Source: a virus
IMG/VR virus record: IMGVR_UViG_3300031578_000043
DNA: 56,686 bases
Direction: 5' to 3' (one strand)
Shown here: positions 1 to 56,686 of the stretch, in pieces
How the letters are laid out: each line of letters opens with the position of its first letter
Position numbering within the stretch: the first letter of the stretch is position 1
Translations under genes and position numbers: made by a program
The notes under the pieces: generated by a model
Database searches by the model: none
Seen by the model: the letters and a program-made list of their open reading frames with translations, nothing else
What the model was told of the DNA's origin: nothing

Positions 1-63
1 CTTTTCCTGCTTCTCGGATTGTCCGGCTGCGCGACAGTCGATAGGCTTGGTACGCCGCAGAAT
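1..63. repeat. Terminal overlap, left copy (identical to 56624..56686); circular-assembly closure or terminal redundancy
   Basis: Read directly: bases 1-63 (cttttcctgcttctcgg...ccgcagaat) recur exactly as the last 63 bases of the window. Confidence 0.95.
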
Positions 64-321
64 TTCGCCAAGTGCGCGACGTTCGATGTGGCGACTACGA
101 CGATTGGGCTGGCGACGAACCGTATGCACGAAATCGACCCGCTCGCCAAGGCGTTGACCATTCACGGCATTGGACGCGTGGCCGGAATTGTCGCCCCAGT
201 AATTGGTCTGAGCATCGCCGCCTACTACGCGCTCAAGTGGCTCGACAAACCGGCAGTCACCGCGACGGCAGCGGCATTGACTTGCGCGAGCGCAGCGCGT
301 AATTTGTACCTGATACGGTGA
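1..321 (+). CDS. Lipoprotein, 3' portion of a junction-spanning gene (5' end at 56609..56686)
   Basis: Position 1 is in frame with ATG at 56609. The joined N-terminus MKTLILFLLLGLSGC has a lipobox (LSGC). Paralogous to ORF 23595..23945 (shared DVATTT, IAAY, W-D-P, AARN-Y motifs). Confidence 0.7.
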   Translation, partial: LFLLLGLSGCATVDRLGTPQNFAKCATFDVATTTIGLATNRMHEIDPLAKALTIHGIGRVAGIVAPVIGLSIAAYYALKWLDKPAVTATAAALTCASAARNLYLIR

Positions 322-341
322 CAAGAAAAAGGGAATGAATA

Positions 342-572
342 ATGTCTTCCTCGGAGGAATTTCAAGATGCCTCAACAGACTTTGGACCTCTTACTCAACG
401 ACAGGCGGAAAACCTCGCAGACTTCGTTGATAAGCGCAACAATGAACGCCTGTACGCGAAAATCGGACGCAGCTTGGTTAGTCGGGCTCTATACGCGATT
501 GGGGCGGGCCTGTGTGCGCTGGCTGTTGCGCTGAGCGGTTGGTTCCACATTAGCGTAGGACCGCCTAAATAA
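342..572 (+). CDS. Small membrane protein in lysis cassette (possible holin partner/antiholin)
   Basis: 76 aa with a single C-terminal hydrophobic segment (LYAIGAGLCALAVALSGWF), immediately upstream of the holin candidate. Confidence 0.45.
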   Translation: MSSSEEFQDASTDFGPLTQRQAENLADFVDKRNNERLYAKIGRSLVSRALYAIGAGLCALAVALSGWFHISVGPPK

Positions 573-583
573 AAGGTGAAAGC

Positions 584-1000
584 ATGGAATATATTCAACT
601 GCTGATTGCATATTTCGACTTCCCAACAGTCGTGTTGTCCTTCATGCTCATCGGCATCGCGTATGCAATGTCTCAGGCCCAAAAGAAAGATGGATTCGAT
701 TGGGGCGACGGATTCAGGGACGCGAACGGAAAGGTGAGTTACACCCATGCGGCTGTTCCGATCGCCCTAGCCCTTTCCTCGGCAGTACTTTTGTACGTCA
801 CCATCGACGGGGTGAAGGGAAGTCATACGGGGCCGGAAATCTCCCAAGTACTTAATGCCCTCCTGTATTGGTATATTGCCTACATGATCGTTTGGGCCGG
901 GACTAAGACGGTGGATAAACTCGTCGAATTGATCCAGACATATTTCACGGTCAAAGGCGGTGGAAGGCCGGAAGAAAAGCAGGGCGAGAAGCATGATTAA
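584..1000 (+). CDS. Putative holin (three hydrophobic segments)
   Basis: 138 aa with three TM-like stretches and a charged C-terminus. Its stop overlaps the endolysin start (ATGATTAA). Confidence 0.5.
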   Translation: MEYIQLLIAYFDFPTVVLSFMLIGIAYAMSQAQKKDGFDWGDGFRDANGKVSYTHAAVPIALALSSAVLLYVTIDGVKGSHTGPEISQVLNALLYWYIAYMIVWAGTKTVDKLVELIQTYFTVKGGGRPEEKQGEKHD

Positions 1001-1454
1001 GGGAAACCGAAAGGCATTTCTGGACATGATCGCATACAGCGAAATAGGCCCCGCGCTGCTCTCCGTTTCGGACAACGGCTATAATGTTCTGGTCGGATCA
1101 ACACCAGAGCATCCCTTGTTATTCGACAACTACAGTCAGCACCCGAGAATACACAATGACGCAGAGGATTCAGACGCCGCAGGCCGATATCAGTTCATGG
1201 GCCGATACTGGCTCACCTACAAGGCGCAGCTTTCGCTTCCTGACTTCGGCCCGGATTCACAGGATGAGTGGGCAATGCAGTTGATCCGCGAATGTCATGC
1301 GCTCGCCGCGATAGACGCAGGCGACTTGCAGACGGCAGTGCATTTGTGCCGAAGCCGATGGGCAAGTTTCCCTGAAGCTGGATACGGTCAGCATGAGCAA
1401 CAGTTTGCGGCATTGCAAGCCGCTTATACAGCAGCGGGCGGTACGCTCGCATAG
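993..1454 (+). CDS. Endolysin, lambda R-like lytic transglycosylase (GH104-type)
   Basis: MIKGNRKAFLDMIAYSEIG...AGRYQFMGRYW...FGPDSQDEWAMQLI...WASFPEAGYGQ is colinear with phage lambda R (NQRKAFLDMLAWSEGT...GAGRYQLLSRWW...WASLPGAGYGQ), including the catalytic Glu in the SE motif. Confidence 0.85.
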   Translation: MIKGNRKAFLDMIAYSEIGPALLSVSDNGYNVLVGSTPEHPLLFDNYSQHPRIHNDAEDSDAAGRYQFMGRYWLTYKAQLSLPDFGPDSQDEWAMQLIRECHALAAIDAGDLQTAVHLCRSRWASFPEAGYGQHEQQFAALQAAYTAAGGTLA

Positions 1455-1462
1455 GAGACAGA

Positions 1463-1651
1463 ATGGCAACGATCCGTGAAGAACTGCAGACCAAACTGAA
1501 TGAAATCACCGCCGCTTACGAGGCAGAAAAGGCCCCGATCGAGGCTGCCTTAAAATCCGGCGAAAGCTGGCTTGAACGCGAGTACGAGTCAGTCGTCTCG
1601 GAATTGGAGTCTCTGATCGCAAAGGTGCGCGGCACGCCGCCCGCGCCATGA
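1463..1651 (+). CDS. Hypothetical small coiled-coil protein
   Basis: 62-aa ORF with AGGAG-like RBS upstream and ATGA coupling to the next ORF. Confidence 0.5.
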   Translation: MATIREELQTKLNEITAAYEAEKAPIEAALKSGESWLEREYESVVSELESLIAKVRGTPPAP

Positions 1652-2013
1652 AAAATCGTCAACGTGGCGTCATCACTCTTTTGATGGCCGCTGCCCTAGC
1701 CAGCGCAGCGACCTATGTCCTTGTTCCCCGGAAATTCGATCCGGGGGAGTACGGCTACTATGTGGATCTGCGGGTAATGGCGCAGCACCTTGGCTGCCCA
1801 TTCGATCCTGCCGTGTACGCCGGAATGACTACCGAAACTGAACGGCTGCAGACCTGGGTCAAGTTCCGCGGTTCCAGCGATGCAAATACCGTCGCCAAGG
1901 CCGCAGGAAGCCTCCTAGACGACGCAAAGCGCGGGGACTGCCCAACGGCGGTCAAGAACCTCGAAGCAGGCTACGACCGCATCCTGACTACGCTGGCGAA
2001 GGGAAAACCATGA
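1648..2013 (+). CDS. Hypothetical protein with N-terminal signal-anchor
   Basis: 121 aa with N-terminal hydrophobic segment VITLLMAAALASAATYVLV. ATGA-coupled on both sides. Confidence 0.5.
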   Translation: MKNRQRGVITLLMAAALASAATYVLVPRKFDPGEYGYYVDLRVMAQHLGCPFDPAVYAGMTTETERLQTWVKFRGSSDANTVAKAAGSLLDDAKRGDCPTAVKNLEAGYDRILTTLAKGKP

Positions 2014-2246
2014 ACATCACCGATCTGACCGATAGCGCAGACCCGTTCATCGCGTACCTCGGCAAGCGAGCTCAAGCGGCAAAAGACGCCCACGACGCCG
2101 GGACCATGAGCGACGGCGACTACGAGGCTCAGATTACCCAACTTACCGACTTGGAGGCGCTTGGCGAGGCTTGCGGGAGCGAGGATACCAAACTGGCGCT
2201 TGCCGAGGCTGTAGGCTACCTGGCGCAGTTCCTGGCGGCAGCGTGA
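2010..2246 (+). CDS. Hypothetical acidic protein
   Basis: 78-aa ORF, ATGA overlap upstream and GTGA overlap downstream. Confidence 0.45.
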   Translation: MNITDLTDSADPFIAYLGKRAQAAKDAHDAGTMSDGDYEAQITQLTDLEALGEACGSEDTKLALAEAVGYLAQFLAAA

Positions 2247-2818
2247 GCCCACTTTCCATCTTCTCGGGGCCGTATGCGTTTCTGGCCCGGATGGGCGTTT
2301 TCTTCCTGACGCTGTTTATTGCCATAGCCTTCGGGTTCTATGAAGGCTGGAAGTGGGAGCGGCCGGCGGTGAAGGTCGCCCAGGACAAGCTGACCGCCTT
2401 TGCCGCCCAGATCAAGACCATCGGCGATGAGTCGGCCAAGACCGCCGCCGCGAAGGATTTAGCCAATCAACAATCGAAGGAGAAAGCTGATGCCGAACAC
2501 ACGAAGGATGTTGCCACTCTTGCTGCTAATTGGGCTGCTGAGTATGACCGGCTGCGCAAGTCAGCCGCAGCTAGTGCCAGTCGCGGTCCCGTGCCCAAAG
2601 TCGCCGTCAATTCCGGCCTGTCTTGCAGCGCCACCGCAAACGCAGCAATTTCTGCCGCAGTTTCAACAAGCATCGCAGGCGCTAGAGCAGCGCTTGACGA
2701 ATGCGAATCGGGTGCTCGACAGTTCCGAGACTCAGTTGCGCAGCAGCTTGAGCAAGCCGACAGGAACACAGAAGCCCTAGTCTGCGGCGTTAAATGGGCG
2801 CATAGTATAGGGCAATGA
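2243..2818 (+). CDS. i-spanin (Rz-like)
   Basis: N-terminal TM (GVFFLTLFIAIAFGFY) followed by a long charged/coiled region. Contains an embedded +1-frame lipoprotein ORF. Start is GTG 2243 (GTGA overlap) or ATG 2291. Confidence 0.7.
   Translation: MSPLSIFSGPYAFLARMGVFFLTLFIAIAFGFYEGWKWERPAVKVAQDKLTAFAAQIKTIGDESAKTAAAKDLANQQSKEKADAEHTKDVATLAANWAAEYDRLRKSAAASASRGPVPKVAVNSGLSCSATANAAISAAVSTSIAGARAALDECESGARQFRDSVAQQLEQADRNTEALVCGVKWAHSIGQ
2490..2780 (+). CDS. o-spanin (Rz1-like), fully embedded in the i-spanin gene
   Basis: MPNTRRMLPLLLLIGLLSMTGC has a lipobox, and the mature part is Pro-rich. It lies entirely within 2243..2818 in another frame, the classic embedded spanin architecture. Confidence 0.75.
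   Translation: MPNTRRMLPLLLLIGLLSMTGCASQPQLVPVAVPCPKSPSIPACLAAPPQTQQFLPQFQQASQALEQRLTNANRVLDSSETQLRSSLSKPTGTQKP
2753..2800 (+). repeat. 48-bp direct repeat, copy 1 (functional 3' end of spanin genes); partner at 3891..3938
   Basis: caagccgacaggaacacagaagcc is identical in both copies, and the remainder differs at a few positions. Confidence 0.9.
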
Positions 2819-3354
2819 AGATTTGCTCAGACTGTAAGCGCCCCCTGCTATTGGAAATGTTTAGCAGGAACGCACAATCACGTGACGGTCGCAAGAATCA
2901 ATGCCGACCGTGCGCCAAAATTGCTTATCAAAGATGGATCGCTATTAACAAAGAAGTTCGTAATGAAAGTGCGTCCAAATGGAGAAAAGCTAATTCAGGA
3001 AAGCAACGGTTATATGACAAAAAGTGGAAAGCAAATAATCCTGACAGCTTAAAAAAACAGAGGGCTAAATGGCAGTCTGAAAACAAGCCCCACTTGGCGG
3101 AAAGAACCGCGCGTTATCGAGCAAAAGTTAGAAACGCATCTCCAGCATGGTCAAATATATTCTTCATCAAGGAAGCCTATAGCCTAGCATCAATTCGGTC
3201 TCTAGCTACCGGCATTGAGTATGAAGTGGATCATATCGTACCGATAGTAAGCGGCTTGGTCTGCGGATTGCATGTAGAACATAACCTGCGCGTCATTGAA
3301 TCGAAGATCAATCAGGCCAAAGGGAACAGACATTGGCCCAATATGCCTCGCTGA
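2815..3354 (+). CDS. HNH homing-endonuclease-like protein
   Basis: N-terminal CxxC...CxxC, repeated KW-basic segments, and C-terminal EVDHIVPI...GLH...HNLRVIESKINQAKGN (HNH motif). Confidence 0.8.
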   Translation: MKICSDCKRPLLLEMFSRNAQSRDGRKNQCRPCAKIAYQRWIAINKEVRNESASKWRKANSGKQRLYDKKWKANNPDSLKKQRAKWQSENKPHLAERTARYRAKVRNASPAWSNIFFIKEAYSLASIRSLATGIEYEVDHIVPIVSGLVCGLHVEHNLRVIESKINQAKGNRHWPNMPR

Positions 3355-3423
3355 CAAAGGCAGCCCTAGACCTGAACGGGGCGAAGGAATGGGCAAGTAA
3401 GACATTGCGCTAAGCAAATGAAA

Positions 3424-3449
3424 AGCCCCCGAGTTGGGGGCTTAGTTTT
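3424..3449. terminator. Bidirectional rho-independent terminator
   Basis: AGCCCCC-gagtt-GGGGGCT hairpin flanked by aaaa upstream and tagtttt downstream, between convergent ORFs. Confidence 0.7.
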
Positions 3450-3470
3450 GTGCAGGCCGGAGCCGCAGGT

Positions 3471-3791
3471 TCAGGTATAAGAACTGTGGATCAGCGCAGT
3501 GCCCACACCGAGCCGCGCACCCCCGGACGCGGCGCTTGAGGGCGCGATCAGCGCGGAGCGGGCATTGCCGCCGGCGAGTTCAGGGCTTTTAACAAAGGTC
3601 ACTCTATCGGCCTGCGCCGTCGAGGGCGTACACAATCGCACGTCCATAGCGGGCATCGCGGGCATCGCGGGCATCGCGCTTTGGCTGACGGCCACGGTCT
3701 GATACTTCATAACCGTCCCCGTATCTGCCATTGCGGAAAGGCCAAACAAAGCGGCGAAGATCAACCCCGCCGCGAGCAGGAGATAACGCAT
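3471..3791 (-). CDS. Small secreted protein (moron) with AMP tripeptide repeat
   Basis: Start at ATG 3791 with AAGGAGG RBS. Signal peptide MRYLLLAAGLIFAALFGLSAMA. The 9-bp unit gcgggcatc is repeated three times and encodes (AMP)x3. Confidence 0.55.
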   Translation of the reverse strand: MRYLLLAAGLIFAALFGLSAMADTGTVMKYQTVAVSQSAMPAMPAMPAMDVRLCTPSTAQADRVTFVKSPELAGGNARSALIAPSSAASGGARLGVGTALIHSSYT

Positions 3792-3865
3792 TAAAACCTC
3801 CTTTCCTATTACCGGCAGACCGTACCGGCGCGGTTTCAAGTAGCTACTCGTTACCGAGCAATTTC

Positions 3866-3893
3866 ATTCTAAGCGATCACCGCTAAATGTCAA
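3866..3893 (-). promoter_or_regulatory. Sigma70-like promoter for the moron gene
   Basis: Minus strand reads TTGACA-N16-TAGAAT. Confidence 0.5.
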
Positions 3894-3956
3894 GCCGACA
3901 GGAACACAGAAGCCTTAGTTTGCGGGGTGAGTTGGGCGGCGCGGACATTGCATTAG
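3891..3956 (+). pseudogene. Orphan remnant of a spanin (Rz/Rz1) 3' end
   Basis: Translates in the Rz frame to QADRNTEALVCGVSWAARTLH*, compared with QADRNTEALVCGVKWAHSIGQ* for the functional copy. In the Rz1 frame it gives KPTGTQKP*, identical to the functional Rz1 end. No upstream ORF body. Confidence 0.7.
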
Positions 3957-3964
3957 AAACAGCG

Positions 3965-4213
3965 TTACTTTTTCGTTTCGTTCGTGTTTGAAATGCTGGC
4001 GAATCGCGGAATCAGAACCGCTTTGAGAATCGACAGCACCATGAATAGTCCGACGCAAGCCCAGAATCCTATGTTTTGATAGACGGGCGGTAGGAAGTAG
4101 AAGTACGTTTGGCCGATCCCGCAAACCGTCCATGTGATCCAAAAAGGGACGGCGAGACTTACGGAAAAGAAAAGGGATAAGAACCATCCTACTACCGGCA
4201 ACGCATTAAGCAT
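3965..4213 (-). CDS. Hypothetical integral membrane protein
   Basis: 82 aa with multiple hydrophobic segments. Last gene of the leftward operon. Confidence 0.5.
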   Translation of the reverse strand: MLNALPVVGWFLSLFFSVSLAVPFWITWTVCGIGQTYFYFLPPVYQNIGFWACVGLFMVLSILKAVLIPRFASISNTNETKK

Positions 4214-4224
4214 TTGACTCTCCT

Positions 4225-4677
4225 TTAGTTAGCAACGCACTGTGAGCGCCCGCGCGCATCGCGGACCCTAGATTCTTCGTTGATGCACGCCTTATGTCTA
4301 GCATGGCCGAAACCATCTAAACGAAGGTTCTCAACCGAGTCGTAGTGTTTGCAAATACTACATTTCCGCCAGTTTGCATTCCCGCATGCATCGAATGCGC
4401 GTGATCGTTGGTGCAGAATACGATGATAGTTCTCATCCTGACAAATCACGAGATCATTCGGATTAACTCGCCCTTGCTGCTCATCTACATGATGAACAAC
4501 TGACTTAACTGGAAGCGATCTACCTAGGGCGCGTTCCGCGATGATAATGTGTTCCAAAACATACCCGGACGAATCGGCCCTAGGGTGTTCTGGAATCAAT
4601 AAGGTGCGGTAGCCATTCTTTATTGACCGACCGCCGTTCCAATTTGGATTGCTCTGCGCTTTCTGTGATCGACTCAT
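4225..4677 (-). CDS. HNH endonuclease (HNH_3-like)
   Basis: GYVLEHIIIAERALGRSLPVKSVVHHVDEQ...NPNDLVICQDENYHRILH. Start at ATG 4677 with AAGGA RBS. Confidence 0.75.
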   Translation of the reverse strand: MSRSQKAQSNPNWNGGRSIKNGYRTLLIPEHPRADSSGYVLEHIIIAERALGRSLPVKSVVHHVDEQQGRVNPNDLVICQDENYHRILHQRSRAFDACGNANWRKCSICKHYDSVENLRLDGFGHARHKACINEESRVRDARGRSQCVAN

Positions 4678-4774
4678 CTTGATGTCCTTACTGACATATG
4701 GAGGGTTTGCCAGCTTTCGGGTGAGTAAGCACCTTCGACTTGCGCGCATGCCTGCGACTGACAAACCCATTCTA

Positions 4775-5038
4775 TCACCTTTCCGTCCCTAGTATCTCCC
4801 TTCCCCTGACCGCTATCCCCTGGTTACCTGTGCGCTCGGCTTCGTCGAACAAAGCGAGCAGGGCGGTGCGCTGGGCGGCGAGGGTGCGTTCGAGTTCTTC
4901 GTGCGATACCAGCATTTTGTCTGCAATTCGGCAGAAATTATCCAGCCATCCATCTTTCGGATATTCGGATATTCGGCTATGGGCAGCCATTACCAGTTCC
5001 GCTTTCAGCGCATCGGTTCTCGGCGTCGGCTCGCTCAT
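4775..5038 (-). CDS. Hypothetical protein
   Basis: 87-aa ORF, ATGA-coupled to the upstream gene. Confidence 0.5.
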   Translation of the reverse strand: MSEPTPRTDALKAELVMAAHSRISEYPKDGWLDNFCRIADKMLVSHEELERTLAAQRTALLALFDEAERTGNQGIAVRGREILGTER

Positions 5039-5460
5039 TTCCCGCTCCCCTCTCGAATAACATCTTTAACGAGTGCTTCTGCGGCTGCATATGCCTCGGC
5101 AATGCCTGTAATTCTGTCGTTGCCTGGATCCACATTTGTCTGGCGGTTATAGTATAGTTTTCGTTCCGTAAGGTCTCTCGCTAGACGCTCTAGTGCGCCG
5201 CGCTGTTCGTCGAGGGCGCGCCGGTAAGCATCGATCATCCTTGCGGCGTTCATCAGCAACGGATTTCCGGGATATTCAGCGTCTGCCTCTTTAAGCTGCC
5301 GAATAATGTCGTCGCATTTTGTCGGTAGCGACAAAGGGAACGGTTCGACCCAATGACCGCCGCCTGATCTATGCGGCGTAACTTGTCGCGGACTATCTTC
5401 ACAGTGACCTACAGCGTGAATCTTGTGACATAGCGGACAAATCCCTCTTGGTGGTTTCAT
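5035..5460 (-). CDS. Hypothetical protein with N-terminal Cys/His cluster
   Basis: CPLCHKIHAVGHC near the N-terminus. ATGA coupling at 5457-5460. Confidence 0.5.
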   Translation of the reverse strand: MKPPRGICPLCHKIHAVGHCEDSPRQVTPHRSGGGHWVEPFPLSLPTKCDDIIRQLKEADAEYPGNPLLMNAARMIDAYRRALDEQRGALERLARDLTERKLYYNRQTNVDPGNDRITGIAEAYAAAEALVKDVIREGSGK

Positions 5461-5654
5461 GCCCATAGTTGCCTTTGTGCGTCTTTTAATTGTGATATTG
5501 CAATAGATAAATTGTGACGCGCTGAAGAATCTTGCTTGTAACCTCTCTGTTTCAGAAGGTCGTCCACCACCGCAAGCACATTTAAGGCGTCGTATATTCT
5601 CTGGGATGGCGTTATTACCTCACAGCCTAAACTGCTTGGTGCGCAAATTAGCAT
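5457..5654 (-). CDS. Hypothetical protein
   Basis: 65-aa ORF in the operon, overlapping its neighbours by a few nt. Confidence 0.4.
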   Translation of the reverse strand: MLICAPSSLGCEVITPSQRIYDALNVLAVVDDLLKQRGYKQDSSARHNLSIAISQLKDAQRQLWA

Positions 5655-6382
5655 GACTCACTCCCTTCGCCCTTCAGGCGGCTGATTTCGGCGCTGATAG
5701 CTTGCCCTACTTTTGCTAGTTCCTTTCGAGCTGCTCTATGGTATACCGCTGAGTCGTCAGCACCGAACGCGTCCGCTTCTGACTCGCTTATATCGTTTGT
5801 GACCTCAGCGTCCTCTAGCATTTCTTGTGCTAACTCCAGTCCGAGCAATGGTGAAGATGCGCTGTTCACAGCATTAACAAATGTTTCAGCATCTTTTCTC
5901 CACTGTGGAATTGGATCACTTTCCGTCACCGCGCTTACCTCTGCCCCTCCAGCGATTCGCGCAACCAACCTTTTGCCAAGCCAAAGGGCGGCTCCGTGAG
6001 TAGGGTTGTGCGTTAGGGATGCGCGTTCCAGTCCGGGCAGGAGGGGAGAGGCAGGGGCGGCACGACCATCAACCGCTTTGACGTTGCAATGCACGCAGCG
6101 CCCTTCAAACCATTCGTGATTGCAGGTTCGTATAAGCCACGGCTGCTGCCCTGCCGCGGTTCGCTCTGGCGCGAGGGCGGCTTCCAGCTTGGCCTCAAGC
6201 TCTCGGATAGCGGCGGCAGCGTCAGCGAATACGCCTGGGCCGAATATCCGGCCAGCCGCTTCGTCCAGCCGCGCCAGCAGTTCGAGGTGGGCGGCGGCGA
6301 GGTTACGCACCTCCCTCGAAAAAAGAGGCGCGTTTGTGATTTCCTCTGCCACTTTTGCCGCAGCCTTGTAGTCAGCGCTCAT
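5648..6382 (-). CDS. Hypothetical protein
   Basis: 244-aa ORF with a CNHEW...CVHC motif. ATGA-coupled. Confidence 0.55.
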   Translation of the reverse strand: MSADYKAAAKVAEEITNAPLFSREVRNLAAAHLELLARLDEAAGRIFGPGVFADAAAAIRELEAKLEAALAPERTAAGQQPWLIRTCNHEWFEGRCVHCNVKAVDGRAAPASPLLPGLERASLTHNPTHGAALWLGKRLVARIAGGAEVSAVTESDPIPQWRKDAETFVNAVNSASSPLLGLELAQEMLEDAEVTNDISESEADAFGADDSAVYHRAARKELAKVGQAISAEISRLKGEGSESC

Positions 6383-6798
6383 CGTCCTTTCTCCTTATCT
6401 GCGTTCGGTCTGGCGGCGAGCATGGCGCGGTATATGCGAACCGAGCGACGCACACCATCAATAGAATATGCAGTCTCGTGATTTTCGTTTGCTTCAATCA
6501 TTGCCGCCAACATTTCCTCTGTTGGCTCCTCCGGCACGCTCACGCCGGGAGGGGCGGTGTAGAGTTTTGTCCCGTTTCTAAGGGGCGCGTAAAGGGTGGG
6601 CCTGCCCATCCACACTTCTCCAACCACCTCGCCCCGTTCCTTCTCCCACTCTGCGTGCAGGCGGCGGGAGAACTCGGCCAGCACCACAGGATCATTAAAG
6701 TCAATTCGCGCTACGTTCGGCAAACCTGAAAGCACCCCCTTAAAATATGCTTCTGTTTCGCCCCAAATCCTCAGCGCCACTTCATCCCACTTATCCAT
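6379..6798 (-). CDS. Hypothetical protein
   Basis: 139-aa ORF adjoining the exonuclease gene stop. Confidence 0.55.
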   Translation of the reverse strand: MDKWDEVALRIWGETEAYFKGVLSGLPNVARIDFNDPVVLAEFSRRLHAEWEKERGEVVGEVWMGRPTLYAPLRNGTKLYTAPPGVSVPEEPTEEMLAAMIEANENHETAYSIDGVRRSVRIYRAMLAARPNADKEKGR

Positions 6799-8666
6799 TA
6801 CGCCTCCTTCGCCTTGCCGAGATAGGCGTCTATCGCCCGCGCAATCCCATCGTGCGGCTTTGATCTTTCAATCCTAGCCCGCAGCGTGGTTATCATTTCC
6901 TCGGTCAGCATGGCTTCGTGGGCTTTGCGTTCCTCGGCTTCCCTGATAGCCTGCTGGCGCACCCGTTCGGTCTCCTGCCGCGCCTGTTCGGCTAGGCGCT
7001 TTTGCCGTTCTTCCTCATCGGCCTTAGCCTTGGCCGCGCGCTCGATTCCCTCCTGCTGGATTCGGGCGGCTTCCAGGCGATCCGATTCCGCCTTCAAACG
7101 CGCTTCCTCAGCCGCGATTCTATCCCTTGCAGCAGCTTCCTCGGCTTGGATGGCCTCACGCCTTGCTTTGTCCTCGGCATCGCGTTTGGCGCGTTCCTGT
7201 GCTTGCCTTGAGGCTTCCGCGTCGGCTACCTTGGCCTTTGCTTCATCTTCGGCCAGTTGACGGCTGCGAGATTCCTGATCGACCCGGACCCGCTCGGCTC
7301 TTTCCGCTTCGGCTTTAGCTTTGGCCGCTTCCTCGGCCCTGATCTTCTCGCGTTCGGTTTCTAGGCGTTCCTTTTCAGCGTCCTGGTGAGCCCTGACCCG
7401 GTTTATCACGATGGCGTCGAAAGCCTCGGAGTCCATGTGCAGAAGGGCGTCCATGTCGCGGAACAGGAAAGTGTAGTCCTTGGCGAGCGAGTTGGCCGAC
7501 TTGAGGTTGATTTCCGCCTTGTCCGCAATTGAATTGGCCTCGATCTTGCCCGATGCCAACATGGTATCAACCGCGTCCCGGAGCGAACTAACCGTTTTTT
7601 TCCCTTTTATCGCGCCCGCAAAATCAGGCATTGAGACGGCGCCGAGCATGTAGGAGCGTCCGATGCGTTTATTCAGCATGGCAAGGTGCGCGCCCAGCGC
7701 GTCCTTCCCGCCTTGCACAATTTCGACCCTGATCGACTCTTTGCGCGCCTTCACCAGCGCAGTCAGAGCAAGCCGAGTTTGCCGAGCCTGACCCGCGTAA
7801 AGGGCGACTGTGCGGCTCATTTCGTCCACGGTGGCGACTTGGGCCAGGGCGTTCGCTTTGGCCGCTTCCAGGGCTTTCTCTGCGGTCTCCAAGGTCTTGA
7901 TTGCCGCTTCGCTGTCGGCAAATTCTTGGTCGGTGGACGGCTTCTCAGGTAGTCCCGCAATGAAGTCCGTCAACTTCTCCCCGAACAGCTTGAGGTTGTC
8001 GTGAAGGGTGATTGACCCGGCGACTTGGATGGACAGGGCAGGTAGGGCAATCGTTGCTGCCGCTTTCGCTGCGGGAATCACTTCGACCGGCTTGTAGTCA
8101 AGGAGGTCAGCTTCAAATTGCGCCCAACCTTCGCGGATTCGTTTCGCCCAAGCGGGATCTGGTTTGACCATCATGTGAACGCAGTTCTCGGGCGTTCCGT
8201 CTGAGACCATGAACAGCACTTGCTCGGCGCCCGTCACCATCATTACCTGCTGGCACTGTGGCTGATGTTCTTCTGGCAGGATTCCTTTTGCAACGGACGC
8301 CGCTAGGTCTTTGGCCCATTGCTTATGTTCCCACGCGGTTGTTTCGTCCATCGTGAGTCCGTCGCAGGATGCGGACAGTTTGCCCAACGAGCAAGTTGTC
8401 GGATAGAGATCCTCGCCAAGAATTTTTTCAGCGATCGGACGCGCCTGTGCTTCGAGTTCATGTCCGCGGGCAAAGATTTTCTCCTGCATGAAATCGCTGT
8501 ATTCCTTTGCGATGCCGGTTGCTTTTGCCCTGAGCAATTCGCTCCTTGTCATCTTGGAAGAAATTCCCAACATAGGGGCCGCTTCGCTTGCGCCGTCATG
8601 GTCAAGCCTGAACTGATCCCAAAGCGGAGTTCCTTGAATCAGGTCGTGTACGATGCGTTCGCTCAT
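6798..8666 (-). CDS. YqaJ/lambda-Exo-like recombination exonuclease fused to a long helical and E/A/R/K-rich C-terminal extension
   Basis: The N-terminal ~190 aa (LIQGTPLWDQFR...GHELEAQARP...SCDGL...WEHKQW) fit the YqaJ PD-(D/E)xK exonuclease pattern. These are followed by ~240 helical aa and ~190 aa of charged repeats. ATGA-coupled to the annealase gene. Confidence 0.7.
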   Translation of the reverse strand: MSERIVHDLIQGTPLWDQFRLDHDGASEAAPMLGISSKMTRSELLRAKATGIAKEYSDFMQEKIFARGHELEAQARPIAEKILGEDLYPTTCSLGKLSASCDGLTMDETTAWEHKQWAKDLAASVAKGILPEEHQPQCQQVMMVTGAEQVLFMVSDGTPENCVHMMVKPDPAWAKRIREGWAQFEADLLDYKPVEVIPAAKAAATIALPALSIQVAGSITLHDNLKLFGEKLTDFIAGLPEKPSTDQEFADSEAAIKTLETAEKALEAAKANALAQVATVDEMSRTVALYAGQARQTRLALTALVKARKESIRVEIVQGGKDALGAHLAMLNKRIGRSYMLGAVSMPDFAGAIKGKKTVSSLRDAVDTMLASGKIEANSIADKAEINLKSANSLAKDYTFLFRDMDALLHMDSEAFDAIVINRVRAHQDAEKERLETEREKIRAEEAAKAKAEAERAERVRVDQESRSRQLAEDEAKAKVADAEASRQAQERAKRDAEDKARREAIQAEEAAARDRIAAEEARLKAESDRLEAARIQQEGIERAAKAKADEEERQKRLAEQARQETERVRQQAIREAEERKAHEAMLTEEMITTLRARIERSKPHDGIARAIDAYLGKAKEA

Positions 8667-9658
8667 TCCCATTCTCCCCCGAATGATTCGTAAAGTTTCT
8701 CAAGGTCGGCGCTTTGCTGGTCGTCGGCAATGCGCTCGATCAGCGTAGCGGCTGCGACCAGCGCTTTCTTGTCCTTCGCTTTGTCGGCCGCTTCCAACTG
8801 TTCGGCAATCTCGGCAAAGGTGATGTTCGCTGCCTCGATTTGCTTTTTCTGCTCGTCACTCAATACCGCTTTGGACGAAACCATTGTGATGATCTGCGCA
8901 GCGGTTTTCTTCCCCGACTTGATGAGCTTCGTCCAAGCGGGGAGATTCTTGGTGAAGGCTTCGGCGGCGTAGGCAGGGAGCCCTTCGGGTTTTTGTTCTT
9001 CCCGTTTTTCCTCGTTTCTGTTTCCATCTTCGTCCGTGATGGGGACGTTGAATACCATGCAGGTCAGAACACGTCGCCCGTAGGTCGTCATGGAAACTAC
9101 GCCTTGAATCGGCGTTTTGTTCGCATTGCCTTTCACTCCGACTTCATCCGAAGGCAGGTCGATGTGATGCTGCCTCGAATGCCCTCCTGAGTGAGAAACA
9201 ATTGCGATGGTTCTGAACCACCCTTGAGGCGGCGGGCTGATCGGCTTGCCGTCTGCACCCAAAACAGGTCTGTCTGAATCGAAGGAAATGGAGAGACCTT
9301 CTGCGGTGTAGAAAGGCACGATCACCCGCGAAATAGCCGCGAGGTCCGCATAGACGCTCCGGGTGTGCTCGTTGCGTTGATTGGCGACGATAGGGACGAT
9401 CTTCGATTGAGCTCGCGCCATCGCGTCGTTAAACGCGGACTCGGCCTCCTTCGCCATCAATTGCTGGTGCATGGCGAAAAGACGCTCGATCTTTTCAATG
9501 TCCATGTCCGGGTTCGATGCGACACGCTCGATTGCGATAAGCAGGGAGCCAGCGTTGCCTTGTGAGCGAACAGCAGGAAGCGCCCGCTCGTCGTTTCGGG
9601 TGAAACTTCCCTGCGGCATTTCGATAACGCGGCCTTCGTCTTTTGCTGCTGTTTCCAT
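8663..9658 (-). CDS. ERF-family single-strand annealing protein
   Basis: AFNDAMARAQSKI...SVYADLAAISRVIVPFYTAEGLSISF...IVSHSGGH...MTTYGRRVLTCMVFNV fits the ERF pattern. GGAGGA RBS before ATG 9658. Paired with the exonuclease. Confidence 0.65.
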   Translation of the reverse strand: METAAKDEGRVIEMPQGSFTRNDERALPAVRSQGNAGSLLIAIERVASNPDMDIEKIERLFAMHQQLMAKEAESAFNDAMARAQSKIVPIVANQRNEHTRSVYADLAAISRVIVPFYTAEGLSISFDSDRPVLGADGKPISPPPQGWFRTIAIVSHSGGHSRQHHIDLPSDEVGVKGNANKTPIQGVVSMTTYGRRVLTCMVFNVPITDEDGNRNEEKREEQKPEGLPAYAAEAFTKNLPAWTKLIKSGKKTAAQIITMVSSKAVLSDEQKKQIEAANITFAEIAEQLEAADKAKDKKALVAAATLIERIADDQQSADLEKLYESFGGEWE

Positions 9659-9668
9659 ACTTCCTCCG

Positions 9669-9752
9669 TTAAGGTGACAAATTCCAATAGCAAGCGGCAA
9701 TGGACAACGCTAAAGCCGCAAGCCAAAAAAGGACGATGAAGCGATGGCTCAT
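9669..9752 (-). CDS. Possible 27-aa hydrophobic peptide
   Basis: MSHRFIVLFWLAALALSIAACYWNLSP, ATGA-coupled to the upstream ORF. Confidence 0.3.
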   Translation of the reverse strand: MSHRFIVLFWLAALALSIAACYWNLSP

Positions 9753-9931
9753 TTCGCAATCCTGCGCACTTTCCGCTCCTGTTCCGCCGTCGCCGCTTCC
9801 TCCTTCGCCTTCTTCGCAGCTTCTTGCTCGCGCAGTTCGCGGCGGATACGGTCGAATTTTGCCTTCAAGTAGCCGGGCTTGCGCGATTCCTCTGCCGTGC
9901 TGTAAGCGTATGCTCTGCAAATCTTTCCCAT
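9749..9931 (-). CDS. Hypothetical basic coiled-coil protein
   Basis: 60 aa, in a coupled gene chain. Confidence 0.45.
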   Translation of the reverse strand: MGKICRAYAYSTAEESRKPGYLKAKFDRIRRELREQEAAKKAKEEAATAEQERKVRRIAK

Positions 9932-10107
9932 CACGCCCTCCTGATAATCGGTTTGCCGTCCGCGCCCAAGTCCGAAGGGCCGGTGCTGATGTGGCGGTCT
10001 GCGCGTTCGTCGGGCTTGTCGTCGTGCCATTCGGCTGCGTCGTTGTCGCGCTTGAGCATCGCCGTCGCTTCGTCCAGTAACGGCGGAATGTCTTTCAGTG
10101 GGATCAT
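9931..10107 (-). CDS. Hypothetical acidic protein
   Basis: 58 aa, with ATGA overlap onto the DnaN-like gene stop. Confidence 0.45.
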   Translation of the reverse strand: MIPLKDIPPLLDEATAMLKRDNDAAEWHDDKPDERADRHISTGPSDLGADGKPIIRRA

Positions 10108-10712
10108 GAACGCGGCTTCTTTTCCGTATGCGCCCACGCCGGAGCCCTGCATTCGTCAGAAGTACGCATTGGCATAATGACGCCAAGGAAACTGTCCAGA
10201 TTTCGATAAGTGACGAGTCCAGATTTGTCGCCATTCGGCCATATCGTCGGACAATTGAAACTGCGATTGCCATATGCTAATTTCACCGCTTTCTGGAATT
10301 GGGCGACATACTCTGGGTTATAGTGGGCGACTTCCTTGGACGGAACAAGGCCCGCTTCTACCGCTTGTTGATAATCGGGGAATCTGCCATCTATCGGCTT
10401 GAAACAGATTTCAAGTGCGCCGTATTCCAGCGAACATTTCACACCGTCTCCGTAGTGGAAGTTGATGTTCGTAATCTTCGGTTTGCGCTTTATGGCGTCG
10501 ATTGCCTCATTGGGGATGATGAATTTCCCGGTGTGTTCGCTGGCCGTCTCGGTGCGGAATATGATGAGCTTATGTCCGTCCGTTGCAACGATGCGAAATT
10601 CCTTCGGCATGATTTCAATGCAGACGCCGTTTATGTAATAGAGAATGTCAATCTTCGCTGCCATGATTTGCGCCGCCTTCAACCATGCAATAGGAAAACT
10701 GATTTCGTTCAT
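10104..10712 (-). CDS. Truncated DnaN-like (DNA polymerase III beta sliding clamp-like) protein
   Basis: Carries RIVATDGHKLI, IDGRFPDY and a near-C-terminal VIMPMR, matching the E. coli DnaN motifs ATDGHRLA, DGRFPDY and VVMPMRL. It is only 202 aa. Confidence 0.7.
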   Translation of the reverse strand: MNEISFPIAWLKAAQIMAAKIDILYYINGVCIEIMPKEFRIVATDGHKLIIFRTETASEHTGKFIIPNEAIDAIKRKPKITNINFHYGDGVKCSLEYGALEICFKPIDGRFPDYQQAVEAGLVPSKEVAHYNPEYVAQFQKAVKLAYGNRSFNCPTIWPNGDKSGLVTYRNLDSFLGVIMPMRTSDECRAPAWAHTEKKPRS

Positions 10713-10888
10713 TTCGCCTCCTTCTTCTTCGCCCTCGTCTTGACCTCGCGCTCGGCGCCGCAGCGCGAACAGACAGAATGATAGCGTGCTATTTTAGGGT
10801 GAGCGCCGTCCGTCACGTATTCCTTGATGCGGCGGCGCCACTTGTGCGGGCGCACTTTGCATAGAATCGCGCCTAGAAATTCAAACAT
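10709..10888 (-). CDS. Hypothetical 59-aa basic protein (below the ORF-track cutoff), first gene of the leftward operon
   Basis: Hand-translated: MFEFLGAILCKVRPHKWRRRIKEYVTDGAHPKIARYHSVCSRCGAEREVKTRAKKKEAK. GGAG lies 7 nt upstream of the ATG, and there is an ATGA overlap with the DnaN-like start. Confidence 0.45.
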   Translation of the reverse strand: MFEFLGAILCKVRPHKWRRRIKEYVTDGAHPKIARYHSVCSRCGAEREVKTRAKKKEAK

Positions 10889-10919
10889 TCGTTGCTCCGG
10901 TTGGTTGGTGTACGATTAC

Positions 10920-10949
10920 AGAATAGCAAACAGTTTTTCGCGTTGTCAA
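10920..10949 (-). promoter_or_regulatory. Leftward early promoter
   Basis: Minus strand reads TTGACA-N18-TATTCT, about 30 nt upstream of the ORF start at 10888. Confidence 0.5.
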
Positions 10950-10956
10950 GAACTAA

Positions 10957-10985
10957 TTGCAAAATCGTTTGGCGTGTGCTATGTT
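10957..10985 (+). promoter_or_regulatory. Rightward early promoter
   Basis: TTGCAA-N17-TATGTT upstream of the Cro-like gene, back to back with the leftward promoter. Confidence 0.5.
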
Positions 10986-11016
10986 GGCATCTGCGTTACA
11001 AATTAAAGGACGAGCG

Positions 11017-11187
11017 ATGACGCCGAAGCAGATTATAAAATTCTATGGGGGCCGAACGAAGGCGGCAGGCGTTCTCGGCTTTACGCTACAGACATTCAGA
11101 AATTGGGAGAGGAGCGGAATCCCGCTTCGATCTCAACAGGTAATTCAGTACATCAGCGGTGGGGCGCTCAAGGTGTCGAAAAAATGA
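11017..11187 (+). CDS. Cro/YdaS-like helix-turn-helix regulator
   Basis: 56 aa. The pattern GGRTKAAGVLGFTLQTFRNWERSGIPLRSQQVIQYISGGAL resembles Cro/YdaS family proteins. First gene of the rightward operon. Confidence 0.6.
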   Translation: MTPKQIIKFYGGRTKAAGVLGFTLQTFRNWERSGIPLRSQQVIQYISGGALKVSKK

Positions 11188-11942
11188 GCGTCCGTCTGGT
11201 CACTTACGAAGCTGCCCGCGTAGCTCTCAAGCAGGCCGTCGAAATAGACGACGTAAAAGACATTCGGGACAAGGCGCAGGCGATGGCCGCGTATGCCTTG
11301 CAGATTAAAAACGACGATATGTACCAGTGGGTGAAAGATATAAAACTTCGAGCCGAACGCAGGATGGGGGAATTGCTCGAAGAAGTAGGGCCAAATAAGG
11401 GCGCGGCGACCCCCCGCACAGTCGAAATCGACAACGCGGTAACTGACAGTGACCGCGTTAAGCCGACACTGGCCGAAATCGGCATTTCCAAGAAGCAGTC
11501 CACTGATTTCAAAGCGATTGCATCAATTCCAGAAAAGGAATTTGAAGAAGCGGTAAGCGCCGGAAAAGAGACAACCGCGAGTCTCGTTAGAAAGAGCCCA
11601 AAAAAGGCCAAAGCCCTCAAGGAAGCCAAAGAGAAAAAGCCGAAGTTGCCGAAGAAGCCGAGCGCGGCGAAACCGGCTGGCGATGTGGAAAAGCGCCTCG
11701 CTAAACTCCAGGCCGACTATGACGAACTGAAAGAAAACCGCGACGATCTTGCGGACGAGTTGAAAACGTGCCTCGCAATCAGCGAAGGCAAGGACGCCAA
11801 AGTAATGAACACGCTACGCGAAGAATTGCGGATCTGCACAAGGCGAAAGAACGAGTTGATGGCGAATCTCGCAGAAGCGAAAAAGTCCGCGACGTATTGG
11901 ATGGGGCAGGCTAAGAAACTTGGTTGGAAGCCGAAGAAATGA
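11184..11942 (+). CDS. Hypothetical protein (conserved-looking N-terminal domain, K/E-rich coiled C-terminus)
   Basis: 252 aa, ATGA-coupled on both sides. N-terminus VKDIRDKAQAMAAYALQ...IKLRAERRMGELL. Confidence 0.55.
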   Translation: MSVRLVTYEAARVALKQAVEIDDVKDIRDKAQAMAAYALQIKNDDMYQWVKDIKLRAERRMGELLEEVGPNKGAATPRTVEIDNAVTDSDRVKPTLAEIGISKKQSTDFKAIASIPEKEFEEAVSAGKETTASLVRKSPKKAKALKEAKEKKPKLPKKPSAAKPAGDVEKRLAKLQADYDELKENRDDLADELKTCLAISEGKDAKVMNTLREELRICTRRKNELMANLAEAKKSATYWMGQAKKLGWKPKK

Positions 11943-13477
11943 TCGAGCTTCGGCAATATCAGCAGGACAGCATCGACGCGCTGCGTGAGGGCATACGCGC
12001 AGGCCACAAGCGGCAAATCCTCTGTTCTCCGACTGGCTCGGGGAAAACAGAAATTGCGATGGCGCTCAGCCAGGATGCGTTGAAGAAGGGAAGCAAGACA
12101 GCCTTCATCTGTGACAGAATTGCGATTTTGGATCAGACCTCTCAGCGGTTTGACTCCAATCAAATCCCCCACGGAATAATCCAAAGCGGTCACTGGCGCT
12201 GGAGACCTTCTGAGCCGGCGCAGATTTGCTCGGCGCAAACTCTGGCTCGGCGTGGAGTAATGTCCGGGCTAAAGCTAATCATCGTTGACGAGTGCCATAC
12301 GCTATACAAGTCCACCGTCAAGTTCATCGAAGCGCATCCTGAGATTGTCACCATCGGACTATCGGCCTCGCCGTTTTCGAAAGGACTCGGGGCGCTCTAT
12401 TCAAACATCGTGAACGTCACGACGACGAATAAGTTGATCGAGGAAAAATACCTTACCGGACTGCGGGTGTTCGCTGCAAAGGCAATCGACATGCGGGGCG
12501 CTAAACTGAAATTCGACGGGGAGTGGATGGACGCGGAGATTGAAAAACGCGGACTTGAAATCGTTGGCGACATAGTTCAGGAATGGGTCACAAAAACAGG
12601 GGAGATATTTGGTGGCCCGGTAAAGACAATTTTATTCTCCGCGACCGTCGCGCACGGCGAGGAGCTGTGCAGGCAGTTTCAAGCGGCTGGATTCAATTTC
12701 CAGCAGGTAAGCTACAAGGACGGCAACGACGACTCGCGCAGGGTCTTGATTGAGGAATTCCGTCAGCCGGATTCCGAAATAATGGGGCTGGTATCTGTCG
12801 AGGCGCTGGCGAAGGGCTTTGACGTTCCCGACATTCGGTGTCTCGTCTCAGCGAAGCCCTATCGCAAAATCCTCTCCGGTCACATTCAGCAAATTGGCCG
12901 CGGAATGAGGATTTCGCCCGATAAGGAATTTTGCTTGCTGCTAGATCACTCTGGAAACTTTCTCCGGTTCTACGACGATACGATGAGTTTCTTTGAGCGC
13001 GGGCTTGAGGGGCTTGGCGAGGGGCATCTTGATTCAACCGCAAGACAGGAGCCGGAAGAAAAGCAAGTCCGAGAACTCGTCTGTGGCAATTGTCGCGCAG
13101 TTATTCCGCCTGGGTCATCGTCTTGCGCGGTGTGTGGTTTGGTAAAGCCGAAAAAGCAAAACGATACAGAAAGCCTCCCCGGAGAAATGGTCGAGCTTGA
13201 ACTGAACTCTAAGGGAAAACCGCTTCCCGATTTTTTGCAGGACAAGGATCGCGTGTGGCGTCAAATCTGCCAACTGTCTCTTGATCGAAAAAGCGGTGAC
13301 GAGATTGCGGCGGAACGATTTGCTAAAGCGCAGTACATGAATATCTACGGAACATGGCCGCGTCACGCGATGAGAAACATCACGCCGGAAGAACCGAGCT
13401 TGCAGCTTCAATCGAAAATCAAGGCGAACCTGATTCGATATTTCAAGGGTAAGGCGAAACGCGAGGCGCAGGCATGA
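11939..13477 (+). CDS. SF2 DEAD/DEAH-box helicase with C-terminal zinc ribbon
   Basis: Motif I CSPTGSGKT, motif II DECH, motif VI QQIGRGMR, and C-terminal CGNC...CAVCG. Confidence 0.85.
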   Translation: MIELRQYQQDSIDALREGIRAGHKRQILCSPTGSGKTEIAMALSQDALKKGSKTAFICDRIAILDQTSQRFDSNQIPHGIIQSGHWRWRPSEPAQICSAQTLARRGVMSGLKLIIVDECHTLYKSTVKFIEAHPEIVTIGLSASPFSKGLGALYSNIVNVTTTNKLIEEKYLTGLRVFAAKAIDMRGAKLKFDGEWMDAEIEKRGLEIVGDIVQEWVTKTGEIFGGPVKTILFSATVAHGEELCRQFQAAGFNFQQVSYKDGNDDSRRVLIEEFRQPDSEIMGLVSVEALAKGFDVPDIRCLVSAKPYRKILSGHIQQIGRGMRISPDKEFCLLLDHSGNFLRFYDDTMSFFERGLEGLGEGHLDSTARQEPEEKQVRELVCGNCRAVIPPGSSSCAVCGLVKPKKQNDTESLPGEMVELELNSKGKPLPDFLQDKDRVWRQICQLSLDRKSGDEIAAERFAKAQYMNIYGTWPRHAMRNITPEEPSLQLQSKIKANLIRYFKGKAKREAQA

Positions 13478-13665
13478 GCCACAAGTTCGCCCTGCACAGT
13501 TTCCTAGCCGCTCCATATTACGGCAATTCGGAGTTTGAGCAACCTGATACCAAACCCGTTCGCGTGGTGCTCTATGAGCCTGTTGCGGCGCTCAGAAAGG
13601 AACTGCAGGCGGCGAACAAGCGGATTCAGGAATTGCAGGGTCCGAGAAAACCGAAGCGGGCTTGA
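13474..13665 (+). CDS. Hypothetical protein
   Basis: 63-aa ORF, ATGA-coupled to the helicase. Confidence 0.45.
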   Translation: MSHKFALHSFLAAPYYGNSEFEQPDTKPVRVVLYEPVAALRKELQAANKRIQELQGPRKPKRA

Positions 13666-13689
13666 CTTTTCATAATGAAAGCGTATTCT
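13662..13689 (+). promoter_or_regulatory. Candidate promoter at the start of a ~450-bp non-coding stretch
   Basis: TTGACT-N16-TATTCT. Confidence 0.35.
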
Positions 13690-13958
13690 ACAAACAACAG
13701 AGCCCCGAGGATGATTGGTCCCCGAGGCTCTAATCCTGTGTCGATCGTGACTCGGCCACAGAACAATGTAATCAGTCTAAATTGTTCCGTTCCTGCTGTC
13801 AATCCCCCCAGGCGCATAGCGGCGTTACAGCGCGTTGACGGAGCTACGTTACATCCGGGCATGGCAGGGGGCCTAATATCTGCCGGCGCTACACTGAACC
13901 CCGGCGCATTGGGCGGTAGGCTGGTTAACCGCTGCCCTCGTAAAACCCGCGCCTATGT

Positions 13959-13987
13959 GCAGAGTGCTTTCGAAAAGAGCATTCTGC
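13959..13987. repeat. 29-bp near-perfect palindrome centred on TTCGAA
   Basis: gcagagtgctttcgaaaagagcattctgc. 10 Watson-Crick plus 2 G-T pairs. Lies upstream of the ParB-like gene. Confidence 0.6.
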
Positions 13988-14120
13988 GGATGGGCTTGCT
14001 GCCTTTCGCGGGACAAACGAACGAGAGTAACCGCCGGTACGCTGGCAACAGTTCCTGCTTAATTAGCACGAACGGGGTTCGGTATGGGGAGTGGTGAAGT
14101 GTCAACTTTTGGAGGAATTT

Positions 14121-14924
14121 ATGCAACTCGAACTGATTAGCGGAAATGTCAAACAAGCGATGGCCGGGGCTTCGTCGAGAGACCTGTGGCAAGTGCCTCT
14201 CGATAAACTGAACGTCATCGACGGATTCAACGTGCGCGTCGATCGCGCGGAGCACAAGGCGCATTTGCAAGGGCTCGTCGACTCGATCATGGCGAACGGC
14301 TTTTATCAGAACAAGCCGCTTTCCGGCTACGTCGCCCTGGAAGATGGCGAACAGGTGATCTACGTCACCGATGGTCATTGCCGCCTAGAAGCCGCTACCG
14401 AAGCGGTGCGGCTTGGTGCCGAAATCAAAGCCCTGCCGGTGGTGGTGAGCCCGAAAGGGACCAGCGTCGAGGATCTGACCGTCGGCCTCGTTACAAACAA
14501 TTCCGGGCATCCTCTGACGCAGTACGAAATCGGCATCGTCTGCAAAAGGCTCATCGGATTCGGATGGAATGAAAAAGAAATCGGGAAACGTCTCGGAATG
14601 CCGGCGAGCCGGGTGCGTGACTTGCTCGATTTGGTTGGCGCTCCCGCGTCGGTGCGCGATGCGGTTGCTGACGGGGCGGTTTCCGCTACCCAAGCGATTG
14701 CGACTATTAAAAAGCATGGCGAGAAGGCTGGCGAGGTATTGCGGGCGGGCGCGGCGAAGGCGAAGGCCAAGGGAAAGAAAAAAATAACACGCCGCCACAT
14801 AGAGTCTGCGCTTACGCCGAGGGCGGTAATAAAAGCACTATTGGTTTGGTACGACGCCCCCGCCGGAACGAAAAAGGAACTTGAAAACATCGTCAAATTG
14901 GCGAGAGAGTCTATTGCGCGATGA
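14121..14924 (+). CDS. ParB-like nuclease/partition-domain protein
   Basis: GGAGG RBS. N-terminal ParB/Srx-type box (VIDGFNVRV ... YVTDGHCRLEA), central HTH-like LGMPASRVRDLLDL, and a basic tail. Confidence 0.7.
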   Translation: MQLELISGNVKQAMAGASSRDLWQVPLDKLNVIDGFNVRVDRAEHKAHLQGLVDSIMANGFYQNKPLSGYVALEDGEQVIYVTDGHCRLEAATEAVRLGAEIKALPVVVSPKGTSVEDLTVGLVTNNSGHPLTQYEIGIVCKRLIGFGWNEKEIGKRLGMPASRVRDLLDLVGAPASVRDAVADGAVSATQAIATIKKHGEKAGEVLRAGAAKAKAKGKKKITRRHIESALTPRAVIKALLVWYDAPAGTKKELENIVKLARESIAR

Positions 14925-15232
14925 ATCCTTGTAGGGTATGCGGTAAGCTATTTGACGCATCCTGCTTTTCGTGCAGAGCGAGAATGGGCATGAATGGGGG
15001 TGAATTATCCAAAAATTTAGTCGCAAAATTATTTAAACTGCAAGGCGGTCAATGCGCCTGCGGATGCGGAGGCGATTTAGGGGAGGACTACCATCTGGAT
15101 CATCGTATGCCGTTGGCGCTTGGTGGTTCCAATACTGACGGGAATATGCAGTTGTTGCGGAAACGGTGCAATCTTAGGAAGGGGGCAAAACACCCTATTA
15201 AATTCATGCAAGAGAATGGGTTTTTGCTGTGA
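14921..15232 (+). CDS. HNH endonuclease (short member of the YHLDH...NMQLL family)
   Basis: DYHLDHRMPLALGGSNTDGNMQLLRKRCNLRKGAKHPIKFMQENGFLL. Paralogous C-termini at 21836..22537 and 32963..33613. Confidence 0.75.
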   Translation: MNPCRVCGKLFDASCFSCRARMGMNGGELSKNLVAKLFKLQGGQCACGCGGDLGEDYHLDHRMPLALGGSNTDGNMQLLRKRCNLRKGAKHPIKFMQENGFLL

Positions 15233-15390
15233 AAAATCCTGAAATCTGGACCGACAGCGACGGCACGAAATACCGCCTCATCAATCCTGAGATCGTGAGC
15301 TACGCGCAAAAGCCGGTGAAGATCAAAGGGCGATTGGTGGAACAGCCCAATGCGGAATTTACCATCGTGACAGCGGAGAAGGTGGAGTGA
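15229..15390 (+). CDS. Possible 53-aa protein (below track cutoff)
   Basis: GTG start in a GTGA overlap with the HNH stop, and its TGA overlaps the MTase GTG start. Hand-translated VKNPEIWTDSDGTKYRLINPEIVSYAQKPVKIKGRLVEQPNAEFTIVTAEKVE. Confidence 0.3.
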   Translation: MKNPEIWTDSDGTKYRLINPEIVSYAQKPVKIKGRLVEQPNAEFTIVTAEKVE

Positions 15391-17090
15391 GCGTGCAGAT
15401 CATTCGCGGCGACTGCCTCGACGTGCTGAAAACGCTGCCGGATGCGAGCGTGGATTCCTGCGTAACCGACCCGCCCTATGGCCTAAAATTCATGGGCAAA
15501 CTGTGGGATCACGGAATCCCTGCAGCGCCGTATTGGGTCGAGGTGCTGCGTGTCCTGAAACCCGGAGCGCACTTGCTCGCCTTTGGCGGAACGCGCACCT
15601 ATCACCGCCTAGCCTGCGCGATTGAAGATGCGGGCTTTGAGATCCGCGATCAAATCGGCTATGCGTTCGGTTCTGGTTTCCCGAAAAGTCATAATCTCGA
15701 TCGTCATCGGGGTGCGCTGTTTTGTGGATGTGGAGACAATCACCATGAGAAGCCTGGGCCTGTCGCTGGAGCAAATGAAACTGCGAAAAAAAGAGCAACA
15801 CCTGAAAGTAAAGAGGAAGCCAAACACGGAATGCGATCACTGTGGGACGAAAATATATCGGCGCCCGAATGTGCTCCGCAAGAACGCGACGAAGTGCTGC
15901 AGCCATACCTGTCAGAACCGGCTATTGGGAAATGCACACCTGCACACGCCAGCAGTGGTAGCGAAGCGCGCCAAGGCGTTTCTGGGAGACAAGAATCCAG
16001 CGTGGAAGGGCGGAGTAATTCAGCGGCATCGGCACGGGAACTATGTACAGGTCCGGTATGTGAGAGCGCCAGAATGGGCACGGCTGATGGCGAGGAAGGA
16101 CGGCTATGTGATGGAGCATCGGCTTGTGATGGCGAACCGGATAGGCCGGACTCTGCTGCGCATGGAGGTGGTTCACCACGACGATCATGCGCCGCTGAAC
16201 AACGCGACGACGAACCTGGAGTTGTGGCCGGACAATCGGAGCCACAAACTCTGGGAGCATGGCCGAATTGCGGAAGGTGCGGCCTGCCGATTATTCCATC
16301 TGGGCTAGGCACCGCCCTCAAGCCGGCATGGGAGCCCATCGTTATGGCGCGCAAGCCGCTGGTGGGGACTGTTGCGGCGAACGTCGAGCGATTTGGAACC
16401 GGCGGGCTGAATATTGAAGAGTGCAGAGTTGGAACTGCAGTCGAGACATGGCCCATTTCGCGCAGCTACGCGCCGGGCCAGATGCAGCCGGGGCATTCAG
16501 GTGAAACGCAAGGCACCGGTGATGCGCCCCCCGGCCGCTGGCCGGCGAACCTGATTCACGACGGCAGCGAGGAAGTGCTGGCATGTTTTCCTGCCAATGC
16601 CGGCGCAGCGGCCCCGGTCCACAAGCGCAACGGCGACAAGTTCCGCAACACGTTCGGCGCATTCGCTGGAGACGTCGACGAGGCAGGCAGCACATTCCAA
16701 GGCGACAGTGGAAGCGCAGCGCGGTTCTTCTACTGCGCAAAAGCCTCCCGTCAAGACAGAAACGAGGGCCTGCGAGGGCGCGACAAGAAGCTGCTGAATT
16801 GGTCTAGCGGCACGCAATCACCCGGCACATTCCAAGCGCCCGGCACCGACAGAACCAGCGAGAACCATCACCCGACCGTCAAGCCGACCGACCTGATGCG
16901 CTACCTGTGCAGGCTGGTGACGCCGAAGGGCGGGACGGTGCTTGATCCATTTATGGGCAGCGGCAGCACCGGGCGCGGCGCGATACGCGAGGGCTTCGGC
17001 TTCATTGGAATCGAGATCGACGCGGAGTATTGCGAGATCGCGTGCCTTCGCATTCATGCCGATGCGCCACTGTTTGCCGAGGTCGCATGA
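15387..17090 (+). CDS. Beta-class N6-adenine/N4-cytosine DNA methyltransferase interrupted by a ~0.6-kb insertion
   Basis: N-terminal DPPY (motif IV) then GSGFPKS. The conserved sequence resumes at GTALKPAWEPIVMARKP...GTGGLNIEECRV. C-terminal motif I VLDPFMGSGSTG. The ~200 intervening codons are low-complexity and look off-frame. Confidence 0.8.
   Translation: MSVQIIRGDCLDVLKTLPDASVDSCVTDPPYGLKFMGKLWDHGIPAAPYWVEVLRVLKPGAHLLAFGGTRTYHRLACAIEDAGFEIRDQIGYAFGSGFPKSHNLDRHRGALFCGCGDNHHEKPGPVAGANETAKKRATPESKEEAKHGMRSLWDENISAPECAPQERDEVLQPYLSEPAIGKCTPAHASSGSEARQGVSGRQESSVEGRSNSAASARELCTGPVCESARMGTADGEEGRLCDGASACDGEPDRPDSAAHGGGSPRRSCAAEQRDDEPGVVAGQSEPQTLGAWPNCGRCGLPIIPSGLGTALKPAWEPIVMARKPLVGTVAANVERFGTGGLNIEECRVGTAVETWPISRSYAPGQMQPGHSGETQGTGDAPPGRWPANLIHDGSEEVLACFPANAGAAAPVHKRNGDKFRNTFGAFAGDVDEAGSTFQGDSGSAARFFYCAKASRQDRNEGLRGRDKKLLNWSSGTQSPGTFQAPGTDRTSENHHPTVKPTDLMRYLCRLVTPKGGTVLDPFMGSGSTGRGAIREGFGFIGIEIDAEYCEIACLRIHADAPLFAEVA
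15745..16308 (+). CDS. HNH endonuclease (HNH_3-like) nested in the +1 frame inside the DNA MTase gene
   Basis: GGAG RBS 9 nt upstream of ATG 15745. CDHCG...CCSHTC zinc motif. DGYVMEHRLVMANRIGRTLLRMEVVHHDD...NLELWPDNRSH. The stop TAG sits on the Gly-Leu-Gly codons preceding the conserved GTALKP of the MTase. Confidence 0.75.
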   Translation: MRSLGLSLEQMKLRKKEQHLKVKRKPNTECDHCGTKIYRRPNVLRKNATKCCSHTCQNRLLGNAHLHTPAVVAKRAKAFLGDKNPAWKGGVIQRHRHGNYVQVRYVRAPEWARLMARKDGYVMEHRLVMANRIGRTLLRMEVVHHDDHAPLNNATTNLELWPDNRSHKLWEHGRIAEGAACRLFHLG

Positions 17091-17557
17091 GCGAAATCTT
17101 TCTTCGCAAACTAGCGAACGGCACGCTCGCGCCGGCGACCGAGGAAGATCAGGAAGCGCTGAAACGGTTCAAAATGGGCGTCGTGGTTCGGTGCGAGGTC
17201 AAGCAGGTAAGAAATTACGAGTTCATGAAAAAGTGGTTCGCCTTGGTAAATTTCGCGTTCGACCAATGGAGTGAATTTCCGATGCCCGAGTACAACGGGG
17301 AAGCAGTCCAGCCAAACAGAGACAAGTTCAGGCGGGATGTTACGATTCTCGCTGGTTATTTCCATCCGGTCGTGAATGTTCGCGGCGAGGTCCGCGTCGA
17401 GGCCGATTCGATTTCCTTTGCGAACATGACCGAGGAGATATTCGAGAAGTTGTATTCCAAAACCATCGACGTAATCCTGCAAAAAATCCTGTACCGCAAA
17501 GGCTATAGCGAGAAGCAGTTGCGGGATTTGGTTGATCAAACATTGGCGTTTTCATGA
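17087..17557 (+). CDS. DUF1367-like phage protein
   Basis: N-terminus LRKLANGTLAPATEEDQEALKRFKMG...VRNYEFMKKWFALVNFAF resembles my recollection of the DUF1367 family. ATGA-coupled. Confidence 0.5.
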   Translation: MSEIFLRKLANGTLAPATEEDQEALKRFKMGVVVRCEVKQVRNYEFMKKWFALVNFAFDQWSEFPMPEYNGEAVQPNRDKFRRDVTILAGYFHPVVNVRGEVRVEADSISFANMTEEIFEKLYSKTIDVILQKILYRKGYSEKQLRDLVDQTLAFS

Positions 17558-17988
17558 AGGGCGGTCTGCATTGGGACGAACAGCGCCTTCTGGAATTCCA
17601 GAAGCGCATAGGCGCGAGTAAGGGGCGCGTCGTTCATCTGCTGGATAAGCCGAAGCCGAACAAGCACAAAGCGATTCCGCGGGTCGTAGATGGCGTGAAG
17701 TTCGCCAGCGGTCTTGAGGCGCAGTTATGGGTCGATTATCGTCTGCTGGAAAAGGCGGGGCAGATCAGGAATCTCAGGCGGCAGGTACGATTCAGCCTGT
17801 TTGCCAACGGGGGCGAGCACATCGGGACGTACAAGGCGGATATGGTGTTCGAGGAATTGCGGGAAGGGGTCTGGAAGCGCGTCGTGAGCGATGTGAAGTC
17901 CGAACATACCCGGAACCTTCCTGCGTGGGCCAGGACGAAGAAATTGATGCTTGCCTGCCACAATATCAGCGTGAGGGAGTTGCCGTGA
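17554..17988 (+). CDS. DUF1064-like putative nuclease
   Basis: The pattern KHKAIPRVVDGVKFASGLEAQLWVDYRLLEKAGQIRNLRRQVRF...YKADMVF...VSDVKS fits the DUF1064 layout. Confidence 0.5.
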   Translation: MKGGLHWDEQRLLEFQKRIGASKGRVVHLLDKPKPNKHKAIPRVVDGVKFASGLEAQLWVDYRLLEKAGQIRNLRRQVRFSLFANGGEHIGTYKADMVFEELREGVWKRVVSDVKSEHTRNLPAWARTKKLMLACHNISVRELP

Positions 17989-18251
17989 CTGAATCCGAAT
18001 ATCTCCTTCGCGTGAAGAACTGCCGCTGCGTTATCTGCTGGTACAAACTCGGGGTGAAAACTTCGCCGTGTGACGCGCATCATGTCGGGACCGGAAACGA
18101 GCATAACGATTTCGCCACGGTTGCTCTATGCAAAGAGCATCACCAAGGCGCGACCGGGGTGCATGGGAAGCATCGCAAGGCGTTTCATTTGCTGTGGAAC
18201 ACCAGCGATATTTTACTGTTGGCGTGGACTGTGAAGGAGGTCATGCGATGA
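17985..18251 (+). CDS. Ref/DUF968-like HNH nuclease
   Basis: GTGA-coupled GTG start. CRCVICW...CDAHHV...ALCKEHHQGATGVHGKHRKAF. Confidence 0.5.
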   Translation: MTESEYLLRVKNCRCVICWYKLGVKTSPCDAHHVGTGNEHNDFATVALCKEHHQGATGVHGKHRKAFHLLWNTSDILLLAWTVKEVMR

Positions 18252-18436
18252 AAGAAAAGGACTATCTGCCGAGCGATTTTATCAGCGAGGTCAACAAATG
18301 GAAAATGGAACTGACCCGGCCTGCCGAGCCGCCGAAGTACGAGTTCAAACCGCCAAGGCCGGTATTCCCTTTTGCGCCTCATCCTCGGCAAGATGAGCTT
18401 GACGCGCAAAAGGCAATTCCGAGCCTAGTTCGGTAA
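18248..18436 (+). CDS. Hypothetical protein
   Basis: 62 aa, ATGA-coupled. Confidence 0.45.
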   Translation: MKEKDYLPSDFISEVNKWKMELTRPAEPPKYEFKPPRPVFPFAPHPRQDELDAQKAIPSLVR

Positions 18437-18527
18437 CGCTCGAAGATTCAACGTGGTTGTTTGCTGGCCTGCTGATTGCGGCGCTGGTGTTTTGTTGGTG
18501 GTGGGGAACGAAATAACGGGAGGATGA

Positions 18528-19358
18528 ATGTACCTGATCGCAGAGTGCGGAATAAACGGAAATGGCAGCGAGGAACTTGCGAAGCTGATGATTCGGCACG
18601 CGCACGAAGCTGGCTTTGACGCTGTGAAATTCCAAAAGCGCAGCCTTGAGCAATGCTATACCAAGGAATTTCTCGATTCTCCGCGCGAGTCACCGTGGGG
18701 AAAAACGCAGCGGGCGCAGAAGGAGGCGCTTGAGTTCTCGCGGTTGCAGTACACCCTGATCGACGCTTACTGCAAGGAATTGGGTGTGGCGTGGTCGGCG
18801 TCAGCCTGGGACTTGGATTCTCAGGAATTTATTCACTCGTTCAATGTTCCGTTCAACAAAGTGGCGTCACCAATGCTCGGTAACTGGCCGCTATTGCGGA
18901 AGATCGCCAGCGAGCGCAAGCGCACCTTCATTTCTACCGGCATGAGCACGCTGGCCGAAATAGACGAAGTGGTTGCGCTGTTCCGCAAGGCCGATTGCCC
19001 GTTCGAGTTGATGCACTGCAATTCGACCTATCCGATGCCGGAAGATCAGGCGAACCTGAACTGCATTCCGATGCTGCGCGATCGGTACGGGTGTGAGGTC
19101 GGCTACTCGGGCCATGAAACCTGCCTCACGAAAGTCTGCGTTGCTGCGGTTGCTCTCGGGGCGAGTTCAATCGAGCGCCATATCACGTTGGAGCGGGCGA
19201 TGTACGGGAGCGACCAAGCCGCCTCAATCGAAACACACCATCTGCGGGATTTCGTCGAAACGGTGCGGGCGATTCCTGCGATTCTCGGAACGGGGATCAA
19301 GGACGTTACCGAAAGCGAATGGCCGGCGCGGAAGAAACTGCGGGTAGAAGTCGCATGA
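18528..19358 (+). CDS. NeuB-family nonulosonic/sialic acid synthase (no obvious C-terminal SAF domain)
   Basis: YLIAECGINGNGSEELAKLMIRHAHEAGFDAVKFQKR, FISTGMSTLAEIDEVV, LMHCNSTYPMPEDQANLNCIPMLRDRYGCEVGYSGHE and GASSIERHITLER match conserved NeuB/PseI/LegI blocks. 276 aa. Confidence 0.85.
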   Translation: MYLIAECGINGNGSEELAKLMIRHAHEAGFDAVKFQKRSLEQCYTKEFLDSPRESPWGKTQRAQKEALEFSRLQYTLIDAYCKELGVAWSASAWDLDSQEFIHSFNVPFNKVASPMLGNWPLLRKIASERKRTFISTGMSTLAEIDEVVALFRKADCPFELMHCNSTYPMPEDQANLNCIPMLRDRYGCEVGYSGHETCLTKVCVAAVALGASSIERHITLERAMYGSDQAASIETHHLRDFVETVRAIPAILGTGIKDVTESEWPARKKLRVEVA

Positions 19359-20053
19359 ACGTCGTTTGCATAATCGGCGCTCGTTCTGGCTCCAAGGGCG
19401 TTCCGGGGAAAAACATTCGCCACTTGTCCGGTCATCCCCTGCTCGCTTACTCAATCCGTTCGGCCCAGGAAGCGGGCATTGCCGAAATCGTCGTATCGAC
19501 CGATTCAATCGAATACGCCAGCATCGCCAAAAAGTACGGTGCGCGTGCGGTCTTGAGACCAGATGCGATTTCTCAGGACAATTCGACCGATTTCCAGTAC
19601 ATCGCTCACGCGATTTCGACGTTTGACCCTCCTGCGGATTTGATCGTCCACCTTCGGCCGACTACACCTCTGCGAGACCCGCTGTTGATCCAAGGGGCGG
19701 TCAATGATCTGAAAGCGTGCGAGTCTGCAACGGCTTTGCGGTCCGTGGAGGAAATGAGCGAGTCTGCGTGGAAGTGCTTCGAGATATTTTCCGGTAAGCT
19801 GATCGGATTGGGCGGGGAGGCTTCGCTGGATCAATTCAACGATCCGCGTATGGAATTCAAAAAGACATTCAGGCCGAACGGCTACGTCGATGTGATTCGC
19901 ACGTCAATGATTTACAAGGGGCTTCTTCACGGCGATGCGGTTCTCCCGTACATCACGCCAGTCGTTACCGAAATCGACACTGAGGAAGATTTTGAGTTTG
20001 TGCAGTATCAGGCCCGCAAGCATCCTGAGTTGGTGCGGGCGTTTTTCCCATGA
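19355..20053 (+). CDS. Acylneuraminate (CMP-nonulosonic acid) cytidylyltransferase family protein
   Basis: N-terminal IIGARSGSKGVPGKNIRHLSGHPLLAYSI is the NeuA/CMP-sugar synthetase signature. 232 aa. ATGA-coupled to the NeuB-like gene. Confidence 0.8.
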   Translation: MNVVCIIGARSGSKGVPGKNIRHLSGHPLLAYSIRSAQEAGIAEIVVSTDSIEYASIAKKYGARAVLRPDAISQDNSTDFQYIAHAISTFDPPADLIVHLRPTTPLRDPLLIQGAVNDLKACESATALRSVEEMSESAWKCFEIFSGKLIGLGGEASLDQFNDPRMEFKKTFRPNGYVDVIRTSMIYKGLLHGDAVLPYITPVVTEIDTEEDFEFVQYQARKHPELVRAFFP

Positions 20054-21402
20054 GCGCATATTCTTTTTCGCGTGAGTCTCGGGCGGTGCCGTTTGTGAAC
20101 ACCGAGCACAGACACATTCACACCGAAATTCCGGCGCCTGGGGCGAAGGAAATCCTTGAGCGTTTGGATGTAGTCGAGTCCAGATCAATGCACGGCCAAT
20201 TGCCGATTGTGTGGGATCATGCTTTAGATCACTACGTAGCGGACAATTGCGGAAATATGTTTCTGGATTTCACGTCCGGTATTTTCGTTGCGAACGTCGG
20301 GCATTCAAATCTGGCGGTCGTGGAAGCGGTGCGGGAAGCAATGAATATCGAGCCGCTTCATTCCTACGCATACGCTACCGAAATCCGCGCCAAGTATCTC
20401 GAACGTCTAACGCAATGGTCCGGTTTCGAAAAAGCCTTCCTGCTATCGTCTGGAACTGAGGCGACTGAAGCGGCCTTGAAGCTCATTCGGATGCGCGGCC
20501 AAAAGCTCGGAAAACGGAGACCGGGAATTCTCTGCATCGACGGAAACTGGCACGGTCGGACGATGGGCGCGCAGTTGATGAGTTCCAATGCCGCACAAAA
20601 GGCGTGGATCGGTTTCGACGACCCGAGCATTACCCATTTTCCGTTTCCTACGCAGGAAATTCTGACTATCCGCCAGCAGACAGCGGCCGAGTTTTTCCGC
20701 GATTGGTTGCCGCGGATTCTGGCGGCGAAGGGGATTGATGCGCGCAGGGACTTCTGCGGAGTGATGCTTGAGGCTTTCCAAGGGTGGTCGGCGTGGTTCT
20801 ATCCTCCCGATTTCGTCCAAGAGATTGAAAAGTGGTGCCGGGAAAACAGTCTCCTGCTGTGCTTTGACGAAATGCAGGCAGGATTCGCCAGGACAGGCCG
20901 GAAGTTCGGTTATGAGCACTACGCGGTCAAGCCTGACCTGATCTGCGTCGGCAAGGGCATGGGCGGCGGATTGCCCCTTTCCGGCGTTCTGGGCAGGGCT
21001 GAGATTCTCGATCTGCCGGAAGTCGGTAATATGTCGAGCACGCACGGCGGGAATCCGCTTTGCTGCGCGGCCGGTCTTGCGGTGATTGACGAAATCGAGC
21101 GGCTGGATTTGGTGAACGAAACGGCGAGAAAGGAAATGATCCTTTTCCCGGCGTTGGCGAATTTGCGCCTGAGTTGCTGGAGCCGAGTAACCGGCTTCTG
21201 GGGGCATGGCTTGATCGCAGCGGTGCATTTCGATTCTGCGGAACTGGCAAGCCGTGTTGCCGAGCGGTGTATGGAGAAGGGCGTATTGGTGGTGCATACG
21301 GGGCGCGAGAGTATCAAACTCGGGCCTCCGCTTACAATTCCAGATGCGGCGTTGATCGAGGGCGTCGAGGTCATCGCTGAGGCGATAAAGGAACTGGCGT
21401 GA
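20050..21402 (+). CDS. Class-III PLP-dependent aminotransferase
   Basis: SSGTEATEAALKLIR, DEMQAGFARTGRKFGYEHY and a VGKGMGGGLPLSG block (PLP-Lys region) typical of the acetylornithine/GABA/GSA aminotransferase family. Confidence 0.85.
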   Translation: MSAYSFSRESRAVPFVNTEHRHIHTEIPAPGAKEILERLDVVESRSMHGQLPIVWDHALDHYVADNCGNMFLDFTSGIFVANVGHSNLAVVEAVREAMNIEPLHSYAYATEIRAKYLERLTQWSGFEKAFLLSSGTEATEAALKLIRMRGQKLGKRRPGILCIDGNWHGRTMGAQLMSSNAAQKAWIGFDDPSITHFPFPTQEILTIRQQTAAEFFRDWLPRILAAKGIDARRDFCGVMLEAFQGWSAWFYPPDFVQEIEKWCRENSLLLCFDEMQAGFARTGRKFGYEHYAVKPDLICVGKGMGGGLPLSGVLGRAEILDLPEVGNMSSTHGGNPLCCAAGLAVIDEIERLDLVNETARKEMILFPALANLRLSCWSRVTGFWGHGLIAAVHFDSAELASRVAERCMEKGVLVVHTGRESIKLGPPLTIPDAALIEGVEVIAEAIKELA

Positions 21403-21839
21403 TGCTCGGATTGCGTCATGTCGGCATTGTCGTATCTGACCTGAATGAAGCTATCGGGTTCTATTGCAGCTTGCTCGGTTTTCAGCACGTTCAAAAAGCG
21501 TATGAGTTCGGACATTCTCTCGATTCGATGCTTGCGCTTGATGGAGCGAAAGTAACCACGGTAAAACTGATTGCGCCGAACGGCGGCATGATCGAGTTGT
21601 TGAAATTCGATGAGCCAGGGAGCTCTCCGGTAGGCCGCGCGATTTTCGACCTTGGCATTTCACACATTGCGATCACGGTGCAAAACTTGGACAAGGAATA
21701 TCAGCGGTTGAAACTGTGTGGCGTGGAGTTCGTTTCCGCGCCTGTGCAATCTGGGGCGGCGCGGGTTGCGTTCGCTATCGACCCGGAGGGGAATCGAGTC
21801 GAGCTGGTTCAGGATGTTACTTTTCCAAGGGCGGCGTGA
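21399..21839 (+). CDS. VOC (glyoxalase/bleomycin-resistance/epimerase-like) family protein
   Basis: LGLRHVGIVVSDLNEAIGFYCSLLGF ... GISHIAITV ... AFAIDPEGNRVEL, paired beta-alpha-beta-beta-beta modules. Confidence 0.7.
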   Translation: MMLGLRHVGIVVSDLNEAIGFYCSLLGFQHVQKAYEFGHSLDSMLALDGAKVTTVKLIAPNGGMIELLKFDEPGSSPVGRAIFDLGISHIAITVQNLDKEYQRLKLCGVEFVSAPVQSGAARVAFAIDPEGNRVELVQDVTFPRAA

Positions 21840-22537
21840 AAGTTTGTAAGAAATGTGGCGGGACTGATTTTGTGCCTAGCGGGTATTGCAGACCGTGTGC
21901 AAAAGTGCGTGTTGCTAAATGGCAAAAAGAGCATCCAGAGAGAGGTATAGCGGCGTCTAAAAAGTGGCGCGAAGCGCATCGAGAGAAATCGAGAGCAAAC
22001 ACAAAAAAATGGCAAGAAAAAAATAAAGAATATCGCGCTGAGTATGGGCGCAAGTGGAGAGAGGAACATCAGGAAGAACATAAAGCTGCAAAAAAGAAGT
22101 GGCGTGAAAAGAACAAAGATAGACACGAGCAATATCAAATAGCGTGGGAAACAGCGAATCGCAAGCGTCGTAGTGCCGGCCGTAAGGAATGGCGAGAACA
22201 GAACAGGGAGAGAGATCGTAAAAATTTAATTGAGTGGGCAAAAAAGTATCCCGATAGAGTTCGCATCAAAGCGCAGAACAGAAGGGCGAAAAAGAAAAGT
22301 AATGGCGGCAGTCTGTCGAGAGATATAGTCTCAAAATTACTGCAATTGCAAAAAGAGAAATGCGCGATCTGCCGCGTTCCGCTTAATGGGGAGTACCATC
22401 TAGACCACATATTGCCTTTAATCCTCAAGGGCAGAAATGAAGATAAAAATATGCAATTACTTTGTCCTCCATGTAACCTGTCTAAGTCGAGCAAGCATCC
22501 TATAGAATTCATGCAATCGAGAGGGTTTCTATGTTGA
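21836..22537 (+). CDS. HNH homing-endonuclease-like protein interrupting the sugar cluster
   Basis: GTGA-coupled start. CKKCGG...CRPC. Long KKWRE-type basic repeats. C-terminal EYHLDHILPLILKGRNEDKNMQLLCPPCNLSKSSKHPIEFMQSRGFLC. A/T-rich compared with its neighbours. Confidence 0.8.
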   Translation: MKVCKKCGGTDFVPSGYCRPCAKVRVAKWQKEHPERGIAASKKWREAHREKSRANTKKWQEKNKEYRAEYGRKWREEHQEEHKAAKKKWREKNKDRHEQYQIAWETANRKRRSAGRKEWREQNRERDRKNLIEWAKKYPDRVRIKAQNRRAKKKSNGGSLSRDIVSKLLQLQKEKCAICRVPLNGEYHLDHILPLILKGRNEDKNMQLLCPPCNLSKSSKHPIEFMQSRGFLC

Positions 22538-23334
22538 GCGGCTTATCCCAAATCAACGTTGAGTTGACTTCCCGTTGTTCTAAGAAAACGGCCTGTTTTA
22601 TGTGCGGTCATCAATCGGCGGTCGTCAATCCTCTGTTGAATTTTGGCGATATGGATTTTGCTCTTGTCGAGTCAATAGAGCGGCAGATTGGCGCAGGGGT
22701 TATCGTGAGTCTGCACAAAGATGGAGACCCAGTAGATTATGAGAGATTGGGAGACGTGCTCCGCGTGTTAAAAAAGCACCCTATTTCTGTGGTCACGCAT
22801 GGCGAACGTCTGAACGAAAAAGCGGCAGAAATTATAGGTCTGTGCACCACGGTAACTTGCAGCGTGATACCGAACGACCCGGACAGGGAGATACAGTTAG
22901 AGTCGCTGCGCGGATTCCTCGCCAAGAAAGGCGCTCGGGCGCCGATGGTGCAGTTGAAATTTGTCGGGATCGTACAGAATCCTGAACCTTATCTAAGCCT
23001 AGGATTACCCGTTATAGGGCGTGCCCTACATTCAAAAAAAGGCAATTGGAACTATTACAAAATCGACCCGATCATTCCAGAGGTCCGCGTGTGCCTCGAT
23101 TTCCTCGGCCGGCCGACGGTCGATTGGAAGGGCAATCTCTACAATTGCAATCGGTTGGACGTAAAAGGCGAAGGACTGCTCGGGAACTTGAACGAAAGTA
23201 CGCTAGAGGCGCTATGGAACGGTCCCGAGCGTGCCAGGATGCTTCGGGCGCACTTGGCGGGGCGGCGGCAGGATGCTAACCCGTTGTGCGCTTCCTGCCA
23301 ATTCTACGGGGTCAGCACGCCATCGGGCGGTTAG
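22531..23334 (+). CDS. Radical SAM protein with SPASM/twitch-like C-terminal Cys motif
   Basis: N-terminal VELTSRCSKKTACFMCG (Cx5Cx2C variant of the cluster-binding motif). C-terminal GNLYNC...GLLGNLNESTLEALWNG...CASCQFY. Confidence 0.6.
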   Translation: MLSGLSQINVELTSRCSKKTACFMCGHQSAVVNPLLNFGDMDFALVESIERQIGAGVIVSLHKDGDPVDYERLGDVLRVLKKHPISVVTHGERLNEKAAEIIGLCTTVTCSVIPNDPDREIQLESLRGFLAKKGARAPMVQLKFVGIVQNPEPYLSLGLPVIGRALHSKKGNWNYYKIDPIIPEVRVCLDFLGRPTVDWKGNLYNCNRLDVKGEGLLGNLNESTLEALWNGPERARMLRAHLAGRRQDANPLCASCQFYGVSTPSGG

Positions 23335-23337
23335 TCC

Positions 23338-23472
23338 TTAATCCGCAAGAACGAGACCGAACAGCACACCAGCAACGGCGCCAGTGGCCCCGAATATCGA
23401 AAATCCTACCCATCCGAACAGACAGGGCAGCGGAAAGCACACAATCGCCAGGATGATAAGCACGGTGTACAT
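23338..23472 (-). CDS. Possible 44-aa membrane peptide (below track cutoff)
   Basis: GAGGAA RBS 5 nt before the ATG. Hand-translated MYTVLIILAIVCFPLPCLFGWVGFSIFGATGAVAGVLFGLVLAD. Confidence 0.4.
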   Translation of the reverse strand: MYTVLIILAIVCFPLPCLFGWVGFSIFGATGAVAGVLFGLVLAD

Positions 23473-23594
23473 GCTATTTCCTCAAAAGTCGTGAACGGAT
23501 AAGCTGCAGCAGGGCGGCAAGCTCGTCCAGGCGGGCGGCGAGTGCTATCCTACCGCCGGCCGAGATCGAGCGCCAAAAGGCCCGGAATCGCGTC

Positions 23595-23945
23595 CTAGTG
23601 GCCGAAAACATAAACATTCCGCGCTGCCATACCCGATTCGATTACCACGGCGGCGGCGGTCAGTTTCGGGTTATCTACCCAGGTAATGATCTTGTACGCG
23701 GCTATGCCGGCCATCACCGAACAGACAATAATCCCGGCGTGCGGGCCGAACGGTAGAGCCTTGGCGCACCCTGCCACCAGCGGGTTAAGCTCCGTCCTGG
23801 TGGTGAATAGCTGAGTCGCGGTGGTCGTTGCCACATCAGCCCCGATTGCGCGCTTTAGGTTCTTGTGTGTCCCGATCTGTTCCATGGTCGGCATTGAAGT
23901 ACATCCGACAAGTGCGGCGATTGCGAAAATTGCGATGCGTTTCAT
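23595..23945 (-). CDS. Lipoprotein, paralog of the junction-spanning lipoprotein
   Basis: MKRIAIFAIAALVGC lipobox. Shares DVATTT, IAAY, W-D-P and AARN-Y motifs with ORF 56609..321. Confidence 0.65.
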   Translation of the reverse strand: MKRIAIFAIAALVGCTSMPTMEQIGTHKNLKRAIGADVATTTATQLFTTRTELNPLVAGCAKALPFGPHAGIIVCSVMAGIAAYKIITWVDNPKLTAAAVVIESGMAARNVYVFGH

Positions 23946-23951
23946 GGTAAA

Positions 23952-24680
23952 TTACTCCTTGGGTTTTACTACCATTAAGGCAAGTGCCATTGCTGCGCGG
24001 TACTGTTTTTCGTAGGCGCTTGATTTGTGCGTTTTGGTAACAGCGGCAGACAATTCCGATTCAGAACCCGAAAAGCATCCGGTCGTGAACCGTATGCCGA
24101 TTTTCGCGTCAGCGTGAACCGTCAGTTGATCCTTACGCGAACCGATAGGGCCGACAAAGAAAAAGTCGGCATCGCCGGACACCCGCGCATTGCCGGACAC
24201 CTGCGCACCGCCGGACACCCACGCATTGCCGGACACCTGCGCAGTGCCGGACACCTGCGCACCGCCGGACACCCACGCATTGCCGGACACCCACGCACCG
24301 CCGGACACCCACGCATTGCCGGACACCTGCGCATTGCCGGACACCCACGCATTGCCGGACACCCACGCATCGCCGGACACCTGCGCATCGCCGGACACCC
24401 GCGCATTGCCGGACACCTGCGCATTGCCGGACACCCACGCATTGCCGGACACCCGCGCACCGCCGGACACCCACGCATTGCCGGACACCCACGCATCGCC
24501 GGACACCCACGCATTGCCGGACACCCACGCATCGCCGGACACCCGCGAAAGATTCTTGTCGCTCTCGATCCATCCGCCAAGTTCTCCTTTTGCGATAAGA
24601 CCGAACGAAACGAGCGCGCGAATGCGTTTTAACGTAACTCCGCAAAATACTTTTGTGTCTCCGGTAAATTCATATTTCAT
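23952..24680 (-). CDS. Hexapeptide-repeat (predicted left-handed beta-helix) protein
   Basis: N-terminal domain MKYEFTGDTKVFCGVTLKRIRAL...GGWIESDKNLS, then 21 consecutive VSG(N/D/G)A(W/Q/R) hexapeptides, then a unique C-terminal domain. GGAG RBS. Confidence 0.7.
   Translation of the reverse strand: MKYEFTGDTKVFCGVTLKRIRALVSFGLIAKGELGGWIESDKNLSRVSGDAWVSGNAWVSGDAWVSGNAWVSGGARVSGNAWVSGNAQVSGNARVSGDAQVSGDAWVSGNAWVSGNAQVSGNAWVSGGAWVSGNAWVSGGAQVSGTAQVSGNAWVSGGAQVSGNARVSGDADFFFVGPIGSRKDQLTVHADAKIGIRFTTGCFSGSESELSAAVTKTHKSSAYEKQYRAAMALALMVVKPKE
24165..24542. repeat. Tandem 18-bp periodic DNA repeat (21 units) encoding the hexapeptide array
   Basis: Units such as gccggacacccacgcatt repeat head to tail. 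The ORF track lists long open frames over this array in five of the six frames. Confidence 0.9.
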
Positions 24681-24698
24681 AGCATTGTTCTCCTGTGG

Positions 24699-24821
24699 TT
24701 ATTGGTTCAGCCAAATAGCCAAACCGATATAAAAAGCCGCTTGCGGCCAGCGTTTCCAAGCGGCTGAGGCAAGGGCGGCGACTAGGGCGAAAAGGGATAG
24801 AACGTAGCAAATTGTTTTCAC
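24699..24821 (-). CDS. Possible 40-aa membrane peptide
   Basis: GTG start in a GTGA overlap with the upstream stop. VKTICYVLSLFALVAALASAAWKRWPQAAFYIGLAIWLNQ. Confidence 0.35.
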   Translation of the reverse strand: MKTICYVLSLFALVAALASAAWKRWPQAAFYIGLAIWLNQ

Positions 24822-25024
24822 AGTAGCGCCTCCTGTTTCGGTGCTGGCGCGTTGTGCTTGTCCCAGGCGGCGAGGGCGGCGCTGGCGTCGGCGTATGCGT
24901 TCGCGGCGGCTGAGTGCGGGCGCGGTTTCTGTTCCGGCGTCATCGCATTAAGCCGGATTTCGTGCATACATACCATTTCGCGCAATGCCTCGGCAAGTTG
25001 TGCGGCGTGGTCGTGGGTTTTCAT
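24818..25024 (-). CDS. Hypothetical protein
   Basis: 68-aa ORF, ATGA-coupled upstream. Confidence 0.45.
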   Translation of the reverse strand: MKTHDHAAQLAEALREMVCMHEIRLNAMTPEQKPRPHSAAANAYADASAALAAWDKHNAPAPKQEALL

Positions 25025-25284
25025 GATGTTTCGCTGATACTGTGATTAATTCCGGGTGCACCGTAAGCCCGCTGCATGTCCTCCGGCGCCTCGCGTCCGC
25101 TGATCCAGCCCGCACATTTTGGACAGAGGCCGTAGCCTTCGTCTCGATTCCACCATTGCCGCCCTCGCGTGGTCGAGCCGCAGCAACAGCATTCGAGCCG
25201 ACGAATCGGTTTTTGCAGTTCTGCGACCTGTGCGTTTATGCTTCGAGCAGTCGTGCGTTGTTCTTCTAGCTCGGCCGCGTTCAT
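25021..25284 (-). CDS. Hypothetical zinc-ribbon protein
   Basis: LECCCCGSTTRGRQWWNRDEGYGLCPKCAGW. ATGA-coupled at 25281-25284. Confidence 0.5.
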   Translation of the reverse strand: MNAAELEEQRTTARSINAQVAELQKPIRRLECCCCGSTTRGRQWWNRDEGYGLCPKCAGWISGREAPEDMQRAYGAPGINHSISETS

Positions 25285-25709
25285 GCTACCGCCCTGCACG
25301 CGGTAATGATGTCGTCGTGCTTCATGTGGATGCTGTCCTGCATCTCAAAGTGCCGCTCGCCGATGCGGCAGAATATCGCCGTGATATTGCCGCTGGTGCG
25401 CTCGGACAGCTTGAATGTTTCCTCTTCCGTTCCGATGCCGCGCCAAGCAACCGGAGGCAGGACTTCGAGCATTTCCATGTAGCGATCGGCAGTTATTTCG
25501 ACCGGCGGTGATTTCCACGATTCGTCCGACGCCGCAGATACAGGGCCAAGCTCGCCAAGTTGTACGCCAGGATAGCGCAGGGCGATCTGTGGTAGTGTTT
25601 CGCCTGAGTAACCGCCTACCTGCTCACCGTTGCGCATTACCGCGAGGTCGATGATGCCGGGGCGACCGGGAACGTAGAAAACTGGTGTGTTGTCGTCAAG
25701 TATGTTCAT
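25281..25709 (-). CDS. Hypothetical protein
   Basis: 142-aa ORF in the leftward accessory operon. Confidence 0.55.
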   Translation of the reverse strand: MNILDDNTPVFYVPGRPGIIDLAVMRNGEQVGGYSGETLPQIALRYPGVQLGELGPVSAASDESWKSPPVEITADRYMEMLEVLPPVAWRGIGTEEETFKLSERTSGNITAIFCRIGERHFEMQDSIHMKHDDIITACRAVA

Positions 25710-25731
25710 GGTGTGGGCCTCTTGCGTTGGG

Positions 25732-25881
25732 TTAGATTCGGATTACAATGTAAGTAGTGCCTGCTGCTGTGGTCTGGGCGTGGTGCGGCAAGTAACGGTT
25801 AGCGGCGCACCAAACGCTGAGGTTGCCGGCCTCGATTGTGGCGATATGCCTCCGGGTGTTGTAGTCGTATAGTTTGAGCAT
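25732..25881 (-). CDS. Possible 49-aa protein (below track cutoff)
   Basis: Hand-translated MLKLYDYNTRRHIATIEAGNLSVWCAANRYLPHHAQTTAAGTTYIVIRI. Starts 2 nt after the upstream stop. Confidence 0.35.
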   Translation of the reverse strand: MLKLYDYNTRRHIATIEAGNLSVWCAANRYLPHHAQTTAAGTTYIVIRI

Positions 25882-25883
25882 GG

Positions 25884-26096
25884 CTAGACGGCGAAGGCAA
25901 GATACTCGCGGGTATCGATGTGTTTGAACAAGTCATGGCCGTCTTGGGTGCCCATGTACATGTAGTTACCGGCATAGCGGCTGTTTTGCTTGTCGGGGCT
26001 CATGCGGCCGGTATTGATCGCATCCTCGAAGGCTTCGACCGGATCGCGGAAACCGAGCGCGTAGGCTTTGCGGATGGGCAGATGGTCTTGGGTCAT
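25884..26096 (-). CDS. Hypothetical protein, first gene of the leftward accessory operon
   Basis: Start at ATG 26096 with AAGGA RBS. 70 aa (MTQDHLPIRKAY...). Confidence 0.5.
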   Translation of the reverse strand: MTQDHLPIRKAYALGFRDPVEAFEDAINTGRMSPDKQNSRYAGNYMYMGTQDGHDLFKHIDTREYLAFAV

Positions 26097-26188
26097 GATT
26101 CGTCCTTTCGTGGTGGTGGGTGGATGTTGACCAGATACATGCAATTCCGGTGCCAGCTTTTGAAAATAATTTATCCTTATAAATCAGT

Positions 26189-26243
26189 GCGTCATTTTCT
26201 TGACAGATCACAATCGCGTCACTAAGTACTTCAATTTGCGTCA
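26189..26243. promoter_or_regulatory. Three direct copies of GCGTCA preceded by AAT (candidate operator sites)
   Basis: GCGTCA at 26189, 26216 and 26238 (aatcagtGCGTCA, aatcGCGTCA, aatttGCGTCA). A fourth, GCGTCT at 26267, abuts a -10 box. Confidence 0.4.
26200..26228 (+). promoter_or_regulatory. Candidate rightward promoter P1
   Basis: TTGACA-N17-TAAGTA. Confidence 0.35.
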
Positions 26244-26249
26244 CATTCC

Positions 26250-26277
26250 TTGAATCTTTACGCCTAGCGTCTATAAT
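26250..26277 (+). promoter_or_regulatory. Candidate rightward promoter P2
   Basis: TTGAAT-N16-TATAAT. Confidence 0.5.
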
Positions 26278-26624
26278 GTAAGTGTCGTCTCCTCGATTGC
26301 ATCAAATCGGGGTCGTTTCGGCGCCTCGGATGGTTCAAGCTGCAGGCGACAAGATCGCGGGAAGTGGCCAGATCAAGCGGGCGTCTCCTCGATCAAGCGG
26401 TATGCGTTCATGGTGCGCCGAAAGCCCGGTTAGCCTTCCTGCCTCGCTCCTCCTTTCCCCTATGTACCATTAAGCCTTCAATCGGTCAGTCTGTACGGTC
26501 TCGACCTCCACCAGCACCAGCGCAAAGCAAACAGGCGGCGGGCGTTCTGGCGGTCGGTCAATCAGCCCATACCAGACAGGCAGGGGCGAGGAAATATCTG
26601 GAGGCGATGATCCCCCCTCTCCCG

Positions 26625-26688
26625 AATTGTCATCCAAGCGACAATGGTTAAAGTAAAGTCTCACCCAATGTCATCCGGGCGACAATTG
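26625..26688 (+). repeat. Two copies of a 23-bp hairpin-forming element
   Basis: aATTGTCatccaagcGACAATgg (26625..26647) and cAATGTCatccgggcGACAATtg (26666..26688). 6-bp arms, 8-nt loop with conserved ATCC..GC. Confidence 0.7.
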
Positions 26689-27025
26689 CCTCGGCCAGCG
26701 TTCGCGGCGTTCTGGTTGGCGTCGATCGGGCTCGGGCGCTCGGGCGGTTTATTGCATTGCATCAATGTGATATGGGCCGGATGGTGTACATATATGTGAT
26801 TATGTTAAATGAGTTATTGCGAACTGTTCTCGGCGGTGGTGCGGTGCGGCAGGGGCGCCCAGGCGCTGCAGGCTGGGTTCCCCGATCAAGCTCGGGGCGC
26901 TCGGCGTCCAGGCCTGCACGGATTCGCGGCGCTCGGCCGGTGGCGACGGGTCGCGGTCGGCGGCATTTGCGGTCCCCCTTTCTCCATTGCCCCAAAAAAA
27001 ATCCTGTGATTTCCCCATTCAACCC

Positions 27026-27053
27026 TTGACTTCGTAAGACTAACGGTTAGACT
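27026..27053 (+). promoter_or_regulatory. Candidate promoter placing the transcription start at or next to the C5-MTase ATG (leaderless candidate)
   Basis: TTGACT-N16-TAGACT ends 6 nt before ATG 27060, and no Shine-Dalgarno sequence is visible. Confidence 0.35.
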
Positions 27054-27059
27054 AACAGC

Positions 27060-27758
27060 ATGAGACCTCTGGCAATAGACCTCTACTGCGGCCTTGGCGG
27101 CTGGACCGACGGCTTGCTGGCCGAGGGCTACGATGTGGTCGGCTTCGACATTGAACGGCACGACTACGGAACCGGCGGATACCCGGCGCAGCTCGTCCTG
27201 CAAGACGCCCTGACGCTGCACGGTAGGCAGTTCAAGGATGCCGCACTGATCGTCGCCAGCCCTCCCTGCCAGGAATACAGCTACATGGCGATGCCGTGGT
27301 CGAAGGCGAAGGCCAAAGAGAGAGACTTGCTTGAAGGCCGCGACGATCCGAAGCGCCTGACCGCCCTGTTCGATGCCTGCTTCCGCATACAGCGCGAGGC
27401 CATCGAAGCCGCCGGCCACTTCATCCCACTGGTAGTCGAGAACGTGCGCGGGGCGCAGAAGTGGGTCGGGCGCAGCAAAGCTAATGCTGGCCCGTATCAC
27501 CTGTGGGGAGATATTCCGGCCTTGTTGCCTTCGATGGAAGCCGCGAAACAGCCGGGTCATTGGTTCAAGGATTCAGGAACGGCGAGTGGGAGCGCCAGGT
27601 TCGGCTCCAAGAGCAAGGAACGCAAGGCGTGGTCTGCCGCCATAGCCAAGATACCGCTGCCGCTGGCGCGATATATAGCAAAGGTATATTATCCATTGCA
27701 TGAAACCAAACATAATCAAGCCAGGCGACAAGTTCAACAGGTGGACGGTAATCCGTGA
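27060..27758 (+). CDS. DNA (cytosine-5) methyltransferase, short phage type
   Basis: Motif I IDLYCGLGG, motif IV ASPPCQEYS, motif VI LVVENV. The 3' end overlaps the next ORF by 59 nt. Confidence 0.8.
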   Translation: MRPLAIDLYCGLGGWTDGLLAEGYDVVGFDIERHDYGTGGYPAQLVLQDALTLHGRQFKDAALIVASPPCQEYSYMAMPWSKAKAKERDLLEGRDDPKRLTALFDACFRIQREAIEAAGHFIPLVVENVRGAQKWVGRSKANAGPYHLWGDIPALLPSMEAAKQPGHWFKDSGTASGSARFGSKSKERKAWSAAIAKIPLPLARYIAKVYYPLHETKHNQARRQVQQVDGNP

Positions 27759-28296
27759 AGAAGAACAGCGTTGTGCTCATCGAATGTTCTTGTGTAGATG
27801 CGTTTGTGGCACAAAAAAGACGGTCACTCTCCAATCTATTAAACGAGGAATCAGCAAATCGTGCGGGTGCCTACTTAAAGAGACAAACACGAAACATGGA
27901 ATGTGGAAGTCGCCGGAATACCATACGTGGGCGAAGATCAAGCAGCGGTGTCACAACCCAAAAGATAACTCTTGGCATAATTACGGACGCCGAGGAATCA
28001 AGGTATGCAAGGAATGGCGGAAATCGTTCGAGGTTTTCTATGCTTACGTCGGAAACAGGCCGTCATCGAAGCACTCTCTTGATCGCTATCCGAACAATGA
28101 TGGAAACTACGAGCCTGGAAATGTACGCTGGGCAACTGCATCAGAACAACGCATGAACAAGCGGCCAAATGCAGCGGAACGCATCTTGTTGTTGCTCGCT
28201 GGATCAGGGGCGCAAGAGGTTATAAAAATGATAGCTCGGCATGAGTCTGATGAGGCTGTGGCCCGTCATATCGCGCGGTATTGGGCGCCGCAATAG
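27700..28296 (+). CDS. AP2/HNH-associated homing-endonuclease-like protein
   Basis: FNRWTVI...CRCVCGTKKTV...SCGC, then YHTWAKIKQRCHNPKDNSWHNYGRRGIKVCKEW...SLDRYPNNDGNYEPGNVRWAT, the common phage AP2-type DNA-binding pattern. Confidence 0.65.
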   Translation: MKPNIIKPGDKFNRWTVIREEEQRCAHRMFLCRCVCGTKKTVTLQSIKRGISKSCGCLLKETNTKHGMWKSPEYHTWAKIKQRCHNPKDNSWHNYGRRGIKVCKEWRKSFEVFYAYVGNRPSSKHSLDRYPNNDGNYEPGNVRWATASEQRMNKRPNAAERILLLLAGSGAQEVIKMIARHESDEAVARHIARYWAPQ

Positions 28297-28297
28297 C

Positions 28298-28696
28298 ATG
28301 GAACGACCATTTTGCCCGCTGTGTAAGACTAACCACTTTGCGCGGGAGGATCACGACTTCGGGAAGGACACCAGTGCCGAGAGAGGCGAAGCGCCTCGAG
28401 GCGGGGAACGCAGGCCGGGACGCAGCGGCGATTGTTCGAGTTCTCGTTTAACTGCGCAGGCCGGTGGAACGCCGGTCAAGGATACATCGAGGGAAGGGCA
28501 CCGCGTTCTGAAGGCAGAGGGCGTAAGCTCCGACGCTACGCGGACAGCAGCTACGGCGAAGGCCCGACCCGCCTCACGACCCCGCAAGCCTTGGGGCGAC
28601 GGCACCGCGGCTAAGCCGGAAACCGCGCCGAAGTTTGACCGTACTGCGTATCAGCGCGAGTACATGAGGGAATACCGGAAGCGGAAAAAGTCGTAA
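28298..28696 (+). CDS. Hypothetical protein (N-terminal CPLC, basic C-terminus)
   Basis: 132 aa from ATG 28298. C-terminal FDRTAYQREYMREYRKRKK. Confidence 0.5.
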   Translation: MERPFCPLCKTNHFAREDHDFGKDTSAERGEAPRGGERRPGRSGDCSSSRLTAQAGGTPVKDTSREGHRVLKAEGVSSDATRTAATAKARPASRPRKPWGDGTAAKPETAPKFDRTAYQREYMREYRKRKKS

Positions 28697-28726
28697 GGGT
28701 GCAATCGTTGCACCCTTTGGTGGTTT
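28696..28726 (+). terminator. Rho-independent terminator
   Basis: AGGGTGCAA-tcg-TTGCACCCT followed by ttggtggttt. Confidence 0.75.
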
Positions 28727-28744
28727 AATCACATTGGAGGAATC

Positions 28745-29203
28745 ATGGTTGAAAATGCGGAAAAAGTAGTTGAAGTGGCGGGTGAGCATTTCGGCGTTCG
28801 CACCGGAGTCGAAAAGCCGGTGAAAATGCCCGAGGGCAAGAAGCCGATCGAACTTCCCGACAGCCCGTTCGAGGGCTTTCGCTGCGGGGCGAATCTGGAT
28901 CTTCGCGTCCGTTTGGCGATGGACATGCTCACGCATAGCCCGATGTTCGCGCCGGGGAAAGACTCAGCGGGAACGCCGGAAGAAGCGGCGTTGTTCGCCC
29001 TGGACGCGGCGACGTACCTGTTCGATACCGCCCATGAGCGCGGCTTAATCAAGCCCTTCGGGACTGTCAAGGACGACGTTCATCTGATGGCCCACATCGA
29101 CCGGCAGATCGAGTTTCAAATAACGTCGCAGAAACGAAGCGTCACGGCGACAGAGGACGCAAACCGCATCAAGACGGCGGTTCGCGGGGCGTTCAACCAA
29201 TGA
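28745..29203 (+). CDS. Hypothetical protein
   Basis: 152 aa, GGAGGA RBS. Confidence 0.55.
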   Translation: MVENAEKVVEVAGEHFGVRTGVEKPVKMPEGKKPIELPDSPFEGFRCGANLDLRVRLAMDMLTHSPMFAPGKDSAGTPEEAALFALDAATYLFDTAHERGLIKPFGTVKDDVHLMAHIDRQIEFQITSQKRSVTATEDANRIKTAVRGAFNQ

Positions 29204-29403
29204 GCGAAGAACTTACGCCGTGGTTCCCGCCAGAGATCAAGCCTGTACATGTTGGGATGTACGAATGTGAACTTTGTGCACGTCGCCTCCCTCCTGACAA
29301 TCTCCATTACTGGAACGGCAAAGAATGGCGCTGCAGCAGAAGCGATATTCTAGGCGATTCGCTGCGTGAGTTTACGTGGCGCAGACTAGCGAGGAAACCA
29401 TGA
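29200..29403 (+). CDS. Hypothetical protein
   Basis: 67 aa, ATGA-coupled. Confidence 0.45.
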   Translation: MSEELTPWFPPEIKPVHVGMYECELCARRLPPDNLHYWNGKEWRCSRSDILGDSLREFTWRRLARKP

Positions 29404-29558
29404 AACCCGAAATCGACGAAGCGCGTATGCTCTGCGCCGCAATCGCCATGCACGGCCTTCTCGCCAGCCCGATTGATTTCAAGAAAGACGAAATCGTTTC
29501 TGAGGCTGTAGAGTTGGCCGACAAGCTCATCAAGCGGCTGGAGGAGACGACGAAATGA
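29400..29558 (+). CDS. Hypothetical protein
   Basis: 52 aa from ATG 29400, ATGA-coupled on both sides. Confidence 0.4.
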   Translation: MKPEIDEARMLCAAIAMHGLLASPIDFKKDEIVSEAVELADKLIKRLEETTK

Positions 29559-29839
29559 GCGACAGGCCGATTCAGAAAGGTGATTTGGTGATGGTGGTGA
29601 AACCGTCCTTTTGCTGTGGGACGGAAGATTTTATTTCGCGTATTTTCACCGTCGCCTATGTCGTCATGGGCGCGAAAGGAATGTGTCGCCATTGCGGAGA
29701 CATTTCGTTCAACGACACAGCCGCTACCGGAGAAATAACGAGCGTCGGTCCCGAAGGCTGTGATATTCGCCGCCTCAAGCGTCTCGACCCCGGCAATCTC
29801 TCCGAAGAAATCCCAACAAAAGAGGAACTGACAGCATGA
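29555..29839 (+). CDS. Hypothetical protein
   Basis: 94 aa, ATGA-coupled. Confidence 0.5.
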   Translation: MSDRPIQKGDLVMVVKPSFCCGTEDFISRIFTVAYVVMGAKGMCRHCGDISFNDTAATGEITSVGPEGCDIRRLKRLDPGNLSEEIPTKEELTA

Positions 29840-30159
29840 TCCTGAAAATCGGAATCCCCGACTACCCCTTTACCTGCCTTCACGAAATCGCCGGGGCAAG
29901 TCTAAAAGGGCGAAAGGTGGGCAAGGACGTTCCCGTGACGCTCATCACGCACGACGACATGAAAGCGGCGCACGAAAAATGGCCCAACATGCGCGGCTGC
30001 CCAACCAAAGTTTCGTTCGACCAGAAAAAGCAACGCATCTGGCTTCACCCGAACCCGGACGGAGAGTACGAGTTGATCGTTGACCGGGGCGAGCCGAAGC
30101 GGGAAATCGTCGGGACGATCACGAAGGCGGTGCTGAAGGGGCATTCAAATGCCGGGTGA
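29836..30159 (+). CDS. Hypothetical protein
   Basis: 107 aa, ATGA-coupled. Confidence 0.5.
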   Translation: MILKIGIPDYPFTCLHEIAGASLKGRKVGKDVPVTLITHDDMKAAHEKWPNMRGCPTKVSFDQKKQRIWLHPNPDGEYELIVDRGEPKREIVGTITKAVLKGHSNAG

Positions 30160-30343
30160 GGTCAGCAGGCAGAGCAAGGGGCCGGGGCCGGAATCGCCCT
30201 ACGTCCCGTCATGGTGCTACGACAATAACTTGCCTCCGATGTGTTCCTGTGGACACCATCACGGCTACCACAACGACGCAGGCGAATGCAACCAGAGGCA
30301 CAAATGCAAATGCGCAGGATATGACGGCGAACCGGCAGAATGA
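30149..30343 (+). CDS. Hypothetical Cys/His-rich protein
   Basis: 64 aa, CSCGHHHGYH...CNQRHKCKC. Confidence 0.45.
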   Translation: MPGEVSRQSKGPGPESPYVPSWCYDNNLPPMCSCGHHHGYHNDAGECNQRHKCKCAGYDGEPAE

Positions 30344-30513
30344 CTCTCGATGAGCGCATAGCCAAGGAGCGCAAGGCCGTAGCGTTTCACCAGCGGGCCA
30401 TAGAGCGCGGTCGTATGCCTGCGCGTAAGCTCGTTCGCCACGGCAGGGAACGACGCGCTGCGCTGGCTATCCTCGCCGTTTTGGAGAAGGTCAAACAGCT
30501 TCCGGGGATGTGA
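30340..30513 (+). CDS. Possible 57-aa protein (below track cutoff)
   Basis: ATGA overlap upstream and TGATG overlap downstream. MTLDERIAKERKAVAFHQRAIERG... Confidence 0.4.
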   Translation: MTLDERIAKERKAVAFHQRAIERGRMPARKLVRHGRERRAALAILAVLEKVKQLPGM

Positions 30514-30731
30514 TGGCCGAACTTGTCTTGCTTAAAACGCCCGGTGTTCTTCAAGCCGAAAGCGTCAACAAGTGCTTGGACGAAGCGCGGGACAAATCCT
30601 TTCAGTCAATCCTGATTATTGGGGTAATGGCCGACGGAACCTTCTGCACGTCGTCGTCACAACTCAAGGGAAAGCTCCAACTGATCGGCGCTCTTGAGTG
30701 CATCAAGCACGACATTCTCGATCTCGAATGA
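30513..30731 (+). CDS. Hypothetical protein
   Basis: 72 aa. Confidence 0.45.
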   Translation: MAELVLLKTPGVLQAESVNKCLDEARDKSFQSILIIGVMADGTFCTSSSQLKGKLQLIGALECIKHDILDLE

Positions 30732-31015
30732 CGTATAGAGGCGTTTCCGGCAACAACAAAAAGCTCGGCATCAAGCCCACTGACGAAGATCGGGCGTTCG
30801 TCCATACTCTTGCTCGAATGAAACTCGGCGTCAGAAGAATCGCGGTGCTGATGGGCGAGCGGTATGGGTTGGGAAAGTCGATGAGCCGCATGGCGCTCTA
30901 TTACCATCATCGGGAAGACCTGAAAGTATCCGAGAACGAAAAGAAACGGTTTAAACTTCGTTTGGAGAAGGGCGTCATCGAAGCGATCGAGAGAGTGATT
31001 AAATATGGCTCGTAA
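30728..31015 (+). CDS. Putative small terminase subunit / HTH protein
   Basis: 95 aa, HTH-like VRRIAVLMGERYGLGKSMSRMALY. Overlaps the terL start. Confidence 0.4.
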   Translation: MTYRGVSGNNKKLGIKPTDEDRAFVHTLARMKLGVRRIAVLMGERYGLGKSMSRMALYYHHREDLKVSENEKKRFKLRLEKGVIEAIERVIKYGS

Positions 31016-32867
31016 GAAAAAGAACGAAGCTCTGCCGGCGCAGCCGCGGTGGTTGGACCTGTTCCTTAACTTCATATCTGTGTTGTCGATCGACAGTAAA
31101 GAGACCGGGGTAAGCACGCTGAATTTGTACGGGTCTCAGAAACGGTATCTCGCTGAACTGATCGACGGGCTTGACCGCGATATTCACACCTTCGTATTCC
31201 TCAAGGCACGGCAGTTGGGTATTTCAACCGTTGCCCTGGCGGTGGATCTGTTCTGGCTCATCGCGCACCCTGGTATGCAGGGCGCGATTGTCACCGACAC
31301 CGATGGCAACCGCGACAAGTTCAGAATCATCTTGACCCGTATGCTCGCCTCACTTCCTGCTGGATACCGTGTCGATGTGAAGCTGCACAACCGGGCGAAC
31401 CTCGTTCTAGGAAACGGAAGCACGCTGGACTATCTCGTAGCGGGGACAAGAAAGACAGCAACCAAGGTAGGGATTTCTCGGGCGTACAACTTCCTTCACG
31501 CGACGGAAATATCAAACTTCGGCGCGATCGAGGGCATTCAATCGCTGTTCGCTACGCTCGCGCAGAAGCATCCAGACCGCCTTTATATGTTCGAGTCCAC
31601 GGCCCGCGGATTCAACCTGTTCTATACCCTCTGGCAGCAAGCCAGAAGCGATCCGATGACGCAGAAAGCCGCCTTCATCGGCTGGTGGGCGAACGAGCAA
31701 TATGCGCTTGATGAAAACTCCGAACTGTTCAAGCGGTATTGGGACGGAATGGTGGAGGTCGAAGAACAGGAACGCATCAACAACGTCTGGGCGAAGTACG
31801 GGGTCAGAATCACGCCTCAGCAGATCGCGTGGTATCGGTGGATGGAGGAGACTCAATCAGGCTCAACAGGTCTGATGGACCAGGATTATCCGTGGGACGA
31901 GGACGATGCCTTTCTTAAAACCGGGGTGACGTTTTTCCCGATCAAGAAAATGGTCTCGCTCATCAAAGGGATCACGTCGAGTCCAGTCCCGTTCCTGGGC
32001 TACGCCTACGAGTTTGGCGAAAACTTCATGGACACGAAAGTTCATTCCGTGGACGACGCCGACGAAGCGGAGTTGAAGGTCTATGAGGAACCGTCAGAGA
32101 TAGGCCAGTACGTCATCGGAGTTGACCCGGCATACGGCGACAGCGACAACGCTGATAACTCGGCTATCGAGGTCTATCGCTGCTATGCGGACAAGTTGGT
32201 TCAGGTCGCTGAGTTCGCTTCGGCAAACCCGATCAACGTACAGGTCGCGTGGGTGCTCGCGCACTTGGCCGGCCTCTACAAGAACGTGATGATGATTATT
32301 GAGTTGACCGGGCCGGGTGAGGCGACGGTTCTTGAATTGAAACACCTTCGCCAATTGTTCGATGCCGGTGCTTTGCCGATTCCCGGTGACGGCGGGATGG
32401 AGGACATATTCGGAAACGCCCGTTGGTTCATGTACCACAGGTCAGATTCTCCCGGCGCGGGTTACGTTTTCAACTGGAAAGCCAATCAGGACTCCACGAC
32501 GACGAACTACACCCAGGCGAAAGACTTGATCGTTCTCGATATGCTGGTAATCAATTCGATTCAGTGTGCTTTGGAGTTTCAGGGGATTGTGCAAGAGGGC
32601 GGGTCGTTCGAGCCTGCTGTGACGACCGGGAAGAAAGACAGGGTATCAGCGACGACCTATGCTGTACGGGCATGGGGGGATTGGTGCCGCCCGTCTATGA
32701 TTGCCAACAAAGAAACATTCGAGAATGAAATGCAGCGCGAAAGGGCGCTAGAAGCGCAGAGAGAAGCTGGCGGGCAAGCTACTATGGTGAGCCACGTCAT
32801 CGCGGATTTTTTTGACAAAAAGGAGCAACAAAGAGAGGACGACGAAATAGATAGGATGTGGGAGTGA
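31005..32867 (+). CDS. terL: Terminase large subunit
   Basis: ATPase region FLKARQLGISTV (Walker A-like) ... LHATE ... FESTA. C-terminal nuclease block IGVDPAYGDSDNADNSAIEVY. 620 aa, upstream of the portal gene. Confidence 0.85.
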   Translation: MARKKKNEALPAQPRWLDLFLNFISVLSIDSKETGVSTLNLYGSQKRYLAELIDGLDRDIHTFVFLKARQLGISTVALAVDLFWLIAHPGMQGAIVTDTDGNRDKFRIILTRMLASLPAGYRVDVKLHNRANLVLGNGSTLDYLVAGTRKTATKVGISRAYNFLHATEISNFGAIEGIQSLFATLAQKHPDRLYMFESTARGFNLFYTLWQQARSDPMTQKAAFIGWWANEQYALDENSELFKRYWDGMVEVEEQERINNVWAKYGVRITPQQIAWYRWMEETQSGSTGLMDQDYPWDEDDAFLKTGVTFFPIKKMVSLIKGITSSPVPFLGYAYEFGENFMDTKVHSVDDADEAELKVYEEPSEIGQYVIGVDPAYGDSDNADNSAIEVYRCYADKLVQVAEFASANPINVQVAWVLAHLAGLYKNVMMIIELTGPGEATVLELKHLRQLFDAGALPIPGDGGMEDIFGNARWFMYHRSDSPGAGYVFNWKANQDSTTTNYTQAKDLIVLDMLVINSIQCALEFQGIVQEGGSFEPAVTTGKKDRVSATTYAVRAWGDWCRPSMIANKETFENEMQRERALEAQREAGGQATMVSHVIADFFDKKEQQREDDEIDRMWE

Positions 32868-32962
32868 TATACTGAAATTGTCGGGACAGGGCCGCGCAGC
32901 CTTTTTGATGCCAACACATCGAATTACCGACCACAATCAAATTACCTTGTTGGAGGTATCGA

Positions 32963-33613
32963 ATGAAAACTTGCAGGAATTGCGGAACGCTGTTTGAAAC
33001 GCGATGCAAAAAATGCTTTAACGCATACCAAAGAAAATGGAGCAAATATAAAGCGCTCGGCCTTAAGGTTCCTAAAAAGAACAGGCCAGTAAAAGAGGTT
33101 TGCAATAAATGTGGAGGAACGGATTTATATACGGATGGGCATTGTCGCGCTTGTAAATTTGAATACAGGAAAAAATGGTATGTAACCAATAGAGAAAAGC
33201 AAATCGACAAGGCCAGAAAAAATCGTAGTGACAACAAGGAGAAAGTAAGGGAAAGCAAAAGACTATATTATGCCGAAAACAGAGAAGCACGAATGGCCTA
33301 TCACAAAAAATGGTTGTCGGAGAACCCTGAGAGAAATCGTATATATCTATTAAACAGGAGGGCCAGAAAGAAAAGTAGCGGAGGAAAGTTGTCCCCTGGA
33401 TTGGCGGAAAGGCTCTTGGCGCTTCAAAAATGCAAGTGCGCGGTATGCAGAAAGTCTCTAAAAGACGGATATCATTTGGATCACATGATGCCGCTAGGTT
33501 TACAAGGCAGGAACGAAGACAGGAACATGCAATTGCTTTGTCCTCACTGCAATCAAAGCAAGCACGACAAGCATCCGATTGATTTCATGCAATCGAGGGG
33601 ATTTTTACTATGA
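32963..33613 (+). CDS. HNH homing-endonuclease-like protein between terL and portal
   Basis: CRNCG...CKKC, CNKCGG...CRAC, basic repeats, and C-terminal GYHLDHMMPLGLQGRNEDRNMQLLCPHCNQSKHDKHPIDFMQSRGFLL. Low-GC ORF. Confidence 0.8.
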   Translation: MKTCRNCGTLFETRCKKCFNAYQRKWSKYKALGLKVPKKNRPVKEVCNKCGGTDLYTDGHCRACKFEYRKKWYVTNREKQIDKARKNRSDNKEKVRESKRLYYAENREARMAYHKKWLSENPERNRIYLLNRRARKKSSGGKLSPGLAERLLALQKCKCAVCRKSLKDGYHLDHMMPLGLQGRNEDRNMQLLCPHCNQSKHDKHPIDFMQSRGFLL

Positions 33614-34230
33614 GCTTGTACGAAGACTTGGGCGTTCACAAGGACGCTCCGAAAGCAGAAATAAAGAAAGCCTACCGCAAGAAGGCGATGAAGCTGCATC
33701 CTGATCGAAAGGGTGGAGACCCGGAGAAGTTTCACGCCATTCAGAGAGCTTACGATGTTCTCAACGACGACGCGCGCAGAGCCCACTACGATGCGACTGG
33801 CGAGGAGGGTAAGGCAGATAAGCAGGGCGCTTTGATTCAGCGGCTTGCGGCCTTGTTTATGCACTTCGTCGAGACTGCGGACGTAGATCATGCCGACATT
33901 ATCGTGCTGATGCGACAGGCGTTGCTTGATGGAAAGAACAAGACTCTCATTGCGTTACAGCAGCAGCACAAGAAAATCGAGCGGTACGAGCGAACGAAAA
34001 AGCGGCTCAAGAAAAAAGGCGACGGTGAAAACCTGTTGGCGCAATTGATTGACGGACAGATCAGCATTGTCCAAAGAGGCATCGAACTCGGCAAATCCGA
34101 AATCGGCGTGGTCGAGGAATTGATTAAGATGGTGGACGGGTATTCGTATGCGGCCGACGCCGGAAGTCAGTACGCGACCATGCAGGGGCTTGCTGGAATA
34201 GCGTTTGGCCCCGGAGTGTGGCAGCGATGA
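33610..34230 (+). CDS. J-domain (DnaJ-like) protein
   Basis: SLYEDLGVHKDAPKAEIKKAYRKKAMKLHPDRKGGDPEKFHAIQRAYDVLNDDARRAHYD contains the HPD motif. No DnaJ Zn-finger or C-terminal domains. Confidence 0.8.
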   Translation: MSLYEDLGVHKDAPKAEIKKAYRKKAMKLHPDRKGGDPEKFHAIQRAYDVLNDDARRAHYDATGEEGKADKQGALIQRLAALFMHFVETADVDHADIIVLMRQALLDGKNKTLIALQQQHKKIERYERTKKRLKKKGDGENLLAQLIDGQISIVQRGIELGKSEIGVVEELIKMVDGYSYAADAGSQYATMQGLAGIAFGPGVWQR

Positions 34231-35150
34231 TCGGCGCCGTCTGCCCGCTGTGCCATGAACTGACCGGAGACGTTCTTGCAAGCACGCTGCGCCGTGGCGT
34301 CGGAACGGTTTTTCATTGCTCGAAGTGTGACCTTGGGTTTCTGGTTGGGGCGATGCGAGAAGGCTATTACCATCGTGAGTACCGCGATACGGTCAATCAC
34401 AAGGCCGAAGGGGGCGAGACGACACCGCGGGAGATATTCGATGTGTATTCGAGATATCAGGGCGGGCGTTTGGCATTTGTTCGACCGAAAATGGAATTCG
34501 GCGGTTCAATCCTTGAGATCGGCGCGAGCGCAGGGCAGTTCATTACCGGGTTCGGCCAGTGTCGCCGCTGCGCTATAGAGCCTGACCCGCGTTGCTGCGC
34601 CTTCATGCAGGCAGCGGGAATCGAGACCGATGCAAACTATCTGAAGAACTCACGATTCTACAACGAAAAGTTTGATGTTGTCTGTGCGTTCCAAGTGCTT
34701 GAGCATGTCGATGAGCCAAGATCGTTCCTCTCGGAAGTGAAGCATGTCCTGAAACCCGGTGGCACGGCGTTCATCGAAGTACCGAACCTATATGATCCGT
34801 TGCGATCGGTGTGGGGCATTCCCGAGTACGAGAAATTTTACTTTCACGCGGACCACCTATTCTATTTCTCTTGGAAGTCGCTGGTGAAGTACGCAGTGAA
34901 GGCCGGATTCACAAAGCCGCAAGTATTCTTCACGCAGGACTATTCGTTGCTCAATCACATCCACTGGCTCATGAACAAAGGCCCGCAAGCCGACTGTCAC
35001 GTTGGCCTAGGGCCGGTGAAGTTCGAAGGCAAGGACTCGGGCATGGCGGCGTGGCTGTCGCATAAGATGTCCGCGTTGAACGAGGAATACATTTCCATGC
35101 TGGAATCGACTGGCGAGACTTCGAATTTAACTCTCGTCTTGACCAATTAG
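34218..35150 (+). CDS. Class I SAM-dependent methyltransferase with N-terminal zinc ribbon
   Basis: CPLC...CSKC. Motif I ILEIGASAGQF. Post-I/II DVVCAFQVLEHVDEPRSFLSEVKHVLKPGGTAFIEVPN. Confidence 0.75.
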   Translation: MAAMIGAVCPLCHELTGDVLASTLRRGVGTVFHCSKCDLGFLVGAMREGYYHREYRDTVNHKAEGGETTPREIFDVYSRYQGGRLAFVRPKMEFGGSILEIGASAGQFITGFGQCRRCAIEPDPRCCAFMQAAGIETDANYLKNSRFYNEKFDVVCAFQVLEHVDEPRSFLSEVKHVLKPGGTAFIEVPNLYDPLRSVWGIPEYEKFYFHADHLFYFSWKSLVKYAVKAGFTKPQVFFTQDYSLLNHIHWLMNKGPQADCHVGLGPVKFEGKDSGMAAWLSHKMSALNEEYISMLESTGETSNLTLVLTN

Positions 35151-35190
35151 CCCAAAAAGGCTATGTTAGGGTGTCAAAAAAGGGCGTTTT

Positions 35191-35634
35191 ATGGCGATAG
35201 TGCGCACGTATCAATGTGGCGATTGTGGCTGCAAATTCGACCATTTTCATGCTACCCGAGACGAACCGCCTCCAGAATGTCCGGGTTGCAAGGCTCTCGA
35301 ATCCCAAAAAGTCCCCTCAGGATTCACCATCGGCGGCGGCGCAGCGTCAAGGGCGGGAGATATTGCCCAGGACATAATCGAGAAAGACTTCGGCATGACG
35401 AACATGAAAGATCGTCTGCGCGAAGGCGATGTTGCGACGATTACCCCGCCTCATCTTCGGCCGGCCGTCGAGAATATGTGGAAAGCCGGCGGCGATGTGA
35501 TTGCCGCGGCGAAATTAGGAGCCAAGGCAGCGGCGGCTGAGGGAAGAAACCCGCTAGGACTGATGCAGCGGGCCTCGAAAGAACGAAACGGCGCCTCGCA
35601 CCGCGTTCCGATAAGCATCGTTGACCAGAAATGA
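35191..35634 (+). CDS. FmdB-type zinc-ribbon protein
   Basis: N-terminal YQCGDCGCKFDHF...PPECPGCK. ATGA-coupled to the portal gene. Confidence 0.55.
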   Translation: MAIVRTYQCGDCGCKFDHFHATRDEPPPECPGCKALESQKVPSGFTIGGGAASRAGDIAQDIIEKDFGMTNMKDRLREGDVATITPPHLRPAVENMWKAGGDVIAAAKLGAKAAAAEGRNPLGLMQRASKERNGASHRVPISIVDQK

Positions 35635-37298
35635 AAATCCCAAACTCGGCCTCATCGCTTTTGACGTTCGCGCGAGAACAGGTCGAGATTTGCACGCACT
35701 CTCAGGCTCAGCGAGCGCAGGACGCGGCGATTTATCTAGCCTATTACGAGAACGGCGCGGGAGGCGATAAATCTTCCCTCTACAACCGGACAGGGGTGCA
35801 TATCGACCGCACTGCGAGCTACCTTTACGCTCCGGGTGAAGTCAGGTATTCGATCGCCTACGATGCGACAGACGGGGAACCGTGGCTTGCAAGGGCTTTG
35901 GTGGCAGCTAAGTACCTATCGAGGGAGTATCGCAGGGCGGACGCCGATGTGACGTTCTCTCAAGGCGTGGATACCTCCCTCATCAAAGGCTGTAGCCTCC
36001 TCAAGCACAACTGGAACGACCAGACAAGTCTGTATCCGGGCTTCAATCCCGAACTCGTCCATCCAGAGTTTTTCGGCGTCGAACGCGAGGATCTTCAACG
36101 GCTAGATCAGCAGCAAGTTTTTTGCCACACGATGTACCTCTCGAAAGACCAGATCAGCCAGATCATCGAAAATCGCGCCGATGAGGAGGAGATAAAGAAA
36201 AAACTCAAGAGCCTCGGCGGTGGGTCGGATGGGCAACTTCGGCAGAACTGGCTTCATCAAGTGGTAATAGGCGGGGTTCAGCCCGTCACCGACACAACGC
36301 CGCAAGGGTCAATGGGTCAAGTCTCAATGTCCCCTTCTTCGAGGACGGACTTCGCGCCTGAGATGATGGCTGACCTTCTCCGAATGGATGAGCTTTGGGT
36401 CGTCGATAGCGCGAGGGACGACTACACCACGATTCAACTCGTCGAGGGCGAAGTCATCCTCGAAGGAAAATACCGCCACGTAAACCTGACCGGCGTAAAA
36501 GGTCTGCATCCGTTCTCGAAAATATGCCCTGATCCGGTATCCGGTTACTTCTGGGGGAGATCGGAAGTCGGGCGAGTCATGTTGCTCCAGGACTTGCTGA
36601 CTGCCGCGATAGAAGATATTCAAAAACTGATGAAGCTAAGGGTCAAGCCTCCGAAAGCATTCATCGGTTTTGGCTCGATCACGAATCAGAAACGCCGCGC
36701 GATGACTGCGCCGGGTGGTTACATCGTCGAGAACAACCCAGGCGCAAAGATCGAAGACCTCGCGCCCACCATACCGCCGGAACTGTTCGGTGAAGTTCAA
36801 GAAATCTCCTCGATGTTCGATGAAGTGGGGGGCTTTAAGCCGATTCTGCAAGGGCAGGGCGAGTCCGGCGTGCGTGCGAATGCTCACGCCAAGACCCTCA
36901 TGCGGACGGCCAGCCCTAAGTTACGCGAGCGTGCGCTTCGTGTCGAGAGAGACGCGGAGACCTCGGCACACATTTCCTTCCAACTCATGCAGCACAAGAG
37001 CGAGCGGGTATTCAAGAACGCCGAAGGTGAAGAATTCCGCCTCATGCAAATGCCAGAGGACATGTACGTGGAAGTGGATTCCCATTCCTCAAGCCCCGCG
37101 TTCGTCGATGACGCAAGGGAACTCGGTGTGACGCTCAAAAAGCTCGGCTCAATCGACGACTCCGATTTCATTCGCATGATGCACCCGCCGAACGAAGATG
37201 CCTTGATTGCCGCCGTGGACAAGAGGCAGAAGGCGCGAGCCGAAATGATAAAGCAGCACCCCGAGTTGCTGGAGAAAGGCGGGGCGAAGAAAAAATAA
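35631..37298 (+). CDS. Portal protein (by size and position)
   Basis: 555 aa, between the terminase block and the scaffold/capsid genes. Confidence 0.6.
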   Translation: MKIPNSASSLLTFAREQVEICTHSQAQRAQDAAIYLAYYENGAGGDKSSLYNRTGVHIDRTASYLYAPGEVRYSIAYDATDGEPWLARALVAAKYLSREYRRADADVTFSQGVDTSLIKGCSLLKHNWNDQTSLYPGFNPELVHPEFFGVEREDLQRLDQQQVFCHTMYLSKDQISQIIENRADEEEIKKKLKSLGGGSDGQLRQNWLHQVVIGGVQPVTDTTPQGSMGQVSMSPSSRTDFAPEMMADLLRMDELWVVDSARDDYTTIQLVEGEVILEGKYRHVNLTGVKGLHPFSKICPDPVSGYFWGRSEVGRVMLLQDLLTAAIEDIQKLMKLRVKPPKAFIGFGSITNQKRRAMTAPGGYIVENNPGAKIEDLAPTIPPELFGEVQEISSMFDEVGGFKPILQGQGESGVRANAHAKTLMRTASPKLRERALRVERDAETSAHISFQLMQHKSERVFKNAEGEEFRLMQMPEDMYVEVDSHSSSPAFVDDARELGVTLKKLGSIDDSDFIRMMHPPNEDALIAAVDKRQKARAEMIKQHPELLEKGGAKKK

Positions 37299-37354
37299 CC
37301 ACAAGAAAGGCTGCGCGCGGGCTCCTCCTCCCCCTGCGACGTTCAGCCGGTTCG

Positions 37355-37383
37355 GGCCGACCTTAATCAGTCGGCCTTTTTTT
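37355..37383 (+). terminator. Rho-independent terminator after the portal gene
   Basis: GGCCGAC-cttaatca-GTCGGCC followed by T7. The loop contains the stop codon of the antisense RHH gene. Confidence 0.75.
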
Positions 37384-37512
37384 CGCCTGCTTTTTCAGGT
37401 AATCCTCTATGGAGCGTCGTATCAGGTCGGACACCTTTAGGCCGGTTTTTTGGGAGAGCGATTTCAGTGCTGAAATCATTTGAGGCGGCATAAAGAAATT
37501 GAACTGATCCAT
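37363..37512 (-). CDS. Ribbon-helix-helix (CopG/Arc-like) protein, antisense to the structural operon (below track cutoff)
   Basis: Hand-translated MDQFNFFMPPQMISALKSLSQKTGLKVSDLIRRSIEDYLKKQAKKRPTD, the typical RHH beta-strand plus two-helix pattern. Confidence 0.55.
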   Translation of the reverse strand: MDQFNFFMPPQMISALKSLSQKTGLKVSDLIRRSIEDYLKKQAKKRPTD

Positions 37513-37584
37513 GCGAAAAGTATAGCAATTTCACTCTGCGTTTGTCTATATAAGCAATATAAAGTAGTAAAATCAATAACTTGC

Positions 37585-37613
37585 TTGACTTTTTGAAACG
37601 GCAGGAATACGAT
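37585..37613 (+). promoter_or_regulatory. Candidate promoter for head/tail genes
   Basis: TTGACT-N17-TACGAT in an AT-rich intergenic region. Confidence 0.4.
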
Positions 37614-37730
37614 TGCGCTTGAAATAACGGTTTGGCTGCACCGTACAAATGTGGCCCCAACGCAATAAGGAGCCATCATGGCCCGCAAAGCACGCAAAGC
37701 CAAACGCAGTCACAAGCGCAAGTAATCATC

Positions 37731-38156
37731 ATGCCGGATATGCCAACAGGTATGCCGATGCCAGGGGCTCCCGCTCCGGGTGCTGGCATTGTCCCTCGTC
37801 CGATGGGACCGCCTGCGGCTTCACCCGGCATCATGACCCCAACCCCAGCGGCAGCGCCGAGTGCCAACCTTGGCGCTCAGGCGCACGCCGCCGGCCAAAT
37901 GAAGCAGGCATTGCACATGGTTGAAATGGCATTGCCGAATCTTCCGCTCGATTCTCCGTTGCACAAAGTCGCAACGTCGTTCATCACCGGAACCGCGAAG
38001 CATCTTGGAAGCGCAGGCGGGGGAGATCAAGGAATTCAAGCGTCGATGTTGAGAGACCTCGCGCTGAAAGCGCAGCAATCTGCGCCCCCACTCAGACCCG
38101 CCGGTCCTCCCGGCGCACCACCCGGCGCACCAGCGCCATCACCAGCAGGAGCCTGA
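37731..38156 (+). CDS. Hypothetical Pro/Ala-rich head-module protein
   Basis: 141 aa from ATG 37731. Pro-rich N- and C-termini flank a helical core. Confidence 0.5.
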   Translation: MPDMPTGMPMPGAPAPGAGIVPRPMGPPAASPGIMTPTPAAAPSANLGAQAHAAGQMKQALHMVEMALPNLPLDSPLHKVATSFITGTAKHLGSAGGGDQGIQASMLRDLALKAQQSAPPLRPAGPPGAPPGAPAPSPAGA

Positions 38157-38157
38157 A

Positions 38158-38352
38158 ATGTTCAAAAAACAAGACACCGCCTTTCCGACGACTCAGTACA
38201 ACAGCCTGATCGAGAACGATCCGATGATCGTCAAGGTTCCGATGGACAACGTGGACTTCGGTTCGCGCAAAGGCACGATGGCGAAAGTCAGAAACCCGGC
38301 AAGCGGCGGAAACGGTCGCCTCGGCATTCGTCACGTCGAAAGCAAGAAGTAG
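38158..38352 (+). CDS. Hypothetical protein
   Basis: 64 aa. Confidence 0.45.
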   Translation: MFKKQDTAFPTTQYNSLIENDPMIVKVPMDNVDFGSRKGTMAKVRNPASGGNGRLGIRHVESKK

Positions 38353-38358
38353 ATCGCC

Positions 38359-38937
38359 ATGGCCGAGATCAACGATTTCGAGCTTGCCGAACTACGCAAG
38401 CTGCAAGCGTTCCACAAGTCGCTGTATGACGACGCGGCTGTGGGAATGGACTTCCGCAAACTGATCCGCCGGAAATACCCGCAGGCTTCAATCCCCGAAC
38501 TCGACGCGCTGGCGAAGGCCGAAGAAACCGGCAGCGCCATCGAAAAGAAATTCGAGGAACTGTCCAAAGGGGCGACGGAGAAGATCGACAAATTCCTGAC
38601 CGACCGGCAAAAGGAACAGGACGACGCCGCTGTTGCCGCTTACCAAGAGCGGTTCGACAAGATGGTGAAAGCCCGTGGATACACCGAAGACGGACAGAAG
38701 AAACTCATCGAACTGATGAAAGCCAAGGGCATTCGGGAACCCGAAGACGCGGCGATCATTTTCGAGACGATGCAGCCGAAAATCAAACCGGCGGCGAAAC
38801 AATTTTCCTCGCGCATGGCGTTCGTCTCGCCTGACGGGAAAGATGACGAGTCGTTTAAAGATTTGATGCGCGATCCTGACCAATGGATGGGCGATCAACT
38901 GATGACGGCCATTGCGGAAAACCACGAAGAAGAATAA
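38359..38937 (+). CDS. Putative scaffolding protein
   Basis: 192 aa, highly charged and helical, immediately upstream of the major capsid gene. Confidence 0.55.
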   Translation: MAEINDFELAELRKLQAFHKSLYDDAAVGMDFRKLIRRKYPQASIPELDALAKAEETGSAIEKKFEELSKGATEKIDKFLTDRQKEQDDAAVAAYQERFDKMVKARGYTEDGQKKLIELMKAKGIREPEDAAIIFETMQPKIKPAAKQFSSRMAFVSPDGKDDESFKDLMRDPDQWMGDQLMTAIAENHEEE

Positions 38938-38948
38938 AGGAGTAAATC

Positions 38949-39968
38949 ATGCCAGTTTTGAACACGGGTTTAGTCCCCGGCGGAAGTGTCGGTGCCGAGC
39001 TAACCGCCGCAACACGCAGAGCAGTCGTCCCGGCCCTGTTCGTCCAGATCTACAAAGCCACTCCGATGCTGAACCTGCTTTTTGGCACAGCCCAAAGAGC
39101 GAAAGGCGGCATGTCCCAAGTCACCGTTCCGGTGCAGGGATCGTCGTTCGTGAACTTCGCATGGACGGACTACTCGGGCGGCTTCCCTCAACCAGCGGTG
39201 CAGCCTGGAATGCAGAACGCGGAATTCAACCTCTGCGTTGGCGTGGTTCCGATCTCCTTTATGGGGATGGAAGCCCTGATTCAATCCTCGGAAGCCATCG
39301 TACCGCTGATGCGGGCTAGAATGGCCGATGCGAAGACTGTCGCTGTCCAGGCCATGTCCACAGCGCTTTTCACCAACTCCTCGAACCTGCCGAACGCTTC
39401 TCAGATCATCAATGGTCTGCCGCAGGCTTTCGATGACGGGACCAACGTCAACAGTTACGGCGGAATTTCCAGGACTGCCAGCCCGTTCTGGAAGTCAACG
39501 CTGGTTACCGCAGCCGGCGCAGTCAATACCCGTTCCGCGATGCTCTCCTACCTCGTCCAAACTACTGCCCTGAACGGCGGCGAAGCTCCTGACTTCTGCG
39601 TGATGAGCCCTTCGGACTGGACGACTCTGATGCAGGACTTCCTGACGCTGGAACGGTTCAACACCACCCCGGCCTCGAAGTACGGCAAGGACGAATCGGT
39701 GAACGCCGGCTTCCGTGGTCTGATGCTCGGTGACACCCCGTTCTTCATGGACCCGTTCTGCCCGAAAGGGACGGCGTACATGCTGAACACGAAGTATTTC
39801 GCCGCCTACGTCTCGGAAGACGCTCCGTTCGCCTTCTCTGGGTTCTACTCGGCAATCCCGAATCTGCAAATCGCAAATGTGGGGGTCGTGATCATAGCTA
39901 TGCAAACGGTCTGTGCCAAGCCCGTTAGTGGGATGCAAATTTCTGGAATAACAGGCGGCGCGTTCTAG
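38949..39968 (+). CDS. Major capsid protein
   Basis: 339 aa following the scaffold candidate. Size and position are typical of podovirus-type HK97-fold capsid proteins. Confidence 0.7.
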   Translation: MPVLNTGLVPGGSVGAELTAATRRAVVPALFVQIYKATPMLNLLFGTAQRAKGGMSQVTVPVQGSSFVNFAWTDYSGGFPQPAVQPGMQNAEFNLCVGVVPISFMGMEALIQSSEAIVPLMRARMADAKTVAVQAMSTALFTNSSNLPNASQIINGLPQAFDDGTNVNSYGGISRTASPFWKSTLVTAAGAVNTRSAMLSYLVQTTALNGGEAPDFCVMSPSDWTTLMQDFLTLERFNTTPASKYGKDESVNAGFRGLMLGDTPFFMDPFCPKGTAYMLNTKYFAAYVSEDAPFAFSGFYSAIPNLQIANVGVVIIAMQTVCAKPVSGMQISGITGGAF

Positions 39969-40001
39969 GCCAACAACGACAAAAAGCAAGGAGAAAGAAT
40001 C

Positions 40002-41129
40002 ATGATGTTAGGCGGAAGCGGAATCGGCCTCGGTCTGAGGGGGAAAGTAACCAACGCACTGACGTTGCCGGCGGGGGAGACTTACATCGTCCCTGCGGGG
40101 AACTACGCCGTCAATCTTGGTCCATACACTGAGCTTCAATATCTCGATCCTGTTACCGGGATTTGGAGAACTCAGTTATGGCCGGGGCAAGACGGGCAAT
40201 TCGCAATCGACGGCGCGAACTACCGCCTTGCCAATCTCACCGGCTGCCCCGTAGCCGCTGTCATCACGACCGCGCTTGCGACTGGCGCAGCGACCGGCAT
40301 CGGCGTAACTGCAACGCTCATGACCGTCACGGCTTCGTCCGGTTCTTCGACCTGGTGCCCGATTGTCGGCGGTGCGCTTTCGCTGACCTGCGTTACCGGC
40401 GTCACCGGATCGAGCGTCGGTGCTGGCTATCTTTTCCCGCCAACAGCGATCATTTCGGCGCCGCCTCCCGGCGGTCTTCAGGCGACGGCTCACGTTACCG
40501 GAATTCCGACGACCGGCGCGTTGCTTGCCGCTCAAGTCATCATCGACAACCAGGGCGCGGGTTATCCTGTAGCCTCGACCGGGATTTCGACGGCGACCAT
40601 CACCTTCGTCAACGACCCTCGGGACACCGCAGGCAGCGGCGCCACTGTTCGCCTTGGCGCGACCGGAACCGGGCAGTTGACGGCTCTGTATCCGCTGACC
40701 CAAGGCGTTCCGCTGACGGGGGCTCCGACGCTGGCGTTCGGCGTGGGCGCGGCTGGCGCTACGTCGATCATGAACTTCACCGTGACTGCGATTGCCTCTG
40801 GCACGACGAACACGCAGACCTACGCCACGGGCACAACCCCAATCGTTACCACCATCGGGAACATCGTTTCGGCTACACCTGCCTGGACGAATCCGATTCA
40901 CGAAAAAGCCTCCACCTTCCCGCGGCCGGCGCGGATTCAGGCGGGTCTGGCTTCGAACGTCGTTACCTCAACGGGCGCCGTTGTCGAAGATGGCGGGTTC
41001 GGGATTCAACAAGCCCCGAGCGCGATTGTCATTGGGCAACTGCTGGCGATTACCGGCGTGACGCTGGGGACCGCTCCGCTGCTTACGATTGGCGGCGTGA
41101 CGGACACAAGTTGGCTGCAGCCGATCTAA
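40002..41129 (+). CDS. Thr/Ser/Gly/Ala-rich capsid-associated protein (decoration/head-fibre candidate)
   Basis: 375 aa with repeated G-x-G-Y and T/S-rich beta-like segments, directly after the capsid gene. Confidence 0.45.
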   Translation: MMLGGSGIGLGLRGKVTNALTLPAGETYIVPAGNYAVNLGPYTELQYLDPVTGIWRTQLWPGQDGQFAIDGANYRLANLTGCPVAAVITTALATGAATGIGVTATLMTVTASSGSSTWCPIVGGALSLTCVTGVTGSSVGAGYLFPPTAIISAPPPGGLQATAHVTGIPTTGALLAAQVIIDNQGAGYPVASTGISTATITFVNDPRDTAGSGATVRLGATGTGQLTALYPLTQGVPLTGAPTLAFGVGAAGATSIMNFTVTAIASGTTNTQTYATGTTPIVTTIGNIVSATPAWTNPIHEKASTFPRPARIQAGLASNVVTSTGAVVEDGGFGIQQAPSAIVIGQLLAITGVTLGTAPLLTIGGVTDTSWLQPI

Positions 41130-41143
41130 CCTCATGAGGCTTC

Positions 41144-41998
41144 ATGGAACAGCCTCAAGGGTATGTCGATACGGTGCTCGATGATGGTCGTGTTACGCCT
41201 CTGACGATTCAGACGTACACGCTCATCGAGCAAGGGCATCTAGCCAAAAACATCGTCGAGAACCTTGGGAGGGACATTCCAAGGTTCGTCAATCGTGTCG
41301 GGCTGGGTCAGATCAGGCACGCCCCTCTTGCGATAGTCTGCGCGGGGCCGACTCTCGTTGAAACAATCGACCGGGTACGCGACTTCGAAAACGTACTCGT
41401 CTGCGGATCTGCTCACGATTTCGTTGTTCGTCAAGGCATCATCCCGAACTACGCCGTGGTGTGCGACGGCGGCAAAGATGACAAGGGCAATCTGTCACTG
41501 CCTCAGAAAGATACGACCTACCTCATCGCCTCTCAGTGCGATCCGAGTTTGTTCGATCACCTGTCTGACTACCATGTGGAAATGTGGCACTACCGCGGCC
41601 AAGCTGCGCCCACAATAGAGGAAGAAGGCAGGGTGCTTAACGGGGAGCCGTCCTTGGCGTGGGGGTCAAGCGTCGGCATCGTTTCGATATCGCTTGCGAT
41701 GCACCTTGGATTTCAGCACATCCATTTCTTCGGTCTTGACTCGTCCTACGGAGACCACGGGATGAGCCATCACTGCTGCAAAATAGCAGGCAGCATGGAG
41801 TACAAGAAAGTGCCAGTCAAAGTCGGAGAGAAAGTTTTTATTTCCGACTTGGCATTGATGGAACAGACCAATCAATTTTTCCGTTTTATTGAAACGCAGC
41901 ATCAATTCATCCACGGCACTATTCACGGCAACGGTTTAATCGCTGAAATGGCGAGACAAGGAGAGCCTGGGCTAGAGAAGTACATCAGCCTCGCATGA
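41144..41998 (+). CDS. DUF115/Maf-like (motility-associated-factor family) putative nonulosonic-acid transferase
   Basis: PLAIVCAGPTL...LVCGSAHDFVVRQGIIPNYAVVCDG...YLIASQCDP...GSSVGIVSISLAMHLGFQHIHFFGLDSSYG follows the conserved DUF115 pattern (GPSL loop, I-PD-x-V-x-x-D, GGSV...A..LG...I.L.G.D). Confidence 0.55.
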   Translation: MEQPQGYVDTVLDDGRVTPLTIQTYTLIEQGHLAKNIVENLGRDIPRFVNRVGLGQIRHAPLAIVCAGPTLVETIDRVRDFENVLVCGSAHDFVVRQGIIPNYAVVCDGGKDDKGNLSLPQKDTTYLIASQCDPSLFDHLSDYHVEMWHYRGQAAPTIEEEGRVLNGEPSLAWGSSVGIVSISLAMHLGFQHIHFFGLDSSYGDHGMSHHCCKIAGSMEYKKVPVKVGEKVFISDLALMEQTNQFFRFIETQHQFIHGTIHGNGLIAEMARQGEPGLEKYISLA

Positions 41999-42002
41999 AA
42001 AC

Positions 42003-42890
42003 ATGCTTGCTAAATATCTTTCAAGAACGTCGATCCTCCTACACGACGCTTCGTTTCAATTCTATCCGCAAGCCAATGTAATCTCGTTCATCAACGAGGC
42101 GAGGGGACAGGTAGCGGCCGAAGGACAGTGCATCAAAGTCCTGCCTCCCGGAACGAACGGAATCGCCTCGATTACCGTCAACACTGGCGGGAATTATGCG
42201 GGAACTCCTACGGTCGTCATCACCGGGCCTGGAAGCGGCGCCGTAGCGACTGCGCACATGACCGGGAGTGCCGTAACCAGCATCACCGTTGGCACGGCTG
42301 GAAGCGGTTATGACAACACCACGGTTATCAGTTTCACAGGCGGGACTCCCACGGTTCAGGCCACCGCAACCCCTGTCATCAACTGCGTCAACACCGTCGC
42401 CAATCAGGAAATCTACACCTTCTCCTCTGTCAATACGCTTGCTCAACTGACTGCGGGCGTCGCATCAATCCTATGGGTTTCGTCTGTAGCCGTTTCTTGG
42501 GGCGCGTTGAAGCCGACTCTGAGGCAGTGGAATTGGGACGACCTCCAAGCCTACATCCGGTCCTATCCCGTCGTCTCCGGTCAACCTGCGATGTTCGCTC
42601 AATTCGGCCAAGGCGAGGGCGGTTCGATTTATCTTCAACCCGTTCCAACTCAAGCCGCGGCGATGGAGTGGAACTGCGTCTGCACGCCGATTGATCTTGT
42701 TGATGACACGACGGCTGAGGCTATTCCTTATCCGTGGACCGATGCCGTCCCTTACTTCGCTGCGTATCTAGCGTTCCTGAGCGGAAGAAGGCCAATCGAA
42801 GCGAAAGGGATGTACGACATTTACGACGCGACGATGAAACGCTCGCGTTCCCAGAGCGAGTCTAGCTACATACCAGATTTCTACGCATAA
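42003..42890 (+). CDS. Virion structural protein (adaptor/neck candidate) with inserted G-x-G-Y repeat domain
   Basis: 295 aa in the head-tail joining region. Confidence 0.45.
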   Translation: MLAKYLSRTSILLHDASFQFYPQANVISFINEARGQVAAEGQCIKVLPPGTNGIASITVNTGGNYAGTPTVVITGPGSGAVATAHMTGSAVTSITVGTAGSGYDNTTVISFTGGTPTVQATATPVINCVNTVANQEIYTFSSVNTLAQLTAGVASILWVSSVAVSWGALKPTLRQWNWDDLQAYIRSYPVVSGQPAMFAQFGQGEGGSIYLQPVPTQAAAMEWNCVCTPIDLVDDTTAEAIPYPWTDAVPYFAAYLAFLSGRRPIEAKGMYDIYDATMKRSRSQSESSYIPDFYA

Positions 42891-44656
42891 TGGCCCAACT
42901 CGATCAAATCCTCGCGCAAGAAACGCCGCCGCTTTTCTACCTTCAAGGTTTCGACGGAGTTAACCTTCACGACGACCGCAGGGCTATAGGCGATCAAGAA
43001 TGTTCGTGGATGGAGAACTTCATTCCCCTCGGGGCGGGGAATGCGAGGACGCTCTACGATAACGCGACAATCCTTTACACCGCTGCCCATACCATCGTCT
43101 ATGACTTTTCGTTCAACATCGGGACGACGTTTTACAAGGCCCTGTTTCTTTCCAACGGCTCTGCAATAGCGGTCAATCTCGCTGGCGGCACGACCTCGAT
43201 GGGCGGGGCCGGGACGTTCGCTGTTTCTCCAAGCCTTCCTGCGTGCGCTCAGTGGGGCGCCTCAGGCATAGTCATTGTGACCTCCGCTGGATACTACGCT
43301 TGGGACGGTACGCTTTATTCTCCCGGTGCCTTTGCTCCCGCGTGGCTGTGCGGGTTCACTACTCTGGTTACAACCGGAACGACGCATACCAACACGACGC
43401 TTGACTCGGTTGGAAGCGTGGTGGGTATCGTTACCGGAATGACGGTCACAAGCGGGACCGGAGATATTCCTGTCGGGACTCTGGTTCAAACCTTCACTTC
43501 GGGGCCGAACGTCATTACGCTGACTCAAGCTGCGACGGGCTCTAATTCAGGCGAAGTGATTAACGTCGGCTGGGCGATGCCCTCTGGTCTTACCGGAACT
43601 GCAATCGAGTTCTACCAGCAAAGAGCATGGGTAGTGAACGGCGCTGAGATTTCGTTTTCCGCTCCAGCGAACGGGGCGAACTTTTCAACGGCGAATGGCG
43701 GCGGGACGATTATCTCAAGCGATGGTTTCCTGAAAACCGCTTTCCTGAACGTCAAGCAGTGCAATAGCTTTTTGTACCTCTTTGGCGACGGCTCGATCAA
43801 TGTCGTCTCGAATGTGCAGACTTCGGGCTCCCCATCGGTAACGACGTTCAACAATCAGAACGTGGACCCTCAGACCGGATTGGGATGGAGGGACGCATTG
43901 ACCGTTTTGGGAAACTCGGTGTGCTTCGTGAATCCTACCGGGGTGTACCAACTCTACGGCGGTAACGCAGTTAAGATTTCGAGCAAGATCGACAAACTCT
44001 TTGAGAAGGCGAATTTCTCCACGATAAAGCCGACCCTGTTCGTGACCTCGCTTTTCGGCGTTCGCTGTTTGGGCATGGTGATAAATACCCTGGACCCGAC
44101 GACGGCCACGCAAAGAACGTTGATGTGCCTGTGGAACGAAAAGAAATGGTTCATCGCTTCGCAGACTTTGACCGGCATTTACGCGACGACGATGCAGGTA
44201 GGGGCAAATCCGCAAGGGTGGGCGAACGACGGATTGAATGTATTTCAGCTTTTCCAAACACCATCGAATACGTTGCAGAAAAAGATTCAGTCGAAGCTCT
44301 GGGCTGGACGCTCTAACCTCATCTTCAAAACGGTCATGGACGTTTATACGGAGGCGCAAGACGAAAGCAATACAGGCGTCGTTTTGAGCGGGACACTGGA
44401 TTCTGACACGCAGGCAGCGGTACCGTTCACGATCAATTCAAACATCACGTTCCAGAATAATGCGCTTGGCACGATCACCTTCGTCAACAATGCAAATCAG
44501 GCTTTGAATTTCACGACCAATCCGCAAGGGGTTCAAGGATCTGGCGCAAGTCAAGTCGGGATGAGACTCGGGCTTACTTTTACCTCTACATCTGAGGACT
44601 TCACGCTGATCGGGTGTGGCGTGAGTTATTGCGAAGAAAGCTACTATGGACATTGA
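42890..44656 (+). CDS. Virion structural protein (tail tube/nozzle candidate)
   Basis: 588 aa, start overlaps the upstream stop (TAATG). Confidence 0.45.
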   Translation: MAQLDQILAQETPPLFYLQGFDGVNLHDDRRAIGDQECSWMENFIPLGAGNARTLYDNATILYTAAHTIVYDFSFNIGTTFYKALFLSNGSAIAVNLAGGTTSMGGAGTFAVSPSLPACAQWGASGIVIVTSAGYYAWDGTLYSPGAFAPAWLCGFTTLVTTGTTHTNTTLDSVGSVVGIVTGMTVTSGTGDIPVGTLVQTFTSGPNVITLTQAATGSNSGEVINVGWAMPSGLTGTAIEFYQQRAWVVNGAEISFSAPANGANFSTANGGGTIISSDGFLKTAFLNVKQCNSFLYLFGDGSINVVSNVQTSGSPSVTTFNNQNVDPQTGLGWRDALTVLGNSVCFVNPTGVYQLYGGNAVKISSKIDKLFEKANFSTIKPTLFVTSLFGVRCLGMVINTLDPTTATQRTLMCLWNEKKWFIASQTLTGIYATTMQVGANPQGWANDGLNVFQLFQTPSNTLQKKIQSKLWAGRSNLIFKTVMDVYTEAQDESNTGVVLSGTLDSDTQAAVPFTINSNITFQNNALGTITFVNNANQALNFTTNPQGVQGSGASQVGMRLGLTFTSTSEDFTLIGCGVSYCEESYYGH

Positions 44657-45000
44657 TCGTGTCTGAAATCATCGGCCTCATCGGATTCGACGCCGAAGAC
44701 CAAGGCGCTTCGGACAGGTGGGCGTTCTCGAACGCAAACCATCATACTGCGGTTCACGCCGCAATTCAGGCGGCGGGAAAGGGGAATCTTGCCGTCACTG
44801 AAATCTACCCTTTTCGTTGGGAAAACCCGAGCCAATTTCTGTTGCGGCATCAAAGTTTGCACAATGCGGTGAACCAGACATTAGGTGTTGCTGGAACGGA
44901 CCTTACGGGTATAGACTTCAAGAACAAAGCCCAATTGGATCAATGGAATCAGGCGCATTTCGATGAACACAAAACTTGGGCGGCTTTACTAGGAATTTAA
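44653..45000 (+). CDS. Hypothetical structural-module protein (start uncertain: TTG 44653 or GTG 44659)
   Basis: ORF open from 44614 with no ATG. Overlaps the upstream stop. Confidence 0.4.
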   Translation: MIVSEIIGLIGFDAEDQGASDRWAFSNANHHTAVHAAIQAAGKGNLAVTEIYPFRWENPSQFLLRHQSLHNAVNQTLGVAGTDLTGIDFKNKAQLDQWNQAHFDEHKTWAALLGI

Positions 45001-45002
45001 TC

Positions 45003-45347
45003 ATGGACACCAGTGCGTCAAACGGCCCATTTTCGGATATGTTGGCAAGTACATCTGCGGGAGATTCAGGTGAAATTCACGATGCCGCACAGGCAGCGTT
45101 AAAATCTCATGGATTATCTGGTGGATGGACCGGAACCGTTGAACATGACGGGGAGCAAATAGGTGTTAAAAATGGGTTGGCACATTTTAACGGGCAAGTG
45201 TATATCGTAAGTGACGACGGGCGATTAGTTGTAGATCAAAATAAAAGATTGGTCGGGGTGATACAAAATGGCAAGGTAGAAAACCCAACGCCGGAAATCA
45301 TAGATCAACTACAGCGTCAAGGAGCAACGCAGAATGGGCCATCTTAA
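45003..45347 (+). CDS. Hypothetical protein (A/T-rich codon usage)
   Basis: 114 aa from ATG 45003. Confidence 0.45.
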   Translation: MDTSASNGPFSDMLASTSAGDSGEIHDAAQAALKSHGLSGGWTGTVEHDGEQIGVKNGLAHFNGQVYIVSDDGRLVVDQNKRLVGVIQNGKVENPTPEIIDQLQRQGATQNGPS

Positions 45348-45705
45348 TGAATGGTTAGTAAAGCGTCGCGGGCGATTTTATTCTGGAGAAACGCTCCGTC
45401 AATCTGTTGATGCTTTTTTAAGCATGGTTGAGAATGGCGCTACCGTACATGAGTTTCCGGATGCAATTATAGTTCTTGAGAACTATGGGCTACCAGGAAA
45501 CGTAAGAGGTTGGTTGTTGTTTGATAAATTTACAAGAGGCACGGCTAAAGCAATAAAAAAAGTGTCTGACGAATTCGATGGAAAAGCTATTTATGCCTCT
45601 ACGCACGATGAAAGGATAGCAAATCTTCTGAAACAGTTTGGCTACATCGAATATGAAAAAGATGAGCACGATTTCTTTTTAAGAAAGGATTGTCATGGGC
45701 TGTAG
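45334..45705 (+). CDS. Hypothetical protein (A/T-rich codon usage)
   Basis: 123 aa. Confidence 0.45.
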   Translation: MGHLNEWLVKRRGRFYSGETLRQSVDAFLSMVENGATVHEFPDAIIVLENYGLPGNVRGWLLFDKFTRGTAKAIKKVSDEFDGKAIYASTHDERIANLLKQFGYIEYEKDEHDFFLRKDCHGL

Positions 45706-47755
45706 CTTTTTAGCTCCCGTACAAAACGCTCTTGGAGGAGCTGTATCTGCTGCTGGTCCAATTTTAACAACAGTTGCCGGTACATTCTTAGGTCCAGTTG
45801 CAGGCGCTGCAGTAGGGGCGGTAACCGGCGCTATTGCAGCTAAACACAATGGCACATCGGCAAATGCGGGAGCATTAAAAGGTGCCATCAGTGGCGGCAT
45901 TAGTGGTGCTATAGGAGATTTTACTGGTACGTCAAGCAACGCTGCATCTGCTGGACTAAATTCTATGACAGGTGGGGTAGCTGGGGTTGCCCCAACGTAC
46001 GCACCTGTTGCCGATCTATCCGGGGCCTTTAACGGCGGTGGTGTATCGGCCACTACTGGCGGGATGGTAACTCCAGGAAACTTTAACACTGGCGGTCTGG
46101 TGGACAGCACGACTGGCGCAGTCGGCGGAACGGGCGACACAGCTTCAAACTTCGGAAATTTACTCAACAGCACAAGCGCAGTTGACCCGCTTACGGGGCT
46201 GCCCGCTGACGCTACGCAAACGGCTATAAACAGCATCGGAACCTCTGCGAATACAGGACTGCCCGACTTAGGTACGGGGCTTCCTACGACGCCAGGAATG
46301 CCCGGCACAAGCACAGGAAACGCGGCGATCGACAGCTACCTGACAAATTCAGGGGTCAATCTCGCCAATAGCGGGGGTGCGCTTGTTCCCGGTCTTGGTT
46401 CTGCGGCGGCTATGCCGGAATTAGGTTCTACCAGCGGCGTCAGTGTGCCGAGGGTTTCTGGTGCGACTACTGTTCCTAGTGGTACTGTTCCGGGCGGTAC
46501 TGGCGCTGGAAGTAGCGGCGGTTCAGGCGCGGGCGGCACGAATCTAGGAAGTCTCGCTGGAATATCCGCCCTCATCCCTGGTCTTGCGATGATCGGATCT
46601 GTCGCTGCTGGAAATAAAGGCGCGGACACGTCGAATCTATCAGGCATCGCGGGAGATTTGACGACGATGGCCGGGTCGAACAAGCCGGATACCTCAGCCC
46701 TGAGCGGGATAGCGAACCAACTGACGACGGCGGCGGCAAATACGACGCCCGATACTTCGGGCCTGAGTTCTCTTGCAAGCCAATTGTCCACGAAGGCGGC
46801 AAACGAGCAACCGGATACATCGGCCTTGAGTGGCTTGGCATCCCAACTGACGACTGCCGCCGGAAATGCAACGCCTGATACATCGGCGCAAAGCGCATTG
46901 GCGGGACAACTAACCGGGGCTGGTTCGCTTGAGGCGCTTTTAACCTCGCAGGCAAATTCGTTGATTCCGAGCGTGTCAACCGGGAATCTTCCTCCGGGCG
47001 CGCAGACGCTTGTGAATAACGCATTGAACGACGCGACTACCTCGATCAAGTCAAAGTACGCACAACTAGGGCTTACCGGCTCTACGATGGAATCTCAGGA
47101 GCTTGCTTCTGCGAACGCTCAAGCTCAGGCTCAGTCATTCCAATACGCTCAACAATTGACGCAGATTGGCCTATCGGAAGCTGGTGCGGCGACCGGGGAC
47201 ATTACCAGCGCGGCGGGCATCCAAAGTTCAATCGCGCAGGAAAAACTCGCGGGTGCTGGTCTCTCGGCCTCCGACCTATCGAGCGCGGCGAACATTCAAC
47301 AAGCGATAATGAACGGGAAGCTCCAAGCCTCCAATTTGTCGTCAAGCGATTTGGCAAGTTCAGCCAATATCCAGCAGGCGATCATGCAGGGGAAAATATC
47401 CGCTGCCGGGTTGTCGGCGTCTGATTTGGCGAGCGCAGCGAATGTCCAAGGAACTATCATCAATGCCGGTCTGTCCGCTGCGGGTCTATCCGCAAGCGAA
47501 CTCGGTACGAGCGCGACGATCTACAACGATATTCTCCAACAGCAAGTCGCGCAGGACACAGCCCTTCAACAAGCTCTTGCGAACTTCGCCTCGGCTTCGG
47601 CTATCGGTGTGGGTCTTGCGGCGGGCGGTGGAGGCAGCGGAAGCAACGCGAGCGGCGTCGTCAATTCATTGTCCGGTTTAGGGACGGGGTTTAGCAACCT
47701 GCTCGGGTCGATTGGGACCGGGGTGAGCAATCTATTTAGTTCAGCAACGAGTTAA
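45695..47755 (+). CDS. Gly/Ser/Thr/Ala-rich internal virion (ejection) protein candidate with two tandem-repeat arrays
   Basis: 686 aa, low complexity, with 21-aa x5 and 25-aa x4 repeats. First of three large genes before the tail fibres. Confidence 0.45.
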   Translation: MGCSFLAPVQNALGGAVSAAGPILTTVAGTFLGPVAGAAVGAVTGAIAAKHNGTSANAGALKGAISGGISGAIGDFTGTSSNAASAGLNSMTGGVAGVAPTYAPVADLSGAFNGGGVSATTGGMVTPGNFNTGGLVDSTTGAVGGTGDTASNFGNLLNSTSAVDPLTGLPADATQTAINSIGTSANTGLPDLGTGLPTTPGMPGTSTGNAAIDSYLTNSGVNLANSGGALVPGLGSAAAMPELGSTSGVSVPRVSGATTVPSGTVPGGTGAGSSGGSGAGGTNLGSLAGISALIPGLAMIGSVAAGNKGADTSNLSGIAGDLTTMAGSNKPDTSALSGIANQLTTAAANTTPDTSGLSSLASQLSTKAANEQPDTSALSGLASQLTTAAGNATPDTSAQSALAGQLTGAGSLEALLTSQANSLIPSVSTGNLPPGAQTLVNNALNDATTSIKSKYAQLGLTGSTMESQELASANAQAQAQSFQYAQQLTQIGLSEAGAATGDITSAAGIQSSIAQEKLAGAGLSASDLSSAANIQQAIMNGKLQASNLSSSDLASSANIQQAIMQGKISAAGLSASDLASAANVQGTIINAGLSAAGLSASELGTSATIYNDILQQQVAQDTALQQALANFASASAIGVGLAAGGGGSGSNASGVVNSLSGLGTGFSNLLGSIGTGVSNLFSSATS
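46622..46936 (+). repeat. 63-bp tandem repeat x5 (coding, PDTSALSG-A-QLTTAA-N--)
   Basis: Unit starts read at 46622, 46685, 46748, 46811 and 46874. Confidence 0.85.
47258..47557 (+). repeat. About 75-bp degenerate tandem repeat x4 (coding, GLSASDL-SAANIQQAIM-GK)
   Basis: Seen in translation: four consecutive 25-aa units. Confidence 0.7.
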
Positions 47756-47757
47756 TC

Positions 47758-49020
47758 ATGGCCGATAATTTTTCCTCTGTAGTCGATTCCGCGATGACCC
47801 CGCCTGCGTCCACTTCACCGCGCGACATGATTATGACGCTGCCTGCGGAGATCGAGAAAAAACAAACAGCGGCGCTCGGTGAATTGAAGGCGAAAGAACA
47901 GGCTTCGATGACGAAGCAGGACGCCCTCTATTCCGACGCCATGAAGAAGTACAACGCGGCAATGTCGAACGTCAAGCCGGTGGAGGACGCGAATCTTCAA
48001 AACCCGCCTGACGCGCCAAATCAGAAGTTCCAAGATCCCACTCAAGTTCTCGGGAGCCTCGGAACGGTCCTCGCTATTTTCGGTTCGATGAAAACGCGCG
48101 CACCGATGACCTCGGCGTTGAATTCGATGGCCGCTGCGATGAAAGGATTTCATCAAGGCGATCAGGAGGCGGTCAAACTCAACACGGAGAAGTGGCAGAA
48201 CGATTTCAAAAAATCCCTCGCTCAAAACCAGATCGAAATGCAGCGATACACCACGGCGCTCGAAAAGAACAAATTCAGCATGGAATCGGCGCAATCCGAG
48301 TTGCGCGTTCTCGCTGTTGAAATGCAGGACAAGCAGATGCACGACGCGATAGAACAGGGCGACTATACGAAGCAGTCCGCTATTTTGTCTGGCCGGCTGA
48401 ATGCTGGGATGAAAGGTGCGGAGACGTTGGCGAAGATGGATGCGACCAAGGCGCAGCAAGCGCAGACGAACGAAATGCGTAAGGAGTCGCTGGATTTGCG
48501 CCGTCAAGAACTTTACGCAAAGTCCGACAAAGCCGCTCAAAAAGTCGTTGACGAAGGAAAGGCAGGGGACAGGGCGGTGCAGATCATCGAAGAAATGAAG
48601 GGGATTCTTCAAACCAATTCCGGTGTTACCGGCATGGCTGGTATGGTCAAGCGCCCGATGGAAAGCGTTCTCTCGATGCTGGGTCAAGGCGAGGGTGGGC
48701 CAGCGCACGAATACGAGTCTTTGGCGCGCGAACTCCAGACCATTCTTCGGCAGACGCCGCAGTTCAACTACAAGGGGCGTATGCTGTCTCGGGACGTTGC
48801 GAATCAGGACACCATCGTTCGCGGGATGAAGTTCGGTGATACAGGCTCTATCTCGATGGATCAACTCAACCACGTTGAAAATCTTCTAACAGGTCAAGGG
48901 GCTGGTTTTTCAGATCCGGGCGGTAAGGCGACTGGCGGCGGAATCGGAACTGAGCGTAAAATACTCGACGGGGTGGGATACACCAAGCGAAACGGTGAAT
49001 GGTTTCAGGACACACCATGA
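47758..49020 (+). CDS. Internal virion protein candidate
   Basis: 420 aa, helical and charged. Confidence 0.4.
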   Translation: MADNFSSVVDSAMTPPASTSPRDMIMTLPAEIEKKQTAALGELKAKEQASMTKQDALYSDAMKKYNAAMSNVKPVEDANLQNPPDAPNQKFQDPTQVLGSLGTVLAIFGSMKTRAPMTSALNSMAAAMKGFHQGDQEAVKLNTEKWQNDFKKSLAQNQIEMQRYTTALEKNKFSMESAQSELRVLAVEMQDKQMHDAIEQGDYTKQSAILSGRLNAGMKGAETLAKMDATKAQQAQTNEMRKESLDLRRQELYAKSDKAAQKVVDEGKAGDRAVQIIEEMKGILQTNSGVTGMAGMVKRPMESVLSMLGQGEGGPAHEYESLARELQTILRQTPQFNYKGRMLSRDVANQDTIVRGMKFGDTGSISMDQLNHVENLLTGQGAGFSDPGGKATGGGIGTERKILDGVGYTKRNGEWFQDTP

Positions 49021-51896
49021 GCGAAAACGCACCTGCTGTTGCTCAACCGGACACACCAAAGCCGGTAACGGACCCAGAACTTATCAAGAAGCTGGACGCG
49101 GCTCCCGTCGCTTCCCCTTCTCCAGTTTCAGAGTCGTCCGTTAAGCCAGTAACAGATCCAAGGTTGATTAGGCTGCTTGATGGAGCGGAGCCTGCCGGTG
49201 CTTTCTGGAAAGACAAAACTTCGACAAAGATCAAGGATTGGGCAGACACCGCTGCGACAAGAGAACTAAAGCAGATGGACAAGGGCGTGGACTATGCTGG
49301 AGTGAATAGTCCGACCCTGAGAGCGGAGTATAGTTTTTTGGACACGCCAGAAGAAAAAACGGCGTTCCTTCAAAAGCACTTCGGGGCAAAAAACGTCACC
49401 AAGGATTCGTTTGGCCGTGATGTCGTAGTAATCAACGGGCAAAAAGTATCTTTTCTTCCTAGGGGCAATCAGCCTCAAGGCCCATTCGTCGGTGAACCTG
49501 GATCGAAGATATCGAAGTGGGCTGACTTGGCTGGCGACGTCGCGCCTGTAGCCGGAATGGTCGTTGGCAGCTTGGCGACCGCGCCTGTCCCCGGAGCGTC
49601 GATCGCTGGTTCTGCAGTGGGGGCCGCAGGTGGAAGGGGGATCAACAAGCTCATCAAGGAAGTGATGGGCGACAACCTCCAAACTACGCCAGAAATCTCC
49701 AAAGACATTGCAATGGAAATCCCGAAAGGTGCCGCGGCGCAGGCGGGCGGCGAGGCGATCGGGATAGTCGGAAAGTCGCTCTTGCGAGGGCCGTTCCGCG
49801 AAGGGTCAATTTTCGGCCCGATCACGAAAAGAGGGAAAGAGGCGTTTGCCAAAGCCCAGACTGAGGTAGCCGGGGCTAGGGCTGAGGGGCTTATCCCAAA
49901 GGTGGGGACGTACTCTCCGAATGCTTCCTTCACGCAGCGGGTTCAAAACGCCGGATTTCGACTGTTCGGTGATGACACGACGATAAAAAACCGCCCGGTC
50001 ATTGAGGCAGGGGCGGCGAAATTGACTGGCGGCGGGATAAAGAACACGACGGACGCCGCAGAAGCCGCGAATCGTGCGATCGAGGCGAGGACAAATCAGA
50101 TCGTCAAGACATACCAAGCCGTTGCGGACGCCGCGAAGGTGGACGCAGAAACGCTTTTGAAGGGCGCTGAGGCGTCGATCACGTCGCGCGTGGGCGAGCC
50201 ATCCGGGGAACTCGCTTATCACGCTGGCGCGGACATTCAGGCGGCGAAAACGGCATTCACCAGCAAGGCAGCGGAGATATACGGTCCTGTTGATGCTCTT
50301 GCTGGAAAGCCCGTCGTCCCGTATGCCGGCGTCAAGGGCATGATGAAACAGATTTTGGACGAAATGCCGCAGACCGCAAGCGGACAACCGGCGTTTGTTT
50401 CACCAGAACTCAAGCGGTTTGCGTCCGAGATAGCCGCGCTTCCAGACTTCGGCACGTTCCAGCAAATGCAAGTGGTGCGTACTACGCTTCGGGATTACTC
50501 CGCTGTCCAGGCGTTGAACGCTGGCCTATCCGAGCGTCAAGCTGGCAGATTGGCGATGGCCGCTGATGACGCATTCAACGATGCGCAATCGGAACTGATT
50601 ACCCGCGTGACGGCGCCGACCCCTCCTCCGATGCCTGAATTCAAGGCAAAGTGGGAAATGGAAAACAGGGGGCGTGAGCAAGCCGCCTCTGAGCCTCCGC
50701 TTGTGCTTGAAACAAGGACTGTCACTCCGGGGGTGGAGGAAGCTAAAACTGCCTTGCGCGAGGGCGACAAGTTCTATCGTGAGGGCATCCAGAAATTCCA
50801 CGACCTCTCGACACTTGCTATGGTGAAAGACGCCTCTCAATCAGGGTTTGTAGAACCCGAGAAAGTGGCATCACGGCTTGCGATGCCTGGGCAAAACGAC
50901 AAACTGCTCCGCATCAAAGAGCTCGTCACGCCGAGTACGTTCGGTGAGATCGGTGCGCAGAAGTGGAGCCAAATGCTCGACAAGTCTCGGGACGCCATGA
51001 CGGGCAATGTTTCCGGTAAGACGCTCGCGCGACAGTTGAAGCAAATGGGGCCGGTGCTGGAAACGCTTTACGGCAAAGCCGAAGCGGGGAGAATGGTTTC
51101 GTATGCAGAACACCTTGCCGCATTGAACGGGGATTTCGACGCCGCTGCGCTTGAGCCTGGGCGGCTGTCCAGCGTGATAAAAGACGCGATCATGAAGAAA
51201 GAGGCGTCGGATGCCATCATGTCTCGCGGGTTCGTGAAGGCGCTTCAATCCGATGGTCCTCAATCGCTTACCGCGGTCAAGTGGTTGACTGAGCCTGAAC
51301 ATCGTTTGGCGCTGCGTCAGACGTTGGACGTTTTCGGGAAAGATTCTGCGGAAGCGAAAAACATCAAGGAATATCTGGCAAGGCGGATATTGACCAGCAT
51401 GGAGGTTCCAGCGACTCGCGGAGCCGAAAAATACGGCACGACAGAATTGATGGGCGAGCCGTTGTTGAAAGAACTTGACCGATACGGAAAGCCGTACCTG
51501 AGCGAAGTGTTCGGGAAAGACTGGACCGATGCAGCGTACAAGTTCGCCAACAACGTAGAGGTCGCAACGCGGAAGAATCCAACAGACTCGGGTGGGCTGA
51601 TCGCGGCGCAACTCGGGCTTCACTGGATTCGACACCTCGGGGAGATCGGGAAATACTTCACGGCCGGCGAAGCTCTTACTCGGCCATCGGTTATTACCTA
51701 TCTCTCGAAGGGGTTCGGTAAAGAAGGCGGCGTGATGGACTTCATGCAGAAAGCCCTTGGGACCGGGACGAAGATAGGGCTTGCCTACGAAGCCGAGGAA
51801 ATGCCAAAAAAGACCGCAGACTACACAAGCGGGATAGCAACGCACGCTCAAAGCCAGTTCGGAAACATGATTAACTCAACGGGGGTGAGACCATGA
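49017..51896 (+). CDS. Large internal virion/ejection protein candidate
   Basis: 959 aa from ATG 49017 (ATGA-coupled). Duplicated KPVTDP-LI--LD motif at the N-terminus. Confidence 0.4.
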   Translation: MSENAPAVAQPDTPKPVTDPELIKKLDAAPVASPSPVSESSVKPVTDPRLIRLLDGAEPAGAFWKDKTSTKIKDWADTAATRELKQMDKGVDYAGVNSPTLRAEYSFLDTPEEKTAFLQKHFGAKNVTKDSFGRDVVVINGQKVSFLPRGNQPQGPFVGEPGSKISKWADLAGDVAPVAGMVVGSLATAPVPGASIAGSAVGAAGGRGINKLIKEVMGDNLQTTPEISKDIAMEIPKGAAAQAGGEAIGIVGKSLLRGPFREGSIFGPITKRGKEAFAKAQTEVAGARAEGLIPKVGTYSPNASFTQRVQNAGFRLFGDDTTIKNRPVIEAGAAKLTGGGIKNTTDAAEAANRAIEARTNQIVKTYQAVADAAKVDAETLLKGAEASITSRVGEPSGELAYHAGADIQAAKTAFTSKAAEIYGPVDALAGKPVVPYAGVKGMMKQILDEMPQTASGQPAFVSPELKRFASEIAALPDFGTFQQMQVVRTTLRDYSAVQALNAGLSERQAGRLAMAADDAFNDAQSELITRVTAPTPPPMPEFKAKWEMENRGREQAASEPPLVLETRTVTPGVEEAKTALREGDKFYREGIQKFHDLSTLAMVKDASQSGFVEPEKVASRLAMPGQNDKLLRIKELVTPSTFGEIGAQKWSQMLDKSRDAMTGNVSGKTLARQLKQMGPVLETLYGKAEAGRMVSYAEHLAALNGDFDAAALEPGRLSSVIKDAIMKKEASDAIMSRGFVKALQSDGPQSLTAVKWLTEPEHRLALRQTLDVFGKDSAEAKNIKEYLARRILTSMEVPATRGAEKYGTTELMGEPLLKELDRYGKPYLSEVFGKDWTDAAYKFANNVEVATRKNPTDSGGLIAAQLGLHWIRHLGEIGKYFTAGEALTRPSVITYLSKGFGKEGGVMDFMQKALGTGTKIGLAYEAEEMPKKTADYTSGIATHAQSQFGNMINSTGVRP

Positions 51897-52111
51897 TTGA
51901 AATGAAAGCGCCACGCAATCCAAGTTCGCAGGTAATGAGCATGGGATACGACGCCGAGACTCAGACAATGGCGGTTCAGTTCTCGCGCGGAGGCGTGTAC
52001 CATTACGAAGGCGTCAGTCCGCAGACCTTCGAAGCGATGCACGCGCACGAATCGCCGGGGACGTACCTGCATCAAAATATCAAGGGCAAATACAAGTTTC
52101 AGAAAAGGTAA
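51893..52111 (+). CDS. KTSC-domain protein
   Basis: MGYDAETQTMAVQFSRGGVYHYEGVSPQTFEAMHAHESPGTYLHQNIKGKYKF fits the KTSC domain pattern. Confidence 0.55.
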   Translation: MIEMKAPRNPSSQVMSMGYDAETQTMAVQFSRGGVYHYEGVSPQTFEAMHAHESPGTYLHQNIKGKYKFQKR

Positions 52112-52113
52112 TC

Positions 52114-52575
52114 ATGGCAGAGGACACAAAAGAGGAAGCGACGGCAAAACTCGTAGCCCGCATGGACGGGGTAGCCGATGCGTTGCTTGCGCTGATCGGG
52201 AAAGAGGAGACTTCTGACGCGCAGAAGGGCCGACTTTTCACCACGGTTCAATCCTGGATGAAACTGCGGCAGACCTTGGTGCCTTCGAGTGAAGGCGATA
52301 AACTTAAAGGAATGCAAGATGCCATCAAATCTGGCGGTAGTAGCGGAAAGAGAAATTCCAGAGGCGCCGGTTCAGATCGAACAGCCGAAGATGGAAAAGC
52401 CATCGCAGCGATTATCCGAAAACTCCCAAAGCCCGGAAACGCTCGCGCTGCTGATGGAGATAAGGAGGGTGCTAAATGCGAAGGCGGCGGCGGTCTTGGC
52501 GCTGGTGGCGAGCTTCGTATTAACGGCGGCGGCGATGTGGTTGGGAACGTGGATGGCGCTCGGAATCTCAATTAG
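52114..52575 (+). CDS. Hypothetical protein (3' third doubtful; overlaps a better-looking +1-frame ORF)
   Basis: 153-aa ORF. Its last ~80 codons are Gly-rich and look off-frame. Confidence 0.4.
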   Translation: MAEDTKEEATAKLVARMDGVADALLALIGKEETSDAQKGRLFTTVQSWMKLRQTLVPSSEGDKLKGMQDAIKSGGSSGKRNSRGAGSDRTAEDGKAIAAIIRKLPKPGNARAADGDKEGAKCEGGGGLGAGGELRINGGGDVVGNVDGARNLN

Positions 52576-52645
52576 CTTCGACGTTCTGATTGCGATACCG
52601 ATTTTCTTGATCGCGTACAAAGGAGGTCATCATGCCTCTCCATAA
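52319..52645 (+). CDS. Hypothetical membrane protein (two C-terminal TM segments)
   Basis: AAGGAA RBS 6 nt before ATG 52319. [45 protein letters not shown]. Confidence 0.5.
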
Positions 52646-52790
52646 GGGCAGAAGCGATGCGGTGAGGTCCGAAAACATCCGAGAAATGGTGCGGGCAGGC
52701 CATCCTCAGAATCAGGCGGTAGCGGCGGCATACAGGGAACAACGGCAATCGAAGCGCAAGAAACGCACACACAGGAGAAAGGCAAGATGA
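52632..52790 (+). CDS. Small basic protein (below track cutoff)
   Basis: [65 protein letters not shown]-coupled to the next gene. Confidence 0.5.
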
Positions 52791-53185
52791 GAACAATAAT
52801 CGCGGTACTGCTGGCCCTTGTTTGCGGGCTCGCCCAGGCGCAGGTGTCTCAACTCGGGGCGTTTACGCCGAACGGGAATACCATTGTTTTTACCGCCAAC
52901 ACAAGCGGCAACCTTCCGGCTCCGGTTCAGGCGACCGGCTGCTCAACCGGCTCTCAATGCCAGTACCTGATTTCAAACTCTGGCGTCAACAACGTCTGTG
53001 TCGGGTATGGCACTTCGGCAAACGCCACTGCGAACGCGGTGATTCCGACCGGCACGCCGACCTTTTGCACTTGGGCGTTTGCTAACACGCAGATCATCAT
53101 TACGACTGGACCGAACAGTTACTTCACCGGGATTACCGCGTCGGGGACTTCGGTCGTGTACGTTCAGGCCGGCAACGGGACTTAA
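52787..53185 (+). CDS. Small protein with signal-peptide-like N-terminus
   Basis: [20 protein letters not shown], then a Thr/Gly/Asn-rich beta-like sequence. Confidence 0.55.
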
Positions 53186-53190
53186 TCTAA

Positions 53191-55041
53191 ATGAAGCGCC
53201 TGTTTTCATTCCTGCTCGCGTTATTGCTTACGCTTATCAGCGTAGCGGTTCCGGCTGCGCCTTCGGTATCTCAACAGGTAGGTGAGCGCATCGGCAGCGT
53301 CGTCTATGACGTAACGCACAAGGACGAGTTTTCTCCGTTCGAGCAAAAAACCGGACCTCCGACTCTCGCTCTTTCTGCAACACAGCACTTTCGCCCGCGC
53401 TGGGTTTTCGCGCAGAACAATCCTTCGTTCGTTGCTCCGCTTCAGACGACGCTTGTCCCAGACTTCTCCCTCGGCTCCGGCACCCCCACCTTCACCCGCG
53501 CCACAGCCGCAACGCAGACCGACTTCGAGGCCAAGCTAAACGTAGTCCTCTCCGGCGAAGCTAGGATGCAGGGGGCGAGGCGGGTAGCGAATAAGGCAGT
53601 CAATAGCGGAACGCTCACTGTTGCTGCTGGATGGAATAGAACAGGGACTCCGACAATCACATCAGGTAAAACTGACCCAGACGGAGGAACAACTGCTTAC
53701 AGAATAAGCGCCACAGGTGCAGGCGATGAATGGTTTTACAACGCTACCGCCGCTATTGGCACGCAGGGTATTTCTTCTCTGTGGATTAAGCGCGTAACTG
53801 GAACAGGAAACATCAAGTTTCTTACAGTGAATGGTGCGACTGGAACTGCCCTTACGCTCACAACATCATGGCAACGGTTTGCAAACGCTGTCTCTACCTC
53901 CACTGGCGGGAATTTTGATATTGGAATAAACATCTCTACGAGTGGCGATGAGGTAGATATTTGGCATCCACAACTCGAAGGTGTCACCGGCCAAGCCAAC
54001 CAGAACCCATCCGAATACGTCAGCGTCGGCGTTCTCTCCGCACCCTACCACGGCGCAGGTGTAGATGGTGTCCAGTACTTCAACTACCTCAACGGCAACA
54101 CGGTTGCATCGAACGTGGTTACGCAGGCTCAGGGACTTCCAATCGTCGCGGGCCAGTCAGGAGTTTCCGCGTCCGCACCAGTAGATGCCAAAGGTCCGTA
54201 TGGCTATCTGGCAGAGGGCGCGAGGACGAATTACTTCCTGCAATCACTCACGCCTGCAACGCAGACGATTGCAACTCTCGCAACTGGAACATATACCGCA
54301 TCGGTTGGTGCTGGCGGTACGCTTGCTATCAGTGCAGGAACAGCAACAATAACTGGTGGTGGCACAGCTACCAGCACGACGCCTCTGACCTTCGATGTAC
54401 AAGTATCTGGAACGGTCGTAGCCACTGTCGCATCTGCTCCTGCTTGGGGACAAGTAGAACTAGGTGGTTTTGCAAGCTCGCTAATCCCGACGACCACAGT
54501 TGCGGTGACGCGGAACGCGGATTTGCTGACTTACGCGAGCGCGGGGAATATTAGCGGGACGGTGGGGACGGCGTATGCGGAAGTCACCACAGCCTACCCA
54601 TCTCCTGCTGTCGGCGCAGGGCGCATTATAGCGTCGTATCCGGCAGCAGATTTTATCTTAGGAGCGGACAGCACATTCTTTGCAATCTACGACGGAACAG
54701 GGTGGAATGGATTAGGCACATATCTCTACTCAGCTACAACACCAATAAAATCGGCTGGCACATGGGGAGGAAGTACAACTCAAACTGCGCAGAGTGGAAT
54801 AGCTAATGCGACAGCAGCATTCGACGGAGATGCTGGAGTTGGAACATTGTTTGCGGTAGGGGGTCAGTCGGGGGGTGGGTCAGAACTATTCGGCACCATT
54901 AGGAATATCCGCATCTACCCGGCCGCGCTCTCGACGCCATATCTCCAAAACTTGACCGCCGACGCGACCGACTTCCTCGGAGATCCGATGTGGCGCTACG
55001 CGGCGAATGATGACTACTACAGAAAGGTGGCAAACCAATGA
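53191..55041 (+). CDS. Tail fibre/receptor-binding protein candidate with signal-peptide-like N-terminus
   Basis: 616 aa, MKRLFSFLLALLLTLISVAVPA. Late-operon position. Confidence 0.5.
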   Translation: MKRLFSFLLALLLTLISVAVPAAPSVSQQVGERIGSVVYDVTHKDEFSPFEQKTGPPTLALSATQHFRPRWVFAQNNPSFVAPLQTTLVPDFSLGSGTPTFTRATAATQTDFEAKLNVVLSGEARMQGARRVANKAVNSGTLTVAAGWNRTGTPTITSGKTDPDGGTTAYRISATGAGDEWFYNATAAIGTQGISSLWIKRVTGTGNIKFLTVNGATGTALTLTTSWQRFANAVSTSTGGNFDIGINISTSGDEVDIWHPQLEGVTGQANQNPSEYVSVGVLSAPYHGAGVDGVQYFNYLNGNTVASNVVTQAQGLPIVAGQSGVSASAPVDAKGPYGYLAEGARTNYFLQSLTPATQTIATLATGTYTASVGAGGTLAISAGTATITGGGTATSTTPLTFDVQVSGTVVATVASAPAWGQVELGGFASSLIPTTTVAVTRNADLLTYASAGNISGTVGTAYAEVTTAYPSPAVGAGRIIASYPAADFILGADSTFFAIYDGTGWNGLGTYLYSATTPIKSAGTWGGSTTQTAQSGIANATAAFDGDAGVGTLFAVGGQSGGGSELFGTIRNIRIYPAALSTPYLQNLTADATDFLGDPMWRYAANDDYYRKVANQ

Positions 55042-56609
55042 AACGACTACTCGCTCTGATCCTCGCCTTCTCGGTCAACGCATTTGGCGCAACCGCGATC
55101 CCGAACATTTTCGCCACTCAGCCCTCGGGCAACGTCCCTGCGTCTTATCTGGACACGAACTTTGCGCTGATATCGAACTACAACACGTTCTCGAACTACC
55201 TCGTCGATAGCGGGGCGGCGAATGCGTATGTGGTGACGTTTCCTGCCGGGACTACAGGATCGCTCGCTGCGGGCCTTCTGATTAACTTCAAAGCCGGGGC
55301 CGACAACACCGGAGCCTCGACCCTTGCCGTCAACGGAATGACGGCCAAGAACATCACGAACTACGATGCAACCGCTTTGGCTGCGGGACAGATAAAGGCT
55401 GGAGCGATTGTCAGCGTCATCTATGACGGGACGCAGTTCAAATTGGCGGGTCAGCCTGGGGGTGTTGCTCCTGCCAATCTGACGCCACAAGCGACGAATA
55501 CCGTTCTTGGAAATGCGACTTCTGGGACGGCTGTTCCGACTGCGCTTGCCGTTGGAACGTGTAGCACGGCCTCTAGCGCATTGATCTGGACGACGAATAC
55601 GGGGTTTGGTTGCAATACTAGCATCACGGCGAATACCGCAGCTACAGCGACAACGGCCACAAATTTCAACAACGGCACTAGCTCCTCAAGCGGGGGCACA
55701 GTCACGGCCACGACTTTCTCCGGCGCTCTATCAGGTAATGCTTCAACTGCTACGACCGCCGGAACTGTCACGACCGCCGCACAGCCCGCCATTACCTCCG
55801 TCGGCGCATTGACTGGCGGCAGCATTGGCAGCGGCTTCGGCGCAATCAACATCGGCTCCAACTCCCTCACCGCAGGCGCGATCAGCGGGACGACGGGGAC
55901 GTTTAGCGGCGGCGGAACAGATCAAGTTGCCATTTTGAAATCTACTGCTGGTGCTTACGCAACTTTCCAGAAAGGGACAACTGATAAGGGATATATTGGG
56001 TTGGGTCTTGGAGTGACGGGGGCAACGACCGACTCAATGATTGTGCGCGGTGTTGCTGATGTGCAGATTGCCGCTGGATCAAGTACGATCGTATCAACAT
56101 TCTCCTCCACCGGCCTCTCCGTCACCGGGACGACAAGCTCCACAGCTTTTTCCGGTCCGTTGACCGGCAACGTGACCGGTAATGTCTCAGGCACTGCCGC
56201 TACCGTAACCGGGGCGGCGCAGTCTGCAATAACGTCAGTCGGAACGCTAACAGGACTTTCGTCGTCATCCTATAAAGACGGCGCAGGCAATCTAATAATC
56301 TCCTCCACCGCCCCGGCAATCGCCAGCGGCTTCGGGACTTCGCCTAGCATTCTGGCGAATAATACGGCGGCGTTTCAGGTGACGGTGGGAACTGCCACTA
56401 GTACGACCTACTACGGAACGCTTACTATGCCGGCCGCTCCAAATGGGTGGGTCTGCAATGTCCAGAATGTGTCAACTCCAACCATTTCCTCTCGACAAAC
56501 CGCCAGCAGCACCACCAGTGTTAGCATAAGCGATTTCAGCTCATCTACAAACAATCTTATTCAATGGTTGACGGGTGACGTTTTGCTATTTCAATGCACC
56601 GCCTTCTAA
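55038..56609 (+). CDS. Tail fibre protein with signal-peptide-like N-terminus
   Basis: After MKRLLALILAFSVNAFGA comes IPNIF...ASYLDTNF and GAANAYVVTF...INFKAGADNTGASTLAVNGMTAKNI...AGQIKAGAIVSVIYDGTQFKL, a pattern common in phage tail fibre N-terminal domains. Ser/Thr-rich repeats follow. Confidence 0.6.
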   Translation: MKRLLALILAFSVNAFGATAIPNIFATQPSGNVPASYLDTNFALISNYNTFSNYLVDSGAANAYVVTFPAGTTGSLAAGLLINFKAGADNTGASTLAVNGMTAKNITNYDATALAAGQIKAGAIVSVIYDGTQFKLAGQPGGVAPANLTPQATNTVLGNATSGTAVPTALAVGTCSTASSALIWTTNTGFGCNTSITANTAATATTATNFNNGTSSSSGGTVTATTFSGALSGNASTATTAGTVTTAAQPAITSVGALTGGSIGSGFGAINIGSNSLTAGAISGTTGTFSGGGTDQVAILKSTAGAYATFQKGTTDKGYIGLGLGVTGATTDSMIVRGVADVQIAAGSSTIVSTFSSTGLSVTGTTSSTAFSGPLTGNVTGNVSGTAATVTGAAQSAITSVGTLTGLSSSSYKDGAGNLIISSTAPAIASGFGTSPSILANNTAAFQVTVGTATSTTYYGTLTMPAAPNGWVCNVQNVSTPTISSRQTASSTTSVSISDFSSSTNNLIQWLTGDVLLFQCTAF

Positions 56610-56686
56610 TGAAAACGCTGATTCTTTTCCTGCTTCTCGGATTGTCCGGCTGCGCGACAGTCGATAGGCTTGGTACGCCGCAGAAT
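56609..56686 (+). CDS. 5' end of the junction-spanning lipoprotein gene (continues at position 1)
   Basis: ATG 56609 overlaps the tail-fibre stop (TAATG). MKTLILFLLLGLSGCATVDRLGTPQN. Confidence 0.7.
   Translation, partial: MKTLILFLLLGLSGCATVDRLGTPQN
56624..56686. repeat. Terminal overlap, right copy (identical to 1..63)
   Basis: Read directly. Confidence 0.95.

Follow-up and report, generated by a model that had tools for sequence, protein, structure and literature searches.

The window analysed here is the whole 56.6-kb (56,686 nt) stretch of DNA of an uncultured phage. A 63-bp terminal repeat shows that it is a complete genome. Within its late head operon, the gene order on the + strand is the major capsid protein (MCP) gene (38949..39968), a 375-codon gene here called g375 (40002..41129), a 284-codon gene starting with ATG (41144..41998), and g295, encoding an adaptor/'tail protein'-like virion protein (42003..42890). 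The gaps between successive genes are 33, 14 and 4 bp, followed by a 1-bp overlap, and there is no ORF between the 284-codon gene and its neighbours. A terminator-like hairpin (37354-37377) followed by a promoter-like site (37585-37613), together spanning 37354..37613 (+), is the probable start of this operon, as no + strand terminator was found between 37377 and 44556.

The capsid gene product matches phrog_9953 (1.1e-23), and is 44% identical to annotated MCPs and 32% identical to the Mx8 major head protein. The g375 protein contains 21% Ser+Thr, 28% Gly+Ala and only 2.4% Lys+Arg. More than 245 homologues were found, with no Pfam domain. The AF2 model of g375 (pLDDT 86.3) is all beta, but a Foldseek search of this model against the PDB gave no significant match (best E 0.15). 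We regard g375 as a candidate capsid-surface (decoration-like) protein of unproven function. The g295 protein matches the tail protein family phrog_10775 at aa 127-287 and also has repeat-domain hits.

We first tested whether the 284-aa protein belongs to the DUF115 (PF01973) family, as proposed in a first-pass annotation of the sequence. Three motifs are present in the translation: LAIVCAGPTL at aa 62-71, IIPNYAVVCDG at aa 99-109 and GSSVGIVSISLAMHLGFQHIHFFGLDSSYG at aa 174-203. The PF01973 match is far beyond chance, with E 6.7e-17 and 62.2 bits against a gathering cut-off of 34.6, covering profile positions 2-169 of 171. All 70 homologues carry the precomputed PF01973 domain. However, PF01973 is now named 'MptE-like' and also contains archaeal pterin kinases, so a Pfam hit alone does not make a protein a Maf, the type of bacterial enzyme that attaches sialic-acid-like sugars to flagellin.

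To distinguish between these possibilities, the protein was compared with known structures by sequence and by predicted fold. The best PDB match by sequence was the M. magneticum Maf (5MU5), with E 0.0088 for the single protein and 9.2e-11 for the family profile, the latter aligning across profile positions 39-207 and thus spanning both halves of the domain. The AF2 model was of high confidence (pLDDT 93.1), and its top Foldseek hit was again 5MU5 (E 9.8e-11, probability 1.00, TMq 0.63 over 281 columns), which has a modified GT-A fold. The archaeal MptE, the 6-hydroxymethyl-7,8-dihydropterin pyrophosphokinase of M. jannaschii (PDB 8SD5), was the second-best fold match (E 3.5e-06), but with TMq 0.45 over 180 columns. 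In the profile search MptE aligned only over positions 29-108 (E 0.0088), which is the N-terminal nucleotide-binding half including the GxGPS loop. The C-terminal half, with the FFGxD...HH motif, matches Maf and not MptE. GT42/GT29 sialyltransferases (C. jejuni Cst-II; human ST8SiaIII, ST6GalNAc2) were also recovered by fold (E 3.5e-06 to 1e-03), with low TM-scores (0.33-0.41) and no sequence-level match. This is in keeping with a related fold and CMP-sugar donor chemistry, and the Maf central domain is reported to resemble Cst-II in the donor site, but sialyltransferase acceptors are glycans rather than protein Ser/Thr.

The experimentally critical Maf residues have counterparts in the phage protein. 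Counting through two independent HMMER alignments places MmMaf E324 and D415 at D108 and D199, and the conserved Ser (CbMaf S334), which lies 23 residues before the second Asp, at S176. D108 and D199 are invariant in 36 family members that are only 25-75% identical, while position 176 is Ser/Thr in most of these sequences but Cys or Met in a few. The protein has no TM segment, and GAGG lies 4 nt before the ATG. It differs from the Mafs in size, being 284 aa and single-domain against roughly 400-820 aa, and family members are mostly 255-310 aa. It lacks the N-terminal domain and the C-terminal (helical or TPR) domain that known Mafs use to bind their acceptor. A precedent for a minimal Maf exists in Maf-2, which lacks an acceptor-binding domain and works with a separate partner, GlfM (bioRxiv 10.1101/2023.12.03.569772), but no GlfM-like partner was identified here, although a GlfM-like fold elsewhere in the genome was not searched for. 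We refer to the phage protein as a mini-Maf, a putative CMP-ulosonic-acid:protein glycosyltransferase predicted to be cytoplasmic.

The genome also carries genes for making and activating such a sugar. These form a cassette on the + strand consisting of a short NeuB-family synthase of 276 aa (18528..19358; PF03102, 1.5e-66), a CTP_transf_3 CMP-sugar synthetase (19319..20053; PF02348, 2e-21, 77.2 bits against a cut-off of 22.6), a class-III aminotransferase (20050..21402; PF00202, 1.7e-80), a VOC/glyoxalase-fold protein (21399..21839; NCBIfam glyoxalase-family hits, and a glyoxalase Pfam hit in relatives) and a SPASM-domain protein (22531..23334; PF13186, 7.7e-09). The last is a probable radical-SAM enzyme with a C-x5-C-x2-C motif, and is separated from the rest by an HNH insertion at 21716..22537. 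A SAM methyltransferase (34218..35150, +; Methyltransf_23, 3.4e-16) lies between terminase and portal and is a probable tailoring enzyme of the same sugar system. No other glycosyltransferase was found among the approximately 64 ORFs scanned.

The first-pass annotation inferred that the phage encodes both the donor pathway and a transferase. This needs refinement, as the pathway consists only of the synthase, the activating enzyme and tailoring enzymes, and the steps that make the hexose precursor are absent. Nor can the sugar be called pseudaminic or legionaminic acid. The NeuB domain occupies aa 21-258 without a SAF domain, and the protein scores below the NeuB and PseI equivalog cut-offs (231.7 bits against 399.65 for TIGR03569, and 163 against 340.25 for TIGR03586). 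The CMP-sugar synthetase is PseF-like (6e-30) but also below cut-off (104.5 against 205.7), with the KdsB models far below theirs, and the aminotransferase is class III rather than the PseC/DegT type.

The cassette copies a widespread bacterial operon. The phage NeuB is 57-75% identical to proteins from Proteobacteria, Myxococcota, Cyanobacteria, Firmicutes, Planctomycetes and others, and these homologues gave no indication of the host. Among 80 bacterial short-NeuB loci, the CMP-transferase follows NeuB in 52, the order NeuB, CMP-transferase, aminotransferase, VOC is seen in 19, and VOC follows the aminotransferase in 17. Homologues of the methyltransferase occur in 28 of the 80, the best (1e-53) lying beside NeuB, CMP-transferase, aminotransferase and VOC, and the SPASM protein is present in the bacterial operons L163, L172 and L181 (such handles denote individual loci).

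Next we asked whether the link between the cassette and the mini-Maf holds beyond this genome. Genes in the homologous loci were identified with a GC3-based gene picker and six-frame scans. In related phages the cassette order is conserved and the SPASM protein and methyltransferase are also present. One relative carries both the donor genes and the Maf-like gene on the same 55.4-kb contig, and contig-length matches (54517 and 54427 bp) link further relatives. In the relative L011 the cassette lies inside the head module, between the portal and scaffold genes. The same pairing is shown independently by a distant SU10-like phage (L040), in which the order is epimerase, GT2, NeuB, portal, Maf-like, and by a bacterial (Lachnospiraceae) locus, L167, in which a PF01973 gene directly abuts the same operon. 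Conversely, the closest deposited relative, MW202753 (MCP 44% identical), lacks both the Maf-like gene and NeuB. However, 85 of 87 Maf-like loci show no NeuB within the sequence examined, which reaches at most 10 kb either side, suggesting that a phage-borne donor pathway is not generally required.

The link to the virion is positional. The mini-Maf family is large (1,389 clusters at E ≤ 1e-30), and an MCP-family gene ends within 2.5 kb upstream of the Maf-like gene in 32 of 44 informative phage loci, even at 22-38% identity. The Maf-like genes are often present as two or three paralogues, reminiscent of the multi-copy Mafs of Campylobacter. These paralogues are interleaved with adaptor genes and with genes for Mx8p50-like structural-module proteins of about 250 aa, which have no Pfam domain. 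The order MCP, g375, Maf-like is conserved in relatives, and the proteins between the MCP and Maf-like genes are all Ser/Thr/Gly/Ala-rich and low in charge. Nevertheless, g375 is not a universal partner of the mini-Maf. In the locus L102, g375 occurs without a Maf-like gene and is followed directly by a 252-aa g295 homologue, which is not detected by the A1 HMM used to test it as a diverged Maf-like protein, and other lineages have a 110-205-aa protein or nothing in that slot.

Taken together, these observations support the interpretation in the first-pass annotation, namely candidate virion glycosylation with a sialic-acid-like sugar. In the explanation that we consider best, and somewhat more likely than not, the mini-Maf consists of the catalytic MAF_flag10 domain only and is made late, from the same transcript as the scaffold, capsid and g375 genes. 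The short NeuB condenses PEP with a host-supplied sugar to give a 2-keto-3-deoxy 'ulosonic' acid, a sialic-acid/Kdo-like sugar, and the CTP_transf_3 enzyme makes the CMP-sugar. The aminotransferase, VOC, SPASM and methyltransferase proteins probably tailor the sugar by oxidation, amination, epimerisation or methylation. The mini-Maf would then transfer this sugar to Ser/Thr hydroxyls of one or more virion proteins before or during head assembly, most likely the capsid protein and/or the Thr-rich g375, giving released particles an acidic bacterial-type sugar coat. The donor is inferred from family chemistry and gene linkage, Maf enzymes being able to use CMP-Pse, Leg, Neu5Ac and Kdo (PMC11339370). 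There are no biochemical or proteomic data, and that the acceptor is a virion protein rests only on conserved gene position and co-transcription.

Two alternatives retain the transferase but alter the donor or the acceptor, and both appear unlikely. The virion may be glycosylated using a donor from the host, for example CMP-Kdo or a host nonulosonic acid, with the NeuB cassette being a separate auxiliary metabolic module that feeds host envelope glycan synthesis or serves some other purpose. Mafs accept CMP-Kdo promiscuously (PMC11339370), only 2 of the 87 Maf-like loci have NeuB in the sequence examined, the cassette is 18 kb from the mini-Maf gene among early genes, and its bacterial homologues lie in LPS-type clusters. 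However, in this complete genome the cassette has no other transferase to serve among the ORFs scanned, and its positions in L011 and L040, the L167 arrangement and the absence of NeuB from the nearest Maf-less relative all point to a connection. Slightly less likely is that the mini-Maf, with the cassette, modifies a host structure such as LPS, capsule or teichoic acid, flagellin, pili or the S-layer, to block superinfection or alter the cell surface. Bacterial PF01973 and NeuB genes lie in cell-envelope glycan clusters, the NeuB operon in LPS or teichoic-acid-type ones, so PF01973 enzymes can act on acceptors other than flagellin, possibly on non-protein ones. Classical Mafs modify flagellin, and phage- or prophage-encoded enzymes that modify nonulosonic acids of the host capsule are known, such as the Acinetobacter epaA/epaB epimerases and O-acetyltransferases (PMC12053666, PMC6586298). 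Those enzymes tailor the capsule during lysogeny, are not transferases and are not in structural modules. In contrast, the mini-Maf gene is embedded in the late head operon and not near lysogeny genes, no integrase or flagellar genes were found among the ORFs scanned, and the position after the capsid gene is conserved across very divergent phages. The protein is also soluble and lacks the flagellin-binding domains of Mafs.

It is very unlikely that the protein is not a glycosyltransferase at all but an MptE-like kinase or pyrophosphokinase, another nucleotide-dependent small-molecule enzyme, or a catalytically inert assembly factor. The automated name '6-hydroxymethylpterin diphosphokinase MptE-like', which BFVD relatives also carry, and the second-best fold match are in its favour, but the MptE match is confined to the N-terminal half, the Maf catalytic acids are invariant, no pterin or folate genes were found among the ORFs scanned, and the gene is linked to NeuB and CMP-sugar genes. 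Least likely is modification of phage DNA, as a hypermodification delivered around the time of packaging. The cassette is interspersed with DNA methyltransferase and HNH genes, the transferase lies in the packaging/head region, and PLP and radical-SAM enzymes may also occur in thymidine-hypermodification pathways. However, no PF01973 or sialyltransferase-fold enzyme is known to act on DNA, no hydroxymethylase or kinase genes typical of base-hypermodification pathways were found in the ORFs scanned, the bacterial operon sits in envelope-glycan clusters, and the DNA methyltransferase and HNH genes vary between relatives like mobile insertions.

The only established case of self-glycosylation of phage virions that we found is that of mycobacteriophages, in which phage-encoded transferases decorate the capsid and tail tube subunits with glycans and alter antibody recognition (Freeman et al. 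2023, Cell Host Microbe 31:1216; cited in PMC12619734 and PMC12691614). Those enzymes are probably conventional nucleotide-sugar glycosyltransferases rather than PF01973/sialyltransferase-fold enzymes, their sugars are probably not ulosonic acids, and a phage-encoded donor-synthesis cassette is probably absent. No report of a Maf-type enzyme acting on a phage virion was found. Sialic-acid-like sugars placed by a Maf-type enzyme would be a second, unrelated chemistry, would give a function to a family now mislabelled 'pterin diphosphokinase', and would bear on how phages mask or tune their surface against host receptors, defence, grazing or aggregation. It would also provide a naturally minimal protein O-sialyltransferase, of interest to glyco-engineers already exploiting the much larger CbMaf. 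A broader reading, which is possible but remains tentative, is that the family (at least 1,389 clusters at 50% identity) is a general system by which environmental podophages O-glycosylate their own capsids with bacterial sialic-acid/Kdo-like sugars, with the donor coming either from the host or, as here, from a captured pathway, and with acceptor recognition working without any of the flagellin-binding domains of classical Mafs.

A megablast search of positions 38000-45000 against deposited phages and a tblastn search of the mini-Maf against 50,697 phage records gave no match, and the protein has no PHROG family. In IMG/VR, a single-protein scan found nothing and an alignment-based scan was needed. 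A Maf-like protein fused to Methyltransf_23 occurs in the locus L053, but the methyltransferase of the window is not BLAST-similar to the fused domain, so this fusion supports only a family-level link. Lastly, the conserved bacterial operon NeuB, CMP-transferase, class-III aminotransferase, VOC (± MTase, SPASM) points to an uncharacterised ulosonic acid that occurs in many phyla.

The two ORFs singled out in the first-pass annotation, which had proposed a Maf/DUF115-like transferase inside the capsid module, were confirmed at 40002..41129 (375 aa, hereafter g375) and 41144..41998 (284 aa), both on the + strand. The three motifs on which that annotation based its DUF115 assignment lie at residues 62-71, 99-109 and 174-203 of the 284-aa protein. 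Pfam gave a single hit for this protein, PF01973, with E 6.7e-17 and 62.2 bits against a gathering score of 34.6, covering 2-169 of 171 profile positions. The upstream ORF 38949..39968 is a major head protein (phrog_9953, 1.1e-23), 44% identical to annotated capsid proteins of two spring-water phage genomes and 32% identical to the Myxococcus phage Mx8 major head protein. ORF 18528..19358 is a NeuB-family synthase (1.5e-66), and 19319..20053 is a CTP_transf_3 cytidylyltransferase (2e-21).

The two ends of the window (1-63 and 56624-56686) share an exact 63-bp direct repeat, so that it is probably a complete (circularly assembled or terminally redundant) 56.6-kb phage genome, with 55% GC. The genome encodes YqaJ/ERF recombination genes, a helicase, a ParB-like protein, DNA methyltransferases, several HNH endonucleases and the sugar cassette. 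These are accompanied by terminase, then a DnaJ-domain protein (33610-34230) and a Methyltransf_23 SAM methyltransferase (34218-35150), then the portal (a weak SU10_portal match), followed by scaffold, capsid, g375, the PF01973 protein, an adaptor/'tail protein'-like g295, and tail proteins. The DnaJ-domain protein and the methyltransferase are conserved in relatives; the J-domain protein might recruit host DnaK for head assembly. No integrase and no other glycosyltransferase were found among the about 64 ORFs scanned.

A terminator-like hairpin (37354-37377) follows the portal gene, a promoter-like site lies at 37585-37613, and no + strand terminator occurs before 44556. The gaps between capsid, g375, the Maf-like gene and g295 are 33, 14 and 4 bp, and a GAGG lies 4 nt before the ATG at 41144. 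The gene is therefore part of the late head transcript. The protein has no hydrophobic segment (maximum Kyte-Doolittle 19-residue mean 1.36), so it is cytoplasmic.

PF01973 is now called 'MptE-like' and contains both the Maf flagellin glycosyltransferases and the archaeal pterin pyrophosphokinase MptE, so the Pfam hit alone does not decide the function. To separate the two, sequence, predicted fold and catalytic residues were compared. The best PDB match of the single protein is 5MU5, the M. magneticum Maf (E 0.0088). A profile of 36 family members matches 5MU5 at 9.2e-11 across profile positions 39-207, while M. jannaschii MptE matches only positions 29-108, at 0.0088. An AlphaFold model built on the same alignment has pLDDT 93.1 and pTM 0.91. 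In a Foldseek search with this model, Maf 5MU5 was matched with E 9.8e-11 and TMq 0.63 over 281 aligned columns, MptE 8SD5 with E 3.5e-06 and TMq 0.45 over 180 columns, and GT29 sialyltransferases with E 3.5e-06 to 1e-03 and TMq 0.33-0.41 over 228-327 columns.

E324 and D415 of M. magneticum Maf are critical for activity, as are the equivalent D272 and D357 of C. botulinum Maf and a conserved Ser 23 residues before the second Asp (bioRxiv 10.1101/2020.06.03.131540). Counting through both HMMER alignments places E324 at D108, D415 at D199 and the Ser at S176, while the HH pair after D415 aligns with H209/H210. D108 and D199 are invariant, and H210 nearly so, in an alignment whose members are 25-75% identical to the query. 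The protein is therefore a Maf-type enzyme with an intact active site, not an MptE kinase. It consists of the catalytic domain only. Known Mafs have additional N- and C-terminal domains, and the C-terminal one (helical or TPR) binds flagellin (PMC11339370; bioRxiv 10.1101/2023.12.03.569772). However, the latter preprint shows that a Maf without a binding domain (Maf-2) works with a separate small partner, GlfM, and a catalytic-domain-only Maf is thus a plausible working enzyme.

Next we examined the family and its genomic setting. An initial search found 70 homologues, nearly all of 265-300 aa and unnamed, several of which lie on ~54-kb contigs. An exhaustive profile search of 1.84 billion cluster representatives found 8,379 clusters at E ≤ 1e-3 and 1,389 at E ≤ 1e-30; most are 255-310 aa, and some are fusions or tandem duplications. 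None was found in the 50,697 deposited phage genomes or in PHROGs. BFVD holds uncultured-phage relatives labelled 'MptE-like', some of them fused to methyltransferases.

Context look-ups and alignment-based scans yielded 87 distinct loci. Among close relatives the order scaffold, MCP, g375, Maf-like, g295, g588 is fixed. With an iterated capsid HMM, 32 of 44 loci with enough upstream sequence have a capsid gene of this family ending within 2.5 kb upstream of the first Maf-like ORF, the gap usually being 220-640 bp, even where the Maf-like proteins are only 22-38% identical. The slot between them holds a family of 110-205-aa proteins with the same Ser/Thr/Gly/Ala-rich, low-charge composition as g375, although in some loci it holds nothing. 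In 24 of the 87 loci there are two or three Maf-like paralogues, interleaved with an Mx8p50-like gene and followed by an Mx8p51/SU10-adaptor-like gene, an arrangement that recalls the multi-copy maf genes of Campylobacter. Phage loci with two or three paralogues just after the capsid gene were seen around the Maf-like hits of L023, L025, L032, L035, L039, L053 and L084. One paralogue, at 8542-9876 of L053, is fused to a Methyltransf_23 domain, and the Maf-like protein at 9590-10843 of another locus, L055, has a 150-aa N-terminal extension. In the SU10-like phage L040 the Maf-like gene follows the portal directly. Mx8 itself and the nearest deposited relative (MW202753) have the same structural order without a Maf-like gene, and L102, a 62-kb phage contig (JGI 3300045825 Ga0485827_0000046), has MCP, a g375 homologue and a g295 homologue at 8900-12700 with no Maf-like gene. 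The Maf-like genes therefore behave as accessory insertions that recur in head and connector modules, a pattern that fits a modifying enzyme, not a structural part.

On the donor side, the NeuB of this phage is short (276 aa) and has no SAF domain. It scores below the NeuB and PseI equivalog cut-offs, and the cytidylyltransferase scores below the PseF and KdsB cut-offs. The sugar is therefore not identifiable as Neu5Ac, Pse or Leg. The genes for NeuB, CMP-transferase, class-III aminotransferase, VOC and SPASM proteins form a cassette that recurs in relatives. In the window the cassette is split between the VOC and SPASM genes by an HNH gene (21716-22537), one of three HNH endonuclease ORFs; the others lie at 14921-15232 and at 32963-33613, the last following the terminase. 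Relatives (loci L009, L010 and L011) carry HNH, DNA-methylase or LAGLIDADG insertions at different places, so these look like mobile homing elements. The SPASM protein has a C-x5-C-x2-C motif (C16, C22, C25; window 22531-22620) in place of the canonical radical-SAM C-x3-C-x2-C, and only its SPASM domain is detected by Pfam.

Bacterial counterparts of NeuB are 57-75% identical in many phyla. In the 80 best bacterial loci, the short NeuB is partnered by a CMP-transferase in 52, a homologue of the window's head-module methyltransferase in 28, a class-III aminotransferase in 19, a VOC protein in 17 and a SPASM protein in 5, and the gene order is the same as in the phage. The methyltransferase therefore probably belongs to the sugar system. 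Two bacterial loci, L163 and L181, have the full set, and L139 and L140 have a methyltransferase homologue at 1e-53. The conserved bacterial operon (short SAF-less NeuB, [SIS/HAD], CTP_transf_3, class-III aminotransferase and VOC, with or without a methyltransferase and a SPASM radical-SAM enzyme) was seen around position 8000 of L109, L121, L122, L139, L140, L161, L163, L164, L167, L170, L179 and L181, and occurs in Pelagibacteraceae, Methylophilaceae, Planctomycetes, Desulfobacteraceae, Firmicutes, Omnitrophica and others. The accompanying SIS and HAD-phosphatase genes hint at a sugar-phosphate substrate, and the loci are LPS-type or teichoic-acid-type clusters. The phage has therefore captured most of a conserved bacterial pathway for an unidentified, probably aminated and methylated, CMP-activated ulosonic acid, while still depending on the host for the precursor. 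Roles for the SPASM enzyme in alcohol oxidation, the aminotransferase in amination and the VOC protein in isomerisation are inferred by us from family chemistry.

The linkage of donor genes and transferase extends beyond this genome. One 55.4-kb contig carries both the cassette and the head-module Maf-like gene. In L011 (IMGVR_UViG_3300003465_000008), a 54.4-kb relative, the whole cassette, with a C5 DNA methylase inserted, lies at 462-6821 on the opposite strand between the portal and scaffold genes, 3.4 kb from the Maf-like gene; the cassette is therefore mobile within the genome. In L040, whose Maf-like protein is 26% identical and which has bona fide SU10 portal and capsid genes, the order is epimerase/dehydratase, GT2, NeuB, portal, Maf-like. 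In L167, a Lachnospiraceae locus, a 428-aa PF01973 protein directly precedes NeuB, SIS/HAD, CMP-transferase, AT3 (the class-III aminotransferase), VOC and the methyltransferase. Furthermore, the nearest Maf-less deposited relative also lacks NeuB. Against a general link, only 2 of 87 Maf-like loci show NeuB within the 10 kb examined on either side. Most mini-Mafs must therefore use host donors if they are glycosyltransferases, which is credible because Mafs accept CMP-Kdo and CMP-Neu5Ac (PMC11339370; bioRxiv 10.1101/2023.12.03.569772).

We consider it more likely than not that the mini-Maf O-glycosylates one or more virion proteins with the CMP-ulosonic acid made by the cassette, although there is as yet no biochemical evidence. 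The enzyme class, the active site and the genetic linkage are well supported, but the donor class is inferred from family chemistry and linkage, and the acceptor only from conserved position and co-transcription. The capsid protein is the most general neighbour, while in this clade g375 is the adjacent, Thr-rich (15.7% Thr) protein, predicted to be all-beta (pLDDT 86) with no significant PDB fold match. g375 and g295 share a short 'GxGY..PT..I..P..G..ATAH.TG' segment (g375 aa 140-167 and g295 aa 62-88; window 40140-40170 and 42060-42090 regions), weakly similar with a BLASTP E of 0.026. The aa 53-147 region of g295 that contains it matches repeat regions of very large 'baseplate wedge' and 'virion structural protein' PHROGs, and it may be a common surface-exposed beta domain.

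Other explanations remain possible but are less likely. The virion might be glycosylated using host donors, with the cassette serving another purpose, or the enzyme might modify host envelope structures; both are unlikely, the second slightly more so. A role other than glycosyl transfer, either MptE-like or inert, is very doubtful, and modification of DNA is a remote possibility.

In how it works, the protein is closest to the Maf flagellin glycosyltransferases, with which it shares the domain, the predicted fold, the catalytic residues and the linkage to NeuB. It lacks their architecture and is not encoded in a flagellar locus, and we therefore regard it as a minimal, phage-borne variant and not as a Maf proper. 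In biological role, the closest precedent is mycobacteriophage virion glycosylation (Freeman et al. 2023, as cited in PMC12619734 and PMC12691614), a system that probably uses a different enzyme class and different sugars. No report of a Maf-type or nonulosonic-acid system acting on phage capsids or virions was found in full-text searches, which did not cover most subscription journals. The evidence for the present system is coherent and independently replicated across lineages, and the family is very large and mis-annotated.

Elsewhere in the genome, a YdcK beta-solenoid / bactofilin-like protein (PF18836, 1.5e-31) is encoded on the minus strand at 23952-24680, between the sugar cassette and the terminase region. 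The ORF at 45695-47755 encodes a 686-aa protein with 24% Ser+Thr, 33% Gly+Ala and repeated ~PDTSxLSGxAxQLTTAA units, which has no Pfam family and only a weak PHROG hit of unknown function, and which may be an internal/ejection protein or a fibre-like protein.
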